DNA from: Balanoglossus misakiensis
Taxonomy: Eukaryota; Animalia; Hemichordata
Length of the DNA stretch: 64,000 nt
Direction of reading: 5' to 3'
Assembly: GCA_040954595.2 (NCBI GenBank)
Contig: CM082590.2
Location: forward strand, 3,224,001 to 3,288,000
Shown: positions 1-64,000 of the stretch, piece by piece
How positions within the stretch are numbered: the first letter of the stretch is position 1
How the letters are laid out: every line of letters starts with the position of its first letter
The notes under the pieces: model-generated
Database searches by the model: none
What the model was told of the DNA's origin: nothing
Seen by the model: only the letters and a program-made list of their open reading frames with translations
Made by a program: the position numbers and the translations under genes

Positions 1-1154
1 AAATTTCCATGGTTGCTTCCAAACAGCCTCGTTTATTTACCGATTTCTGTTGTGAGGCGCAGAACACATGATAGGCCTATGCGCATGAGACATTTTTCCA
101 CTAGACTCTGTAGATCGACGGATAGTTGTAAAATTTCATGGTTGCTTCCAAATACAGCCTCGTTTATTTAGCGATTTCTGTTGTGATGCGCATAACACAT
201 AGATAGGCCTATGCGCATAGGAACGTTTTCCACTAGACTTTGTAGATCGACGGATAGTTGTACAATGTCCATGGTTGCTTCCAAACAGCCTCGTTTATTT
301 ACCGAATTCTGTTGTGAGGCGCAGAACACGTAATAGGTCTATGCGCATAAGGAAGTTTTCCACCAGACTCTGTAGATCGACGGATAGTTGTAAAATTTCA
401 TGGTTGCTTCCAAATACAGCCTCGTTTATTTACCGATTTCTGTTGTGATGCGCATAACACATAGATAGGCCTATGCGCATAAGAACGTTTTCCACTAGAC
501 TCTGTAGATCGACGGATAGTTGTACAATTTCCATGGTTGCTTCCAAACAGCCTCGTTTATTTACCGATTTCTGTTGTGAGGCACAGAACACATGATAGGC
601 CTATGCGCATAAGACATTTTTCCACTAGACTCTGTAGATCGACGGATAGTTCTAAAATTTCCATGGTTGCTTCCAAACAGCCTCGTTTATTTACCGAATT
701 CTGTTGTGAGGCGCAGAGCACGTAATAGGCCTATGCGCATAAGAAAGTTTTCCACCAGACTCTGTAGATCGACGGATAGTTGTAAAATTTCCATGGTTGC
801 TTCCAAACAGCCTCGTTTATTTACCGATTTCTGTTGTGATGCGCAGAACACATAGATAGGCATATGTGCATAATAAAGTTTTCCACTAGACTCTGTAGAT
901 CGAGAGATAGTTCTAAAATTTCCATGGTTGCTTCCAAACACAGCCTCGTTTGTTTACAAAATTCTGTTGTGATGCGCAGAACACATATATAGGCCTATGC
1001 GCATAATAACGTTTTCCACTAGACTCTGTAGATCGACGGATAGTTGTAAAATTTCTATGGTTTCTTCCAAACAGCCTCGTTTATTTACCGAATTCTGTTG
1101 TGAGGCGCAGAACACATAGATAGGCATATGTGCATAAGAAAGTTTTCCACTATA
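1..1154. repeat. ~131-bp satellite DNA, left segment of the array
   Basis: Tandem monomers AAATTTCCATGGTTGCTTCCAAACAGCCTCG...TAGGCCTATGCGCATA...GACTCTGTAGATCGACGGATAG. This segment is nearly identical to 22539-23692 (offset 22538). Confidence 0.97.
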
Positions 1155-1188
1155 AACAGCACGAAAACAATTTCCCAATAACCGAAAA
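1155..1188 (+). repeat. Left terminal inverted repeat of the 21-kb transposon
   Basis: AACAGCACGAAAACAATTTCCCAATAACCGAAAA is the reverse complement of 22076-22109 with 2 mismatches. Confidence 0.93.
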
Positions 1189-1719
1189 CCAAAAATTTCA
1201 GGAAATTTCATTGAAATAAAGTTAAAATAGCAGTTAAATTATGAAGATGTATAGTTTTTACTTAGTAATCTTTTCTTTAGTTGCCTTTGCATATTCCATC
1301 GCCGATATTTTAAAGGAAAAATCTACTTTCATGTATTTATAAAGAAAACGAGTATGGTGAAAAAAAACACATTGATCATTGGTGCATAGACTGTCTATGA
1401 TTGGTGGGAACATTTTCACAAATTATTATTGAAAAACTTATTACTAACTTGTAGAAAATAAAAAATAAAAAAATTCATAGAAATAGTGATATCTATAGTC
1501 CACCATAGAAAAATTAACAATGAAAAAATCACGATGTGACATTCGAGGTTTTCAAACCAATAATTTTGTGTTTATTCTTACACATAAGGAGTTTTATACA
1601 GATAAGCCCATTATTCTTGCATAAAAAGCACTGATAAAAATTACAAAGTTGATTTACAGATATTTTCACAAAAAAATTATGTTTATGCTCATTAAAATTA
1701 AGATCTCATACAAGTTAAG

Positions 1720-2598
1720 AAAGTTCTTGCAAGGGACACACCCACCGATGTCAACACCCAACGATGTCAGAAATTTCTTGCAAGGGTCACACCCACAGAT
1801 GTCAGAAATTTCTTGCAAGGGACACACCCACCGATGTCAACACCCAACGATGTCAGAAATTTCTTGCAAGGGTCACACCCACCGATGTCAGAAATTTCTT
1901 GCAAGGGACACACCCACCGATGTCAGAAATTTCTTGCAAGGGACACACCCACCGATGTCAGAAATTTCTTGCAAGGGACACACCCACCGATGTCAGAAAT
2001 TTCTTGCAAGGGTCACACCCACCGATGTCAGAAATTTCTTGCAAGGGACACGCCCACCGATGTCAGAAATTTCTTGCAAGGGTCACGCCCACCGATGTCA
2101 ACACCTAACGATGTCAGAAATTTCTTGCAAGGGTCACACCCACCGATGTCAGAAATTTCTTGCAAGGGTCACGCCCACCGATGTCAGAAATTTCTTGCAA
2201 GGGTCACGCCCACCGATGTCAACACCCAACGATGTCAGAAATTTCTTGCAAGGGTCACACCCACCGATGTCAGAAATTTCTTGCAAGGGACACACCCACT
2301 GATGTCAACACCCAACGATGTCAGAAATTTCTTGCAAGGGTCACACCCACCGATGTCAGAAATTTCTTGCAAGGGACACACCCACCGATGTCAGAAATTT
2401 CTTGCAAGGGTCACACCCACAGATGTCAGAAATTTCTTGCAAGGGACACGCCCACCGATGTCAGAAATTTCTTGCAAGGGTCACGCCCACAGATGTCAGA
2501 AATTTCTTGCAAGGGACACACCCACCGATGTCAGAAATTTCTTGCAAGGGACACACCCACAGATGTCAGAAATTTCTTGCAAGGGACACACCCACAGA
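1720..2598 (+). repeat. Left subterminal 35-bp minisatellite (~23 units plus 16-bp partial units)
   Basis: Unit GATGTCAGAAATTTCTTGCAAGGG(A/T)CAC(A/G)CCCACC, with interspersed GATGTCAACACCCAAC short units. It explains the repetitive ORFs in all three + frames. Confidence 0.95.
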
Positions 2599-2826
2599 CA
2601 AAAATTGCAAAAATTATAAAAATGCACATTTTGCAACAATTTGAACAAAACCATGGTAACTCAGACCAACTTAAGAAATCAGCTTTTCACTTTCAGAAAT
2701 CAAGATTTGTTCAAAATATGTGGAAAAAGACAGAGAAAATGCATAAAAACAGAAAATTCATAATATTAGCTCAAACATACAGGACTGTATTAGGTGTACT
2801 GTATGAGCATCTTATGAAAACCCTTA

Positions 2827-5800
2827 TCAATCAAACTCCAGATCTTCTGCATCTGTTAGTCCAAGAAGAGATTGACATCTCACTTTGCAGTGAGAGATAC
2901 ATCTTTCATTGGTGTCTATTCCCACCACGTTGACATCATTTGTCAGCCCAGCAATTACAGCAGTGCCTGAAAAAATGCAATATATTTGTAAATGTTAATA
3001 CAGTCATTGCAAAAAATTGGGTCTTTGCATCACAGTATATATAATACAAAACAATGTCTCTACCTGTCACCTCTTTTCCATCAGTTGATATAATTTTACG
3101 TATATTACTGGAAAGAATACCAGCAGTACTATGGGTTCATTGACAGAAAAATAGTGTGCTAGCCTTATGGGATGACTGCATGTAAACTTTCAAAACAGAG
3201 AGAGACAATAATGATTATTGGCCTAACAGCCCTTCCACTCCACTCATGTTACGCAAAACGAGCACCAAAGGTAAACTTGCACAACCAGTCAAAATTTTTA
3301 CATCTGCAGGTTACTTTATTTTTCAAAAATGACTATGAGTGTTTTCCCCAGCAATCCCTGATAAATTATTGACTTATTTGCATAACGATGCAATTCATTG
3401 TTGTGTAAAATAAACATTGTTTTTTATGTTTTCCACAAATGAAAGGGGGTATTGGCCAACACTCATTAATATGAGAGAACACTGTGATGTCCATTCATCA
3501 GTAACCCCGTTTTGACTACAGTTGGCTAGATTGTGAGTGATGTAAATGTTCTGTATCTCACCTGCACCACATATACCATCCAGCATCCATGATCCTGGCG
3601 ATGCAAAGTCTTTAATGAGATACTCAAACAGGTTAAGCGGCTTTTGCCTTGAGCAAATTACAGCACCCTCCCCATCCTTCTCCAGAACATCCTGCTTCAC
3701 ACTCCAAAAATTATGCCTGCCAGCACAGGAGACTTGATCTTCTGTTATCTGTGCAGAAGTTGATGCATACGCAACAACCAATCCCTTGACGGAACGTGTC
3801 AAGGTCACCTTTGTCTCTGAAAGAAATATGAAAGACAAAATCAAATAATATTGCTGCTTATAATATTTTAATATGGACTTAATATAGTTAAATGGTAGGT
3901 GCAAGTGATAAGAGTGGTCTGATGTCAAAGGTCATAATTTTATATAAATATACCAGCTAGGTACTAAATATGTATACAAACCTCTTTTTGTGTTTTCCAC
4001 ATAGTAGAATCCATCTTCAACTCTCTTGAAACAGTGTGTGGCTTTCAGTTCTTGCTTGATTTTCACCAGGCTGTCAACTTCACAAAGCAGAATGACCCTG
4101 TAACTGCTGGTATTCGTATTTAGATTTTTCATGACAACTACAAATTCCCTAATATCATCCATTGACCAGTCCTGAAACACAATGTAAAATATTTGTAAAA
4201 AATGTTACTGCCAATCTCAGAAGGTGTAATTGGGTGAGATTATGGAATTAAATGACACCCTGTAATAAATCATTGCCCTGAAATCATTGCACTGGAAGGA
4301 ATTTATATAGCTATACGCCCCGTAGATGACTCTGATCACACTGTCTTTTTTAAACTCTATATCAAATGATAAAACAATACTATAGTTCGCAACCCCTTTG
4401 TTTGTAATCACCCCCTATAAATAATGGTGCAGTCCTACAAGGAGTGTAATATGAGACTCAACATGATCTCACCAATTACTTCAGATTTATGAGATTTACC
4501 AGTGAATATCCCAATATGTCTGCACGGAAAAACGTAGCTAATGTCTTCATTCTCACTTAACACTTAATTTTAAATCTGAGAAATGTTTGGTCTAAAAAAT
4601 ATGCTTTTTCCAATGCCTTAGCAATATTATAACCTTGCAATAAAAAATGAAATAACTCACACTGGGAACATCAACAACAGCCAGGTCGAAGCCATCACAG
4701 TTCACCCCATTTTCCTTGAGAATAGTCTGGTTCAACTTCAGTACATCTGCCTGAAAGATTATTCCTCGGTTCCCTCCATTACCAGGGTAAACGTCTGCTG
4801 GTCTGGCATTAAGGCCCTCAGCTTTCTCCCTCTGTACTCTTCGACAATACTGCACAAAGGTCTCTGGTATGGTCAGTCCATTGAATTTTAGGTTTGTAAA
4901 TCTTAGAAGTCGTTCCCGTGTTGTTTCATGAGGATATGTCTTTACTGCCTCTTCCCAATCGCACACTCCTGTCTCGTGAATGAACGCACGTTGAACACGT
5001 CTGAGTTTCGAAAGGACAGCGCTTTCCTGAGTGAACTGTTCAAGGGATAAATTGTGGTCTATAGCATCTTGAAGAAGGGACTGGATTGTCTTGACATCCA
5101 AAACTTTGAAATGCTTGAACTTGTAAGGTTTGAAGTCCGGTCTTGAAATCCTGTCTGATGATTTCAGCTTCTGGTCTTTGAGACCTCCATCTTCAAACAT
5201 CTCCAGGAACTGCCTGATTAATGAATATGTTGGATCATCATACGAAGCCAACATGCATGCTATGTCAACTGTCTGGTTGACTTTTTCCTACAGAAGACAA
5301 AAATATGACATGCCAATTATTTTGCAAAGCCAGCAAACTGGACTTTTCGGGGAAGCATTAATATTAATCAACCAGTTACTGTGAAAATAATTTCATGTAA
5401 CTTAACTATGGTGTATTACAATAATGTAAGTCTGAAGTGCAGTGAGAAATATAGAAGACAGGCAAGTACTAAAAATTACTATTATTTGGAACTTAACAGT
5501 GTCTCACAAACTTTGATTTATTTATGCATGTAATGTTGTATTTTATTTAAATATCAAACAGGGGGAGATGAAAAAAATATGTTGGGAAAATAAGTTCTGC
5601 CATATCTTAATACCGACATTCTTTAAAAGACACCACATTGAATTTCCACATTGACGAAAACAACTTACCTCATTGAGAATAATTCTACATGAATTCTTAA
5701 ACTCACTGGGCTGTATATCCTCCGGCATTTCACTCCGACTTGCTCGGCAGATTGCAACCTACCAAACAAACAAACCACTTGGTTTAGCATCTGTGAGAAA

Positions 5801-8800
5801 CCCTGAATACATTGGTTTATGGGCCCTGAATGCAGAATGTCATTTGCCCTATGCTGGAGGGCAAATGGCTTTTATTTAACAAGTTAATAGCCTTTACTTG
5901 ATGCATATTTCATATTAACAAAAAGAATCTTATTTCACATTTATAGCAAACAGATGAAGCTGTTTCTGTGATTGTTCCCTTTTAAGATGATTTTGCAATT
6001 TGCACTGATTTACACAACCTATTTATATGGTTACAAATACATGTATACTAATTAGTTCTCATTGAATGACCTGATAGAATATTAAAATACTAATATGGTC
6101 AACACCAGCTACATTCAAAAGTTTATTGGAATGAAATTACCTTGTCTCTGAATGTCATTGCATGACGGAATTCACCAGTTTTGTTGTGGCGAACACCTAA
6201 CCACTTCTTATCTTCATCTTGAAGTCCCACATACACTACACAGTTTAAAGTCTTGAATCGGTGATCACTTTGATGACGCTTTGCAAGTTCTCTTGTGGCA
6301 AGTAGGGTGTGTTGGCCACCAATGACATCATAGGCATAACCATTGACCTGAAAAGAAATACACTGCACTATTCAGTATTGGCAACACCAATGTGCAATCC
6401 CGCGCAGAACCAGACACCATTTTTAATAGTTTATGGACTGAAGCAGGGCTTGGGTAGAGACTATCTGATGCCAGGAACACACAGACATGTACACAGAAGT
6501 AATTGTTACTCTACTCTACTCCAATTCAAATCTGAAACATTCTGCTGTTAATTGTTGATAGGAACCCGGCTTTTGAAAGAAACCTTTCATCTTTTGCTGT
6601 ATTTATTGTGTACAGCATTAAACGTGAGAAAAATATAATGTAAAGTTGTGAACGACAGGTGACAGCCCATACAACACACCAAAACAAGGAAAACTTGGGT
6701 GAGCTGGAGGGTTGTCAACATCAAGAACATGTGCAGCAGAATTCAGCAAACTTAACTATCAGCCACGGTGAGAACACATGAATCAACGAAAAACATGACA
6801 TTAGATAAGTAAAATATTATTACACCATTCCAAAATGATAACTGGTCTCTCATGTGATATTTGATAACAGCCATACTCAGTATCTGTCTTTGCTACATAA
6901 GACGGGAATGTGACAATTTAAATATGCTTGCCTTTGTTCCATCAAACTGGGAGGTGTCTAGTAAATCCCTCACAGACAAACACAATGGCTGGTATGCTTC
7001 ATCTCTGTAATCCTCCATAGACTTGATTAGCTGCTTAAGAAATTGATCATCACTTTCACGGATTTGCTGGTCCCCTCCTTCTAATGCTCTTACACTTATG
7101 GTAAAATGTCCTGAAAGTGAACAGCAGTGTAAATAATTACATACATAACTCTCTCTCTCTCTAGAAATGTCAATATTTGATGCATATATTTCAAATATCA
7201 TCTGTCATAAGAATTACATAAGGTTATCAACTTGTTTGCTTTGCTATTCAAAATTGTTGAGATCCATGAAATTGTGAAAATTGACAGTAGTGACACAAAG
7301 AAATGTTTAATGGACATGAACTGCCAACAGGATTCACAGAAACAGTCCTTGGACCGTCTCCCATATATCCATGTAAGAACTAACAACCTTACCACAAAAT
7401 GCCTGATGTACACGGGTCTGAACATCACTTTTAAGTTCCTCTACATACTGCCTTTTCAACGTAACAGCACTAACTGAATCAGTCGCTTGGGTCAATTTCC
7501 GCTTCTTAGGACGTACCCTATAGGGAAGAAAAATGAGGATTTTTTTTAAATTGATTTTTTCACTGATTTCATGGTTGTGTTCATAACATTGAAAGCAGAA
7601 CCATTTGTAAATGAATTTTAAATGACACAAAATGACAATATCTACTTTTTTACGCACCCACATAAAAACAAGAGAAGACATAATAAATTTAGTACAAAAG
7701 CTATCAAAGTAATGGAGATTCTAAAGGAAATGAACCTCAGTACAATATAGAACAGGCTTGGGAAACAGTCATTACATGGTTCAAACACAGCCTTCAAAGC
7801 AAAAATAGTGATTCCCAGAAATTATAAAATTTGCAAAGTAAGGTCACTATAAGGTATAGAAATGTCAATATTGATGGATATATTACAAATTAAATCAGCC
7901 ATGCACTTCCTATTTGTCGTTAAACATACAAAGTTGATCCTGTGTTTATGTCCTCTCACAGTGGCACAATGCATAAAAAAAAACTTACATTCTACCCGAA
8001 GCTGGACGGCCACTACTGGGGCGTGCATGTGGGCTGTCAAGTGAACTAGTAGATCTGCCACTACAGTTTGGAGAACTTGTGTTGAAAATGATTTCACCAT
8101 CATGATCTTCTTGATCCTCCTCGTCATCGGTACCCCCTATAGACATTGGACTATCATTAAATTGAGCTCGCCAGTCAGTAAAGACAGCTACCATTTCTCC
8201 TGGGGTGCTTGCCTCCTTGAACTTTCTGCTGAACGTGGACCGATTCCATTCAAAGTATTTCCTCTCCAACACAAAAACAAAATTCTGTCCAGATGACTGC
8301 AGAAATTCAAACTGTAATGTAAAAGTATTTTAGAAGAAATTAAAACGGTAATAATGCACGCGGTTATCAACATCACACCGGCTGCACGTAGCTCGACGGT
8401 TTATGCGCTTGTGAAGTTGTAGCAGATGACAACTGTTTACATAGACGCAGGCTGAAGTGTCGACTCGCGGCACGGTGCCAATTTGGACCGATGATAACAG
8501 GAGCGATCATCCGCACTTCAGACCATCCAACCCACAGCACAGGCCGCACCATGGTTGAGAGCGCTAGCTCTCAACTACGGTGCGACATGTAGGTCGTACG
8601 GGAAGCGTTAAAATTAGATTCACCGTGAAACACTTGTCGTCACTACATAGGCAGAATTGCTTGTACGTTTGTCTAAAAAAATAAACAGCGGTTATTTGAC
8701 AACGCGATCATAATGTATATGTTGTTGTTTGGTCAGTGCGGGCACTGCATGTGCATAGACTTAGCCGTGCGTACAGGTCTGTATGTTCCCGGCGTTACAC

Positions 8801-9126
8801 CATGTAACACCGGGAACATACATACCTGTACGCACGGCTAGCATAGACTGTACATCATGTACTGCAATGTTATGGCAGCAATTTCACGAATTAATCATCA
8901 TACACAGCGCACAAGGTGCTCCTTGGTTTAAAACTGCTGACAGTGACAGCGACCAAAGTCTTACCTTTAACGCGTCCGGCTTGTCTTTAAAAACAGACAT
9001 CGAAATAACCTCTTCAAACTCCACCCCAGTCTTCTTGTTTCGCATCCTAAATTTCTTGCCATTTTCGATAGAATACAAGTACGCTGCGTTGCTGGACTCT
9101 TCCAACCACCACTTCTTTCGCCCCAT
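2827..9126 (-). CDS. ParB/Srx-like domain fused to a beta-class N6A/N4C DNA methyltransferase-like domain; 10 exons, ~760 aa
   Basis: Phase-consistent exons 9126-8965, 8296-7989, 7517-7393, 7110-6932 (GC donor), 6347-6141, 5758-5669, 5287-4661, 4171-3982, 3816-3562, 2966-2827, with no internal stops. ParB-like motif: IRESDDQFLKQLIKSM...QPLCL...YDVIGGQHTLLA. MTase motifs: FDLAVVDVPS (motif IV position), then QKPLNLFEYLIKDFASPGSWMLDGICGAGTAVIAG...VVGIDTN (motifs X-I-II). Confidence 0.8.
8762..8840. mobile_element. 79-bp hairpin MITE with 9-bp TSD in intron 1 of the ParB-MTase gene
   Basis: Near-perfect palindrome TAGCCGTGCGTACAGG...CCTGTACGCACGGCTA (38-bp arms, 2 mismatches). Flanked by GCATAGACT at 8753-8761 and 8841-8849. 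Confidence 0.8.
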
Positions 9127-9179
9127 GTCGAATATGCAGACTGTGGCACACTAACTTGTGTTCGCAGTAAACATGGTAT

Positions 9180-12100
9180 ATATACACTTGGGAAACCCAT
9201 GATTCGACGAAACCCTAAAGTTGGTGTCAGACACGCTTGATTCGGTGGGCCGTTGACGGCCGTCTTGTCGCGTGGTGTTGGTCAAGCTACACCTGGCGAG
9301 TTTCCTGCATTTTTCTCGTCAACAATGCACATGCACGATGTCCCACCAGAAAAGTGCGAATCGTCCTGCTAATCGCCCTGCTGTTGAACTTCCTGTCATG
9401 TCACTGGTTAAAGTTCATGACGTTCGACCAACGCACGCGCGCACACAACAAAAGTTGATTTTAAGACAAAACTTTTGCTCCCAAACAGAGAAAAACATTA
9501 TTAACATTTAATTGCCGTACAAGAGAAACATATTCTGACTAACAGTAGCCTAGACTTGCTCCAAGTCTATGGGCTTCATTATGTGTAGGGAACGCGACGC
9601 TACCCGAAACCACAAGCTCAGTCGCAAATTCGAAACTCACCTCACTATTAAAAACACGCTCAAGGCAAGCATTCACGCAAAAAGTATTGCATTTATTTAT
9701 TAAGACAAAAAAAACACCGAAAATATTGAGTATTGATATTTAAAAATTACCAAGCGACTAGTGGGCTAGTCTAACAGTAGCCCTACGTACAGGTCTGTGC
9801 GTTCGCGGCGTTTCCAGGCCGTGTAACGCCACGAACACACAGGCTTACCCCTGCATGTACGTACGTAGGGCTAACTTCACAGAAGCTGTAATGTGATGGG
9901 CACGTCATTTATTAACGGAGCAGTTTTATTTCAAAAGAATACACGTCCCATTTTCGATACACAGATAAAGAATTATTCTGTAACTAACTCAGATTTACAA
10001 AATGGGGGGATTTAAATAGCCGAGGCTATTGACAGGCGCCTGTCACGGCACTCCAATTCAAAAACCATACAAACTCGTGTTCGGTGTATAGGCCTATCTA
10101 CACTTGGAAAACCTTTGACTCACAAGTTGGTGTACTCATACAAGCTTGTTTAGGGGATATTTGACTGCTGTCTTGTCGCGTAGTTTGGTCAAGCTACACC
10201 TGGCGAGTTTCCTGCATTTTTCTCGTCAACAATGCACATGCACGATGTCCCACCAGAAAAGTGCGAATCGTCCTGCTAATCGCCCTGCTGTTGAACTTCC
10301 TGTCATGTCACTGGTTAAAGTTCATGACGTTCGACCAACGCACGCGCGCACACAACAAAAGTTGATTTTAAGACAAAACTTTTGCTCCCAAACAGAGAAA
10401 AACATTATTAACATTTAATTGCCGTACAAGAGAAACATATTCTGACTAACAGTAGCCTAGACTTGCTCCAAGTCTATGGGCTTCATTATGTGTAGGGAAC
10501 GCGACGCTACCCGAAACCACAAGCTCAGTCGCAAATTCGAAACTCACCTCACTATTAAAAACACGCTCAAGGCAAGCATTCACGCAAAAAGTATTGCATT
10601 TATTTATTAAGACAAAAAAACCACCGAAAATATTGAGTATTGATATTTAAAAATTACCAAGCGACTAGTGGGCTAGTCTAACAGTAGCCCTACGTACAGG
10701 TCTGTGCGTTCGCGGCGTTTCCAGGCCGTGTAACGCCACGAACACACAGGCTTACCCCTGCATGTACGTACGTAGGGCTAACTTCACAGAAGCTGTAATG
10801 TGATGGGCACGTCATTTATTAACGGAGCAGTTTTATTTCAAAAGAATACACGTCCCATTTTCGATACACAGATAAAGAATTATTCTGTAACTAACTCAGA
10901 TTTACAAAATGGGGGGATTTAAATAGCCGAGGCTATTGACAGGCGCCTGTCACGGCACTCCAATTCAAAAACCATACAAACTCGTGTTCGGTGTATAGGC
11001 CTATCTACACTTGGAAAACCTTTGACTCACAAGTTGGTGTACTCATACAAGCTTGTTTGGGGATATTTGACTGCTGTCTTGTCGCGTAGTTTGGTCAAGC
11101 TACACCTGGCGAGTTTCCTGCATTTTTCTCGTCAACAATGCACATGCACGATGTCCCACCAGAAAAGTGCGAATCGTCCTGCTAATCGCCCTGCTGTTGA
11201 ACTTCCTGTCATGTCACTGGTTAAAGTTCATGACGTTCGACCAACGCACGCGCGCACACAACAAAAGTTGATTTTAAGACAAAACTTTTGCTCCCAAACA
11301 GAGAAAAACATTATTAACATTTAATTGCCGTACAAGAGAAACATATTCTGACTAACAGTAGCCTAGACTTGCTCCAAGTCTATGGGCTTCATTATGTGTA
11401 GGGAACGCGACGCTACCCGAAACCACAAGCTCAGTCGCAAATTCGAAACTCACCTCACTATTAAAAACACGCTCAAGGCAAGCATTCACGCAAAAAGTAT
11501 TGCATTTATTTATTAAGACAAAAAAAACACCGAAAATATTGAGTATTGATATTTAAAAATTACCAAGCGACTAGTGGGCTAGTCTAACAGTAGCCCTACG
11601 TACAGGTCTGTGCGTTCGCGGCGTTTCCAGGCCGTGTAACGCCACGAACACACAGGCTTACCCCTGCATGTACGTACGTAGGGCTAACTTCACAGAAGCT
11701 GTAATGTGATGGGCACGTCATTTATTAACGGAGCAGTTTTATTTCAAAAGAATACACGTCCCATTTTCGATACACAGATAAAGAATTATTCTGTAACTAA
11801 CTCAGATTTACAAAATGGGGGGATTTAAATAGCCGAGGCTATTGACAGGCGCCTGTCACGGCACTCCAATTCAAAAACCATACAAACTCGTGTTCGGTGT
11901 ATAGGCCTATCTACACTTGGAAAACCTTTGACTCACAAGTTGGTGTACTCATACAAGCTTGTTTGGGGATATTTGACTGCTGTCTTGTCGCGTAGTTTGG
12001 TCAAGCTACACCTGGCGAGTTTCCTGCATTTTTCTCGTCAACAATGCACATGCACGATGTCCCACCAGAAAAGTGCGAATCGTCCTGCTAATCGCCCTGC

Positions 12101-14270
12101 TGTTGAACTTCCTGTCATGTCACTGGTTAAAGTTCATGACGTTCGACCAACGCACGCACGCACACAACAAAAGTTGATTTTAAGACAAAACTTTTGCTCC
12201 CAAACAGAGAAAAACATTATTAACATTTAATTGCCGTACAAGAGAAACATATTCTGACTAACAGTAGCCTAGACTTGCTCCAAGTCTATGGGCTTCATTA
12301 TGTGTAGGGAACGCGACGCTACCCGAAACCACAAGCTCAGTCGCAAATTCGAAACTCACCTCACTATTAAAAACACGCTCAAGGCAAGCATTCACGCAAA
12401 AAGTATTGCATTTATTTATTAAGACAAAAAAACACCGAAAATATTGAGTATTGATATTTAAAAATTACCAAGCGACTAGTGGGCTAGTCTAACAGTAGCC
12501 CTACGTACAGGTCTGTGCGTTCGCGGCGTTTCCAGGCCGTGTAACGCCACGAACACACAGGCTTACCCCTGCATGTACGTACGTAGGGCTAACTTCACAG
12601 AAGCTGTAATGTGATGGGCACGTCATTTATTAACGGAGCAGTTTTATTTCAAAAGAATACACGTCCCATTTTCGATACACAGATAAAGAATTATTCTGTA
12701 ACTAACTCAGATTTACAAAATGGGGGGATTTAAATAGCCGAGGCTATTGACAGGCGCCTGTCACGGCACTCCAATTCAAAAACCATACAAACTCGTGTTC
12801 GGTGTATAGGCCTATCTACACTTGGAAAACCTTTGACTCACAAGTTGGTGTACTCATACAAGCTTGTTTGGGGATATTTGACTGCTGTCTTGTCGCGTAG
12901 TTTGGTCAAGCTACACCTGGCGAGTTTCCTGCATTTTTCTCGTCAACAATGCACATGCACGATGTCCCACCAGAAAAGTGCGAATCGTCCTGCTAATCGC
13001 CCTGCTGTTGAACTTCCTGTCATGTCACTGGTTAAAGTTCATGACGTTCGACCAACGCACGCGCGCACACAACAAAAGTTGATTTTAAGACAAAACTTTT
13101 GCTCCCAAACAGAGAAAAACATTATTAACATTTAATTGCCGTACAAGAGAAACATATTCTGACTAACAGTAGCCTAGACTTGCTCCAAGTCTATGGGCTT
13201 CATTATGTGTAGGGAACGCGACGCTACCCGAAACCACAAGCTCAGTCGCAAATTCGAAACTCACCTCACTATTAAAAACACGCTCAAGGCAAGCATTCAC
13301 GCAAAAAGTATTGCATTTATTTATTAAGACAAAAAAAAACACCGAAAATATTGAGTATTGATATTTAAAAATCACCAAGCGACTAGTGGGCTAGTCTAAC
13401 AGTAGCCCTACGTACAGGTCTGTGCGTTCGCGGCGTTTCCAGGCCGTGTAACGCCACGAACACACAGGCTTACCCCTGCATGTACGTACGTAGGGCTAAC
13501 TTCACAGAAGCTGTAATGTGATGGGCACGTCATTTATTAACGGAGCAGTTTTATTTCAAAAGAATACACGTCCCATTTTCGATACACAGATAAAGAATTA
13601 TTCTGTAACTAACTCAGATTTACAAAATGGGGGGATTTAAATAGCCGAGGCTATTGACAGGCGCCTGTCACGGCACTCCAATTCAAAAACCATACAAACT
13701 CGTGTTCGGTGTATAGGCCTATCTACACTTGGAAAACCTTTGACTCACAAGTTGGTGTACTCATACAAGCTTGTTTGGGGATATTTGACGGCCGTCTTGT
13801 CGCGTAGTTTGGTCAAGCTACACCTGGCGAGTTTCCTGCATTTTTCTCGTCAACAATGCACATGCACGATGTCCCACCAGAAAAGTGCGAATCGTCCTGC
13901 TAATCGCCCTGCTGTTGAACTTCCTGTCATCTCACTGGTTAAAATTCATGACGTTCGACCAACGCACGCTCGCACACAACAAAAGTTGATTTTAAGACAA
14001 AACTTTTGCTCCCAAACAGAGAAAAACATTATTAACATTTAATTGCAGTACAAGAGAAACATATTTTGACTTCACAGAAGCTGTAATCCGGGGCTGTAAT
14101 ATGATGAGCACGTCACTTTTAAACAGGGGTAGTCGCACGCAGTGTGTGAGTTTAAACAGTTTCTCCCACCTGTCCTAAGTTCAGTTTGATGTCAAAAGAA
14201 TACACGCGGTACGTTCAATTTTCGATACACAGATAAAGACTGGTTTTGTAACTAACTTAGATTTACGTAA
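9180..14270. repeat. ~906-bp tandem repeat (about 5.5 units) between the two divergent genes
   Basis: Equivalent positions at 11022, 11928, 12833 and 13740 give periods of 906, 905 and 907. Internal units are near-identical; the first and last partial units are diverged. Confidence 0.96.
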
Positions 14271-14684
14271 ATAGATCTCTTAATGTACGCATATTACATG
14301 AAATACACTTCAATCGTAGTTATTATAGTGTTCATTTAATTGAAAAATAGGTATTACTTTAATAGTGACATTTCATTGACCTCTTGACGCTCTTTCGTTC
14401 GAAGGACAAGCGAAACAAATTGGTATAGATTTCCACTTTATTGGGACAAAAGTGATTACATGTACTTTGGTTCGATGGCTTTTGACTTTCGCGGACTGCG
14501 TAACGGCTTGCTCGGCAGCTGCAATTCCAGTGGCGGGGGTCGGTCCCGGACTACAACTGACCCAAGGGACTGACATCCGCTACTGTAGTTACTGGTAGCG
14601 ACAGACCCCCTCGCAAACCGCGACAGACATTCGCGCCGCGCGCTGGTCACGTGAATCACGTAGGCCTAATTAACGACGCGACAC

Positions 14685-17600
14685 ATGACCGGACCTGCAG
14701 ACGCGGCTGACCAGCCCGAACGTGACACCTCAAATACTCATGGTCGCTCTGGAGTCTATTATGACATGGCAAGCCTAGAAATATTGTTTGATTCGTCCGC
14801 TTCATCGGAAGAAATACTGTTTGATTCGTCCTCGTCCTCAGAAGATTTTTATGATAATGCAACGAACCCGAACGAAGAGATTGTAATATATGACATCTCA
14901 TGCACCGATGATGATTCTGACTCAATGTGCTATAGTTCACAAACTGCCGCCATCGACTCGGTTGAATGTGCATACCCACTAACTAAACGTGTAACGTCCA
15001 CACCTAAGAAGAGACGCATCAGTGAGCCGGTAAGGGACCCGTTTGATGTATTACGTCAACCCTGCTGTGAAGATTGGTGCCTTAGAAACCTGACTATAAA
15101 CGAAATGCTTGAGTGTGATCGACATATGAAAAACCTAGAGAACGAGTCCAGACAGAAACAGTTCATATTAAGATGCTTTCGAGAGAATTCTTACAAGAGG
15201 TTCATAAAATCAAAACCTGTGGCGGAAACAAATATGAGAATAGCCGGAAGAGCAGTGTGTCGACAGGCTTGGCAACTGGCATACAACGTGTCTGATTATC
15301 GTTTTGCAGAATGTGAAAAGTTATTTCTGCAAGACATTGTGACTGTTCGTCACGGCAATTCCGGCAAAAGTCACATGACGGACAAAACTACAGAAGCGAT
15401 TGCCTGGATGCGTTTCTATTTCGAAAGAATGGGCGACTACATGCCCAATGATGCAAACAGGGTGATCCTTCCCTGTTCGTGGACCAAACTCATGGTTTAC
15501 CAACGAATGAAAGACGAGTTCAGTTCACGAGGGGCCGGTCCCAGAGACATGATCTGTTACGATTATTTCTGCAGAGTATGGAAGATTCACCTTCGGGAAT
15601 TCGTCATCGGAAAGGTAAGACTTTACAGTGACACTGTGCCAAATTCTTCCCTGTATTTAAATCTGTATGATCGCACCGATGTGTTTACACAAGATTTCCC
15701 ACTGATCACCCTCCGCCACTCCTAGAAACAATGGTATCATCCAAGCGTGACGTAAAATACTGACTAGTACGCCATTTTGTCCTTTGTTTTGTCGGAGATT
15801 TGTGGTGAATGTACCGCTTGTCTGTGTTCCTGTCATGCCGGTGGCATACAAAATGTTTCCGTTGTCCCCAATGTCCGTCTCTTTGCACCGTATAGTTTCA
15901 ATGATTAACGCATGCAACTGACGAGTATTACCACATCAATAATAGTTTTGCTTCTTTGCCGAAGGTAAGACATGAAGGGGTCCGAATATCTGAGCTCTGC
16001 GTGGCAGGGCTGTGTTGTTACAGTGTGGGTGGAGGCTCGCCGTAACAACACAGCCCTGCCACACAGAGCTACGAATATCTCTGCGTACAGATCTGTGTGT
16101 TCCCGGCGTTAAGTACGGTGGAGGCCGTGTAACGTCGGGACCGCACAGACCTGTACGCAGAGCTAGGGTCCGAAGTGACTATGGCCGGTAGCAGGCTCGA
16201 GGCTCTTCCGGGCGCATTGCTAAGGTTTACACGACTTTGGAGGCTACGACGGGTGACTGACGAAGTGTATGTATCTGATCACTAATCATGTTTTTTTTTT
16301 TTATAGGGCAGCGAGTTTGTGTGCTGTGAAACATGTGTTCGGCTGGATGAACAATTTGCAAAAGCAAGAGCTGAGTTTGAAAGAAGTCGAGTCAAAGGTC
16401 TAGTTGCACTTCACTTGAAACAAGTAGAGTAAGTAAACAAGAAATTTATTAAACTGTCAACAATAACAATGCAGTTTACACATATCAACATTTAATGTTT
16501 CAACTTGCTTTTAGGAGAAGAACAAAAATTTGCATTTGCCGCATAAATCAAAATGGTGACAGATCACCACAAATGGCTGATATCGTGCTTTGATTTGTAA
16601 AGTACTTCACCTTGAATTGCAGTTTTGTTAGTACCCATGATAATCTTTTTTTAAAAACCCATAGTCACATTTTTGCACCACACCCACATAAGCACAGTCA
16701 ATACATGAGTGTGTGTGTGTGTGTGTGTGACCTCATTTGTTTTGCAGAAATAGATGTGAAATTGATAACTTGTAAAGAAGTATGTCCACATCTCAATAAA
16801 TTAGTAATCGATTCTCAAATTTTTTTTTTCTTTTAAAGGAATGAACGCAAGCGTTATCACTACCACCGTGAAAAAGCAGAAAGGGAACCAGATGAAATTA
16901 TGGCTATCATTCAAGATGGCATGGATCAAAGCAAAACAGATATACCCCACCTGATCAAAGAAGACAAGGCAACATCAAATTTGTGGAGATTGCGGACACA
17001 TGTTACAGGTACTAGTGAGAGATACTTTGCTTCATTGCTCTTTTTGCATTTAAACTATCGGTACACTTCCATCTAGTCATTTGTTAAGAACAAATTTGTT
17101 CATCATCAGTCCCATCAACATAATATCACATTTTAACTAAAGTGTTTTATAAATATTCTTTAATGTTTAGCTTCCATTTTGTGTATGTGTGTTGAAGTTA
17201 TGTGAATTTTAATCTGAAGGAAGTTCTGCCAATATTTCACAAACCACACATTTTACCACCACTATACTATAATATAATTTTCTTTTAACAGGCAATATAC
17301 TGCATACTGGAGTGTCATCTGGGAAAATACCATATGTTTATATAGACATGAACCAGTTTCCACACGACAGCAACTTGACCATGAATATCCTACTAGAAGT
17401 ATTGGTAGAATCCAAAGATCATCTAGCCAAAACATTGTATTTGCAACTTGACAATTGTTTCCGGGAGAACAAGAACCGATTCTTGTTGAGTCTCATGGCC
17501 TTGCTGATACAACTGGATACATTTGAAGAAGTAAGTGCTTCATTGTTTAACCTATGGTAAATTCTAGGCACATTAATTATAAAATCCAAAATGAATACCA

Positions 17601-20086
17601 TTCATGAAGAACAATTCTTCATTGTTAGTTTGTAAAAAATGAGGTTGGCATATGCTCAAAGCAGTGATTTCATAGTTTAACAATATACGTATTATTGTAA
17701 TCATTACAGATTTATGTGAATTTTCTGCCTGTGGGACATACGCATGAAAATGTTGATCAGATGTTTTCGAAGATCTCAGTGGGATTAAAAAGATCAAATG
17801 CCTACACAGTTGAAGGTAAGTTGATAAGAACAATAGAGAACAGAGACAATTTCAATTGATGTCAGATCCAAGAAACTGAACAGGAACACAAATAGTGTGC
17901 ATAATATTCAACAGAAAATGTGCTGCCGGGAAAAAATAGATCAGCTGAAAAGTAAATAACTTTAGCAGTTTTTCAGTAATTGAAACATTGGTAAGCATAT
18001 TCTGATTAACGGTCTACATTCTTAGACTGATAACCAGCCAGCCGGCCGGCCAGATAAAAGTGTATGCACTATGTTTCATTTTACAACATCATGTTAAATA
18101 CTCATTTGCTGATTATACCTATTTTCTCAGATTTAATCTCAATCATTGAAAGCAGCTACACACCAGCCATCAACGTAGCAATATCAACAAAACTGCTGAA
18201 TATCAAGGAATGGCTTATTCCTCACATGCACAAAAATTTTAAAGGCCATTCCCGTCCGCACAACTTCCGCTTTAGGAAAGTGGATGATAAAGCCTATATG
18301 CAGTACAGAGAATGGTGTACAGATCCATGGCAGCCGATGCCAAAGGATGGTGTTGAGATTCCTGGTCTTCTGTGTTTGATGGTAAGTAGTAATTACTTTT
18401 GATGACATGTTCACACTATAAGAATTAAGGGTGTACAAGTGGTAAAACAAATTATTGTCCCTTTTTCAAATTGTTAATTTTTGGATTCTCCTTTGTAATT
18501 ATCTAAATGTGTAGTAAAATGTTTGGGTATCTGTGCTCATTTTTGAGATACAAGGCCATGAACTTTTCCATCATGAGGGAAAATGCTGACACGGCATTTT
18601 AAATTCTGAGAACAAAATAATTTAATGCAGTTTATCTCAAAATTAAGCTTGGCGACAATATAGTTTTATTTCATCACACACGGGTTACCTTCGTACAATA
18701 GAAAATTAGAGGATTGTGATATTTCTGGGATTATGATTTATCTACTGAATTGTGTAATTCATATCTGTACCCATGTTGTGTCTGCATTTCTTCTCTGTAT
18801 ATTTTCATGAAACAAATAATCAACCAACTAATGCATTTATATACTTTGATTCATTTAGACTATCCCAAACATTGATAAACCACCTGAATGGGTTGTACCA
18901 AGCCTAATGAAACTAGACGTGGATGGCTTATTAAAGAGCATTCCAGCTGGTTTCGCCCACAGAATGACCAGTCAAGCTGTCCAAACCTGGAAAACCTTCA
19001 TGGAAAAAATAACAGACTTGGAGAAGGTTGGTCTACATATAATTCCATTCATATCCTTTTTTCAATGTGTTTTGACTACACTTACATGAAGCAAGGGAGA
19101 CAAGGAATGTACTGGGCGTTTTAGCGTACCAGAAGTAGTAAAACCAAAATTTGCTTTTGATTCATAGATTCGCAAGAGCATATGGTGTGGGCTAATGAGC
19201 ATAAGCGCCTTTGAGTATGACACTTGTTGTAGATATTGGCGCTATACAAATTTCTCTGATTGATTGATTGAATAGAAAATAACCCAACCCAACCCAACCA
19301 AACTGTTAAAATTACATTCAACTCCATCCTTGCCAACATTCCCTTTTATAATTGAAGTTATAACATGTATTAAAATATGTCTTTCAGGTTCCTAACAGTG
19401 TACCCACGCGATGGCAGATCCATATACTAAAAGAAGCAGCACTTAGAAAACAACATGCACGAAATGAAAATACTACAGATATGCCAGAGGAACTGAGGCA
19501 TATCCAAGAGAAACTAACAGCTCCATGTCCTCCAGTAAGTGTTTTATTGGTCTGTAACAGAATAAGTATAATTTAAATACAGTTACAAAATGTGCTATTG
19601 TATTGTGCAGAATGGGTTGTGCAAAGTTTCTACTCCATACTGATTCACTCAGTATTGCAGTATTATTTGTAACATCTGCAATGACCTTCTGTCTTCTATC
19701 TTTTTGATGAATAGGTGACAATTGGTAATCAAAACAAAGACCAGGAAGCCCCAGCAGTGCAAGAAATGAACAGTTTTGATACTGTTGACCAGGGAATGCT
19801 GATTGCAGTCTGGGCACCAGACAATGATGCCAGGCCACAAATAGCACAGGTTATAGAGAGAAATGACAGTGAGCTCAACATCCACTGGTTAGTTGGCAAG
19901 TACAATGGTATGTGGAAGGAGGCATATCATGGCTTTGCAACCAACAGAAGGCCATGGGTGGACACCATTCCTGTTGAGTCGTGTATTCTTTGGGATTTCA
20001 CCCTTACAAAGAAAGGATGCCTGAAAAAAGCAACAGCTGATGAACTGAAGAAAAAGTACTCAGAACTTGATGAAGCTGCTGGGTGA
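14685..20086 (+). CDS. Sola-like (Sola1-related, DUF7869-type) DDD transposase; 9 exons, ~834 aa (807 aa from ATG 14766)
   Basis: Phase-consistent exons 14685-15614, 16307-16428, 16839-17008, 17292-17530, 17710-17815, 18131-18381, 18859-19026, 19388-19534, 19715-20086. Motifs: HGN, DYMP...LP, FVCCETC, IIQDGMDQSKT, LYLQLDNCFRENKN, FLPVGHTHENVDQMFS. NLS-like TPKKRR. Lies between the TIRs. Confidence 0.85.
15987..16165. mobile_element. Two nested hairpin MITEs with 9-bp TSDs in transposase intron 1
   Basis: The outer element is flanked by GGGTCCGAA (15978-15986 and 16166-16174). The inner hairpin 15992-16071 is flanked by CGAATATCT (15983-15991 and 16072-16080). The outer element resembles the 8762-8840 hairpin. 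Confidence 0.75.
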
Positions 20087-21273
20087 GTGTTTTTAGTGTA
20101 ACCAGTGATTTTATGTTTTTCACATTAGTTGAAAACACCTGGTTTTAAATCACTGATAAAGTGTGCAACAAATAATTTGTGAATAACCGAATAGATAAAA
20201 TTGTATTTTGAACATTATTTCACTCAACGACTGTAGTACTTGTGTGTATATTTTCACTCAGAACTGTAATTTGACTGTAATTTTTTAAGCATTACAAATC
20301 TGTACAGTTAATTTTCGCAACAAGCTTTCAGTGTATTTCGAATGGCACTTCAGACAGATTTCTCTCTGCGAAATTTCCCGTATTTTGTATACGGATGCCA
20401 TGTGTTACATGGTCACTACATTTTTTAAGAACAGGTGTAATGGTAACCAAATTTAAATTGTGTAATAATTTGTACATATAAGTTGGGGACAATTTCTGTT
20501 TATTGTTAAGAAATTCTCTAAAAAGGCTGAATGAGTTGCCTGTCTGATAGTTCTCAAAGTTGGTATAAATAATCTTGAGGATGTCTTTATTTCAATTTCA
20601 AAGCATTATATTGTCATATTTGGTATGGGTTTATAGTGTAATGCAATTGAAAAAAAATAGCCATGATTTCATTGACTAAGAACAAATTCACAAGTGCAAA
20701 ATATATTTCATTTACCTTATACAGAATTTTTCAGGAGTGGCCTAAAGATGAGTTTTATCCTTCATTTTCAATGAGGAAAATCTTAAAAGATTTTCATGTA
20801 TATTTTTCACTTACTGATCTTATGTGTGTATTTAAAGGCATACCTCAGTCACCTCCAATATATATGTATATGCCCATATATGTCAGAAATGGCATATTTA
20901 ACCGTTATAAAGAACAGATGGTGGCTAGATCTCAATTTGCCATGGTATCTATAGTTTATTTTTCATAGGTGACCGTATATCTTTTAAGTTTTCAAGGTTC
21001 AGATAAAGTATTTCAACCCATCTTGAAAATGTGAATGACACATAGTGTGTTATTGACATTTATTTACACACTGTTTGCATTTGAATAAATGCCATAAAAA
21101 CATTACATGTTTGTGTCAGTTCTGTTTATTACCTTATTATCAAAAATCTGATAGAAGACTGTACTTTATAAACATCCTTAGCAGTTTGTGAACATAGAGT
21201 GAACCTATAACAAGGAAAACTGATATGCCTTGATTTTTTTTCAGATGGGACATGTCTAAAATATTTCCTGCAA

Positions 21274-21766
21274 TGCAAGGGACGTACCCACCCATGCACA
21301 CGCCCACCCATGCAAGAAATTTCTTGCAAGGGACACGCCCACCCATGCAAGAAATTTCTTGCAAGGGACACACCCACCCATGCAAGAAATTTCTTGCAAG
21401 GGACAAGCCCGCCCATGCAAGAAATTTCTTGCAAGGGACACGCCCACCCATGCAAGAAATTTCTTGCAAGGGACACACTCACCCATACAAGAAATTTCTT
21501 GCAAGGGACACGCCCACCCATGCAAGAAATTTCTTGCAAGGGACACGCCCACCCATGCAAGAAATTTCTTGCAAGGGACACACCCACCCATGCGAGAAAT
21601 TTCTTGCAAGGGACACGCCCACCCATGCAAGAAATTTCTTGCAAGGGACACGCCCACCCATGCACACGCCCACCCATGCAAGAAATTTCTTGCAAGGGAC
21701 ACACCCACCCATGCAAGAAATTTCTTGCAAGGGACACGCCCACCCATGCAAGAAATTTCTTGCAAC
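21274..21766 (+). repeat. Right subterminal 35-bp minisatellite (~13 units)
   Basis: Unit CATGCAAGAAATTTCTTGCAAGGGACAC(A/G)CCCACC contains the perfect 18-bp palindrome TGCAAGAAATTTCTTGCA. It is homologous to the left array and in the same orientation. Confidence 0.95.
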
Positions 21767-22075
21767 TGACAAGCCGACACATGTTGGAACTCAACATATT
21801 TCGAAAAAGAATTTAGTAACGACCAATTAATGAAATTTCACTTGTAAAGTAATAAAATGACTTTTGCTTCTTCATTTTCACATAGTTACCATGGAAAATT
21901 ATATGACTTAATATGTTATATTTTAAATTTAGTTATTTCCATAAGAATATCTTTAACTTTCCAGTATGTTCAACCACTTTTGACTAAATCAGAAATTCAC
22001 AGTGAAATTATCAAGTACAACATAACTGAATTTAATAACCTGATATTTCTGTAGAAATTTTTGAAAAAAGTGTGT

Positions 22076-22109
22076 TTTTCGGTAATTGGAAAATTGTTTT
22101 CGTGCTGTT
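22076..22109 (-). repeat. Right terminal inverted repeat of the 21-kb transposon
   Basis: TTTTCGGTAATTGGAAAATTGTTTTCGTGCTGTT, followed by TATA and resumption of the satellite. Confidence 0.93.
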
Positions 22110-25100
22110 TATAGACTCTGTAGATCGAGAGATAGTTCTAAAATGTCCATGGTTGCTTCCAAACACAGCCTCGTTTGTTTACAAAATTCTGTTGTGATGC
22201 GCAGAACACATATATAGGCCTATGCGCATAATAACGTTTTCCACTAGACTCTGTAGATCGACGGATAGTTGTAAAATTTCCATGGTTGCTTCCAAACAGC
22301 CTCGTTTATTTACCGAATTCTGTTGTGAGGCGCAGAACACATAGATAGGCATATGTGCATAAGAAAGTTTTCCACTATAGACTCTGTAGATCGAGAGATA
22401 GTTCTAAAATGTCCATTGTTGCTACCAAACACAGCCTCGTTTGTTTACAAAATTCTGTTGTGATGCGCAGAACACATATATAGGCCTATGCGCATAAGAA
22501 CGTTTCCACTAGACTCTGTAGATCGACGGATAGCTGTAAAATTTCCATGGTTGCTTCCAAACAGCCTCGTTTATTTACCGATTTCTGTTGTGAGGCGCAG
22601 AACACATGATAGGCCTATGCGCATGAGACATTTTTCCACTAGACTCTGTAGATCGACGGATAGTTGTAAAATTTCATGGTTGCTTCCAAATACAGCCTCG
22701 TTTATTTAGCGATTTCTGTTGTGATGCGCATAACACATAGATAGGCCTATGCGCATAAGAACGTTTTCCACTAGACTTTGTAGATCGACGGATAGTTGTA
22801 CAATGTCCATGGTTGCTTCCAAACAGCCTCGTTTATTTACCGAATTCTGTTGTGAGGCGCAGAACACGTAATAGGTCTATGCGCATAAGGAAGTTTTCCA
22901 CCAGACTCTGTAGATCGACGGATAGTTGTAAAATTTCATGGTTGCTTCCAAATACAGCCTCGTTTATTTACCGATTTCTGTTGTGATGCGCATAACACAT
23001 AGATAGGCCTATGCGCATAAGAACGTTTTCCACTAGACTCTGTAGATCGACGGATAGTTGTACAATTTCCATGGTTGCTTCCAAACAGCCTCGTTTATTT
23101 ACCGATTTCTGTTGTGAGGCACAGAACACATGATAGGCCTATGCGCATAAGACATTTTTCCACTAGACTCTGTAGATCGACGGATAGTTCTAAAATTTCC
23201 ATGGTTGCTTCCAAACAGCCTCGTTTATTTACCGAATTCTGTTGTGAGGCGCAGAGCACGTAATAGGCCTATGCGCATAAGAAAGTTTTCCACCAGACTC
23301 TGTAGATCGACGGATAGTTGTAAAATTTCCATGGTTGCTTCCAAACAGCCTCGTTTATTTACCGATTTCTGTTGTGATGCGCAGAACACATAGATAGGCA
23401 TATGTGCATAATAAAGTTTTCCACTAGACTCTGTAGATCGAGAGATAGTTCTAAAATTTCCATGGTTGCTTCCAAACACAGCCTCGTTTGTTTACAAAAT
23501 TCTGTTGTGATGCGCAGAACACATATATAGGCCTATGCGCATAATAACGTTTTCCACTAGACTCTGTAGATCGACGGATAGTTGTAAAATTTCCATGGTT
23601 GCTTCCAAACAGCCTCGTTTATTTACCGAATTCTGTTGTGAGGCGCAGAACACATAGATAGGCATATGTGCATAAGAAAGTTTTCCACTATAGACTCTGT
23701 AGATCGAGAGATAGTTCTAAAATGTCCATGGTTGCTTCCAAACACAGCCTCGTTTATTTACCGATTTCTGTTGTGATGCGCATAACACATAGATAGGCCT
23801 ATGCGCATAAGAACGTTTTCCACTAGACTCTGTAGATCGACGGATAGTTGTACAATTTCCATGGTTGCTTCCAAACAGCATCGTTTATTTACCGAATTCT
23901 GTTGTGAGGCGCAGAACACGTAATAGGTCTATGCGCATAAGGAAGTTTTCCACCAGACTCTGTAGATCGACGGATAGTTGTAAAATTTCAAGATTGCTTC
24001 CAAATACAGCCTCGTTTATTTACCGATTTCTGTTGTGATGCGCATAGATAGGCCTATGCGCATAAGAACGTTTTCCACTAGACTATGTAGATCGACGGAT
24101 AGTTGTACAATTTCCATGGTTGCTTCCAAACAGCCTCGTTTATTTACCGATTTCTGTTGTGAGGCGCAGAACACATGATAGGCCTATGCGCATAAGACAT
24201 TTTTCCACTAGACTCTGTAGATCGACGGATAGTTCTAAAATTTCCATGGTTGCTTCCAAACAGCCTCGTTTATTTACCGAATTCTGTTGTGAGGCGCAGA
24301 GCACGTAATAGGCCTATGCGCATAAGAAAGTTTTCCACCAGACTCCTTAGATCGACGGATAGTTGTAAAATTTCCATGGTTGTTTCCAAACACAGCCTCG
24401 TTCATTTATAAAATTCTGTTGTGATGCGCTGAACACATACATATGCCTATGCGCATAAGAAAGTTTCCCACTAGACTCTGTAGATCGACGGATAGTTCTA
24501 AAATTTCCATGATTGCTTCCAAACACATCCTCGATTGTTTACAAAATTCTGTTGTGATGCGCAGAACACATATATAGGCCTATGCGCATATGAATGTTTT
24601 CCACTATACTCCGTAGATCGACAGATAGTTCTAAAATTTCCATTGTTGCTTCCAAACAAAGCCTCGTTTGTTTACAAAATTCTGTTGTGATGTGCATAAC
24701 ACATGATAGGCCTATGCGCACATGAACGTTTTTCCACTAGACTCTGTAGATCGACGGATAGTTCTAAAATTTACATGGTTGCTTCCAAACAGCCTCGTTT
24801 ATTTACCGATTTCTGTTGTGAGGCGCAGAACACGTAATAGGCCTATGCGCATAAGAAAGTTTTCCACCAGACTCTGTAGATCGACGGATAGTTGTAAAAT
24901 TTACATGGTTGCTTCCAAATACAGCCTCGTTTATTTACCGATTTCTGTTGTGATGCGCATAATACATAGATAGGCCTATGTGCATAATAAAGTTTTCCAC
25001 TAGACTCTGTAGATCGAGAGATAGTTCTAAAATTTCCATGGTTGTTTCCAAACACAGCCTCGTTCATTTACAAAATTCTGTTGTGATGCGCTGAACACAT

Positions 25101-28100
25101 ACATATGCCTATGCGCATAAGAAACTTTCCCACTAGACTCTGTAGATCGACGGATAGTTCTAAAATTTCCATGATTGCTTCCAAACACATCCTCGATTAT
25201 TTACAAAATTCTGTTGTGATGCGCAGAACACATATATAGGCCTATGCGCATATGAACGTTTTCCACTATACTCCGTAGATCGACGGATAGTTCTAAAATT
25301 TCCATTGTTGCTTCCAAACAGCCTCGTTTATTTACCGAATTCTGTTGTGAGGCGCAGAACACGTAATAGGCCTATGCGCATAAGAAACTTTTCAACTTTA
25401 GATCGAGAGATAGTTCTAAAATTTCCATGGTTGTTTCCAAACACAGCCTCGTTCATTTACAAAATTCTGTTGTGATGCGCTGAACACATACATATGCCTA
25501 TGCGCATAAGAAAGTTTCCCACTAGACTCTGTAGATCGACGGATAGTTCTAAAATTTCCATGATTGCTTCCAAACACATCCTCGATTGTTTACAAAATTC
25601 TGTTGTGATGCGCAGAACACATATATAGGCCTATGCGCATATGAACGTTTTCCACTATACTCCGTAGATCGACAGATAGTTCTAAAATTTCCAATGTTGC
25701 TTCCAAACAAAGCCTCGTTTGTTTACAAAATTATGTTGTGATGTGCATAACACATGATAGGCCTATGCGCATATGAACGTTTTCCACTATACACTGTAGA
25801 TCGAGAGATAGTTCTAAAATTTCCATGGTTGCTTCCAAACAGCCTCGTTTATTTACCGAATTCTGTTGTTAGGCGCAGAACACGTAATAGGCCTATGCGC
25901 ATAAGAAAGTTTTCCACCAAACTCTGTAGATCGACGGATAGTTGTAAAATTTACATGGTTGCCTCCAAATACAGCCTCGTTTATTTAGCGATTTCTGTTG
26001 TGATGCGCATAATACATAGATAGGCAAATGTGCATAATAAAGTTTTCCACTAGACTCTGTAGATCGAGAGATAGTTCTAAAATTTCCATGGTTGTTTCCA
26101 AACACATCCTCGATTGTTTACAAAATTATGTTGTGATGCGCAGAACACATATATAGGCCTATGCGCATATGAACGTTTTCCACTATACTCCGTAGATCGA
26201 CAGATAGTTCTAAAATTTCCAATGTTGCTTCCAAACAAAGCCTCGTTTGTTTACAAAATTATGTTGTGATGTGCATAACACATGATAGCATATGCGCATA
26301 TGAACGTTTTCCACTATACTCTGTAGATCGAGAGATAGTTCTAAAATTTCCACGGTTGCTTCCAAACAAAGCCTCGTTTGTTTACAAAATTATGTTGTGA
26401 TGTGCATAACACATGATAGGCCTATGCGCATATGAACGTTTTCCACTATACTCTGTAGATCGAGAGATAGTTCTAAAATTTCCACGGTTGCTTCCAAACA
26501 AAGCCTCGTTTGTTTACAAAATTCTGTTGTGATGCGCAGAACACATATATAGGCCTATGCGCATATGAACGTTTTCCACTAGACTCTGTATATCGACGGA
26601 TAGTTGTAAAATTTCCATGGTTGCTTCCAAACAGCCTCGTTTATTTACCGAATTCTGTTGTGAGGCGCAGAACACATAGATAGGCATATGTGCATAAGAA
26701 CGTTTTCCACTATAGACTCTGTAGATCGAGAGATAGTTCTAAAATGTCCATGGTTGCTACCAAACACAGCCTCGTTTGTTTACAAAATTCTGTTGTGATG
26801 CGCAGAACACATATATAGGCCTATGCGCATAAGAACGTTTCCACTAGACTCTGTAGATCGACGGATAGCTGTAAAATTTCCATGGTTGCTTCCAAACAGC
26901 CTCGTTTATTTACCGATTTCTGTTGTGATGCGCAGAACACATAGATAGGCATATGTGCATAATAAAGTTTTCCACTAGACTCTGTAGATCGAGAGATAGT
27001 TCTAAAATTTCCATGGTTGCTTCCAAACACAGCCTCGTTTGTTTACAAAATTCTGTTGTGATGCGCAGAACACATATATAGGCCTATGCGCATAATAACG
27101 TTTTCCACTAGACTCTGTAGATCGACGGATAGTTGTAAAATTTCCATGGTTGCTTCCAAACAGCCTCGTTTATTTACCGAATTCTGTTGTGAGGCGCAGA
27201 ACACATAGATAGGCATATGTGCATAAGAAAGTTTTCCACTATAGACTCTGTAGATCGAGAGATAGTTCTAAAATGTCCATGGTTGCTACCAAACACAGCC
27301 TCGTTTGTTTACAAAATTCTGTTGTGATGCGCAGAACACATATATAGGCCTATGCGCATAAGAACGTTTCCACTAGATTCTGTAGATCGACGGATAGCTG
27401 TAAAATTTCCATGGTTGCTTCCAAACAGCCTCGTTTATTTACCGATTTCTGTTGTGAGGCGCAGAACACATGATAGGCCTATGCGCATGAGACATTTTTC
27501 CACTAGACTCTGTAGATCGACGGATAGTTGTAAAATTTCATGGTTGCTTCCAAATACAGCCTCGTTTATTTAGCGATTTCTGTTGTGATGCGCATAACAC
27601 ATAGATAGGCCTATGCGCATAAGAACGTTTTCCACTAGACTTTGTAGATCGACGGATAGTTGTACAATGTCCATGGTTGCTTCCAAACAGCCTCGTTTAT
27701 TTACCGAATTCTGTTGTGAGGCGCAGAACACGTAATAGGTCTATGCGCATAAGGAAGTTTTTCACCAGACTCTGTAGATCGACGGATAGTTGTACAATTT
27801 CCATGGTTGCTTCCAAACAGCCTCGTTTATTTACCGATTTCTGTTGTGAGGCACAGAGAACACATGATAGGCCTATGCGCATAAGACATTTTTCCACTAG
27901 ACTCTGTAGATCGACGGATAGTTCTAAAATTTCCATGGTTGCTTCCAAACAGCCTCGTTTATTTACCGAATTCTGTTGTGAGGCGCAGAGCACGTAATAG
28001 GCCTATGCGCATAAGAAAGTTTTCCACCAGACTCTGTAGATCGACGGATAGTTGTACAATTTCCATGGTTGCTTCCAAACAGCCTCGTTTATTTACCGAT

Positions 28101-31100
28101 TTCTGTTGTGATGCGCAGAACACATAGATAGGCATATGTGCATAATAAAGTTTTCCACTAGACTCTGTAGATCGAGAGATAGTTCTAAAATTTCCATGGT
28201 TGCTTCCAAACACAGCCTCGTTTGTTTACAAAATTCTGTTGTGATGCGCAGAACACATATATAGGCCTATGCGCATAATAACGTTTTCCACTAGACTCTG
28301 TAGATCGACGGATAGTTGTAAAATTTCCATGGTTGCTTCCAAACAGCCTCGTTTATTTACCGAATTCTGTTGTGAGGCGCAGAACACATAGATAGGCATA
28401 TGTGCATAAGAAAGTTTTCCACTATAGACTCTGTAGATCGAGAGATAGTTCTAAAATGTCCATGGTTGCTTCCAAACACAGCCTCGTTTGTTTACAAAAT
28501 TCTGTTGTGATACGCAGAACACATATATAGGCCTATGCGCATAAGAACGTTTCCACTAGACTCTGTAGATCGACGGATAGCTGTAAAATTTCCATGGTTG
28601 CTTTTAAACAGCCTCGCTTATTTACCGATTTCTGTTGTGAGGCGCAGAACACATAGATAGGCCTATGTGCATAAGAAAGTTTTCCACTATAGACTCTGTA
28701 GATCGAGAGATAGTTCTAAAATGTCCATGGTTGCTTCCAAACACAGCCTCGTTTATTTACCGATTTCTGTTGTGATGCGCATAACACATAGATAGGCCTA
28801 TGCGCAAATGAACGTTTTCCACTATACTCTGTAGATCAAGAGATAGTTCTAAAATTTCCATGGTTGCTTCCAAACTCCGCTTCGTTTGTTTACAAAATTC
28901 TGTTGTGATGCGCATAACACATAGATAGGCCTATGCGCATATGAACGTTTTCCACTATACTCTGTAGATCGACAGATAGTTCTAAAATTTCCATGTTTGC
29001 TTCCAAACAGCCTCGTTTATTTAGCGGTTTCTGTTGTGATGCGCATAATACATAGATAGGCCTATGCGCATAAGAACGTTTTCGAATAGACTCTGTAGAT
29101 CGACGGATAGTTCTAAAATTTCCATGGTTGCTTCCAAACAGCCTCGTTTATTTACCGAATTCTGTTGTGAGGCGCAGAACACGTAATAGGCCTATGCGCA
29201 TAAGAAACTTTTCCACCAGACTCTGTAGATCGACGGATAGTTGTAAAATTTCCATGGTTGTTTCCAAACAGCCTCGTTTATTTACCGAATTCTGTTGTGA
29301 TGCGTAGAACACATACATATGCCTTTGCGCATAAGAAAGTTTTCCACCAGACTCTGTAGATCGACGGATAGTTGTAAAATTTACATGGTTGCTTCCAAAT
29401 ACAGCCTCGTTTATTTAGCGGTTTCTGTTGTGATGCGCATAATACATAGATAGGCCTATGCGCATAAGAACGTTTTCGACTAGACTCTGTAGATCGACGG
29501 ATAGTTCTAAAATTTCCATGGTTGCTTCCAAACAGCCTCGTTTATTTACCGAATTCTGTTGTGAGGCGCAGAACACGTAATAGGCCTATGCGCAAAAGAA
29601 ACTTTTCCACCAGACTCTGTAGATCGACGGATAGTTGTAAAATTTCCATGGTTGTTTCCAAACAGCCTCGTTTAATTACCGAATTCTGTTGTGATGCGTA
29701 GAACACATACATATGCCTTTGCGCATAAGAAATTTTTCTACTAGACTCCGTAGATCGACGGATAGTTCTAAAATTTCCATGGTTGCTTCCAAACAAAGCA
29801 TCGTTTGTTTACAAAATTCTGTTGTGATGCGCAGAACACATAGAGAGGCCTATGCGCATAAGAAAGTTTTCCACTAGACTCTGTATATCGACGGATAGTT
29901 CTAAAATTTCCATGGTTGCTTCCAAACACATCCTCGTTTGTTTACAAAATTATGTTGTGATGCGCATAATACATAGATAGGCCTATGCGCATAAGAACGT
30001 TTTCCAGTAGACTCTGTAGATCGACGGATAGTTCTAAAATTTCCATGGTTGCTTCCAAACAGCCTCGTTTATTTACCGAATTCTGTTGTGATGCGTAGAA
30101 TACATACATATGCCTATGCGCATAAGAAATTTTACCACTAGACTCCGTAGATCGACGGATAGTTGTAAAATTTCCATGGTTGCTTCCAAACAAAGCATCG
30201 TTTGTTTACAAAATTCTGTTGTGATGCGCAGAACACATAGATAGGCCAATGCGCATATGAACGTTTTCCACTATACTCTGTAGATCGACGGATAGTTCTA
30301 AAATTTCCATGGTTGCTTCCAAACAGCCTCGTTTATTTACCGATTTCTGTTGTGATGCGCAGAACACATAGATAGGCATATGTGCATAATAAAGTTTTCC
30401 ACTAGACTCTGTAGATCGAGAGATAGTTCTAAAATTTCCATGGTTGCTTCCAAACACAGCCTCGTTTGTTTACAAAATTCTGTTGTGATGCGCAGAACAC
30501 ATATATAGGCCTATGCGCATAAAAACGTTTTCCACTAGACTCTGTAGATCGACGGATAGTTGTAAAATTTCCATGGTTGCTTCCAAACAGCCTCGTTTAT
30601 TTACCGAATTCTGTTGTGAGGCGCAGAACACATAGAGAGGCATATGTGCATAAGAAAGTTTTCCACTATAGACTCTGTAGATCGAGAGATAGTTCTAAAA
30701 TGTCCATGGTTGCTTCCAAACACAGCCTCGTTTGTTTACAAAATTCTGTTGTGATACGCAGAACACATATATAGGCCTATGCGCATAAGAACGTTTCCAC
30801 TAGACTCTGTAGATCGACGGATAGCTGTAAAATTTCCATGGTTGCTTTTAAACAGCCTCGCTTATTTACCGATTTCTGTTGTGAGGCGCAGAACACATAG
30901 ATAGGCCTATGTGCATAAGAAAGTTTTCCACTATAGACTCTGTAGATCGAGAGATAGTTCTAAAATGTCCATGGTTGCTTCCAAACACAGCCTCGTTTAT
31001 TTACCGATTTCTGTTGTGATGCGCATAACACATAGATAGGCCTATGCGCAAATGAACGTTTTCCACTATACTCTGTAGATCAAGAGATAGTTCTAAAATT

Positions 31101-34100
31101 TCCATGGTTGCTTCCAAACTCCGCTTCGTTTGTTTACAAAATTCTGTTGTGATGCGCATAACACATAGATAGGCCTATGCGCATATGAACGTTTTCCACT
31201 ATACTCTGTAGATCGACAGATAGTTCTAAAATTTCCATGTTTGCTTCCAAACAGCCTCGTTTATTTACGGAATTCTGTTGTGAGGCGCATAACACATAGA
31301 TAGGCCTATGCGCATATGAAAGTTTTCCACTATACTCTGTAGATCGAGAGATAGTTCTAAAATTTCCACGGTTGCTTCCAAACAGCCTCGTTTATTTACG
31401 GAATTCTGTTGTGAGGCGCAGAACACATGATAGGCCTATGCGCATAAGACATTTTTCCAATAGACTCTGTAGATCGACGGATAGTTCTAAAATTTCCATG
31501 GTTGCTTCCAAACAGCCTCGTTTATTTACCGAATTCTGTTGTTAGGCGCAGAACACGTAATAGGCCTATGCGCATAAGAAAGTTTTCCACCAGACTCTGT
31601 AGATCGACGGATAGTTGTAAAATTTACATGGTTGCTTCCAAATACAGCCTCGTTTATTTAGCGGTTTCTGTTGTGATGCGCATAATACATAGATAGGCCT
31701 ATGCGCATAAGAACGTTTTCGACTAGACTCTGTAGATCGACGGATAGTTCTAAAATTTCCATGGTTGCTTCCAAACAGCCTCGTTTATTTACCGAATTCT
31801 GTTGTGAGGCGCAGAACACGTAATAGGCCTATGCGCATAAGAAACTTTTCCACCAGACTCTGTAGATCGACGGATAGTTGTAAAATTTCCATGGTTGTTT
31901 CCAAACAGCCTCGTTTATTTACCGAATTCTGTTGTGATGCGTAGAACACATACATATGCCTTTGCGCATAAGAAAGTTTTCCACCAGACTCTGTAGATCA
32001 ACGGATAGTTGTAAAATTTACATGGTTGCTTCCAAATACAGCCTCGTTTATTTAGCGGTTTCTGTTGTGATGCGCATAATACATAGATAGGCCTATGCGC
32101 ATAAGAACGTTTTCGACTAGACTCTGTAGATCGACGGATAGTTCTAAAATTTCCATGGTTGCTTCCAAACAGCCTCGTTTATTTACCGAATTCTGTTGTG
32201 AGGCGCAGAACACGTAATAGGCCTATGCGCAAAAGAAACTTTTCCACCAGACTCTGTAGATCGACGGATAGTTGTAAAATTTCCATGGTTGTTTCCAAAC
32301 AGCCTCGTTTAATTACCGAATTCTGTTGTGATGCGTAGAACACATACATATGCCTTTGCGCATAAGAAATTTTTCTACTAGACTCCGTAGATCGACGGAT
32401 AGTTCTAAAATTTCCATGGTTGCTTCCAAACAAAGCATCGTTTGTTTACAAAATTCTGTTGTGATGCGCAGAACACATAGAGAGGCCTATGCGCATAAGA
32501 AAGTTTTCCACTAGACTCTGTATATCGACGGATAGTTCTAAAATTTCCATGGTTGCTTCCAAACACATCCTCGTTTGTTTACAAAATTATGTTGTGATGC
32601 GCATAATACATAGATAGGCCTATGCGCATAAGAACGTTTTCCAGTAGACTCTGTAGATCGACGGATAGTTCTAAAATTTCCATGGTTGCTTCCAAACAGC
32701 CTCGTTTATTTACCGAATTCTGTTGTGATGCGTAGAATACATACATATGCCTATGCGCATAAGAAATTTTACCACTAGACTCCGTAGATCGACGGATAGT
32801 TCTAAAATTTCCATGGTTGCTTCCAAACAAAGCATCGTTTGTTTACAAAATTCTGTTGTGATGCGCAGAACACATAGATAGGCCTATGCGCATATGAACG
32901 TTTTCCACTATACTCTGTAGATCGACGGATAGTTCTAAAATTTCCATGGTTGCTTCCAAACAGCCTCGTTTATTTACAGAATTCTGTTGTGAGACGCAGA
33001 ACACATACATATGCCTATGCGCATAAGAAATTTTTCCACTAGACTCCGTAGATCGACGGATAGTTGTAAAATTTACATGGTTGCTTCCAAATACAGCCTC
33101 GTTTATTAAGCGATTTCTGTTGTGATGCGCATAATACATAGATAGGCCTATGCGCATAAGAACGTTTTTCACTAGACTCTGTAGATCGACGGATAGTTCT
33201 AAAATTTCCATGGTTGCTTCCAAACAGCCTCGTTTATTTACCGAATTCTGTTGTGAGGCGCAGAACACGTAATAGGCCTATGCGCAAAAGAGACTTTTCC
33301 ACCAGACTCTGTAGATCGACGGATAGTTCTAAAATTTCCATGGTTGCTTCCAAACAGCCTCGTTTATTTACCGAATTCTGTTGTGAGGCGCAGAGCACAT
33401 ACATATGCCTATGCGCATAAGAAAGTTTTCCACCAGACTCTGTAGATCGACGGATAGTTGTACAATTTCCATGGTTGCTTCCAAACAGCCTCGTTTATTT
33501 ACCGATTTCTGTTGTGATGCGCAGAACACATAGATAGGCATATGTGCATAATAAAGTTTTCCACTAGACTCTGTAGATCGAGAGATAGTTCTAAAATTTC
33601 CATGGTTGCTTCCAAACACAGCCTCGTTTGTTTACAAAATTCTGTTGTGATGCGCAGAACACATATATAGGCCTATGCGCATAATAACGTTTTCCACTAG
33701 ACTCTGTAGATCGACGGATAGCTGTAAAATTTCCATGGTTGCTTTTAAACAGCCTCGCTTATTTACCGATTTCTGTTGTGAGGCGCAGAACACATAGATA
33801 GGCCTATGTGCATAAGAAAGTTTTCCACTATAGACTCTGTAGATCGAGAGATAGTTCTAAAATGTCCATGGTTGCTTCCAAACACAGCCTCGTTTATTTA
33901 CCGATTTCTGTTGTGATGCGCATAACACATAGATAGGCCTATGCGCAAATGAACGTTTTCCACTATACTCTGTAGATCAAGAGATAGTTCTAAAATTTCC
34001 ATGGTTGCTTCCAAACTCCGCTTCGTTTGTTTACAAAATTCTGTTGTGATGCGCATAACACATAGATAGGCCTATGCGCATATGAACGTTTTCCACTATA

Positions 34101-37100
34101 CTCTGTAGATCGACAGATAGTTCTAAAATTTCCATGTTTGCTTCCAAACAGCCTCGTTTATTTACGGAATTCTGTTGTGAGGCGCATAACACATAGATAG
34201 GCCTATGCGCATATGAAAGTTTTCCACTATACTCTGTAGATCGAGAGATAGTTCTAAAATTTCCACGGTTGCTTCCAAACAGCCTCGTTTATTTACGGAA
34301 TTCTGTTGTGAGGCGCAGAACACATGATAGGCCTATGCGCATAAGACATTTTTCCAATAGACTCTGTAGATCGACGGATAGTTGTAAAATTTCCATGGTT
34401 GCTTCCAAACAGCCTCGTTTATTTACCGAATTCTGTTGTTAGGCGCAGAACACGTAATAGGCCTATGCGCATAAGAAAGTTTTCCACCAGACTCTGTAGA
34501 TCGACGGATAGTTGTAAAATTTACATGGTTGCTTCCAAATACAGCCTCGTTTATTTAGCGGTTTCTGTTGTGATTCGCATAATACATAGATAGGCCTATG
34601 CGCATAAGAACGTTTTCGAATAGACTCTGTAGATCGACGGATAGTTCTAAAATTTCCATGGTTGCTTCCAAACAGCCTCGTTTATTTACCGAATTCTGTT
34701 GTGAGGCGCAGAACACGTAATAGGCCTATGCGCATAAGAAACTTTTCCACCAGACTCTGTAGATCGACGGATAGTTGTAAAATTTCCATGGTTGTTTCCA
34801 AACAGCCTCGTTTATTTACCGAATTCTGTTGTGATGCGTAGAACACATACATATGCCTTTGCGCATAAGAAAGTTTTCCACCAGACTCTGTAGATCGACG
34901 GATAGTTGTAAAATTTACATGGTTGCTTCCAAATACAGCCTCGTTTATTTAGCGGTTTCTGTTGTGATGCGCATAATACATAGATAGGCCTATGCGCATA
35001 AGAACGTTTTCGACTAGACTCTGTAGATCGACGGATAGTTCTAAAATTTCCATGGTTGCTTCCAAACAGCCTCGTTTATTTACCGAATTCTGTTGTGAGG
35101 CGCAGAACACGTAATAGGCCTATGCGCAAAAGAAACTTTTCCACCAGACTCTGTAGATCGACGGATAGTTGTAAAATTTCCATGGTTGTTTCCAAACAGC
35201 CTCGTTTAATTACCGAATTCTGTTGTGATGCGTAGAACACATACATATGCCTTTGCGCATAAGAAATTTTTCTACTAGACTCCGTAGATCGACGGATAGT
35301 TCTAAAATTTCCATGGTTGCTTCCAAACAAAGCATCGTTTGTTTACAAAATTCTGTTGTGATGCGCAGAACACATAGAGAGGCCTATGCGCATAAGAAAG
35401 TTTTCCACTAGACTCTGTATATCGACGGATAGTTCTAAAATTTCCATGGTTGCTTCCAAACACATCCTCGTTTGTTTACAAAATTATGTTGTGATGCGCA
35501 TAATACATAGATAGGCCTATGCGCATAAGAACGTTTTCCAGTAGACTCTGTAGATCGACGGATAGTTCTAAAATTTCCATGGTTGCTTCCAAACAGCCTC
35601 GTTTATTTACCGAATTCTGTTGTGATGCGTAGAATATATAAATATGCCTATGCGCATAAGAAATTTTACCACTACACTCCGTAGATCGACGGATAGTTGT
35701 AAAATTTCCATGGTTGCTTCCAAACAAAGCATCGTTTGTTTACAAAATTCTGTTGTGATGCGCAGAACACATAGATAGGCCTATGCGCATATGAACGTTT
35801 TCCACTATACTCTGTAGATCGACAGATAGTTCTAAAATTTCCATGGTTGCTTCCAAACAGCCTCGTTTATTTACCGATTTCTGTTGTGATGCGCAGAACA
35901 CATAGATAGGCATATGTGCATAATAAAGTTTTCCACTAGACTCTGTAGATCGAGAGATAGTTCTAAAATTTCCATGGTTGCTTCCAAACACAGCCTCGTT
36001 TGTTTACAAAATTCTGTTGTGATGCGCAGAACACATATATAGGCCTATGCGCATAATAACGTTTTCCACTAGACTCTGTAGATCGACGGATAGTTGTAAA
36101 ATTTCCATGGTTGCTTCCAAACAGCCTCGTTTATTTACCGAATTCTGTTGTGAGGCGCAGAACACATAGATAGGCATATGTGCATAAGAAAGTTTTCCAC
36201 TATAGACTCTGTAGATCGAGAGATAGTTCTAAAATGTCCATGGTTGCTTCCAAACACAGCCTCGTTTGTTTACAAAATTCTGTTGTGATACGCAGAACAC
36301 ATATATAGGCCTATGCGCATAAGAACGTTTCCACTAGACTCTGTAGATCGACGGATAGCTGTAAAATTTCCATGGTTGCTTTTAAACAGCCTCGCTTATT
36401 TACCGATTTCTGTTGTGAGGCGCAGAACACATAGATAGGCCTATGTGCATAAGAAAGTTTTCCACTATAGACTCTGTAGATCGAGAGATAGTTCTAAAAT
36501 GTCCATGGTTGCTTCCAAACACAGCCTCGTTTATTTACCGATTTCTGTTGTGATGCGCATAACACATAGATAGGCCTATGCGCAAATGAACGTTTTCCAC
36601 TATACTCTGTAGATCAAGAGATAGTTCTAAAATTTCCATGGTTGCTTCCAAACTCCGCTTCGTTTGTTTACAAAATTCTGTTGTGATGCGCATAACACAT
36701 AGATAGGCCTATGCGCATATGAACGTTTTCCACTATACTCTGTAGATCGACAGATAGTTCTAAAATTTCCATGTTTGCTTCCAAACAGCCTCGTTTATTT
36801 ACGGAATTCTGTTGTGAGGCGCATAACACATAGATAGGCCTATGCGCATATGAAAGTTTTCCACTATACTCTGTAGATCGAGAGATAGTTCTAAAATTTC
36901 CACGGTTGCTTCCAAACAGCCTCGTTTATTTACGGAATTCTGTTGTGAGGCGCAGAACACATGATAGGCCTATGCGCATAAGACATTTTTCCAATAGACT
37001 CTGTAGATCGACGGATAGTTCTAAAATTTCCATGGTTGCTTCCAAACAGCCTCGTTTATTTACCGAATTCTGTTGTTAGGCGCAGAACACGTAATAGGCC

Positions 37101-40100
37101 TATGCGCATACGAAAGTTTTCCACCAGACTCTGTAGATCGACGGATAGTTGTAAAATTTACATGGTTGCTTCCAAATACAGCCTCGTTTATTTAGCGGTT
37201 TCTGTTGTGATGCGCATAATACATAGATAGGCCTATGCGCATAAGAACGTTTTCGACTAGACTCTGTAGATCGACGGATAGTTCTAAAATTTCCATGGTT
37301 GCTTCCAAACAGCCTCGTTTATTTACCGAATTCTGTTGTGAGGCGCAGAACACGTAATAGGCCTATGCGCATAAGAAACTTTTCCACCAGACTCTGTAGA
37401 TCGACGGATAGTTGTAAAATTTCCATGGTTGTTTCCAAACAGCCTCGTTTATTTACCGAATTCTGTTGTGATGCGTAGAACACATACATATGCCTTTGCG
37501 CATAAGAAAGTTTTCCACCAGACTCTGTAGATCAACGGATAGTTGTAAAATTTACATGGTTGCTTCCAAATACAGCCTCGTTTATTTAGCGGTTTCTGTT
37601 GTGATGCGCATAATACATAGATAGGCCTATGCGCATAAGAACGTTTTCGACTAGACTCTGTAGATCGACGGATAGTTCTAAAATTTCCATGGTTGCTTCC
37701 AAACAGCCTCGTTTATTTACCGAATTCTGTTGTGAGGCGCAGAACACGTAATAGGCCTATGCGCAAAAGAAACTTTTCCACCAGACTCTGTAGATCGACG
37801 GATAGTTGTAAAATTTCCATGGTTGTTTCCAAACAGCCTCGTTTAATTACCGAATTCTGTTGTGATGCGTAGAACACATACATATGCCTTCGCGCATAAG
37901 AAATTTTTCTACTAGACTCCGTAGATCGACGGATAGTTCTAAAATTTCCATGGTTGCTTCCAAACAAAGCATCGTTTGTTTACAAAATTCTGTTGTGATG
38001 CGCAGAACACATAGAGAGGCCTATGCGCATAAGAAAGTTTTCCACTAGACTCTGTATATCGACGGATAGTTCTAAAATTTCCATGGTTGCTTCCAAACAC
38101 ATCCTCGTTTGTTTACAAAATTATGTTGTGATGCGCATAATACATAGATAGGCCTATGCGCATAAGAACGTTTTCCAGTAGACTCTGTAGATCGACGGAT
38201 AGTTCTAAAATTTCCATGGTTGCTTCCAAACAGCCTCGTTTATTTACCGAATTCTGTTGTGATGCGTAGAATACATACATATGCCTATGCGCATAAGAAA
38301 TTTTACCACTAGACTCCGTAGATCGACGGATAGTTCTAAAATTTCCATGGTTGCTTCCAAACAAAGCATCGTTTGTTTACAAAATTCTGTTGTGATGCGC
38401 AGAACACATAGATAGGCCTATGCGCATATGAACGTTTTCCACTATACTCTGTAGATCGACGGATAGTTCTAAAATTTCCATGGTTGCTTCCAAACAGCCT
38501 CGTTTATTTACAGAATTCTGTTGTGAGACGCAGAACACATACATATGCCTATGCGCATAAGAAATTTTTCCACTAGACTCCGTAGATCGACGGATAGTTG
38601 TAAAATTTACATGGTTGCTTCCAAATACAGCCTCGTTTATTAAGCGATTTCTGTTGTGATGCGCATAATACATAGATAGGCCTATGCGCATAAGAACGTT
38701 TTTCACTAGACTCTGTAGATCGACGGATAGTTCTAAAATTTCCATGGTTGCTTCCAAACAGCCTCGTTTATTTACCGAATTCTGTTGTGAGGCGCAGAAC
38801 ACGTAATAGGCCTATGCGCATAAGAGACTTTTCCACCAGACTCTGTAGATCGACGGATAGTTGTAAAATTTCCATGGTTGTTTCCAAACAGCCTCGTTTA
38901 TTTACCGAATTCTGTTGTGATGCGTAGAACACATACATATGCCTATGCGCATAAGAAATTTTTCCACTAGACTCCGTAGATCGACGGATAGTTCTAAAAT
39001 TTCCATGGTTGCTTCCAAACAAAGCATCGTTTGTTTACAAAATTCTGTTGTGATGCGCAGAACACATAGAGAGGCCTATGCGCATATGAACGTTTTCCAC
39101 TAGACTCTGTAGATCGACGGATAGTTCTAAAATTTCCATGGTTGCTTCCAAACAGCCTCGTTTATTTACCGAATTCTCTTGTGAGGCGCAGAACACGTAA
39201 TAGGCCTATGCGCATAAGAAACTTTTCCACCAGACTCGGTAGATCGACAGACAGTTGTAAAATTTCCATGGTTGTTTCCAAACAGCCTCGTTTATTTACC
39301 GAATTCTGTTGTGATGCGTAGAACACATACATATGCCTATGCGCATAAGAAATTTTTCCACTAGACTCCGTAGATCGACGGATAGTTCTAAAATTTCCAT
39401 GGTTGCTTCCAAACAAAGCATCGTTTGTTTACAAAATTCTGTTGTGATGCGCAGAACACATAGAGAGGCCTATGCGCATATGAACGTTTTCCACTAGACT
39501 CTGTATATCGACGGATAGTTCTAAAATTTCCATGGTTGCTTCCAAACACATCCTCGTTTGTTTACAAAATTCTGTTGTGATGCGCATAATACATAGATAG
39601 GCCTATGCGCATAAGAACGTTTTCCACTAGACTCTGTAGATCGACGGATAGTTCTAAAATTTCCATGGTTGCTTCCAAACAGCCTCGTTTATTTACCGAA
39701 TTCTCTTGTGAGGCGCAGAACACGTAATAGGCCTATGCGCATAAGAAACTTTTCCACCAGACTCTGTAGATCGACAGACAGTTGTAAAATTTCCATGGTT
39801 GTTTCCAAACAGCCTCGTTTATTTACCGAATTCTGTTGTGATGCGTAGAACACATACATATGCCTATGCGCATAAGAAATTTTTCCACTAGACTCCGTAG
39901 ATCGACGGATAGTTCTAAAATTTCCATGGTTGCTTCCAAACAAAGCATCGTTTGTATACAAAATTCTGTTGTGATGCGCAGAACAAATAGAGAGGCCTAT
40001 GCGCATAAGAACGTTTTCCACTAGACTCTGTATATCGACGGATAGTTCTAAAATTTCCATGGTTGCTTCCAAGCACATCCTCGTTTGTTTACAAAATTAT

Positions 40101-42685
40101 GTTGTGATGCGCAGAACACATAGATAGGCCTATGCGCATTGGAAAGTTTTCCACTAGACTCCGTAGATCGACGGATAGTTCTAAAATTTCCATGGTTGCT
40201 TCCAAACACATCCTCGTTTGTTTACAAAATTCTGTTGTGATGCGCAGAACACATAGATAGGCCTATGCGCATCGGAAAGTTTTCCACTAGACTCCGTAGA
40301 TGGACGGATAGTTCTAAAATTTCCATGGTTGCTTCCAAACACATCCTCGTTTGTTTACAAAAATCTGTTGTGATGCGCAGAACACATAGATAGGCCTATG
40401 TGCATATGAACGTTTTCCACTATACTCCGTAGATCGACGGATAGTTCTAAAATTTCCATGGTTGCTTCCAAACAGCCTCGTTTATTTACCGAATTCTGTT
40501 GTGAGACGCAGAACACATACATATGCCTATGCGCATAAGAAATTTTTCCACTAGACTCCGTAGATCGACGTATAGTTGTAAAATTTACTTTGTTGCTTCC
40601 AAATACAGTCTCGTTTATTTAGATAGGCCTATGCGCATAAGAACGTTTTCCACTAGACTCTGTAGATCGACGGATAGTTCTAAAATTTCCATGGTTGCTT
40701 CCAAACAGCCTCGTTTATTTACCGAATTCTGTTGTGAGGCGCAGAACACGTAATAGGCCTATGCGCATAAGAAACTTTTCCACCAGACTCTGTAGATCGA
40801 CGGATAGTTGTAAAATTTCCATGGTTGTTTCCAAACAGCCTCGTTTATTTACCGAATTCTGTTGTGATGCGTAGAACACATACATATGCCTATGCGCATA
40901 AGAAATTTTTCCACTAGACTCCGTAGATCGACGGATAGTTCTAAAATTTCCATGATTGCTTCCAAACAAAGCATCGTTTGTTTACAAAATTCTGTTGTGA
41001 TGCGCAGAACACATAGAGAGGCCTATGCGCATAAGAACGTTTTCCACTAGACTCTGTATATCGACGGATAGTTCTAAAATTTCCATGGTTGCTTCCAAAC
41101 ACATCCTCGTTTGTTTACAAAATTCTGTTGTGATGCGCATAATACATAGATAGGCCTATGCGCATAAGAACGTTTTCCACTAGACTCTGTAGATCGACGG
41201 ATAGTTCTAAAATTTCCATGGTTGCTTCCAAACAGCCTCGTTTATTTACCGAATTCTGTTGTGAGGCGCAGAACACGTAATAGGCCTATGCGCATAAGAA
41301 ACTTTTCCACCAGACTCTGTAGATCGACGGACAGTTGTAAAATTTCCATGGTTGTTTCCAAACAGCCTCGTTTATTTACCGAATTATGTTGTGATGCGTA
41401 GAACACATACATATGCCTATGCGCATAAGAAATTTTTCCACTAGACTCCGTAGATCGACGGATAGTTCTAAAATTTCCATGGTTGCTTCCAAACAAAGCA
41501 TCGTTTGTTTACAAAATTCTGTTGTGATGCGCAGAACACATAGAGAGGCCTATGCGCATAAGAACGTTTTCCACTAGACTCTGTATATCGACGGATAGTT
41601 CTAAAATTTCCATGGTTGCTTCCAAACACATCCTCGTTTGTTTACAAAATTCTGTTGTGATGCGCAGAACACATAGATAGGCCTATGCGCATTGGAAATT
41701 TTTCCACTAGACTCCGTAGATCGACGGATAGTTCTAAAATTTCCATGGTTGCTTCCAAACACATCCTCGTTTGTTTACCGAATTCTGTTGTGAGGCGCAG
41801 AACACGTAATAGGCCTATGCGCATAAGAAACTTTTCCACCAGACTCTGTAGATCGACGGACAGTTGTAAAATGTCCATGGTTGTTTCCAAACAGCCTCGT
41901 TTATTTACAGAATTATGTTGTGATGCGTAGAACACATACATATGCCTATGCGCATAAGAAATTTTTCCACTAGACTCCGTAGATCGACGGATAGTTCTAA
42001 AATTTCCATGGTTGCTTCCAAACAAAGCATCGTGTGTTTACAAAATTCTGTTGTGATGCGCAGAACACATAGAGAGGCCTATGCGCATAAGAACGTTTTC
42101 CACTAGACTCTGTAGATCGACGGATAGTTCTAAAATTTCCATGGTTGCTTCCAAACACATCCTCGTTTGTTTACAAAATTCTGTTGTGATGCGCAGAACA
42201 CATAGATAGGCCTATGCGCATTGGAAAGTTTTCCACTAGACTCCGTAGATCGACGGATAGTTCTAAAATTTCCATGGTTGCTTCCAAACACATCCTCGTT
42301 TGTTTACAAAAATCTGTTGTGATGCGCAGAACACATAGATAGGCCTATGCGCATATGAACGTTTTCCACTAGACTCTGTATATCGACGGATAGTTCTAAA
42401 ATTTCCATGGTTGCTTCCAAACACATCCTCGTTTGTTTACAAAATTCTGTTGTGATGCGCAGAACACATAGATAGGCCTATGCGCATTGGAAAGTTTTCC
42501 ACTAGACTCCGTAGATCGACGGATAGTTCTAAAATTTCCATGGTTGCTTCCAAACACATCCTCGTTTGTTTACAAAAATCTTTTGTGATGCGCAGAACAC
42601 ATTGATAGGCCTATGCGCATATGAACGTTTTCCACTATACTCTGTAGATCGACAGATAGTTCTAAAATTTCCGTGGTTGCTTCCA
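22110..42685. repeat. ~131-bp satellite array (~20.6 kb, roughly 155 monomers) with higher-order repeats
   Basis: Continuous tandem monomers. Variant patterns recur at offsets of 2637, 2897 and 5534 bp (e.g. 29542, 32179, 35076, 37713). The array ends abruptly at ...GTTGCTTCCAG near 42685. Confidence 0.97.
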
Positions 42686-43095
42686 GTCTAATTAATTCAG
42701 ATAAAAAGAATTGACACATTATGATGTAAATATTTATAAAAGTAGTAATAATGTAAGAGATAACCATAATTCAAAATTCATTAAATTCTAATGTAATTTT
42801 AAAGTTTTGTTTTAAATTTTTCATGAAAAAAATAAGCATATCAAGTGACATGTTTAATAGTGAAAAAAACCTGAATGTCACAAAATCAACAATCATCTAA
42901 AGAAATTAACACTGATTCCTCTTTTCCATCACACTGTATCAAAAACTCCTACCAAAAGTACAGTATTATTTAAACCACAAATAAGAAAAATCTCCTTATT
43001 ATGACTTGTCAGATTATTAGGTGACAGACAGGAGTTGGCAGATGCTGGAGGCCGGGAGAAAATCATCCTATCTTATCTGCTCCAGATCGCTTTGA

Positions 43096-43524
43096 ATATT
43101 CTCCTAATCCTGATGTACATGTATCAGATCAATCTTGTATGTTACTAATTGAACAATTTGTTCTTCGGTATAACAGAACCAGTTGAATACTCAAAGTCAT
43201 GCAAAGGGTAAGACAATATCTCTTCTCCAGAAAGTCAAGGGTTCTTGAGAATATTCCTTCTACACAGGCAGCTCTAAAAGAACATGTGCTATGAGAAACC
43301 TAGCAAAGCTATATCAAACCAACAGAATCCCATTGGAAATCAAGTTGGAAAACTCTTAGTCAAGCCCAAGAAAAGAGTCAACCTCAGGAAATCAGTTGTA
43401 AAAAGTAATGCACATGTTCCTGTAGGTGCTTTAGGTCTAGTCTGACAGCAGTGCTCTTTGTTACTGTAAAGGAGAATGTCATCAAGATTGATCTGATACA
43501 TGTACATCAGAATTAGGATAATAT
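43096..43524. mobile_element. MITE-like element with 42-bp inverted ends
   Basis: ATATTCTCCTAATCCTGATGTACATGTATCAGATCAATCTTG has an inverted copy at 43483-43524 with 2 mismatches. No clear TSD. Confidence 0.55.
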
Positions 43525-43619
43525 ACAGAGGAATGTATGGAAGCAAGTATGTTTTACAACCCATATTCCTGTTTCTGAGTGTTACAATTGACCAAAAAGT
43601 GCCAATAATGGGAGAAAAG

Positions 43620-43868
43620 TGTGAATGTCAGTTTCTGGCCGCTATTTTGGGATCCATATTGGAAAATGTCCGCCATGGGTCAATGAATAATTGTACCAAA
43701 TTTCATGCTTTTAACCCAAAGTGCACGATTTTAAAGTTTGAATATCTGTTTCTGGTCACTAGAGGGCTGTGTCATTTTAGATCCATATCAGGAAATGGCC
43801 GCCATAAGTGTACCAAGTTTCATGCTTTTAACCCAAATTGCACGATTTTTGGGTTAACTGCCCCACTA
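43620..43868 (-). repeat. Short internal duplication, possibly a terminal fragment of a TAG-ended (Academ-like) DNA element
   Basis: TGTACCAA(A/G)TTTCATGCTTTTAACCCAAA(G/T)TGCACGATTTT occurs twice. The minus strand begins TAGTGGGGCAGTTAACCC. The family assignment is only a resemblance. Confidence 0.3.
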
Positions 43869-44500
43869 CAAGGAGAAGTGCAGACTGAAATGCAGTGATT
43901 GTCAATGTTGTAAATGTATGTGTTGTTGTTGTTTGTTAAAATGTCAGGTTTTTGTAGAATTGATGTTTAACAACTTAGCTACTTTGCATGTTAAGCAAGG
44001 AGTACACTCAGTCATGTGTAGTATGGTAGTTTAAGCTTAGCTTCATTGAGATGTCATGTCTGGAGAACATTCACTGAGTTTGAATATTTGCTTGTAGTTT
44101 TTAGTCATCCAAGAACTTAGTCTGAGGTTGCCAACCTGTCTATCAGATGTGAAGTTAATACCTTAAATAATTACAATGACATTGTTCATTTCTCCTGTAT
44201 GTGTAAAAATCACATGTAATTTATTCAAAAGCTGACTACAAATCACATAGCACAATGCTCATTCAAAACAAGATATAATTTTTAAGTTTTAAGTTATAAG
44301 GTTTATTTAGTAGAGCATGTTTTGTACATTACATTATTTTTCCAGTTTTGATTGGAAAAACTGCATGAAAATACGTGTTCACCGAGTTGCAATGACAGTA
44401 TTACAGTACATCCATATCATTCCTAATTTTATGTGAGAAAACACTGTTGTTGGTATAAGTCAGAAACTGACATGAAACTGAATACATATAACTCTTCTTT

Positions 44501-45963
44501 TTTTTTTTTTTTTTCATTTCAAAAATACAGGACAAAAACAAAAAAGTCGACAAAGACAAGAAAAAGAAAGAAACCACAAAAAGAACACTAATCAACGAAC
44601 AAGTTGACAAAAGCTCCCCATTTTTCTAGATGTATCCCCTGTCTATCATTTGTAGTGGCTACATTATCTTCTATTTTATAAATAGATTTCACATATGATT
44701 TAAACTGAAGCATGTTTGGCAAAACATTCGGCACTTTACATTTAAATATATAAGAATGTCCAATCAAAAGAATGAAATTTGCAAGTTGACTACCCCCCTC
44801 ATCTATATTACCCAGAATACAGTACATTGCACTTAACCTTAGTGTATTAAGTGTAACAGTAAAAAAACACTCTTTCACTGAAATCCAAAACTGACTAGTA
44901 TAAATACAATCCCAAAAAAGATGGTAATAATCCTCTACAACATCTTTACAAAAAATACAAAGTGGGGAGTCAATTATTCGCCATTTGTAAAGCATGCGGT
45001 TTGAAGGCAAGATCTTCATTATTAGTTTGTACTGAAAATTCCAAAGCTTAATATCATTTGTTAATTTGAAAGGAAGCGAAAACACAGTTTTTAAGGAAAA
45101 TACTTCATCAAATACATCGTACCAATAACGTATTATGTGTGGAGAAAGCTCCTGTGGTGTTTGTAAATTCAGAACAAAAGTGTACATCTCTCTATTGAGT
45201 TTTTTACCAGACAAACAATTGGGATTTCGAAAATTAGGCTTACATACCAGTAGTTTGGATGAGTGTGAATTCTGTACAATATTTTTCCAATCAAGTGGTA
45301 TTGCACATAATAACTGAAATTGTGTACAAATATTACCATATATTGTAGTAAACTGCTCATAATTATAAAACTTACAATTAGCATCGATAAGATCATTAAT
45401 AAAAATAACACCATTCCTTGAAAAGTTATTCCACAATATTGGCTTATCACTAATTCGTATCTCAGAATTATTGCAAATTAGTTCTTGGCATACATCGTCT
45501 TTATCAGATACTGTAGTGGTATTATACTGCAGCCATGCTGAATAAATTTGTCTTAAGAAAACAGAATTAATGGGGTTCAAAATATGAAAATCATCTTTTT
45601 TTAAATTGGCATAATACACTTGGGGCCCACTAAAACTGGAAAGAACAAATTTATACAATTTACTACAAAATAAACTATTGTTTCACATGATCCTCAAAAA
45701 CCAGGCTGTCTTTAGCGTCAAATTAAAGGCAGGCAAATTTGTCAAATTGAGACCCCCATTTACATATTAATTGTAGATGGTATTCCTCTTAATCTTGTCT
45801 CGCTTACCACCCCACAAAAAATTGAAAACTAAAGTTTCATACTTTTTAAAGAAGTCATTACCAGGAGATGGTAGAGACATGAAAAGATGAGTAAACTGTG
45901 AATTGACCAAGGATTTTATAATTGTTACTTTCCCATAAAAAGTGAGCCCCCTACCCTGCCATG
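44501..45963 (-). mobile_element. 5'-truncated L1/Tx1-clade LINE
   Basis: Poly(A) tail appears as a T-run at ~44498-44514. The 14-bp TSD TATAACTCTTCTTT is at 44487-44500 and 45964-45977. The element encodes the C-terminal part of ORF2. Confidence 0.88.
44588..45960 (-). pseudogene. Degenerate LINE ORF2 C-terminus (post-RT region and zf-RVT cysteine motif)
   Basis: WQGRGLTFYGKVTIIKSL...FNFLWGGKRDKIKR...GGL (with in-frame stops), then FQYKLIMKILPSN...CIFCKDVVEDYYHLFWDC...FW...KW. Confidence 0.85.
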
Positions 45964-46470
45964 TATAACTCTTCTTTACACTAGTAATTTCTCACAATAT
46001 TATAATGTGACTATACCATTGTTATTTGTATTTGATGTACCTGTTCCCAATTGTGAAAAAATAACACTTAGTATACAGTAAATATGAACAAGTTGTTTGG
46101 TTTATAGGGAGGAACCAAGTTCGATTTCCTCAAAAAGGCAAAGAAGCCAATTAAAACAGCGCACCAAACTGTTAAAGGGACAAAGTCTCTCTCTTTTTGC
46201 CTCCAAACTCCATTAAATACTTACTTCAAATCCATTATTATGACATATAATGACCACACATTGCTTGAAGAATACCCTGAACTACGTTTTCGCCGTTTAG
46301 GCTAAAGACTGGATTTCTGCCTGGCCGTGCGCGCGATTTCGACCGACCGCCATGTTGACCTCCCGCGAAGTGAAAAACTACGCATATTGCGGTTGCGTCA
46401 CAATGTCAACACACACATGTGCTTCAGTCAATGACCTGGTCACGTACGTTCATGACCCTGGATCACAACA

Positions 46471-49400
46471 ATGGAATGCGAGGTAAGTACATATACGAAT
46501 ACTTATAGAATTCTGTAAACTAGAGAAAATTAGTAGAGAATGTTTTTTTATGAATGACATTGACATTGACAATGATAAAGAAGGTAAACTTTACGATGTC
46601 AGATGGAGATGCCGGTGATTTACCGTACATCGCGACGTTCATTTGTTTGTTTTGATTCTTGTTTTCACGTTCCGGGATTTATCTAAATTTTCGCTGAGTA
46701 TTTACGGTTTCTTTAGACCGCTTTCTTGTTCCACGGTGCACTGATTTCTATTTCAAATATGACGTGATCACCAGTTGTAAACTCCTAACGAAAATACACG
46801 TAAGCATAAGTACGAGTAGACGCCGGGTTGCACTGGGGTTGCACTACGGTGACATCGACAGCTGGCAGCTAGCTGTAGATGCCGTAATGTACATGAACTA
46901 GACCGGATGCCGATCGGCCCCTATCGAGTACTCATTATCATCTGCTCACGCGCTAATGAACAGGGGGATTATTATTATGAATAGAGCAAGTGCATGCACT
47001 TGCACCGGGGAAAAATATGCATAGAATATTTCGAATTAAAAGTTTGCGAGTCATGCAAACCAAGTGATAAAAAATAGAACCAAGCAGTGGGCTTGAATTT
47101 GAATGGCATGCATTTACAGGGGATATGCACCATGCCCCATCCCTGTCCAGAAGAAACACAAACTTATTGATTTTCTTAGGGGAGAGATGTTACTGTTTGG
47201 GTTAGTGAGCAAATTTGATTATTTTGGTAGAGGGCAATCATTGTACACGTCTGGATTTTACATGCATATGAATAATGGATTTATGTTCACAAATTTCACC
47301 TAATTCATGAAATTGCATGATTTGCAATATTACTGCATGTACAAAATTATTTATTACAATTTTTCAATTTAAAATCTTATTTTTTTTCCAGACAAGTGAA
47401 ATAGATAACGCAGAAAGAGAATCCAGCCCAAGTACAAATGAAAGAGGTAGAGGACAACGTGGTAGAAGTCGAGGCCGTGGTAGGGGTAGAGGTCGAGGTG
47501 GTGAGACTGAGAGAGGAGGAAGTGTTGCAGCTCGGGGGAGTACAAGTCGAGGCCGTGGTAGGGGTAGAGGTCGAGGTGGTGAGACTGAGAGAGGAGGAAG
47601 TGTTGCAGCTCGGGGGAGAACAAGCCGACGACGTGGAAGGGGTAGGAGGGGTGCAACATCCGTATCTGTTGGAGATGCTGTTGCCCAACTACAACAAAGG
47701 AGACAAAGAATGGAGGTAACTTTAAAAACATACATTTATTTCATACATATATAAATAAAACAAAACAATAAAAATAGTGCTGTTTGTATCATTCAATGAA
47801 ATTGTTAACAATCTGTCCACAGGCTGCTGTTGAACACATGAAAAACGATGAACTGCAAAGAATGGTGATACAAATGGTTGATTGGCAGCCTGGTTTGATG
47901 TTTAATCTCATATTCCCAGTAACACTAGAACAGCAGGGATACCACCCACCCTCAGCAACTCAATCACCTGACTGGTGCATTTGCAGTCACTGTCAGCAGA
48001 TGCCAACAGAAATGGAGAAAATGTGCTGCGATAAACAGCCACAAAACTGCATCTCAAGATCACCGGTAAGTCAAGTAAGCTTTTGGATTTTAACTTGTAC
48101 ATGAATATAATTCTACAAGGACTCACTACTAAACCACTATGAACTGAAAATTTGAACTCTAAGTTAAATTGAACACATTCAGTTCCACTAACCTGGCTAC
48201 AGTCAAACTGTACTTCCTGTAACATTTTTGCAAAGTATATCCACAATGGTTTGCATATAGCAAAGCAAAGCTGGTTGTTTGTGTGTTTTTGTCAGAAGTT
48301 TTAGAGCCACAATATCATAACGTAGGGAGATAATCCAATGCAAACAGTTTGACCTGAAGGGTTGTGAAAAGAGTGCATGTGTTGAGGACGGAACTTTGGA
48401 AGAAAAGGTTACAAACTCAAAGTATACAGAAATATGTATTTGTAACACGATACAGGAATTTATAATTTGTGCATTATGCATATATTGAGACGTCTAGTGT
48501 TAGATTCTGCATATACCAATACAGAGGTCAGATAAACATTGAAATTTAAAGAGACACTGGAAACACACCACTATTATTCAAAACCTGAGATTGCTTTCTG
48601 AAGTCAAGAAAACAATGATATAAAAATTCCCTTTGGAAGTTGGTGTTGACATCAACACAACTAAATATATATATATAAAAAATTCTGTGAAGTACTGGTG
48701 GCCAGTGCAGCTTCATTGTCACATTTGGCATGGCAGTGTAAGGAAATCGTCGAGTAGTGTGCTATAGAAAACATCTTTGTTGACAAATTTACAAAATCTT
48801 CAGAACAAAACATCAATACAAACTGATTGTTCTAAAGTTAAAGGGACAAAGTCTCTCTCTCGCTGCCCTTTTTCCATTAATTATGTTTGATACAAGACAC
48901 TATTTATGTTAATTTACATGTGGATATGAATCAACGCTCAACCACACACACCTTCCATCCCACTTGTATCATGCGAAGTAAAAACTTGCCCAGAATGAAT
49001 AAATGGTAGAGACCGTTTATTTATTTTGGTGAGTTTTTCACTCTTGTGTCTACAAGCAGGAATGGGAGGTGTGTTTGGTCGAATGTTGATTCACTATATA
49101 TCCACATGTAGAATAACATGAACAATGTCTTGTATCAAGCAAAATCACTGGAAAAGGGCAGTGAGAGAGAGAGACTTCGTCCCTTTAAAAATGTTACATT
49201 TTGGTAAATGACAACAGCATGCCATCTATGTCACTGTCAGTAATAAAACTTCAGTGATTACAATATGAGTTGAAAGTCTTGTAAATATTTCATTAAATTT
49301 GCTTGTGGTTTACACTTTATGTGAATGAATGTAAATGTGGACAAAAAACTACTGTAATCTTGAAGGAACAAATCCAGTGTTGCGGGCAAATGGGTCAGGA

Positions 49401-49774
49401 AATCGGTCCTGGATCTTCCAGACACAGCAACTATAGAGAGGTTTGACTGTAGGCTCTTCCTTTTTTTTTACATATTATGAACCTAACTTTTGTTATCTTT
49501 CTGTCACCAGGATTTCAATGTGCTTGTGGTCAATGAGGCTGTGTTGGCCTTGGCTAGGACCTACAGGCGAGAAATCTTTGCTACTGATGATGATGATGAC
49601 AATAACACAGATAACCGACATGCTGCCTATAGGCAGTATGTCATGTGGCAGTATGGTCGTTTAGGTGCAGGAAACCGTGTGGTCATTCCAAGTTGCTGTG
49701 TCTGGGAGATCCGGGACCGATTTCCTGACCCATTCGCCCGCTACACTGGATTTGTTCCTTCAAGATTACAATAG
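46471..49774 (+). CDS. KolX/Nanor-like protein: RG-rich N-terminus plus P2X7 C-terminal ballast-like Cys-rich domain; 4 exons, ~280 aa
   Basis: Exons 46471-46482 (MECE micro-exon), 47392-47715, 47823-48065, 49511-49774. Motifs WCICSHCQQMPTEMEKMCC...CIS and RHAAYRQYVMWQYGRLGAGNRVVIPSCCVWEIRDRFPDP...YTGF. Confidence 0.85.
48842..49184. mobile_element. 343-bp palindromic Kolobok MITE nested in intron 3 of the KolX-like gene
   Basis: AGGGACAAAGTCTCTCTCTC...GAGAGAGACTTCGTCCCT with TTAA at 48838-48841 and 49185-49188. Both halves resemble the host element's right end (~62680-62848). Confidence 0.88.
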
Positions 49775-49806
49775 TTTTTTTTGTCTACATGTATTTACAT
49801 ATGGAA

Positions 49807-52800
49807 TCATTCAGGCAATTCTCTGGTTCGTCTCGATATTTTTTCTTTTACTAGATCAGTTGTTGGTGGTGGTGGTATTTGAGCCAGATGCATGGATATT
49901 CTCCTAGGATCTGTAGTTTCTAGTTCTCTCTTTTTCTTCATTCCTTCTCTATCTTGAAGTCTCTTCTGCAGAATATCTTTTATCAGTGGCCTGATGTAGG
50001 GATAGGACTTGGCTTCTTTTACTGGAGCGGCGGACCATCTGTTGCTCTTTTTGTTGAATTTTCTGTGGTACCTTTGATTGAAACGCAGTGATCAAAAACT
50101 TAGTTTGTGCAATCATTTTTACTTCACTTACTGTATTGTTTTTATATGCAACAATACCACATGCTGTATGCATGCATTTCTTTTTTACCACGATTTTACA
50201 CCTTTCAATTGTTATTTTGAATTTTGTTTTTAAACTGCTTGTCTTTCACAGAATGACATTTTGTTTTCTGCAAAAGCTACATTTTAAAAGTGATTACTGT
50301 GGTTATATTAAATGTGTTTTGGCATTCATTTACATTTGAAGATTCTGCAATAAAGTGTTGTTTGGACTCACATTTCTTGACCATCTTTAGTTTTCCTTGT
50401 TTCCCTTTCTAGGTGCGCATTGTGGTCTAAGGCGGCCAAGATATTTCTGGCCCTGTATGCTGGTGGTGAGTAAGCATACCTCTTGGAAGCGTACATTAGA
50501 ATGTGTTGTTGGAAAGATTCCAATTCAGCCGTCGATCTGCAGAAGAACAGATAATAAAACTTCTGTTCAGTCTATTTGTCTTCAAATTGGGTAAGACTGC
50601 TGTCAAAGGCAACCGAGTTCATGGCCACAAAAGCCTGTATATGAGACTTACATAAATAAGTATTTGTTGTCATACTACACAATTTGGGTCATGATACCAT
50701 CTACAGTGACAAAAAAATATTTTACAACCTATAAAACAAGGATTTTGTTTAGTGACCCTTTTACTTTTAAATGTCAACTACCGGTAACTCATTTCCAAGC
50801 TAATATTGACAGGTTTCTCGCAAAAATTAGCATTGATTTTGGCAACAAAATGCCACAGGAAATGCCAGAGTATGTATGGCCCTATTTATTGGTGTCTTTT
50901 GGCCAAATGACCAATTTTGTTACCTGAAATTCAGAAGATAGTGGATCTTCTTTAGGAATGCTTTGTCAAACACGACATTTCTCAATGCCAAATGGGCTGC
51001 ACCGTTTTTCTTTAAGTAGTTCCTTTCAGCGTCCCCAGTATCAGCAAGTGGTCCATGGTCGCATTCCATGGCATTGCTGTTGCCATAGTTCACATGCCAT
51101 GTGTGTTCATCTACCACGTGATGTATAACACCACCCCAAATCTCCTGCACAACAACATACAGTCTCTATATCACGATTTTTGATTATATCAGTAAAGTTT
51201 ACAATCCCATAAATCACTATTGCAATAACATGAACTATGACATGTTCAATGCACAGCAAAACAGCAGCAACCAATCCAATTGAATGTTAAAACATGTCTC
51301 AATATTTATTATCAAATATTAATTTTTAAGATTACCCTAAGAAGTCTCTATAGTATCACACATTTTAACATCTAGGCTAGCTGATGATAAGTAATACTTA
51401 CCAGAAACTTGTCCATATCTGATGCTTTTTGACAACAATACCAAAAGTGGTTCACAATGTGGGTCACCCATTTCAGCAGTGGTTTGCACTCTTTGTTTTG
51501 TGCAGCCTTAAAAAAACACAGAATACACTCATGATTGTGATGTCCGGGGAGGGGTTATTGACAGTCGACAACGACGGAGTTCCACAGAAGTGATGTTTAT
51601 TGAATGACAACCACGCGGGAACTAACAGTTACAGGAAATCACGTATACAGACCATGTGACAATCACGTGATCATGACAATACTATCACATCTCCTCAACT
51701 TTAGAAGAAAACTTGTACTTTAAGTTTACAACTCGCTTTGGAAAGTATGAAATTTGCCAACACTGTCAAATTGTAATGCTTTGTGAATGATCATGTTCTA
51801 ACAAACGAAAACAAACAGAACCTTAACCTTAACAAGAACTTGAGAACTTCATAACTAGGAAAATACAAATCTCCAAGAGAAAATTTGCTCTACAGAAACT
51901 CATTCCATAATGTTTGTGTACAGTCTTATGTCAATATAATCTATCCTTCTGGCATGCAATAGTCTTTGTGCCAAGGAGGTTTAGATTTTATTCTTGTTGA
52001 GCGTCTCACATCAGTACTATTGGGGTTTACATTTGTCTTAGGTGAATTTGTCACTGGCATTGTTGGAGGAACATTTACAATCGTTTCCAACGATGCTGTA
52101 CCAGTAGGTGAAACAGGACTAGGACATGCTGGTCCAGTTGATTTCTGACTAGAACAGACGGGTTATACTGGCAAGTTATCCAGGTTGTTATGTGTAGACA
52201 AATCATGGATATGGGGGTTACAGGATGGAACACCATTTTGAACCCTTTGAGGTTGTTCATATGTCAAATGTTTGGAGTTCCATTCAGTGCCCTGGAAGGA
52301 AAATTCTGGATATTCCTCAACATATTTCTTTACATGTCCAGTGGACCTTCTTTTTACACCTTTGGAGTTTTCCAATACTAACGCACCTCCATCTTTCTGG
52401 ATGACTTTGTATGGTTCTGTCTCGAAATTGGGAGTGAGTTTGTTTTGCCTAAATGCTTGCTGGAGCAAAACAGTATCACCTTCCCTGATATCTGAGGAAG
52501 TGGCATGTCTCCTGTTGTCGGCATAGAACTTTTGTTTCATTTTCATTCTGTTGTTTCTTTCTCTCATTTTGATTTGCCAATCAGACTCATTGATTGTTTG
52601 GGATGGAATTCTCAGTCTAGGAATTGTGTCCCTAAACTCTCTTCCCATCAGAGCCATAGCAGGAGATATGCCTGTCACAGTATGGGGTGTATTTCTATAT
52701 TCAAATAGAAAATGTGTCAAATCTTTGTACCAACTTTTCTTTTGCAATTTAGCAATTCGTACAGACTTCAAAATTATTTCATTCAGCCTCTCAACACTTC

Positions 52801-55800
52801 CATTGCTCTGAGGCCAGTATGGAATGGAATATTCATGATCAATACCTAAGTAATCAAGGAAACCTTCAAACTCGGCTGAGGTAAAAGGTGGACCATTGTC
52901 TGATTTGACACAGTAAGGCAACCCATGTGTAAGAAACATAGCTTCCATGGCTTTTATGACATGGGCAGCATCTGTTTTCTTTAACAAAACTACTTCAGGC
53001 CATCTAGAGTATAAATCAGTTACCACTAGTAATTTCTCACCATCACATACATCCAAAAGATCAACTGCTAAATCGAACCATGGTCCTTCAGGTAACTGTG
53101 TGGGTAATAATGGCTCTGGGTTTGGCCTGGCACTGACCAATTGACATGGATGACAGGATCGTATCAGTTTTTCCACATCCCTGTCCATTCCTGGCCACCA
53201 AACTCTGTCACGTAAACGAGCCTTTGTCCTCACAATTCCCTGATGACCCTGGTGTGCAATTTTCAAGATTTTTCTTTGCAAAACTTGAGGAACAACCAAT
53301 CTGTTACCACGCATGATCAATCTGCCATACAACCATAATTCGTCTTTCACATGCCAATAGGGTGAAGACTTCAATTTTGACCAATTTGCAGAGGTAATAC
53401 ACTTTTCAACCAATTGCAAGCTCTGGTCTTTTGCAGATTCTCTCTCAATATCACGTGGGGTGATAGCAGATGGCATAGCCTCTAAAACAACACTACATGC
53501 AAAATCTTCAGTCTCTCTACAATAGTTGTCAGATGGTTCGTCCACGGGCAATCTACTCAACATGTCCGCATAATTATTCTTTCCCTTGATATAGGTGATA
53601 TGATAATCAAATTGTTGCATATATAACAGCCATCTCTCAATTCTAGCTGAAGGGGGCCTGGAGTTAGGGCTGAATACTTTCAATAAAGGCTTATGGTCAG
53701 TTCTGACCTCAAAATGACTGCCTAGCAGAAACTGCTGAAGTTTCTCACATGCCCATTTAACTCCAAGCGCCTCTCGCTCAAACTGAGAGTACCTTGACTC
53801 AACATGTGTAAGCTTTCTGCTAACATAGTACACTGGTTGATATGAACCATTACTTTGCATTTGTTCAAGGATTGCTCCAACACCAACGGGCGATGCATCA
53901 GAAGTGACTCGAGTTTTAGCACCCTGCTTGAAATAAGCCATGAATGGACTTGTGGTCAATTTATGTTTGATGAGATTGAATACTTTCTCATGCTTGGGAA
54001 GCCATTTCCACTTTGCATCTTTGCGAGTCAAATCCCACAGTGGGCTTGTCACTGTTGCAAATTTATCGACATATTTTGAGCAAAATTGAGCCAGCCCCAA
54101 GAAACTTCTCAATTCTGATTTGTCAGTTGGCGTTCGAGCTTTTACAATAGCTTTGACCTTCTCATCAGTGAGTTTCATACCCTGGGCCGTCATCAAGTGA
54201 CCCATGAATATCATACTGTCTCCTAGCTTACATTTTGTAAAGTTCAGCGTTAAACCATGCTCACTAAAACGCTTGATCACTTTCCCAACTCTGGCATGCA
54301 GCTGCTCATAATTTTCAGCTACTACTCTAATATCATCATGCATGTTGTGGGCACCCTCACAGCCCTTCAAAACCTGGCTAATTAGATTTTGAAACTTTTC
54401 AGTCGCCATGTTCACACCAAAAACTAAACGCTTGTAGCGATACAAAGAGTTGGGCCCTGAAAAGGTTGTAATATCCCTGCTCTTTTCATCGAGCTCAATT
54501 TGATGGAAAGCCATATTCATATCAAGCTTGCAAAATACCTTGGCCCCTGAAATTTCCTCTAGCGTTTCATCCATGGTGGGAACAGGGTGTCTTTCCCTAA
54601 CAATGGCTTGATTTGCTTTTCTCATGTCCAGACATAGTCTGATATCCCCATCAGGCTTTTGTACTGTTACAAGGGGGTTGACCCAAGAGGTCGGACCCGA
54701 AACCTTCTCTATTACTCCCAGCTTTTGAAGCTCGTTGAGTTTTTTCAACAACTTTAGCACGGCGGTTGAAAGGAATTCGCCGGTACTGGGCTATGGGTTT
54801 GACACTCTCATCAATATGCAAATGGAGCTTGTAGCCCTTTAACTTACCCAACCCATTAAATACCTCAGGATATTTCCTCCGCAATTCTGCAAGAATTGGC
54901 GAAGAATTATCAGCAGATATTGAATTTATCGTGTACAGATTCACATTTCCAACTCTCAACATATCTAAATTCTCAGAAGTACTCCGACTCAACAAAATCG
55001 GTTGATCAGCCTTGATCACTATAAAATCAGCAATACATTTCTTTTTAGTAGGCGCTTCAACATGTAAGGCACATTTACCCAATATATCTAAAGGTTTACT
55101 ATAACCATAGGTAAACACTTTATTGTTACAATTTCGAACTTTCACACCACGCTTTTCAGCAAGTCTGCGAAATTGTCTTTCACCAATGAGATTACATGTA
55201 GCACCACTGTCGATGATAACCGGCACGTGTTGATTCTCGATCTGAATACCTGTATCAGTGAGGTCCTTCCCACTGGAAGCACGGAAAGCAGCATTGAAAG
55301 CATAGTACGCTTTCTCCTCGTCAGTCTCGACGTCTGCATGGCCACCATCGGCGTTTGCATCAGTAGTCGTCTGAGCTACCTTGTGTGTACCGCGACCATC
55401 ACCACGCGTACGGCCACGTCCACGTGCGCTGCGGTTACCACCACTGCCTCGACTGTTGCCATTTTCACTGTCTTTAGACGGACAGTCTTCCCACTTAGCA
55501 CGACAGTCTGCAGCTCTGTGTCCCGGTTTTTGACATCGGAAACACCGGTCGGATTTTTGTTCGGCATTGCGAGAACTACCACTTGTACTGGCGCGACATT
55601 CACGTTGCATGTGACCTTTCCTTCCACAACGGAAACAGGCTAAGTCCGCCATTTTGTTTTTGGCGCGCGTACGTTTACCGCCAATATTGACTGCATTTGC
55701 ACTCACAGCTTGAGTACCAGACACCAAAACTAGTGCATCTTTGTCGTGATACGACCGTATGATTCGTAGTAGTTTGGTAGTGTCCAAATTCTTTTCACGA

Positions 55801-58800
55801 TACAGCTTGCTTTTTAGCACCTTGTCGCTGATGTAGAGCAAGACACGATCTCTTATCTGGTTGTCTTTTTCCGTCTCGGGAAAATCACAGTCTTTCAGTA
55901 GGTTCTTGAGACGTATTACGTAGCTGTCGACCGTCTCCCCGGACGTGGGAGTTGCGCTGTAAAACTTCTGTCTCGCCATAGGAACGTTTTTCTGCAGTTG
56001 AAAGTGTTTATCCAAACATGCTATCAACGTTGCGCAGTTTGTGACGTCACCAGTTTCATCTTCAGATTTAGTGCTAACAATGTCTCTGATGCCCGCTCCA
56101 GCCATGTGCAAAAGTAAGGCACGCTTCTGCGCATTATTTGAAACACCAGAAGCTGCTACGAACAGTTCAAATTCCTGAAGCCAACGCTCCCACCTTTGCT
56201 GAAGAGCCTCCGGTTCGCCTTCACAGTCGAATCCCGCCACTCCTGGCAGTCCGGACAGCGTTACGGGTGTAGACATTTTCATGCACTCAAATCAAGGCTA
56301 AAAAGTCACCAAATCTCGTAAAGGTTGCTTGCGTATGTTCTTCGATAGTTAATTTAGACAACTAAAGCCTCGTCGCCATTTATGTGATGTCCGGGGAGGG
56401 GTTATTGACAGTCGACAACGACGGAGTTCCACAGAAGTGATGTTTATTGAATGACAACCACGCGGGAACTAACAGTTACAGGAAATCACGTATACAGACC
56501 ATGTGACAATCACGTGATCATGACAATACTATCACAATGATCTGATATAAACTGATGGTTCATAACTATTCACCATAGACCTGAACTTGTTTGTGACATT
56601 TACTGATGCAAATAACAACTGCACAATTTGAATATTGCCATAACTATTTTCAAAGGTAGTTTGTCACCCACCCCACCCAAAATGATAGAAGGATCAGTTA
56701 GTAACATTCTATACCCTTACATTTTTATGTGTCAGTGTCACACATATTTAGAAGATAAATGAAAACTGAATACAAGAATAAAAGTTTGTCTAACCTTTAT
56801 GATCTTCTTTGACAAGTTCTTGGCAGCATGCCAAATGTAATGAGAATGTTTTATGTCTGGGTGATCGTCTCCTATAAGAGTGGGTAAATGTGATTACAAA
56901 TGGAGCTTCAAAATGACAGTGTTATGATTGCCAAATACATTATCTCAGAAAAACAAAATCAACATTGACCTGTATAACAGCTTTGCTTTTGGCATTTCAA
57001 AGCAACATATAACCCAAGTTAAGATGGGTCCCTAGGATCTTTTTGCTCGTTGCTATGGGCCTTTATAGGACACTACACTCAATTTTGATCGAAACCGTTA
57101 TGAACGTCCGACAAAGGGGCTTGTAACTAGTTAAAAATACGCACGATTGTGTGCACACCCCCTGTCCGAGTATGGTTACGGCAGCTACCGCCCGGCCATA
57201 GGCCGCCACGCTAATACGGCAAAGCAGCAGTCACCGATAGCGTGCGCGTCCTGTAACCACAGTAACTGGATCGAACGCTAAATATCCAATGTTTTGTACA
57301 CAGAGATTTTGTACCGTTCACGAAAATCCCTAAGGCTTTTTTCATAGGCGACGTAGGCCAGCCAAATTTGACCTGCTTGTTGAGAACGCACTTCCGCATA
57401 GTGTGACGGATCGTTTTTTCGGTTTTCGTCGTGCTAAGAAGCGATACCGGTGGAAGAGTGCGTCCAAAAACACCCAAAATCGATGACTTTTTCAGGTGTG
57501 GTACGGGTATGCTGAAATCGTAGGATACAACGATAATATTCGAAAACAAAATCCGTCACGATCTTCCCTGGTTCAAGCAACTAATGAATACGTATCAAGT
57601 TCGTTTTTGAGGTCACGGAATAAAAAGCCTTAGGCTTTTGAAATTTGACCTAGCTAATTTGCATATCAATGGCGTCAGGGGGCGCGCGCTCACAATCGTG
57701 CAGATTTTCAACTAGTTACCAGCCCCTTGTTAGACTCTGAAAACGGCTTAGTCCAAATCGGGGTGTAATGTCCTATAAAGGCCCATAGCAACGGGCAAAA
57801 AGATCCTAGGGACCCATCTTAAAATCATAAAATTACACTTACTCATCAGAGCTGTAATCTGCATGTGGGCATCTGATACGACTTCTTTGACATTTACACC
57901 TTTCTCCTGAAGCTGGTTTAGACTTTTAACAAGGCAGGCCTTTTCCATGTTTGTTGACTTCTTCTCTGTTTCTCTTTTGTCCATGGTTATTATCGACAGA
58001 ATTTTCTTGGTGGTTTCCTCCATCACAGTATAGGTGCAGTATTGCGCACAAAAACCCGGGGAATCCATTCGCCCATCACCTGAGACATAATCAAGTAAAT
58101 ATGTCAGTCAAATTATACATAAGTATGCATAAGTGAGAACATTTCCAATTCAATGATTTTACAATGAGTATGAAATGATGCAAATGAGGAAGTAAATGCC
58201 ACCAAATAATAACTATTGTATTCTCTTTTCTAAATCAGCAGAATAGAGTGTGTAAGTATAAACTTTTAGACATAAATTACAAGTGCATTGGCCGACATGT
58301 GATGGATAATCAGTGGGGTGAGCCAATCAGATTAGGTGCGTGTCATTAACAATGAAGCTAAAAACTTACCCAGTAAAACAAGTTCTTGGCCATCAAATGA
58401 ATCAATGATGTCTTGTTGTTGTCGTATCCAAAATTCATCAAGACATGGTATTAGATAAGCTTTCTGAATTCTATTGTAAGTATTCTGGGAGCAAATTCTG
58501 AGTGACAGAATGCTTGCCAAAAAATTAATTTTGGCATAATTATTACCAGACAATAGAATGGCAGCTGCTGTGAAGAGATCACCACTATGAAGTCTCCTGT
58601 TCAAAATTGGTTGTGAACACCATTCGTACTCAAGGTGACCAGCTGAGCATTCCTGAAAAAAAAAAAAGTTTAAAGATTCATGCTTATTTGATCATTTCAT
58701 GTTGATTTCTCCAAGACACGATAAAACAGATGTTAATACCGATAACTTTGTAATTTCAGTTGACTATTGTTTTTTATTATAAACCTAAAGGAACAATGTG

Positions 58801-59142
58801 CACCCACATAGGATTATAACTAGAGTTTCCTGTTCATCTAAATAATACTGGCATAGTGATTGTCCATACAATGCACACTACAGTTGGTATAGTTTAACAA
58901 TAATTGTCAAGAATATACCATATTTAGTTCACACTCACCCACTTTAGATATAAAGCTGAGCCAACAAACTTTGAAGTAGAGGATATCAATCCACTGCAAG
59001 ACTTCAATGCACAGACTTGCCTAATAGATTTTTTGCCAAGGGCCAGAAGCTGGTTCAAAAAAAACAGACATGTTGTAGAGTCACCAAGGAGGCTTTCCCC
59101 ATCTTCTTCTGTGACAACTCTCTGCAGACCCGGTGATGGTGT

Positions 59143-59182
<40 letters not shown>

Positions 59183-62100
59183 CCACCGTCACTTTCAATA
59201 TCGTCGTCACCAATGGCAGGAACCACCTGCACGCCATTAGTTCTGAGAAATGGACAAAAAATCCTAACAATGCTCATGACTTGTCCATCAGAGTTTGTCA
59301 GTCAGCTGTTAGTACAAATGTTGTAAGTTGATGTTTCATTCATAAAAGAAAATTTATCATATATATGAATTTTAGCGTCCAACACTTAGGCTTTTTTTAA
59401 CCATGAGGATATTTTGCCTTCCATTTGTTGTGTACCCATCCAATAAGGAACTTTGATGATAGTGATAAATGCGCACTTACATTATAGAAATATCAAAGCT
59501 GGGCTCATAGTCATAATCATCATCGTCACATAGGTTCATGTCTTCCTCTTTGTCTTCCTCAGAAATATCAATGCTCAACCTGGTAGTAATAAAACCAAGG
59601 AATTAATCTGAATAGTGGGACAATGCTGCTCACTAAAAATACATATAGTCACTCATAAGCACAAAAAAGAAAGAAAACATTTCCCATGAATTTAAGTACA
59701 AGCAAATGTTCTGACACACGTGATGCATGTCATGAAACTGATTTTCCCAACAAATTTAAATTTAGTGTAACAGGAGAAAAGAAGCAATCGAAAAGGCTTG
59801 CTCAAGCAAGGGATACATGCATGCCGTATATGACAATAGAATAAGGAAAACTTACTCAAATGGATTGATGAAAGACTCAGACAAATTTCTTGGAAATCTT
59901 ACACGGCCGCTGGAGAAAAAAATGACAAAATAGGCACACATGAGACGGCAATATGTACTGAACTAATTTACAGCTGTGAACTAAATATAACACACATGAA
60001 AATTGAACTCTGAAACAAAGTGACAGGGGCACACAGGGACAGCAGCATCACTGCTCATTTTTACAGGTTCCTCTGTATCTTGGTTTCACACAAGTAAATT
60101 TAGGGTGCTTGGTAAACATTTGCCATTTTGCTTTCTAAGAAATATTTTCATGTTGATAGCTACACAGAATAACTTATTCACACAAGCATAAGCAAGGGAG
60201 TTAGAAATTAGTACATTTACATGTATGTAAAGCAGTCGCTCCTGCTTTTGTCCTAAAGCAGGAGATTAATGTTTATCACAAAAGGTACAAAAGAGGGGGG
60301 AAAGCCACATTTCACTATAAAAGTTTACCTAACTACAGTTTATCTTCAGATTAATAGAATCTCACACTCCCAAGGACCTGGGATCACATTTCTCACAAGA
60401 GTTGGGGATTTTCTGTCCCACACGAGCCGCAGGCTCGTGTGGGACAGAATATCCCCGACGAGTGTGAGAAATATGATCCCAGGTCCTTGGTGTGTGAGAT
60501 TCTTTTTCTCACACGGTCACAAGTTAGCCAAGTTCGTTAAAAACATTGAATAAATGACTCTGGAATTGTTGTCTGGGGGCACGTTGTAGTCTCTGTGCCT
60601 GTAATACACATCGCGCCATTGGATAACATTTAGTGCGCGTAGCGACAGAACACTTTGTCAACCAATCAGCACTCACGTCATATACAGCTTTCTATTCAGT
60701 GAGATTGTGAGAACAATTTGTTCCCACACTCTGTTCTCACACTCCCAGCGTACGGGGAGTGTAAGAAAAGATAGTGTCATACCTTTCACTTTGTACTGGC
60801 TGTGATGGGCCTTCTGTAGATTCCATAGGTTTCTCTTGTGATGATTCTCCTATCTCCTGAACATCTATCTCTGCAATTCCAGAGATGGAAGAAACCCTGT
60901 ACAAAGAAAAAAAAGACTAAAATTTGATACATGACAAACTAGGTCTGCACAAACGTTGTAGGTTCCAGTTCCCCCTAATCCCCCAACCAGTAAGCAGTGA
61001 AAAACCTATGTTTGCTGGATTAAAACCATAGACGTGAATGTCTTGGTCAACACACTGAATAAATTGTATAGGATGATTTTGGTTGTTTATTGGAGGGCAA
61101 ATGTCAGGTATACTTCGCCATTGTTATGTTGATTATTGTCACCTGAGAGTTTGAGCAGAGGCTTTTCCTCATACTACAGATTGTGGCTAGAAGCATTGAA
61201 ATTATCATGTAATGTAAAAAAACAGTGCTTAAACACCTACCTGACTGATGATATTTCTGATGCAACTAATTCTTCTAAATTTTTTTCGATATCACAAAGA
61301 TGGCCATTTCCTGGCGTTGATGTCATAGGAAAAGTTTGGGTGGCTTGTCCTTGATCATCACGTTGCCTATAAATTTTAAGAAACAAATATATACTTTTAG
61401 GTATTCCCATCTATCACACAGATAACTATGTGGAATGCAACATTTCATTGTTTCATTTCTATAAATTATATTACGGACACAATTACTTTTCATGAGCCAT
61501 AAAAACATGTCACCTCTTTAAAACAATATACATCATGTATACTGCAAGAGCCCCATCAAATATGAAAATCTATTTTGTACTATACAAAGCTCAAAGTATC
61601 ATGATCAAAATTTATTTGGTACCTAGTTTCCATAGACGGTGCAAATACTTGCAGTGTTTCTTGGCCACTTGGAGATGATGCAGGCCTGGTAAATTCTGCA
61701 TCTGTTGTTGCTGTAACTTGATGTTCATAATACCTGTCCACACAAATAATAAGACACAATGAACCTTTTTTGCCTTTACAATGGCTTGTTTACGTAGCCA
61801 ATTTCTGTCTTTAGAAGGGATTACACACAGCCATAATTTGCCTCAGAGGACAGGTTACAGACACGTAAGGTGAGAATAAGATAACTACGAGAAAATAGCC
61901 AAATTTTTCTTCAGTTCATATACAGCTCAAGAAATGTACACAACTGGCTATAACAAAACGGAAGTTGTAGCAGAACAAAGAACAACCAAATTCCGCTAAA
62001 AGCATATTGTCTCGTATGTTCGATAACAGTAATACATGTAGATTGTCCGGAGGAAAAAAAAGAAAAAAAAAAAAAATTGCAGTACCGTACAATTTATCTC

Positions 62101-62556
62101 GCATAGTCATACATTGATACAAACGGTCCAGCGTACTACATACAACTGCTGGTCGAGGGCGAGGTATGCGCTGGGCAAAATCACTAAGTGAAATACGACT
62201 TGAAACAGCACATTTAGAATTACATTGAGATGATGCTCGCAGTGATTCTGTGAGACACAGATTCTAAATTCATGTACACAATTCATGCCGTATCTTTGGC
62301 TATGGAGTACGTACACAGTGAATGCACGAATATGTACTTACCGGTCGATCAGTACCTTTGCGACCTGGCGGTTCGTTTCCAATACCAAGGAGCGTTTGAT
62401 TTCATTCCAACGATGAATTTCCGAGAAAATGTTTATCTGACCTACTTGTTTCAGCAATTGTTTACGTTTTTTTGCCGAAGCAGTGGTTTGTGGGCGGCCA
62501 CGAGCACGTTTACGTTTACCACTGCTACTGGGAACAGACGCCAAAGCATCCGCCAT
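49807..62556 (-). CDS. Kolobok DDE transposase; 14 exons, ~791 aa
   Basis: Phase-consistent exons 62556-62342, 61733-61623, 61366-61241, 60896-60783, 59909-59856, 59579-59481, 59242-58939, 58652-58370, 58079-57843, 56871-56795, 51506-51402, 51144-50924, 50536-50372, 50071-49807. Motifs C..GH...WCSQP, LLGDGRMDSPGFCAQYCTY, VVSDAH, HSHYIWH, NHFWYC, STAELESFQQHILMYASKR, LAALDHN. Confidence 0.85.
51536..51689 (-). repeat. 3' LTR
   Basis: TGTGATGTCCGGGG...ATACTATCACA appears identical to 56383-56536. On the minus strand it is preceded by the short purine tract GAGGAGA. Confidence 0.95.
52163..54760 (-). CDS. pol: Gypsy pol (RT, RNase H, integrase); the natural end is probably 51941, past an in-frame TAA
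   Basis: RT: WVNPLVTVQKPDGDIRLCLD, KLDMNMAFHQ, NMHDD. RNase H: SDASPVGVGA, EREAL, TDHKPL. Integrase: HQGHQG...CHPC, VDL, SDNGPPF, SNGSVER. Confidence 0.93.
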   Translation of the reverse strand: MLKLLKKLNELQKLGVIEKVSGPTSWVNPLVTVQKPDGDIRLCLDMRKANQAIVRERHPVPTMDETLEEISGAKVFCKLDMNMAFHQIELDEKSRDITTFSGPNSLYRYKRLVFGVNMATEKFQNLISQVLKGCEGAHNMHDDIRVVAENYEQLHARVGKVIKRFSEHGLTLNFTKCKLGDSMIFMGHLMTAQGMKLTDEKVKAIVKARTPTDKSELRSFLGLAQFCSKYVDKFATVTSPLWDLTRKDAKWKWLPKHEKVFNLIKHKLTTSPFMAYFKQGAKTRVTSDASPVGVGAILEQMQSNGSYQPVYYVSRKLTHVESRYSQFEREALGVKWACEKLQQFLLGSHFEVRTDHKPLLKVFSPNSRPPSARIERWLLYMQQFDYHITYIKGKNNYADMLSRLPVDEPSDNYCRETEDFACSVVLEAMPSAITPRDIERESAKDQSLQLVEKCITSANWSKLKSSPYWHVKDELWLYGRLIMRGNRLVVPQVLQRKILKIAHQGHQGIVRTKARLRDRVWWPGMDRDVEKLIRSCHPCQLVSARPNPEPLLPTQLPEGPWFDLAVDLLDVCDGEKLLVVTDLYSRWPEVVLLKKTDAAHVIKAMEAMFLTHGLPYCVKSDNGPPFTSAEFEGFLDYLGIDHEYSIPYWPQSNGSVERLNEIILKSVRIAKLQKKSWYKDLTHFLFEYRNTPHTVTGISPAMALMGREFRDTIPRLRIPSQTINESDWQIKMRERNNRMKMKQKFYADNRRHATSSDIREGDTVLLQQAFRQNKLTPNFETEPYKVIQKDGGALVLENSKGVKRRSTGHVKKYVEEYPEFSFQGTEWNSKHLTYEQPQRVQNGVPSCNPHIHDLSTHNNLDNLPV
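54651..56282 (-). CDS. gag: Gypsy gag-protease with two CCHC zinc knuckles
   Basis: CFRCGRKGHMQREC and CFRCQKPGHRAADC knuckles; aspartic protease motif IIDSGATCN. Confidence 0.92.
   Translation of the reverse strand: MKMSTPVTLSGLPGVAGFDCEGEPEALQQRWERWLQEFELFVAASGVSNNAQKRALLLHMAGAGIRDIVSTKSEDETGDVTNCATLIACLDKHFQLQKNVPMARQKFYSATPTSGETVDSYVIRLKNLLKDCDFPETEKDNQIRDRVLLYISDKVLKSKLYREKNLDTTKLLRIIRSYHDKDALVLVSGTQAVSANAVNIGGKRTRAKNKMADLACFRCGRKGHMQRECRASTSGSSRNAEQKSDRCFRCQKPGHRAADCRAKWEDCPSKDSENGNSRGSGGNRSARGRGRTRGDGRGTHKVAQTTTDANADGGHADVETDEEKAYYAFNAAFRASSGKDLTDTGIQIENQHVPVIIDSGATCNLIGERQFRRLAEKRGVKVRNCNNKVFTYGYSKPLDILGKCALHVEAPTKKKCIADFIVIKADQPILLSRSTSENLDMLRVGNVNLYTINSISADNSSPILAELRRKYPEVFNGLGKLKGYKLHLHIDESVKPIAQYRRIPFNRRAKVVEKTQRASKAGSNREGFGSDLLGQPPCNSTKA
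56368..56378 (-). other. Primer binding site (tRNA-Ser-like)
   Basis: TGGCGACGAGG lies 4 nt inside the 5' LTR and is complementary to the ...CCUCGUCGCCA 3' end typical of tRNA-Ser(GCU). Confidence 0.75.
56383..56536 (-). repeat. 5' LTR
   Basis: 154-bp direct repeat of 51536-51689. Confidence 0.95.
57023..57818. mobile_element. 796-bp non-autonomous TTAA element with long imperfect TIRs (Sola3-like)
   Basis: GATGGGTCCCTAGGATCTTTTTGC...GCAAAAAGATCCTAGGGACCCATC, with inverted similarity over ~140 bp. TTAA at 57019-57022 and 57819-57822. The superfamily is uncertain (Sola3 or Kolobok). Confidence 0.8.
60341..60773. mobile_element. Palindromic non-coding repeat (Crypton-like) in transposase intron 4
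   Basis: ~148-bp imperfect palindrome at 60356-60503 centred on CACACGAGCCGCAGGCTCGTGTG. Short TATCTT...AAGATA ends and a small terminal hairpin (TCACACTCCC...GGGAGTGTAA). Confidence 0.55.
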
Positions 62557-63429
62557 GACTGTCGCTACAGCTATAATTATATGTATGACGTTTCATTTTG
62601 TGTATATACCCTTGCACATGCGCACATTGGTAATGATCGAAGCCCGGCCCGCGTCCGCGCTCGAATAAATGGTAAAGAACGATTATTCATTTTGGTGATT
62701 TTTTTACTCTCGTGTCTACAAGCGGGATGGAACTTGTGTGTGGTCGAACGTTGATTCACTATATATCAACATTTAAAATAACATACACAGTGTCTTGAAT
62801 GAATCAAAATTAATGGAAAAAAGGCAAAAAGAGAGAGACTTTGTCCCTTTAAGTCAAAGGCTGATATTTCTCACTGTGTGTGACCAGGGTATCATTTTAA
62901 ACACAGACTGGACTTTGACTACTGTGTCCAATGGAAAAAATACATCAGCATCTATGTCTGCAAAAAGGTGTCAAAACTGACATATCTTATCATGTATGTC
63001 ATCAAACTCAAAGGATAATATCTTCATTTCATGTGACCTGCCTGGTTAAAGTTTACCGCCAACATTTCACCATGCTTTACCCACCCACCCATGGCACAGT
63101 GTGTCAAATCCAATATTTGGTTCGATGAATGAACCATGAAAGTTTCCGAATTGGTACTACCCGAAAACTGCATGGCAAGCTAAATTTGGAATTTGGATGG
63201 GGTGGGGAGGTAAAGCTAACCTAACGTACAGTCGTTTAGATTTAACATTATGCCTGTGAGTTACATGTTAATATTTTCTGCATGTCTGTCGCGTACAATG
63301 CGTCGGTGCGGAAAAATGATCACAGGTACTATTCAGAAGAATTCCGCTGAATCATGGTGACGATGTGCATGGAAAAATCCTGATTATGATCTAACTGATA
63401 AACAATAGCATGATATTAATAAAATATAC

Positions 63430-63810
63430 ACATTAACCAATGAATGAACCATCGTGAAGATTGTGCCCCAACACTTATTTAAGCTTTTATCATTATTATA
63501 CCTTTGTCATTACTAAATATATCAACAGCCCTGTACACCAAAGCTATCACCACATTTGTTAACCTTTATTACACCATTCATATGAAACCCTTCACCATCA
63601 TCAACCTCTATTATATTCATTGTTTTGGCCCATTATAATCTGTGTACCCTCAATTTTACCACAAACCATCACCACATTAGTTAACTGTTTATTAAACACT
63701 TCCACATGTGTTGCCCATTATTATACCATTGAAATTTATAAATTGATCATCATACCTATCATACAAGCAATTGCTGATTGCTGTTAACCCTTGTGTACCA
63801 CAAGCCATTA
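63430..63810. repeat. Degenerate AC-rich tandem/low-complexity repeat
   Basis: Recurring CATTATTATACC, CACCACATT(T/A)GTTAAC and GTAC(A)CCA(C)AAGC motifs. Confidence 0.4.
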
Positions 63811-64000
63811 GCATGAAATAGGCAACATGAATTTCACATAACACAGTTTGTCAGCTCTGAGAATATTGTTCTCAGGACCATGTCCCACGCTTAATAAAAG
63901 TGTTGTGTATGTGGTACAGTTTAGATTCCTTGTAAGATTTCCCATAACACAGTTCGTGAGCCCCGAAAAGTACCATAACACAATTCTCATGAACATTTCC

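Follow-up and report, generated by a model that had tools for sequence, protein, structure and literature searches.

A giant, intact Sola1-like DNA transposon from Balanoglossus misakiensis with a divergently oriented ParB-methyltransferase gene

The closest described system is Sola1-1_Ec32 of Ectocarpus, published in 2025. This transposon measures 21,549 bp, has AACCG ends and a 4-bp duplication, and contains an opposite-strand gene for a 1104-aa protein with ParB-like and N4C/N6A methyltransferase domains (PMC12477816). Plavaka (EnSpm) elements of Bostrychia with PAG2/PAG3 place a ParB-type gene beside tandem inverted-repeat arrays (10.1101/2025.02.11.637652). The DNA analysed here, referred to as the window, comprises 64,000 nucleotides of Balanoglossus misakiensis (GCA_040954595.2, contig CM082590.2, positions 3,224,001 to 3,288,000). 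A preceding sequence-only reading presented its element as a candidate new transposon system and named an already catalogued gene pair as one of the findings that would speak against this. Since the accessible text of PMC12477816 describes the pair for Sola1-1_Ec32, the system as such is not new.

The window contains an intact giant Sola1-like animal DNA transposon with a second, divergently oriented gene (Table 1). The element occupies positions 1155-22109 (20,955 bp), is bounded by terminal inverted repeats and a TATA duplication, and sits in a satellite. Comparison of the left end with the reverse complement of 22076-22109 gave identities of 19/19, 32/34 and 38/44 bases, and TATA directly abuts both outer ends. 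The flanks, fused over one TATA, reproduce 11/11 empty TATA-type satellite units at 122-124 of 124 bases. An unbiased scan for inverted ends flanked by duplications of 4 bp returned the 1155/22109 ends as the sole pair, and the same scan on mismatched flank pairs gave no match in 6/6 cases. The matching ends, the TATA on both sides and the restored empty sites bear out the earlier statement that inverted repeats and a duplication delimit one element. As TATA is palindromic, the duplication length cannot be fixed from the window alone; it is set at 4 bp by two related elements with the non-palindromic duplications TTAT and CTAA. Read depth over the element is about 96 in run X1, a value that has no single-copy baseline for scaling.

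Table 1. Features of the element and its surroundings, in positions of the window
Feature	Position	Strand	Basis
Left target-site duplication, TATA	1151..1154	.	outside-end search and flank comparison
Left terminal inverted repeat, begins AACAG	1155..1188	+	32/34 bases equal to right end
Left subterminal array, 35-bp unit; 22 core copies of an 18-bp near-palindrome (7-4-7)	1718..2595	.	
Accessory gene, 10 exons, 765 aa	2827..9126	-	spliced reading frame, homolog collinearity, folds
Accessory exons 1-5	9126-8965, 8311-7989, 7517-7393, 7110-6932 (GC donor), 6347-6141	-	
Accessory exons 6-10	5758-5669, 5287-4661, 4171-3982, 3816-3562, 2966-2827	-	
Motif IV of the methyltransferase fold, DVPS (aa 568-571), lacking the aromatic; conserved phase-0 intron follows	4661..4672	-	
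Exon with ParB/Srx motif GGQH (aa 273-276) and conserved Asn318	6141..6347	-	family alignment
CpG-undepleted region, both first exons and spacer	8150..16150	.	observed/expected 0.96-1.27
Tandem array of a 906-bp unit between the start codons of both genes, about 5.3 copies at 99.3-99.9% identity	9283..14066	.	
Transposase gene, DUF7869/Sola1-like, 9 exons, 807 aa (834 from ATG 14685)	14766..20086	+	
Transposase exons 1-5	14766-15614, 16307-16428, 16839-17008, 17292-17530, 17710-17815	+	
Transposase exons 6-9	18131-18381, 18859-19026, 19388-19534, 19715-20086	+	
Last transposase exon, resembles C-terminal ~110 aa of human NIPBL construct, PDB 6wge	19715..20086	+	E 6.6e-12
Right subterminal array of a 35-bp unit; left-array core in 12 copies, 11 of them perfect 18-bp palindromes	21298..21783	.	
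Right terminal inverted repeat	22076..22109	-	pairs with left end
Right target-site duplication, TATA	22110..22113	.	outside-end search and flank comparison
Host 133-bp satellite carrying the insertion; 11 empty TATA-type units	22114..42685, also 1-1150	.	

Both genes are intact, divergent and multi-exon, as had been claimed, with 10 and 9 exons and no internal stops. The lengths given earlier were revised. The accessory protein had been put at 760 aa, which results from an alternative acceptor at 8296, and the 834 aa stated for the transposase result from an in-frame ATG at 14685. One GC-AG intron is required for the accessory reading frame. Support for the gene models comes from Ptychodera flava XP_070534462.1, which is 85% identical to the accessory protein over 716 aa and collinear through 8 of 9 junctions, stopping just before the last, and from Saccoglossus LOC144350661, which matches the transposase at 68% over 603 aa and spans all 8 junctions. 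Pfam DUF7869 was detected on one transposase exon (E 2.2e-26), and three motifs of the Sola1 profile occur in matching order, as judged by eye, while the first differs. The Sola-like transposase of the sequence-only reading is thus supported as Sola1-like. Its acidic motifs D350, D434 and E473/D476 suggest cut-and-paste transposition via a D/D/E-or-D triad. The AWWT target preference is not followed; TATA, TTAT and CTAA are used instead. The N-terminal region of the transposase is conserved and Cys-rich, and its C-terminus bears an additional domain.

Comparison of the accessory gene with run X1 revealed no amino-acid change among 16 substitutions, with 4.4 expected (p about 0.006); by this codon-level count, the gene is under purifying selection. 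Intron positions are common to the window gene and to sponge-like copies, which backs the earlier claim of long residence in eukaryotes. Bacterial contamination was rejected on the grounds of 17 spliceosomal introns, the shared intron positions and the animal homologs. The possibility that homologs are only single-copy host genes, which the sequence-only reading had named as a refutation, was checked and likewise rejected, as nine Ptychodera records lie on contigs of eight lengths and four near-identical loci occur in Halichondria.

The linkage of both genes was examined in metagenome loci picked with the ParB exon alone, yielding 32 loci in 16 families. Six of the 32 hold a transposase, in every case upstream on the opposite strand. 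This head-to-head arrangement is found in 4/16 families, and in three of the six families with at least 6.5 kb of upstream sequence, so that the proposed pairing does recur in DNA of other animals. Across hemichordate-like, sponge-like and coral-like DNA, the partner belongs to a single transposase clade. The 8-Mb bin G001 contains one DUF7869 gene and one accessory gene, about 4.5 kb apart, and a 13,750-bp element with AACAC ends and a CTAA duplication encloses both. L026 is an internally deleted 7.3-kb copy with a TTAT duplication. Both of these elements have AACA termini, are flanked by 4-bp duplications and contain a palindrome array close to each end. No transposase was found in the flank of the other three long-flank families (L013, L018, L032), and in L032 a palindrome array adjoins the accessory gene. 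G002 has 23 DUF7869 matches, all on contigs other than that of the accessory gene. Co-divergence of the two proteins over six pairs gave a mixed picture, with a Pearson coefficient of 0.82 (10/720 permutations) and a Spearman coefficient of 0.36 (75/720). The putative Saccoglossus pairing is read from a contig of 576,650 bp on which both proteins lie. A Branchiostoma homolog keeps the ParB part and has a different C-terminus; the idea that this protein carries the C-terminal domain of the transposase found no support. A long inverted repeat on G002:C69, whose apparent end pairs have palindromic duplications, was rejected as the ends of this element type. One scan of IMG/VR and a metagenome query with the sponge protein alone returned no relatives, and phage tblastn matches are confined to the C-terminal 10-13% of the accessory protein.

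The subterminal arrays and the 906-bp spacer array had gone unmentioned in the sequence-only reading. The core word of the arrays has no copies in the element interior, in the promoter region or outside the element. All three fully bounded elements carry 7-4-7 palindromes at a distance of 315-837 bp inward from either end, and the palindrome word of the window element differs from that of the sponge-like elements. The CpG observed/expected ratio is 0.19-0.51 in most gene-body windows, as opposed to the undepleted stretch over both first exons and the spacer, which is likely an unmethylated two-way promoter region.

The accessory protein consists of an N-terminal beta domain, an acidic linker, a ParB/Srx and helical region, and a beta-class methyltransferase fold. 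All folding refers to the Saccoglossus homolog P0154, which is 37% identical to the window protein and was modelled with a pLDDT of 86.5. The N-terminal domain of the homolog model has weak fold matches only (SANTA, PTB and FERM, Z 5.5-5.8). A homodimer prediction for P0154 residues 185-520 scored 0.05, a value that speaks neither for nor against a dimer. Three rows were omitted from the family alignment, namely P0162 (a 56-aa bacterial sequence from one cluster), P0148 (repeat-rich) and P0176 (a transposase).

The ParB/Srx domain named earlier is confirmed as a fold on the homolog model, which matches PadC (Z 11.0, rmsd 2.8, 96 residues), a Pnob8-like ParB (Z 9.9, rmsd 5.0, 209 residues) and sulfiredoxin (Z 9.1, rmsd 2.9, 85 residues). 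Foldseek identified a Myxococcus ParB (E 1.3e-5), a ParB-like PHROG was matched with an E of 3.3e-4, and among viral folds the top match, over 620 aligned columns, is to a phage protein with the annotation ParB/Sulfiredoxin. In ParABS-type ParB, the N-terminal domain is followed by a helix-turn-helix domain for DNA binding; here, the alignment of model residues 192-459 continues through the helical region in the Pnob8-like ParB (Z 9.9), KorB (Z 9.3, rmsd 12.8) and Spo0J (Z 6.0). As Pfam detected no ParB in any scanned protein, the assignment is based on structure and PHROGs. Within the family alignment, the ParB part is the best-conserved portion of the accessory protein, and the best-conserved 40-aa block among long homologs comprises residues 241-280. 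G274 is kept in 72/75 rows, H276 in 66/75, N318 in 67/71 and R221 in 52/55. The Arg of the GxxR nucleotide motif is a hallmark of ParABS-type ParB, which also binds palindromic parS-like sites and has ParA as its partner. The residue after GGxH is Arg in just 3/75 rows, and the window reads GGQHT; due to this altered motif, a ParB-like clamp cycle is doubtful.

For the C-terminal half, the beta-class amino-methyltransferase of the sequence-only reading is borne out at the level of the fold, again on the homolog model, which aligns to CcrM with Z 23.4 (rmsd 3.0, 218 residues). The catalytic motif precedes the SAM-binding motif, as in the permuted beta-class order, and a profile match to an M1.HpyAVI/DpnA-type methyltransferase was obtained (E 4.5e-9). 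For the algal elements, an active N4-cytosine or N6-adenine methyltransferase has been proposed that its ParB half directs to the element itself for marking, and the same might hold here. Besides fold, motif order and purifying selection, this is favoured by the Chara homologs, which retain DFPY/DLPY, and by the QKP (motif X) and the D-x3-G-x-G-T pattern of motif I in the window protein, the latter also present in 18/33 rows. Phe is usual in motif I, where the window protein has Ile; with motifs X and I kept, cofactor binding may persist. The beta-class consensus of motif IV is (D/N/S)PP(Y/F/W), but the fourth residue is aromatic in only 4/86 aligned rows, all from the alga Chara, and in 0/82 non-Chara rows; the window protein reads DVPS. 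Its codon lies inside exon 7, so that an extra exon cannot alter the residue. A Trp two residues past motif IV (23/86 rows) might substitute, but it aligns with the Phe before the next helix in Chara and the position is likely structural. The loop after motif IV is absent in animals, and motif I is degenerate in named sponge and anemone proteins, in which the domain is nevertheless retained. Judging by these motifs, the methyltransferase is likely to be catalytically dead in animals, and an active enzyme is very improbable. The earlier suggestion that the protein marks the element is weakened as far as methylation is concerned, because the aromatic is missing from the window protein and from all aligned non-Chara rows.

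The reading preferred here, held at about even confidence, is that the accessory protein acts at the element's ends as a helper without catalytic activity. The palindrome arrays near the two termini are the predicted binding sites of its ParB-type half, and the array-bound protein would help the transposase by drawing the far-apart ends towards each other. The methyltransferase half would serve as a retained dead fold, and both genes would be expressed from the shared CpG-rich promoter. We infer that it is the accessory protein, not the transposase, that binds the arrays, and that this protein acts in end pairing and lacks methylation activity. The reading draws on the folds, the recurrent linkage, the end arrays, the conserved ParB block, the loss of the motif-IV aromatic and the purifying selection. 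Against it stand the altered ParB nucleotide motif, the three long-flank families and the G002 contig in which no transposase accompanies the accessory gene, the mixed co-divergence, the retained motifs X and I, and the use of a homolog for all folding. A precedent is provided by Plavaka of the red alga Bostrychia, whose arrays beside ParB-type genes are read likewise in the accessible text (10.1101/2025.02.11.637652). It is possible, though on balance unlikely, that the protein binds the element's repeats and acts on expression, by VANC-like anti-silencing or self-regulation that keeps the shared promoter open. VANC targets tandem repeats varying between related elements (PMC5735166), and the palindrome word here varies by lineage too. 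The promoter region is CpG-undepleted with depleted gene bodies, and an inactive methyltransferase fold might serve to read DNA or to attract host factors. However, an unmethylated promoter with a methylated gene body is ordinary in invertebrate genes, and the arrays lie close to the element's termini, past the 3' end of either gene, with no core word in the promoter region. In a quite improbable account, the transposase binds the arrays, and the accessory gene has long been carried along as cargo with a task of its own, which may be to tether excised copies to chromosomes or a host function. Many cut-and-paste transposases themselves bind subterminal repeats, so the arrays need not be sites of the accessory protein, and the Cys-rich N-terminus and extra C-terminal domain of the transposase could bind DNA or chromatin. 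The accessory genes without a transposase in the available flank and the Branchiostoma homolog fit this account as well. It is opposed by the head-to-head pairing with one transposase clade across hemichordate-like, sponge-like and coral-like DNA, by the L032 array, which adjoins an accessory gene without a detectable transposase, and by the remaining G002 DUF7869 transposases, which lack an accessory gene.

A more far-reaching proposal than the end-binding helper, speculative and rather unlikely, is a ParB/parS-like transposon system that has existed in animals since before the sponge split. Phage-derived ParB would load on the end arrays, bridge or spread, and move 14-21-kb elements, while the methyltransferase decayed stepwise to a scaffold in animals and stayed active in algae. 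The C-terminal domain of the transposase clade would also occur in NIPBL, the cohesin loader of vertebrates, and the clade would possibly be the source of the NIPBL domain.

For the accessory gene, the algal precedent consists of a single paragraph about a brown alga, and the accessible text reports no test of it (PMC12477816). Clean ends, purifying selection and defined candidate binding sites make the accessory function directly testable in the animal copy. If the animal enzymes are inactive but have persisted for hundreds of millions of years, what has been conserved is probably DNA binding rather than methylation. As this finding cautions, PF01555 matches in invertebrate genomes are no evidence for 4mC or 6mA. 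A helper that enables a transposase to move 20-kb cargo would, if real, be a useful tool. The literature search found nothing on this gene pair in animals, although Repbase/Dfam or supplements may list animal members, and no paper on DUF7869.

Several known systems share single features with the element, as far as their accessible texts describe. Phage ParB-methyltransferases of ParB-terminase loci have a ParB-type region ahead of an amino-methyltransferase, as here, but their genes lie outside elements with terminal inverted repeats (PMC4738411). The chlorophyte/chytrid ParB-HTH Dam family is also ParB-first, with a methyltransferase of a different group in the scheme of PMC4738411. Proteins of this kind are the likely ultimate source of the accessory protein. 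Bdelloid N4CMT is a beta-class PF01555 fold in an animal (8s9n matches the P0154 model with Z 19.2); unlike the present protein, it is a host gene located off transposons, with an SPPY motif, a chromodomain, demonstrated activity and no ParB (PMC8885841). VANC of Arabidopsis VANDAL is a transposon-encoded accessory protein with lineage-specific tandem motifs, whereas protein and transposase are unrelated to those described here and its function is demonstrated (PMC5735166). Bostrychia Plavaka is likewise giant and carries a PF01555 methylase gene, but it belongs to another transposase superfamily and encodes ParB-2OG oxygenase and methylase-SET fusions as separate genes (10.1101/2025.02.11.637652).

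Classical Sola1 shares the 4-bp duplication and, by eye, the ordered first Asp strand, D-N-C-x3-N-K-N and F-L-x-x-G-H (PMC3845634, PMC5751038). It differs in its small size, AWWT targets and GGAC ends, with no accessory gene reported in the accessible text (PMC3845634), and the first catalytic motif, DGMDQ here, is different in its profile (PMC5751038). Compared by description, Sola1-1_Ec32 has the giant Sola1 size, the AAC ends and the opposite-strand ParB-methyltransferase gene in common with the window element. Its 4-bp duplication is biased to end in A, as here, and also departs from AWWT. The differences are a brown-algal host, 1104 aa and 282-bp imperfect repeats, as opposed to an animal host, 765 aa and repeats of about 34 bp. 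Its methylase is predicted to be active, while the animal copies lack the motif-IV aromatic, and the end arrays present here find no mention in the accessible text (PMC12477816). The design itself is therefore known from a brown alga; what is added here is its animal branch, with its linkage, ends, arrays and shared introns.

The element interrupts a 133-bp satellite as an insert of 20,955 bp. Its ends are inverted repeats matching at 32 of 34 bases, with TATA directly outside each, and empty satellite units of the TATA type match the joined flanks in 11/11 cases (122-124 of 124 bases). When inverted ends accompanied by a 4-bp duplication were sought without bias, the element's ends were the sole pair returned, and six of six mismatched flank controls gave nothing. 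In exon models, the accessory gene on the minus strand comprises 10 exons encoding 765 aa, including one GC-AG intron, while the transposase gene on the plus strand comprises nine exons encoding 807 aa; both are stop-free. Together these results bear out the terminal repeats, target-site duplication and two intact divergent multi-exon genes proposed in the sequence-only reading. The element is real, intact and conserved.

Coordinates of features in the window and in the metagenomic locus L026
Feature	Sequence	Position	Strand	Remarks
133-bp satellite	window	1-1150 and 22114-42685		flanks element; higher-order structure
Nested hairpin and other short repeats	window	~2650-2790, 8762-8840, 15993-16165		
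GC-AG intron of accessory gene	window	6931-6932	minus	
906-bp tandem array	window	9283-14066		~5.3 near-identical units; separates the two start codons and promoters
Last transposase exon	window	19715-20086	plus	
LINE-like C-terminal fragment; exons resembling another transposase	window	44588-45682; 57700-59330	minus	by eye
Overlapping pair of long reading frames, 546 and 875 aa	window	52163-56291	minus	LTR-retrotransposon gag-protease and pol, by eye
Long inverted repeat pair	window	~57019-57822		close to LTR-retrotransposon frames
39-bp tandem repeat	L026	6667-6742 and 14014-14174		

The transposase is collinear with a Saccoglossus kowalevskii database protein (68% over 603 aa), and three of its exons match Pfam DUF7869 (E 2.2e-26, 4.7e-13 and 6e-11). 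By eye, its motifs run in the order of the Sola1 profile given in supplementary material to PMC5751038, beginning with an Asp strand and followed by D-N-C-x3-N-K-N and F-L-x-x-G-H. D350, D434 and either E473 or D476 are candidate catalytic residues. The last exon resembles the C-terminal ~110 aa of a human NIPBL construct (6wge_E 1528-1638, E 6.6e-12). This domain also occurs at the C-terminal end of sponge-like transposases, and a literature search listed no paper on the resemblance. In the Atlas, a cluster of proteins with DUF7869 carries the automatic name "Nipped-B-like protein A".

The accessory protein is collinear with a Ptychodera flava database protein (85% over 716 aa), which crosses the same junction as the GC-AG intron that the gene model requires. 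Judged by these Ptychodera and Saccoglossus matches, the host is probably a hemichordate or a near relative. A phmmer search with P0001 (P. flava XP_070534462.1) returned 376 clusters at E-values up to 0.001. Among 21 of the 150 clusters listed, those with a name come from hemichordates, a sea cucumber, two anemones, a sponge, a nemertean, amphioxus (ParB part only), the alga Chara braunii (four records) and the amoeba Clastostelium. Many dispersed copies, often truncated, are present in several species. P0001, the database protein closest to that of the window, loses agreement with it within motif I and stops early, so that its gene is either damaged or wrongly modelled; the Ptychodera proteins P0009 and P0159 carry the full motif. 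One Chara record, P0030, contains two ParB-methyltransferase units in tandem.

The proposed fusion of ParB/Srx and beta-class methyltransferase domains is supported by profile and fold matches. A profile of 45 sequences matches beta-class DNA methyltransferases (E 4.5e-9). The fold matches were obtained on a model (pLDDT 86.5) of P0154, a Saccoglossus homolog. Residues 531-763 of this model match CcrM (Z 23.4, rmsd 3.0), and residues 192-459 match PadC (Z 11.0), Pnob8-like ParB (Z 9.9), KorB (Z 9.3 at rmsd 12.8) and sulfiredoxin (Z 9.1). The top viral fold match, over 620 aligned columns, is a phage protein annotated ParB/Sulfiredoxin, which is in line with a phage origin of the accessory protein (compare PMC4738411).

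The aromatic residue of motif IV in such methyltransferases stacks on the flipped base. Motif IV of the window protein reads DVPS; an aromatic fourth residue appears in 4 of 86 aligned rows, exclusively from Chara, and the loop of ~12 residues after the motif is present in Chara and missing in animals. P0080, from Clastostelium, carries the short form of motif IV seen in animals (DTP followed by Trp), but the tree joins it, by a long branch, to Chara. Motif I is retained in 18/33 rows, the window protein among them, and is degenerate in named sponge and anemone proteins and, by eye, in loci L026, L031 and L032. The ParB region is the most conserved block (G274 72/75, H276 66/75, N318 67/71, R221 52/55), with Arg following GGxH in three of 75 rows only. 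Read run X1, a single study whose contig may merge copies, differs from the window by 16 substitutions over 6,249 bp; two are exonic, both synonymous, against 4.4 expected amino-acid changes (p ~0.006). On this evidence the accessory protein is maintained, probably not as a methylase.

Long residence in eukaryotes, also part of the sequence-only reading, is upheld by intron positions common to the window and its homologs. Of 54 unannotated homolog frames, 29 run on into a Val directly behind motif IV (background 6%), and five of five inspected L031 transposase introns agree with the window in place and phase by eye; the introns are therefore old. Sponge-like and anthozoan-like sequences form starred clades in the ParB tree, in which the window sequence groups with hemichordates. 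Over six pairs, the identities of the two proteins co-vary by the Pearson coefficient (0.82; 10/720 permutations), but the Spearman coefficient shows no clear relation (0.36; 75/720).

Whether transposases consistently adjoin ParB-methyltransferase homologs was examined at 32 loci fetched by the ParB exon alone, 30 metagenomic and two from genome bins holding eukaryotic DNA. A transposase is present at 6/32 loci, always upstream on the opposite strand, corresponding to 4 of 16 families, and to three of the six whose upstream flank reaches 6.5 kb or more. In two of the three long-flank families lacking it (L013, L032), LTR-retrotransposon frames fill the upstream flank by eye. In the 8-Mb bin G001, the single DUF7869 gene adjoins the single accessory gene. 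Against generality, none of the 23 DUF7869 matches in bin G002 lies on the accessory-gene contig; the three that were aligned are of another motif type. Both bins are labelled bacterial, and L031/L039 (G001:C41) and L032 (G002:C69) carry spliced animal-type genes, hence eukaryotic host DNA.

The G001 element that encloses this gene pair spans 13,750 bp, has AACA at its ends and is flanked by a CTAA duplication. The element at L026, which has lost internal sequence, likewise ends in AACA, here with a TTAT duplication. Of three elements with both boundaries defined, two sit in tandem repeats, L026 in a 39-bp repeat and the window element in its satellite, and these two cases make an insertion preference for tandem DNA possible.

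Inside the ends of the window element lie 35-bp tandem arrays (563 bp left, 326 bp right) with a common 18-bp palindrome core in 22 and 12 copies, respectively; within the window, the core has zero copies in the element interior and zero outside the element. Palindrome arrays also lie within each end of the G001 and L026 elements; they share the 7-4-7 geometry of the window's arrays and use a different word. The 906-bp array is a recent expansion, and each unit contains a sequence related to the intron hairpin repeats. Read depth reaches tens of thousands in bins over two of the nested repeats (8762-8840 and 2650-2790) versus ~96 elsewhere, identifying them as high-copy host repeats. CpG is depleted in both gene bodies and undepleted around the shared promoter, a pattern that fits resident, expressed invertebrate genes.

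Judged by the anatomy of the three elements, the transposase would cleave at their AACA ends and integrate into AT-rich targets of 4 bp, and one CpG-rich region may drive both genes outward. The ParB-type half of the accessory protein would attach it to the palindrome arrays, and the protein would help to pair ends separated by 14-21 kb, its methyltransferase fold serving as a scaffold without catalysis; we give this reading about an even chance. Regulation of the element's own silencing, as by VANC of Arabidopsis VANDAL elements (PMC5735166), is a less favoured possibility. It is unlikely that the accessory gene is cargo and the arrays are bound by the transposase. An active methylase is likewise improbable, considering the missing motif-IV aromatic.

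The suggestion of a new transposon system did not hold, as the design is already described in algae. The giant Ectocarpus element Sola1-1_Ec32 carries an opposite-strand ParB-methyltransferase gene (PMC12477816), and a preprint (10.1101/2025.02.11.637652) describes Bostrychia Plavaka elements with a ParB-type gene and adjoining inverted-repeat arrays. No animal report was found in the literature searched, a search separate from Repbase and Dfam. Given these precedents, the window element represents that design in animals, likened to the Ectocarpus element by its published description. The new part is the animal lineage, in which the methyltransferase is likely dead and candidate binding sites are defined.

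Follow-up and report, generated by a model that had tools for sequence, protein, structure and literature searches.

In Arabidopsis VANDAL elements, the accessory protein VANC binds tandem motifs, and the available part of the account shows both binding and demethylation (PMC5735166). According to the accessible part of a report on red-algal Plavaka elements (bioRxiv 10.1101/2025.02.11.637652), binding and modification of an element's own sequence are known only from VANDAL. As excerpted, that report describes giant DNA transposons of Bostrychia in which a ParB-like accessory gene, PAG3, is adjoined by tandem arrays of inverted repeats; ParB-analogous binding of these arrays was put forward by the authors as a proposal only. 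The ParB/array idea is already published for these algal elements, and our literature search turned up none that treats it in animals; self-binding or self-modification by ParB-methylase accessory genes is so far a proposal, and one made in algae. Sola1-1_Ec32 of the brown alga Ectocarpus, as far as its available description goes, carries a gene for a ParB-like protein with an N4/N6 methyltransferase on the strand opposite the transposase (PMC12477816). In bacterial ParB/parS, a protein of the ParB/Srx fold is paired with repeated palindromic sites (PMC12704722, available text). In the accessible part of the Muta1 study, more 12-bp subterminal repeats lead to more transposase binding and more excision (PMC5499845).

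The element described here lies in a 64-kb window (the whole stretch of DNA analysed) of Balanoglossus misakiensis. It shares with the Plavaka elements its giant size as a DNA transposon, a ParB-like accessory gene and tandem arrays, but Plavaka belongs to the EnSpm/CACTA superfamily, its ParB is fused to a 2OG oxygenase with the methylase as a separate gene, and its arrays, in the text at hand, are described next to PAG3 and not paired at both ends. As in the VANC-type system, an element-specific motif in non-coding tandem repeats is accompanied by an accessory gene, although VANC is an unrelated protein of a Mutator-like system and the comparison extends only to how the two work. The ParB fold and the repeated palindromic sites recall bacterial ParB/parS. 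The subterminal units, arranged in tandem and combining a conserved core with a variable linker, recall Muta1, where, in contrast, the repeats lie within the inverted terminal repeats and are bound by the transposase.

A Sola1-like transposon in satellite DNA

The transposon spans 20,955 bp (1155..22109) between the termini AACAG...CTGTT. Its 37-bp left terminal inverted repeat (TIR; 1155..1191, plus strand) pairs with the right TIR (22073..22109, minus strand) with three mismatches, and weaker similarity extends to about 49 bp. Contigs from other copies begin or end at the same limits, with different flanks, and because they start at position 1155 the target site duplication (TSD) is TATA (1151..1154 and 22110..22113); a 2-bp TA duplication was rejected. 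In empty satellite monomers TATA stands just once, as seen at 22372, at 23685 and in nine further places. TIRs, TSD and the differently flanked copies bear out the original prediction that the arrays belong to the subterminal regions of a genuine transposon. The second insertion site, in another copy, is a T run, which is compatible with a 4-bp TSD but cannot fix its length. On both sides the host DNA is a 131-133-bp satellite (1..1150 and 22114..42685) with recent kilobase duplications. The left flank is 99.7% identical to 22539-23690; this was rejected as a special feature, since six other pairs of satellite stretches match over 750 bp with at most two mismatches. Loose ends joining the element to satellite in run X2 were also rejected: they carry a doubled GATC at the end and are likely Hi-C ligation products.

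This copy is intact and recent, and it carries two intact, divergent genes. The DDE-type transposase gene (14766..20086, plus strand; 9 exons, no internal stop) encodes 807 aa, counted from the selected ATG, with DUF7869 found in three exons (E 1e-28, 7e-14 and 2e-11), and its product is 68% identical to Saccoglossus P0002. We take DUF7869 to be the mark of Sola1, and the element is Sola1-like by gene layout, termini and TSD. Sola1-1_Ec32, also filed as Sola-1, shares with it, besides the gene arrangement, a length of about 21 kb and a 4-bp TSD ending in A, towards which its TSD is biased; its termini begin AACCG against AACAG here, with four of five letters in agreement (PMC12477816, available text). 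The algal element differs in its 282-bp TIR, against 37 bp here, and in its accessory protein of 1104 aa, against 765 aa; the available description makes no mention of end arrays, and the likeness is one of described design. The two insertion sites, TATA and the T run, depart from the AWWT preference of classical insect-type Sola1 (PMC3845634). Long terminal direct repeats like those of KolobokP, where the accessible text has 450-660-bp direct repeats with their own TIRs forming the element ends (PMC9587614), were considered and rejected, as the arrays here are internal minisatellites.

Between the genes lie about 5.5 near-identical tandem copies of 905-907 bp (9243..14266), each with a long hairpin, within a CpG-rich promoter zone of the element (8.1-16.1 kb). 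Further long hairpins of the same element-specific family occur in intron 1 of the methylase gene (8762..8840) and, twice, in intron 1 of the transposase gene (15993..16165). The 35-bp arrays lie far from this zone, where the hairpin family would make an equally good target; in weighing self-recognition through the arrays, these points were counted against it, and the precedents of the Plavaka PAG3 arrays, the VANC tandem motifs and the Sola1-1_Ec32 gene layout were counted in its favour. Neither the transposase P0002 nor the 35-bp unit consensus (0 matches) had a match in the viral contigs, and a metagenome scan of 75 candidate stretches gave four loci, 1.5-2.8 kb long, of which not one extends to an element end, contains an array or matches the methylase.

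The predicted ParB-fold/methyltransferase protein

The accessory gene (2827..9126, minus strand; 10 exons, 765 aa, no internal stop) encodes a protein 86% identical to Ptychodera flava P0001, and the fold assignment was made on the AlphaFold model of the latter (pLDDT 83.7). Within residues 204-327, this model matches Myxococcus ParB (7bnk; Z 11.8, rmsd 2.3, 94 residues); it also matches CcrM (6pbd; Z 15.2, rmsd 3.2, 177 residues), M.BceJIV (Z 13.8) and PvuII (Z 13.4). On this model, the protein is predicted to have an N-terminal ParB fold and a C-terminal permuted methyltransferase fold with a SAM-binding motif, of the beta-class N4C/N6A type. PF01555 is matched in 9 of 144 family members (best E 7e-12), and a glycine-rich motif lies at residue 713 of the gene model. 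The catalytic motif of amino-methyltransferases is (D/S/N)PP(Y/F/W). This DPPY-type motif was not found in the accessory protein, which has D-x-P followed two or three residues on by W; D-x-P is present in 7 of the 12 covering homologs. With D-x-P in place of DPPY, the methylase may be dead.

Two co-oriented 35-bp arrays

Listing of the units confirmed that homologous arrays near both ends share a consensus, a 35-bp period and 16-bp partial units, and that they are co-oriented, with all units on the plus strand. The left array (1718..2596; 23 units) lies 563 bp inside the element end and 231 bp beyond the ParB-methylase stop; its first unit has one core change, its last is incomplete, and five 51-bp steps are due to 16-bp spacer-only partial units. 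The right array (21259..21766) lies 343 bp inside the other end and 1,173 bp beyond the transposase stop. It consists of a degenerate first unit at 21259 and 13 units spanning 21315 to 21766, the last of which ends after column 15, with one partial unit internal and one at the edge. All seven partial units in the two arrays duplicate the spacer, and the core stays whole. Steps of 35 and 51 bp correspond to 3.3 and 4.9 turns, and helical phasing was accordingly rejected. A comparison of the left and right array flanks revealed the TIR and, beyond it, nothing but short matches of uncertain meaning.

Units differ at a mean of 1.35 (left) and 1.32 (right) positions within an array and of 4.67 between arrays (minimum 3). 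Because the former values are far below the latter, each array must have been homogenised separately, as the original prediction held on the strength of GATGTC on the left and CATGCA on the right. The arrays are about 87% identical, and the longest exact tract common to both is 29 bp. In both arrays, columns 1-16 hold a 10-bp palindrome that overlaps an 8-bp one, an arrangement seen in 0.2% of shuffled units. The perfect 18-bp palindrome noted for the right unit is present (11 occurrences; 7e-5 of shuffled trials), but in the right array only, as an extension of the shared 10-bp palindrome. It is not supported as the conserved unit, since the three fixed left/right differences all fall in its left arm. 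All three favour right palindromicity, with 12 of 14 arm positions symmetric in the right unit and 9 of 14 in the left.

Across 33 interior units, 0 of 18 core columns (1-18) and 10 of 17 spacer columns are variable (Fisher p 1e-4; with CpG-type columns removed, the spacer varies in 6 of 13, p 2e-3), a test that omits three core-bearing edge units and the degenerate first right unit and overstates independence, because units within an array are related by descent. The invariance extends to columns 17-18 and to the junction between the palindromes, which is not symmetric; the left core is retained despite its broken long palindrome arm. An invariant core beside a varying spacer suggests a protein-binding site, and the 18-bp core is a candidate for constraint of this kind. 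At up to three mismatches, the core has no match outside the arrays within the 64-kb window, and the expectation that the 35-mer is private to the element stands within that scope. Two single core-like sites on the plus strand, possible relics, lie at 1202..1216, just inside the left TIR and 47 bp from the left end (chance about 6e-4), and at 21832..21847 in the right spacer (about 5e-4); both patterns were picked post hoc, and the ungapped unit profile recovered neither site.

As predicted, arrays occur in another copy: the outer edges of both, in unchanged orientation, are present at a different insertion site (one sample). In two contigs of run X1 (depth 305 and 421) there are units with core changes, which by eye fall near columns 9 and 15, so the core is not invariant across all copies. 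Contig depths for the right spacer and for right-type units (69 and 706 in X1; 131 and 394 in X2) are no copy number, and those of X1 roughly fit element-bound arrays.

What the arrays may bind

We tentatively favour, as a reading that is plausible though short of probable, that the arrays are VANC-like self-recognition sites for the element's own predicted ParB-methylase. A dimer of the accessory protein would bind the palindromic core, slippage and unequal exchange would turn one site into an array and raise occupancy at each end, and the bound protein would mark or shield the ends, as VANC does for VANDAL, so that the element stays mobile. As the two strands of the core have almost the same sequence, nothing would select for inverted arrays, and the direct orientation likely just records the copying of one end's site to the other. 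The arrays would later have diverged, the right one moving towards a fuller palindrome. That the ParB-fold amino-methyltransferase also loads on the arrays at both ends, writes 4mC/6mA on the element and gathers the ends for the transposase is distinctly unlikely; if real, such a bacterial-type reader-writer of animal transposons of this lineage would give them an epigenetic mark of their own and a means of pairing their ends, within the genomes of deuterostomes and cnidarians. With an intact recent copy whose two ends each offer a well-delimited 18-bp candidate site, the self-recognition proposal is directly testable on this element, for which one protein and one oligonucleotide suffice.

It is somewhat unlikely that the arrays are instead subterminal transposase-binding sites raising occupancy at each end, like the Muta1 repeats. 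Their placement near either end (563 and 343 bp) and the single core-like site by the left TIR, 47 bp in from the end, fit such a role, for which the dose effect of Muta1 repeats is a precedent, and the palindromic core softens the problem of orientation. However, the Muta1 repeats lie in the TIR and are hence inverted, according to the text at hand (PMC5499845), whereas the polar units and both single sites here are on the same strand, and the arrays are separated by hundreds of bases from the TIRs, in which the core is missing.

We also consider it rather doubtful that the arrays are neutral minisatellites, in which a single copying event brought a hairpin-prone 35-mer to the other end, slippage expanded it, and template-switch repair kept its palindromes. 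Template switching can keep palindromes perfect without selection, and all three fixed differences raise palindromicity in the right unit. Separate homogenisation, ragged edges and the changed cores of other contigs agree with neutrality, as do the fresh 907-bp tandem array in the element and the recent duplications of its satellite host. Yet the invariance covers columns 17-18 and the non-symmetric junction as well, the left array retains its core in spite of the broken long arm, and arrays occur at both ends and, as far as the Plavaka report is accessible, also adjoin ParB-like genes in that unrelated superfamily. Were the arrays neutral, they would be an ordinary minisatellite within an interesting element.

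True parS analogues, on which the ParB domain would load as a nucleotide-gated clamp, spread and bridge ends 21 kb apart, are very unlikely. The ParB-like part of the original prediction holds for the predicted fold, and helices as far as residue 455 can be loosely superposed on the DNA-binding domain of ParB (rmsd 10-11; for 7bnr, Z 11.9 and rmsd 10.3), with a weak HTH_ParB match in 1 of 144 family members (E 0.0068). Pocket residues are conserved (R221 in 32/35, G273 and G274 in 50/52, H276 in 45/52, N318 in 47/50). The parS-like clamp loading fares worse: the Box II GxxR arginine is replaced by T in the element's protein and is present in 2 of the 52 homologs aligned, in a register set by eye from the motif, and this arginine is needed for nucleotide binding, its loss abolishing NTP binding in tested ParB folds (PMC12704722, available text). 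No ParA/P-loop family was found among the 17 element ORFs scanned, and the conserved exons are covered by the two gene models; the methylase occupies the place of the ParB dimerisation domain, and the perfect palindrome is confined to one side. Without the arginine or a detected ParA, and with its C-terminal methylase, the protein departs from bacterial ParB and is closer in design to the orphan ParB-methyltransferase fusions of mobile elements in the same partial source. Self-recognition does not require a CTP-driven parS clamp, which is likely absent.

Highly improbable is the suggestion that the direct arrays are recombination cassettes, by which the 19.5-kb interior would be deleted or circularised to leave a 1.4-kb element with one hybrid array: orientation and identity make exchange geometrically possible, but each array keeps its own column-30 letter (23/23 left and 13/13 right units), no mixed unit occurs among 36, the longest exact shared tract is short (29 bp), and no hybrid appears among the contigs listed, which are of a kind that cannot span an array.

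Animal 4mC has so far been tied to bdelloid N4CMT, and an active enzyme of the accessory type would, if confirmed, add a transposon-borne source of 4mC/6mA to animals. The protein family comprises 376 matches and is spread through marine invertebrates; the 20 members looked up come from acorn worms, sea cucumbers, sea anemones and a nemertean, together with Chara and a dictyostelid.

Co-oriented arrays in one DNA transposon

The transposon spans 1155-22109, with 37-bp terminal inverted repeats (TIRs; three mismatches) and a duplicated TATA, and its empty insertion site is visible in eleven satellite monomers. TATA occurs in these eleven monomers within 22372-36462, with TA or CA in most monomers; the TATA-bearing variant is the insertion target of the element (target-site rules for Sola: PMC3845634, PMC3627910). 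As originally described, subterminal arrays of 35-bp units, including partial units, are present near both ends and co-oriented. The left array (1718-2596, + strand) consists of 23 units together with five partial units of 16 bp; the right array (21259-21766, + strand) comprises 13 units plus two partial ones and opens with a degenerate unit. Units differ at ~1.3 positions pairwise inside one array versus 4.7 across arrays. Neither of the two repeat spacings, 35 or 51 bp, corresponds to a whole number of helical turns. The arrays are a real feature with a putative function.

Contigs from two sequencing runs of one sample (X1 and X2) reach the array edges, none spanning an array. In these, the left end begins at 1155 after a T run, the left spacer continues into the first left unit, and the right end is near-identical (array edge, spacer and TIR) before entering a T run rather than satellite. 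Therefore, another copy has the same termini and the same outer array edges in the same orientation; from their equal depth we infer that the two T-run ends represent the same locus. One 690-bp contig is 94% identical to the left end (1155-1270) over 116 bp and then diverges, and left-spacer variants differ by ~5-8%, so related families or derivatives of the element exist.

A candidate recognition site for the ParB-methylase

Across the 33 interior units, columns 1-18 (the core) are invariant and ten of columns 19-35 (the spacer) vary (p = 1e-4, or 2e-3 once CpG-type columns are excluded), although the units within one array are not independent. The partial units duplicate the spacer only. An invariant core with a variable spacer is the pattern expected of a binding site joined to an unconstrained linker, making the core a candidate site. 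Changed cores are present in two X1 contigs, and no match to the core at ≤3 mismatches was found outside the arrays in the whole 64-kb window. The perfect 18-bp palindrome described for the right unit does occur there, in 11 copies restricted to the right array (7e-5 of shuffled-unit trials); it is, however, not the conserved unit, because the three fixed left/right differences all fall within its left arm. Common to both arrays are 10-bp and 8-bp palindromes overlapping in columns 1-16, a pair recovered in 2e-3 of shuffled-unit trials. Each terminal spacer also contains one single core-like site on the arrays' strand, with none elsewhere, a weak hint only, because the pattern was chosen post hoc and a profile search did not recover these sites. 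In a 500-bp X2 contig, similarity is confined to 37 bp surrounding the right one (21829-21865, six mismatches), reflecting either a diverged right end or chance.

The element encodes two divergent, intact genes with GT/AG introns and one GC donor, modelled as an 807-aa DUF7869 transposase and a 765-aa accessory protein, the ParB-methylase. The closest relatives among those found are from Saccoglossus (transposase, 68%) and Ptychodera flava (accessory protein, 86%), and the host is therefore likely an acorn worm. A structure model of P0001, the P. flava homolog (144 homologs as input, pLDDT 83.7), contains a ParB fold at residues 204-327 (Z = 11.8 against Myxococcus ParB), a helical region aligning loosely to the ParB DNA-binding domain, and a beta-class amino-methyltransferase domain (Z = 15.2 against CcrM). 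The family is atypical in two motifs: the GxxR arginine is present in 2 of 52 aligned rows, with conserved adjoining pocket residues, and the catalytic motif is D-x-P, not DPPY (7 of 12 rows). In tested ParB folds, losing this arginine abolishes nucleotide binding (PMC12704722). Relatives number 376 at E up to 0.001; of 20 representatives whose source was looked up, 15 belong to hemichordates, sea cucumbers, anemones or a nemertean, Chara and a dictyostelid (assigned by its accession) contribute one each, and three carried no name. ParB-linked adenine methylases are known in chlorophytes and chytrids (PMC4738411).

We tentatively favour the arrays as self-recognition sites for the ParB-methylase, for which we infer binding, dimerisation, catalysis and benefit. 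The protein, likely a dimer, would bind the palindromic core, tandem amplification would raise occupancy, and the bound protein would mark or shield the element ends. VANDAL/VANC is a tested functional model of self-recognition (PMC5735166), and the element would, by analogy, work like VANDAL. Direct orientation needs no special function, because selection would not favour inversion of a near-symmetric site; the shared direction probably dates from copying of the site from one end to the other. Somewhat unlikely is that the transposase binds the arrays, as in the Muta1 model (PMC5499845), and it is doubtful that they form a neutral minisatellite. The proposed parS-like clamp with synapsis is improbable. 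Defining features of ParABS (the GxxR arginine, and a ParA gene among 17 element ORFs scanned) were looked for and not found, so this is not a ParABS system. Recombination between the arrays, also suggested originally, is the least credible: at column 30 every unit keeps the letter of its own array, and exact identity between the arrays extends over at most 29 bp, against frequent exchange.

By its description rather than its sequence, Sola1-1_Ec32 of Ectocarpus shares this design (21.5 kb, 4-bp target-site duplication, similar termini), including an opposite-strand ParB-methyltransferase (PMC12477816). The ParB/array analogy has already been put forward for Plavaka elements of Bostrychia (bioRxiv 2025.02.11.637652). 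In the literature covered, which leaves out many journals and Repbase reports, we found no publication that describes such elements in animals or co-oriented arrays occurring as a pair.

Other features of the element and its surroundings

After the methylase stop (2827-1571, - strand), no canonical poly(A) hexamer occurs until past the left array, which may therefore be within the 3' UTR; the transposase has a canonical hexamer at 21084, ahead of the right array. CpG observed/expected is 0.2-0.6 across most of both gene bodies and ~1.0-1.3 across 8.1-16.1 kb, a profile resembling that of two host genes whose bodies are methylated and whose common promoter is not.

Another inverted-repeat family specific to the element forms hairpins with 36-40-bp arms (6465-6500, 8762-8840, 9778-9873 with four more copies to 13498, and 15993-16165), located in intron 1 of both genes and in every 907-bp unit. 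Changes match between the arms of each hairpin, and none of the 17 arms lies outside the element. These are either tiny MITEs or another candidate binding site; the intron/promoter hairpins are a candidate competing target for the accessory protein. The 907-bp unit, in ~5.5 copies at 9243-14266 with 0-4 mismatches between copies, duplicates sequence that lies upstream of the methylase start, reflecting very recent expansion or possibly an assembly error.

A 16.7-kb Kolobok-like element (46172-62852), bounded by a 31-bp perfect inverted repeat starting TTAA, contains a P2RX7_C (KolX-like) exon at 47778-48101, nested MITE-like inverted repeats and a nested Gypsy-type LTR retrotransposon (51536-56536, - strand) with identical 154-bp LTRs. 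A zf-RVT frame at 44588-45682 (- strand) is likely a LINE fragment.

What the first reader, a model, noticed from the sequence alone, without database searches (positions are those of the whole stretch)
2827..4760. MTase domain keeps the SAM-binding motifs but has a non-canonical catalytic motif (DVPS instead of D/SPPY)
The order is motif IV first, then QKP..L...LI...S..G..LDGICGAGT...VVGID, which matches beta-class amino-MTases. At the catalytic position the spliced product reads FDLAVVDVPS|DW, lacking the first Pro and the aromatic residue, with an intron directly after it. Inference: the protein is either a pseudo-enzyme acting as a SAM- or DNA-binding module, or has changed specificity (the nearby Trp might substitute for Tyr).
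Basis: partly seen in the sequence, partly recalled or inferred. Interest (0 to 1): 0.72.

Follow-up and report, generated by a model that had tools for sequence, protein, structure and literature searches.

The report
Acorn-worm transposon's disarmed DNA methylase
An intact 21-kb jumping gene, likely from an acorn worm, carries a passenger gene whose bacterial-type DNA-methylase domain lacks the ring-shaped residue that normally grips the target base; every named animal relative checked lacks it too while plant-type relatives keep it, so the animal protein is likely a non-methylating DNA-binding helper.

Summary
Observation confirmed. The minus strand holds an intact 10-exon, 765-aa gene: ParB-like domain, helical region, beta-class amino-methyltransferase fold. 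Motif IV reads DVPS|DW across a phase-0 intron (4661/4171). No alternative junction restores a canonical motif, and a Ptychodera RefSeq model (85% identical) reads DVPNDW. The change is clade-wide. Of 86 motif-IV rows from relatives, only 5 have an aromatic fourth residue (DFPY, DLPY, DAPY, DALY), and these lie in one clade with Chara and Riccia proteins. The missing first Pro matters little, because plant-type and phage enzymes also lack it. What matters is the lost Tyr, together with a 12-residue loop. The Trp is probably structural: it aligns to an aromatic already present in Tyr-bearing relatives and persists where the SAM site is eroded. SAM-pocket residues stay conserved in the window's group. 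The gene sits head-to-head with an intact DUF7869 transposase in a 20,955-bp TIR element with palindromic subterminal arrays. This design closely matches the published Ectocarpus Sola1-1_Ec32. Verdict: likely a SAM-binding pseudo-methylase accessory protein, an animal variant of a known algal transposon cargo. Activity is untested.

The parts
1155..22109 (.). Whole DNA transposon, 20,955 bp, termini AACAG...CTGTT, TATA on both sides, inserted in a 131-133-bp satellite
   Evidence: terminal 40 bp 35/40 identical in inverted orientation; 11 satellite units in the window carry the TATA empty site, 10 of them with the same flanks
1155..1194 (+). Left terminal inverted repeat
22070..22109 (-). Right terminal inverted repeat
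1718..2595 (.). Left subterminal 35-bp tandem array, 22 copies of a 15-bp core with an imperfect palindrome; lies just 3' of the ParB-methylase gene; candidate binding sites (inferred)
21298..21783 (.). Right subterminal 35-bp array, 13 cores, 11 perfect 18-bp palindromes; the core occurs nowhere else in 2621-21249 or 22112-64000
2827..9126 (-). ParB-like + helical + pseudo-methyltransferase gene, 765 aa; exons 9126-8965, 8311-7989, 7517-7393, 7110-6932, 6347-6141, 5758-5669, 5287-4661, 4171-3982, 3816-3562, 2966-2827
   Evidence: 85% identical to XP_070534462.1
6141..7110 (-). ParB-like domain (about aa 204-335), motif IGGQH at 6323-6309
2827..4756 (-). Beta-class amino-methyltransferase fold (about aa 540-765): the finding
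   Evidence: (homologs)
4661..4672 (-). Motif IV position, D568-V-P-S571, aromatic residue absent
4172..4660 (-). Phase-0 intron directly after motif IV, position shared with relatives
   Evidence: 30 of 54 short relatives read Val, i.e. GTN, at the next codon
4166..4168 (-). Trp573, conserved but probably structural
3638..3646 (-). QKP (motif X region, SAM pocket)
3562..3583 (-). Motif I LDGICGAG, completed across the last intron at 2966
14766..20086 (+). Transposase gene, 9 exons, 807 aa, open, DUF7869 domain, acidic motifs DGMDQ / QLDNC / GHTHENVDQ
   Evidence: (E 6.4e-26)
9278..14081 (.). 906-bp unit, 5 full copies plus a partial one, 97-100% identical, between the two divergent genes; each full copy has a 16-bp palindrome

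Best explanation
The stretch is the last domain of an intact ParB-fused accessory protein of a 21-kb DNA transposon; it has a bacterial-type amino-methyltransferase fold but lacks the base-stacking aromatic residue, so it is likely a pseudo-enzyme that likely still binds SAM but does not methylate DNA bases. Shown: gene structure, motif, element anatomy, and clade-wide loss of the Tyr with a 12-residue loop and the WxKP strand motif. Predicted from a homolog: the fold. Inferred: a phage-type ParB-methylase fusion became transposon cargo, plant-type copies kept D-x-P-Y, and the animal lineage lost the Tyr once. The protein would work as a DNA-binding factor: the ParB-like part binds the palindromic arrays near both element ends, while the dead methylase domain serves as a dimerising, SAM-filled scaffold. 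It would thereby help pair the ends or shield the element from host silencing.
For: Aromatic at motif-IV position 4 in only 5 of 86 rows. Those 5 form one side of a 100/100 branch with the Chara and Riccia proteins; the split holds at 98/94 without any methylase columns and at 95 with phage enzymes included. Position 4 varies freely elsewhere: K 16, E 15, D 8 and ten other residues among 68 distinct contexts. The 12-residue loop and the WxKP motif are missing in the animal-type rows. PMC7544214 (passages) states that the fourth, bulky residue stacks on the target base and calls METTL14's EPPL eroded. In PMC8885841 (passages) SPPY to APPA abolished activity, though two residues were changed. 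The whole methylase signature has decayed in several named animal members (P0017, P0030, P0026, P0029, P0174) while the domain is kept. SAM pocket kept in the window's group: 19 of 207 columns invariant in 5 sequences, and 13 of these also in a Chara DLPY copy, including D568, P570, Q692, K693, D714, G718, G720. The ParB part is the best conserved: 93% against 83% for the methylase versus P0001, and 35 of 129 invariant columns. Fold: model of P0005, pLDDT 88.6, pTM 0.84; Z 22.9, rmsd 3.3, 215 aligned to CcrM; ParB hit E 4.9e-6. Palindromic arrays are confined to the element ends.
Against: No assay. D568 and P570 are invariant in the SAM-intact group from hemichordates to sea cucumber, which also fits retained catalysis. 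Seven distinct fragments read [DN]PP followed by K or E, so three of four catalytic residues were often kept. W573 is invariant in that group and the loop deletion could move it into the pocket; side chains were not inspected. Only the top 150 of 985 hits were seen, from a hemichordate-built profile, and most are unnamed fragments whose animal origin is inferred. The window's ParB motif lacks the Arg after His (3 of 61 rows have it), so clamp-like CTP chemistry is doubtful (ParB motif recalled). Binding to the arrays, dimerisation and any role in transposition are untested. Only one copy of the element was seen.
Confidence: 0.68

Rival explanations
1. The domain is still an active methyltransferase with a rebuilt site: D-x-P positions the substrate amine, and W573, brought close by the loop deletion, or another residue does the stacking. 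The substrate may have changed (RNA, another base, or a protein side chain).
For: D568, P570, W573 and the SAM-pocket residues are invariant in 5 of 5 complete deuterostome-group sequences; W at position 6 in 19 of 27 continuing rows; ORF intact.
Against: W aligns to F/Y already present in Tyr-bearing relatives and survives in SIPEDW, HYNEEW and DMPSEW members with eroded SAM motifs. Position 4 is unconstrained. D and P also line the SAM pocket in such enzymes (recalled), so SAM binding alone can explain them.
Confidence: 0.16
2. The methylase domain is a decaying relic held only by its fusion to the useful ParB and helical part; SAM binding no longer matters.
For: It is the least conserved folded domain against P0001 (83% against 88-93%). 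The SAM motifs have eroded in several lineages. The P0001 model ends out of frame inside motif I.
Against: 13 columns, mostly SAM-pocket residues, are invariant from the window's group to Chara; confident fold in the homolog model.
Confidence: 0.09
3. It is a METTL14-like silent partner that dimerises with an active beta-class methylase encoded elsewhere.
For: Beta-class enzymes work as homo- or heterodimers with division of labour (PMC7544214 passages).
Against: The element encodes no second methylase (tblastn finds only this gene in the window). No named animal relative with the Tyr was found.
Confidence: 0.04
4. The odd motif is a gene-model artefact, and real splicing restores a canonical motif.
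For: No RNA reads of this locus were available; the intron falls exactly at the motif.
Against: 0 of 21 and 0 of 1,700 open variants restore it. Independent RefSeq models read DVPNDW, DVPDEW, DTPQDW and DTPQNW. Uninterrupted 661- and 690-aa ORFs on 2.6-3.0-kb contigs read DMPQDW and DMPKEW.
Confidence: 0.03

Closest known systems
ParB-like + N4C/N6A methyltransferase accessory gene of Sola1-1_Ec32, Ectocarpus (PMC12477816; passages and supplementary table rows seen)
   Same: Giant DNA transposon of like size (21,549 against 20,955 bp), 4-bp target duplication ending in A, similar termini (AACCG-CGGTT against AACAG-CTGTT), ParB + methylase gene on the strand opposite to the transposase.
   Different: Brown alga against (likely) hemichordate; 1,104 against 765 aa; 282-bp against about 40-bp inverted repeats. 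The paper predicts an active methylase, whereas this one lacks the catalytic aromatic. Its sequence was not seen, so homology and its motif are untested.
Plavaka accessory genes PAG2 (PF01555 + SET) and PAG3 (ParB + 2OG oxygenase) of Bostrychia (bioRxiv 2025.02.11.637652; section 8 and passages read)
   Same: Transposon-borne ParB and PF01555 domains; tandem arrays of inverted repeats beside the ParB gene, proposed as its binding sites.
   Different: ParB and methylase are on separate genes there; different transposase; red algae.
Beta-class amino-methyltransferases CcrM, M1.HpyAVI, M.MboIIA, M.RsrI, and phage ParB_N + N6_N4_Mtase fusions
   Same: Fold and motif order; ParB + methylase architecture among the top viral and Atlas structure matches.
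   Different: Canonical enzymes have (D/N/S)-P-P-(Y/F/W); 5 of 5 fetched phage enzymes keep the aromatic. This protein has a long helical insert, introns and no aromatic.
METTL14 / MTA9 pseudo-methyltransferases (PMC7544214 passages)
   Same: Beta-class fold with eroded motif IV.
   Different: Different family (MT-A70); they partner an active subunit, and none is seen here; this protein keeps SAM motifs and is transposon cargo.
Bdelloid N4CMT (PMC8885841) and Marchantia DN4MT1 (bioRxiv 2021.02.12.428880); passages seen
   Same: Eukaryotic PF01555 beta-class proteins of bacterial origin.
   Different: Both have SPPY and are active host genes; no ParB mention in the Marchantia paper; 12-13% identity of N4CMT to the model.

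Membership tests
Beta-class amino-methyltransferase (PF01555), fold | [quoted passage not shown] | tested here: met
   Homolog model Z 22.9 to CcrM, rmsd 3.3, 215 aligned; family profile hits HpyAVI, CcrM, MboIIA at E 1e-9 to 9e-8; order seen in the window
Beta-class amino-methyltransferase (PF01555), fold | Pfam gathering score | tested here: inconclusive
   Single window exons stay below the cut-off (14-17.5 bits against 26.7); complete homologs pass (41.5 and 52.8 bits); the spliced window protein was not scanned
Active N6A/N4C DNA methyltransferase | Motif IV (D/N/S)-P-P-(Y/F/W) with stacking aromatic | tested here: not met
   DVPS; no splice variant restores it
Active N6A/N4C DNA methyltransferase | SAM-binding motifs (QKP, motif I D-x-x-x-G-x-G, acidic residue after next strand) | tested here: met
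   QKP, LDGICGAGT, VVGID; phage enzymes show LDNCMGSGT and LDNCAGSGT
Active N6A/N4C DNA methyltransferase | Methyl transfer to DNA | not testable with these tools
   needs an assay
ParB/Srx fold | Fold similarity to ParB N-terminal domain | tested here: met
   Foldseek to Myxococcus ParB 7o0n E 4.9e-6; PHROG ParB-like E 3e-4
ParB CTPase clamp | Arg-rich GxxR CTP-binding motif (recalled) | tested here: not met
   IGGQHT in the window; Arg after His in 3 of 61 rows
Sola1 DNA transposon | 4-bp target duplication and termini like Sola1-1_Ec32 | tested here: met
   TATA flanks with matching empty sites, AACAG/CTGTT termini; a 2-bp TA duplication with footprints is not excluded
Sola1 DNA transposon | Transposase homologous to Sola1 transposases | not tested
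   Only DUF7869 was matched; no Sola1 sequences were at hand
METTL14-type pseudo-subunit | Heterodimer with an active paralog | tested here: inconclusive
   No second methylase gene in the window; no whole genome held

The most novel reading that the evidence does not exclude
Animal giant transposons across cnidarians, nemerteans, echinoderms and hemichordates carry a phage-derived ParB-methylase whose active site was rebuilt once in the animal lineage. In the deuterostome group that keeps D-x-P, Trp and a full SAM pocket, it is a new kind of SAM-dependent enzyme or SAM sensor, loaded on parS-like arrays at the element's own ends to mark or shield it.
Probability: 0.18. Interest if true: 0.82.

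Novelty: new variant of a known kind. Interest (0 to 1): 0.55.

Why it matters
ParB-methylase accessory genes of giant transposons have been proposed, from algae, to bind and methylate their own element. This copy shows the same design intact in an animal. It also shows that the animal branch lost the catalytic aromatic once while keeping the ParB part, the palindromic arrays and often the SAM pocket. That suggests binding, not methylation, is the conserved job, and it gives a natural pair for testing: plant-type D-x-P-Y against animal D-x-P-x. It also warns against counting such PF01555 hits as sources of 6mA or 4mC in invertebrate genomes. If the domain proved active, it would be an amino-methyltransferase working without the motif-IV aromatic.

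Tried and rejected
No whole genome is held, so copy number and other copies' motifs in this genome are open. No RNA holder was listed for 2800-9200; this is no evidence either way. The first fold (P0001, 2-sequence alignment) was unusable, pLDDT 40.5; the usable model is of the Saccoglossus homolog P0005, not of the window protein. A dimer-with-SAM prediction was not obtained, so dimerisation is open. Relatives in viral contigs: 18 pattern matches, none confirmed. Metagenome contigs: 1 of 188 confirmed, ParB exons only. The mixed plant-animal alignment had no stretch conserved enough to scan prokaryotic genomes, so the nearest prokaryotic source is not identified. PDB sequence search with the 2-sequence profile and with one transposase exon gave nothing useful. 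Rejected: private mutation of this copy; splice artefact; identity with the N4CMT or DN4MT1 families; the clades in the seen passages of PMC4738411 (chlorophyte Dam with ParB-type HTH, haptophyte clade 6) did not match this architecture. Ten paper searches listed no paper on animal members. One review recalled by DOI is not held. Iyer 2011, cited by the Ectocarpus paper for similar proteins, was not read. Repbase Reports and the Bostrychia supplements were not seen and may mention such elements.

Full report
Observation. The finding is the 3' third of a minus-strand gene. Ten exons between 9126 and 2827 give an open frame of 765 aa with canonical splice sites, one of them GC-AG. Exon 7 ends FDLAVVDVPS at 4661 and exon 8 begins DW at 4171, in phase 0. 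QKP, LDGICGAGT and VVGID follow in the stated order. The protein is 85% identical (611/716) to a Ptychodera flava RefSeq model that reads DVPNDW, and 48% to a Saccoglossus model that reads DVPDEW. The window is therefore likely from an acorn worm (inference; no genome is held).

Is the junction right? I enumerated 505 single-intron and 16,585 micro-exon combinations around it. Of 21 and 1,700 open ones, none gives a canonical-like motif. The intron position is shared by relatives: of 54 short relatives that stop within 60 residues of the motif, 30 read Val, the translation of a GT donor, right after its fourth residue. Two uninterrupted ORFs of 661 and 690 aa on 2.6-3.0-kb contigs, likely spliced transcripts, read DMPQDW and DMPKEW. 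No RNA run for this locus was listed, so direct proof is missing.

Fold. Complete homologs pass the Pfam N6_N4_Mtase cut-off; single window exons do not. A family profile hits M1.HpyAVI, CcrM, M.MboIIA and M.RsrI. An AlphaFold2 model of the Saccoglossus homolog P0005 on an 82-row alignment is confident (pLDDT 88.6, pTM 0.84). P0005 is 32% identical to the window protein in this domain. Its C-terminal domain matches CcrM at Z 22.9, rmsd 3.3, 215 residues, and Myxococcus ParB appears at E 4.9e-6. The best viral matches align over the full length, and the top one is named ParB/Sulfiredoxin; Atlas structure matches include phage ParB_N + N6_N4_Mtase clusters.

The family. A profile search found 985 representatives at E up to 0.001, of which I saw the top 150. 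Named members come from Ptychodera, Saccoglossus, Holothuria, Exaiptasia, Actinia, Lineus, Chara braunii and Riccia. Several occur as multi-copy clusters (8 in Ptychodera, 4 in Lineus), which fits mobile cargo. Of 175 stored proteins, 86 rows cover motif IV; 5 have an aromatic fourth residue: DFPY, DLPY, DFPY, DAPY, DALY. In a 30-row tree these 5 lie on one side of a 100/100 branch together with the Chara and Riccia proteins, and 15 scored rows without the aromatic lie on the other. The split stays at 98/94 when all methylase columns are left out (19 rows). With 4 phage enzymes added, the 10 animal-type rows form one group at 95. All 5 phage methylases I fetched keep the aromatic, 2 as DLPY. 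So the aromatic is ancestral, the first Pro was already variable, and the animal lineage likely lost the Tyr once. Limits: most fragments are unnamed, their animal origin is inferred, the profile was hemichordate-biased, and 835 hits were unseen.

What was lost and kept. Against the plant-type rows, animal-type rows lack the Tyr, a 12-residue loop after it, and the WxKP motif. The fourth position takes 13 different residues among 68 distinct contexts, mostly K and E; these fit an exon-final AG (inference). W573 aligns with F or Y in the 4 Tyr-bearing rows, and phage enzymes also have a Trp a few residues after the motif. It persists in DMPSEW, SIPEDW and HYNEEW members whose SAM motifs are eroded, so it looks structural. 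In 5 complete deuterostome-group sequences, 19 of 207 methylase columns are invariant; 13 are shared with a Chara DLPY copy, among them D568, P570, Q692, K693, D714, G718 and G720. Across 9 animal-type rows only 1 of 153 methylase columns is invariant, while G273, G274, H276, A280 and N318 of the ParB part hold across 10 animal- and plant-type rows. Against my reading: D and P are invariant in the window's group, and 7 distinct fragments keep [DN]PP before K or E.

Context. The gene lies in a 20,955-bp element (1155-22109) with inverted termini 35/40 identical and TATA on both sides. Eleven satellite units carry the TATA empty site, 10 with the same flanks. Head-to-head lies an open 807-aa, 9-exon DUF7869 transposase gene. 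Near both ends are 35-bp arrays with 22 and 13 copies of a core found nowhere else in the scanned parts of the window; 11 right-hand copies are perfect 18-bp palindromes. Both genes are intact and the internal 906-bp repeats are nearly identical, so the insertion is likely young.

Mechanism (inferred). The fourth motif-IV residue stacks on the target base (PMC7544214, passages; PMC4738411, passages). In N4CMT, changing SPPY to APPA abolished activity (PMC8885841, passages). Without that residue and its loop, base methylation is unlikely. The conservation pattern puts the main job in the ParB-like part, which would bind the palindromic arrays. The methylase fold would act as a dimerising, SAM-filled scaffold; beta-class enzymes are dimers according to the same review. 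The likely outcome is end pairing or protection of the element. The ParB motif lacks the Arg of CTP clamps (recalled motif; 3 of 61 rows have it). I give this reading 0.68, rebuilt activity 0.16, relic 0.09, silent partner 0.04, artefact 0.03.

Known systems. The Ectocarpus element Sola1-1_Ec32 is 21,549 bp with AACCG-CGGTT termini and a 4-bp duplication biased to end in A. It carries an opposite-strand ParB + N4C/N6A methylase gene predicted to modify its own element (PMC12477816; passages and supplement rows). Bostrychia Plavaka elements carry PF01555 and ParB accessory genes, the latter beside arrays of inverted repeats (bioRxiv 2025.02.11.637652; section 8). The design is therefore known from algae. 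Sola1 membership here rests on termini, duplication and size, not on a transposase comparison. Ten paper searches listed no description of animal members or of the lost Tyr. Other papers seen in passages only: bioRxiv 2021.02.12.428880, PMC13519894, PMC4455052, PMC10294476. Earlier AI notes of this scan describe similar elements in other genomes. One pointed me to the algal papers; they are not independent support.

Verdict. A real feature, correctly read. It is an animal, likely catalytically dead variant of a recently described algal transposon accessory protein. Interest 0.55.

Noticed in passing
window 9278-14081: 906-bp unit repeated five times plus a partial copy between the two divergent genes, 97-100% identical, each full copy with a 16-bp perfect palindrome; CpG o/e 1.06 against 0.5-0.6 in the two genes. 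Possibly an amplified promoter region.
   Followed up: partly
window 1-1152 and 22112-42685: 131-133-bp satellite with higher-order variants; CpG o/e 1.14, not depleted; the TATA variant unit is the element's target, or an amplified footprint.
   Followed up: partly
window 52163-56291 (-): Gypsy-type LTR retrotransposon with overlapping gag (PNMA, zinc knuckle) and pol (RT, RNase H, integrase) frames.
   Followed up: partly
window 44588-45682 (-): LINE-type fragment with a zf-RVT domain.
   Followed up: no
window 47300-51200 and 57500-59330: Exons of a P2RX7_C-domain gene (E 3e-20 at 49487-49771) facing transposase-like exons; resembles KolobokP elements (label recalled, from no call).
   Followed up: no
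window 19715-20086 (+): Last transposase exon encodes a Trp-rich C-terminal domain of about 120 aa with no Pfam match.
   Followed up: no
P0001 (XP_070534462.1) C-terminus: The Ptychodera model leaves the frame inside motif I and stops early, yet appears to use the same last splice junction; a broken copy or an assembly error.
   Followed up: partly
P0042 (Chara braunii GBG86584.1), P0105, P0144, P0146: Plant-type members keep D-x-[PL]-Y-G-F; P0042 also keeps SAM motifs and holds two tandem copies of the whole unit. These are candidate active 6mA writers, apparently uncharacterised.
   Followed up: partly
L001 998-2425: Two ParB-region exons of a relative with similar exon layout on a short metagenome contig.
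   Followed up: partly
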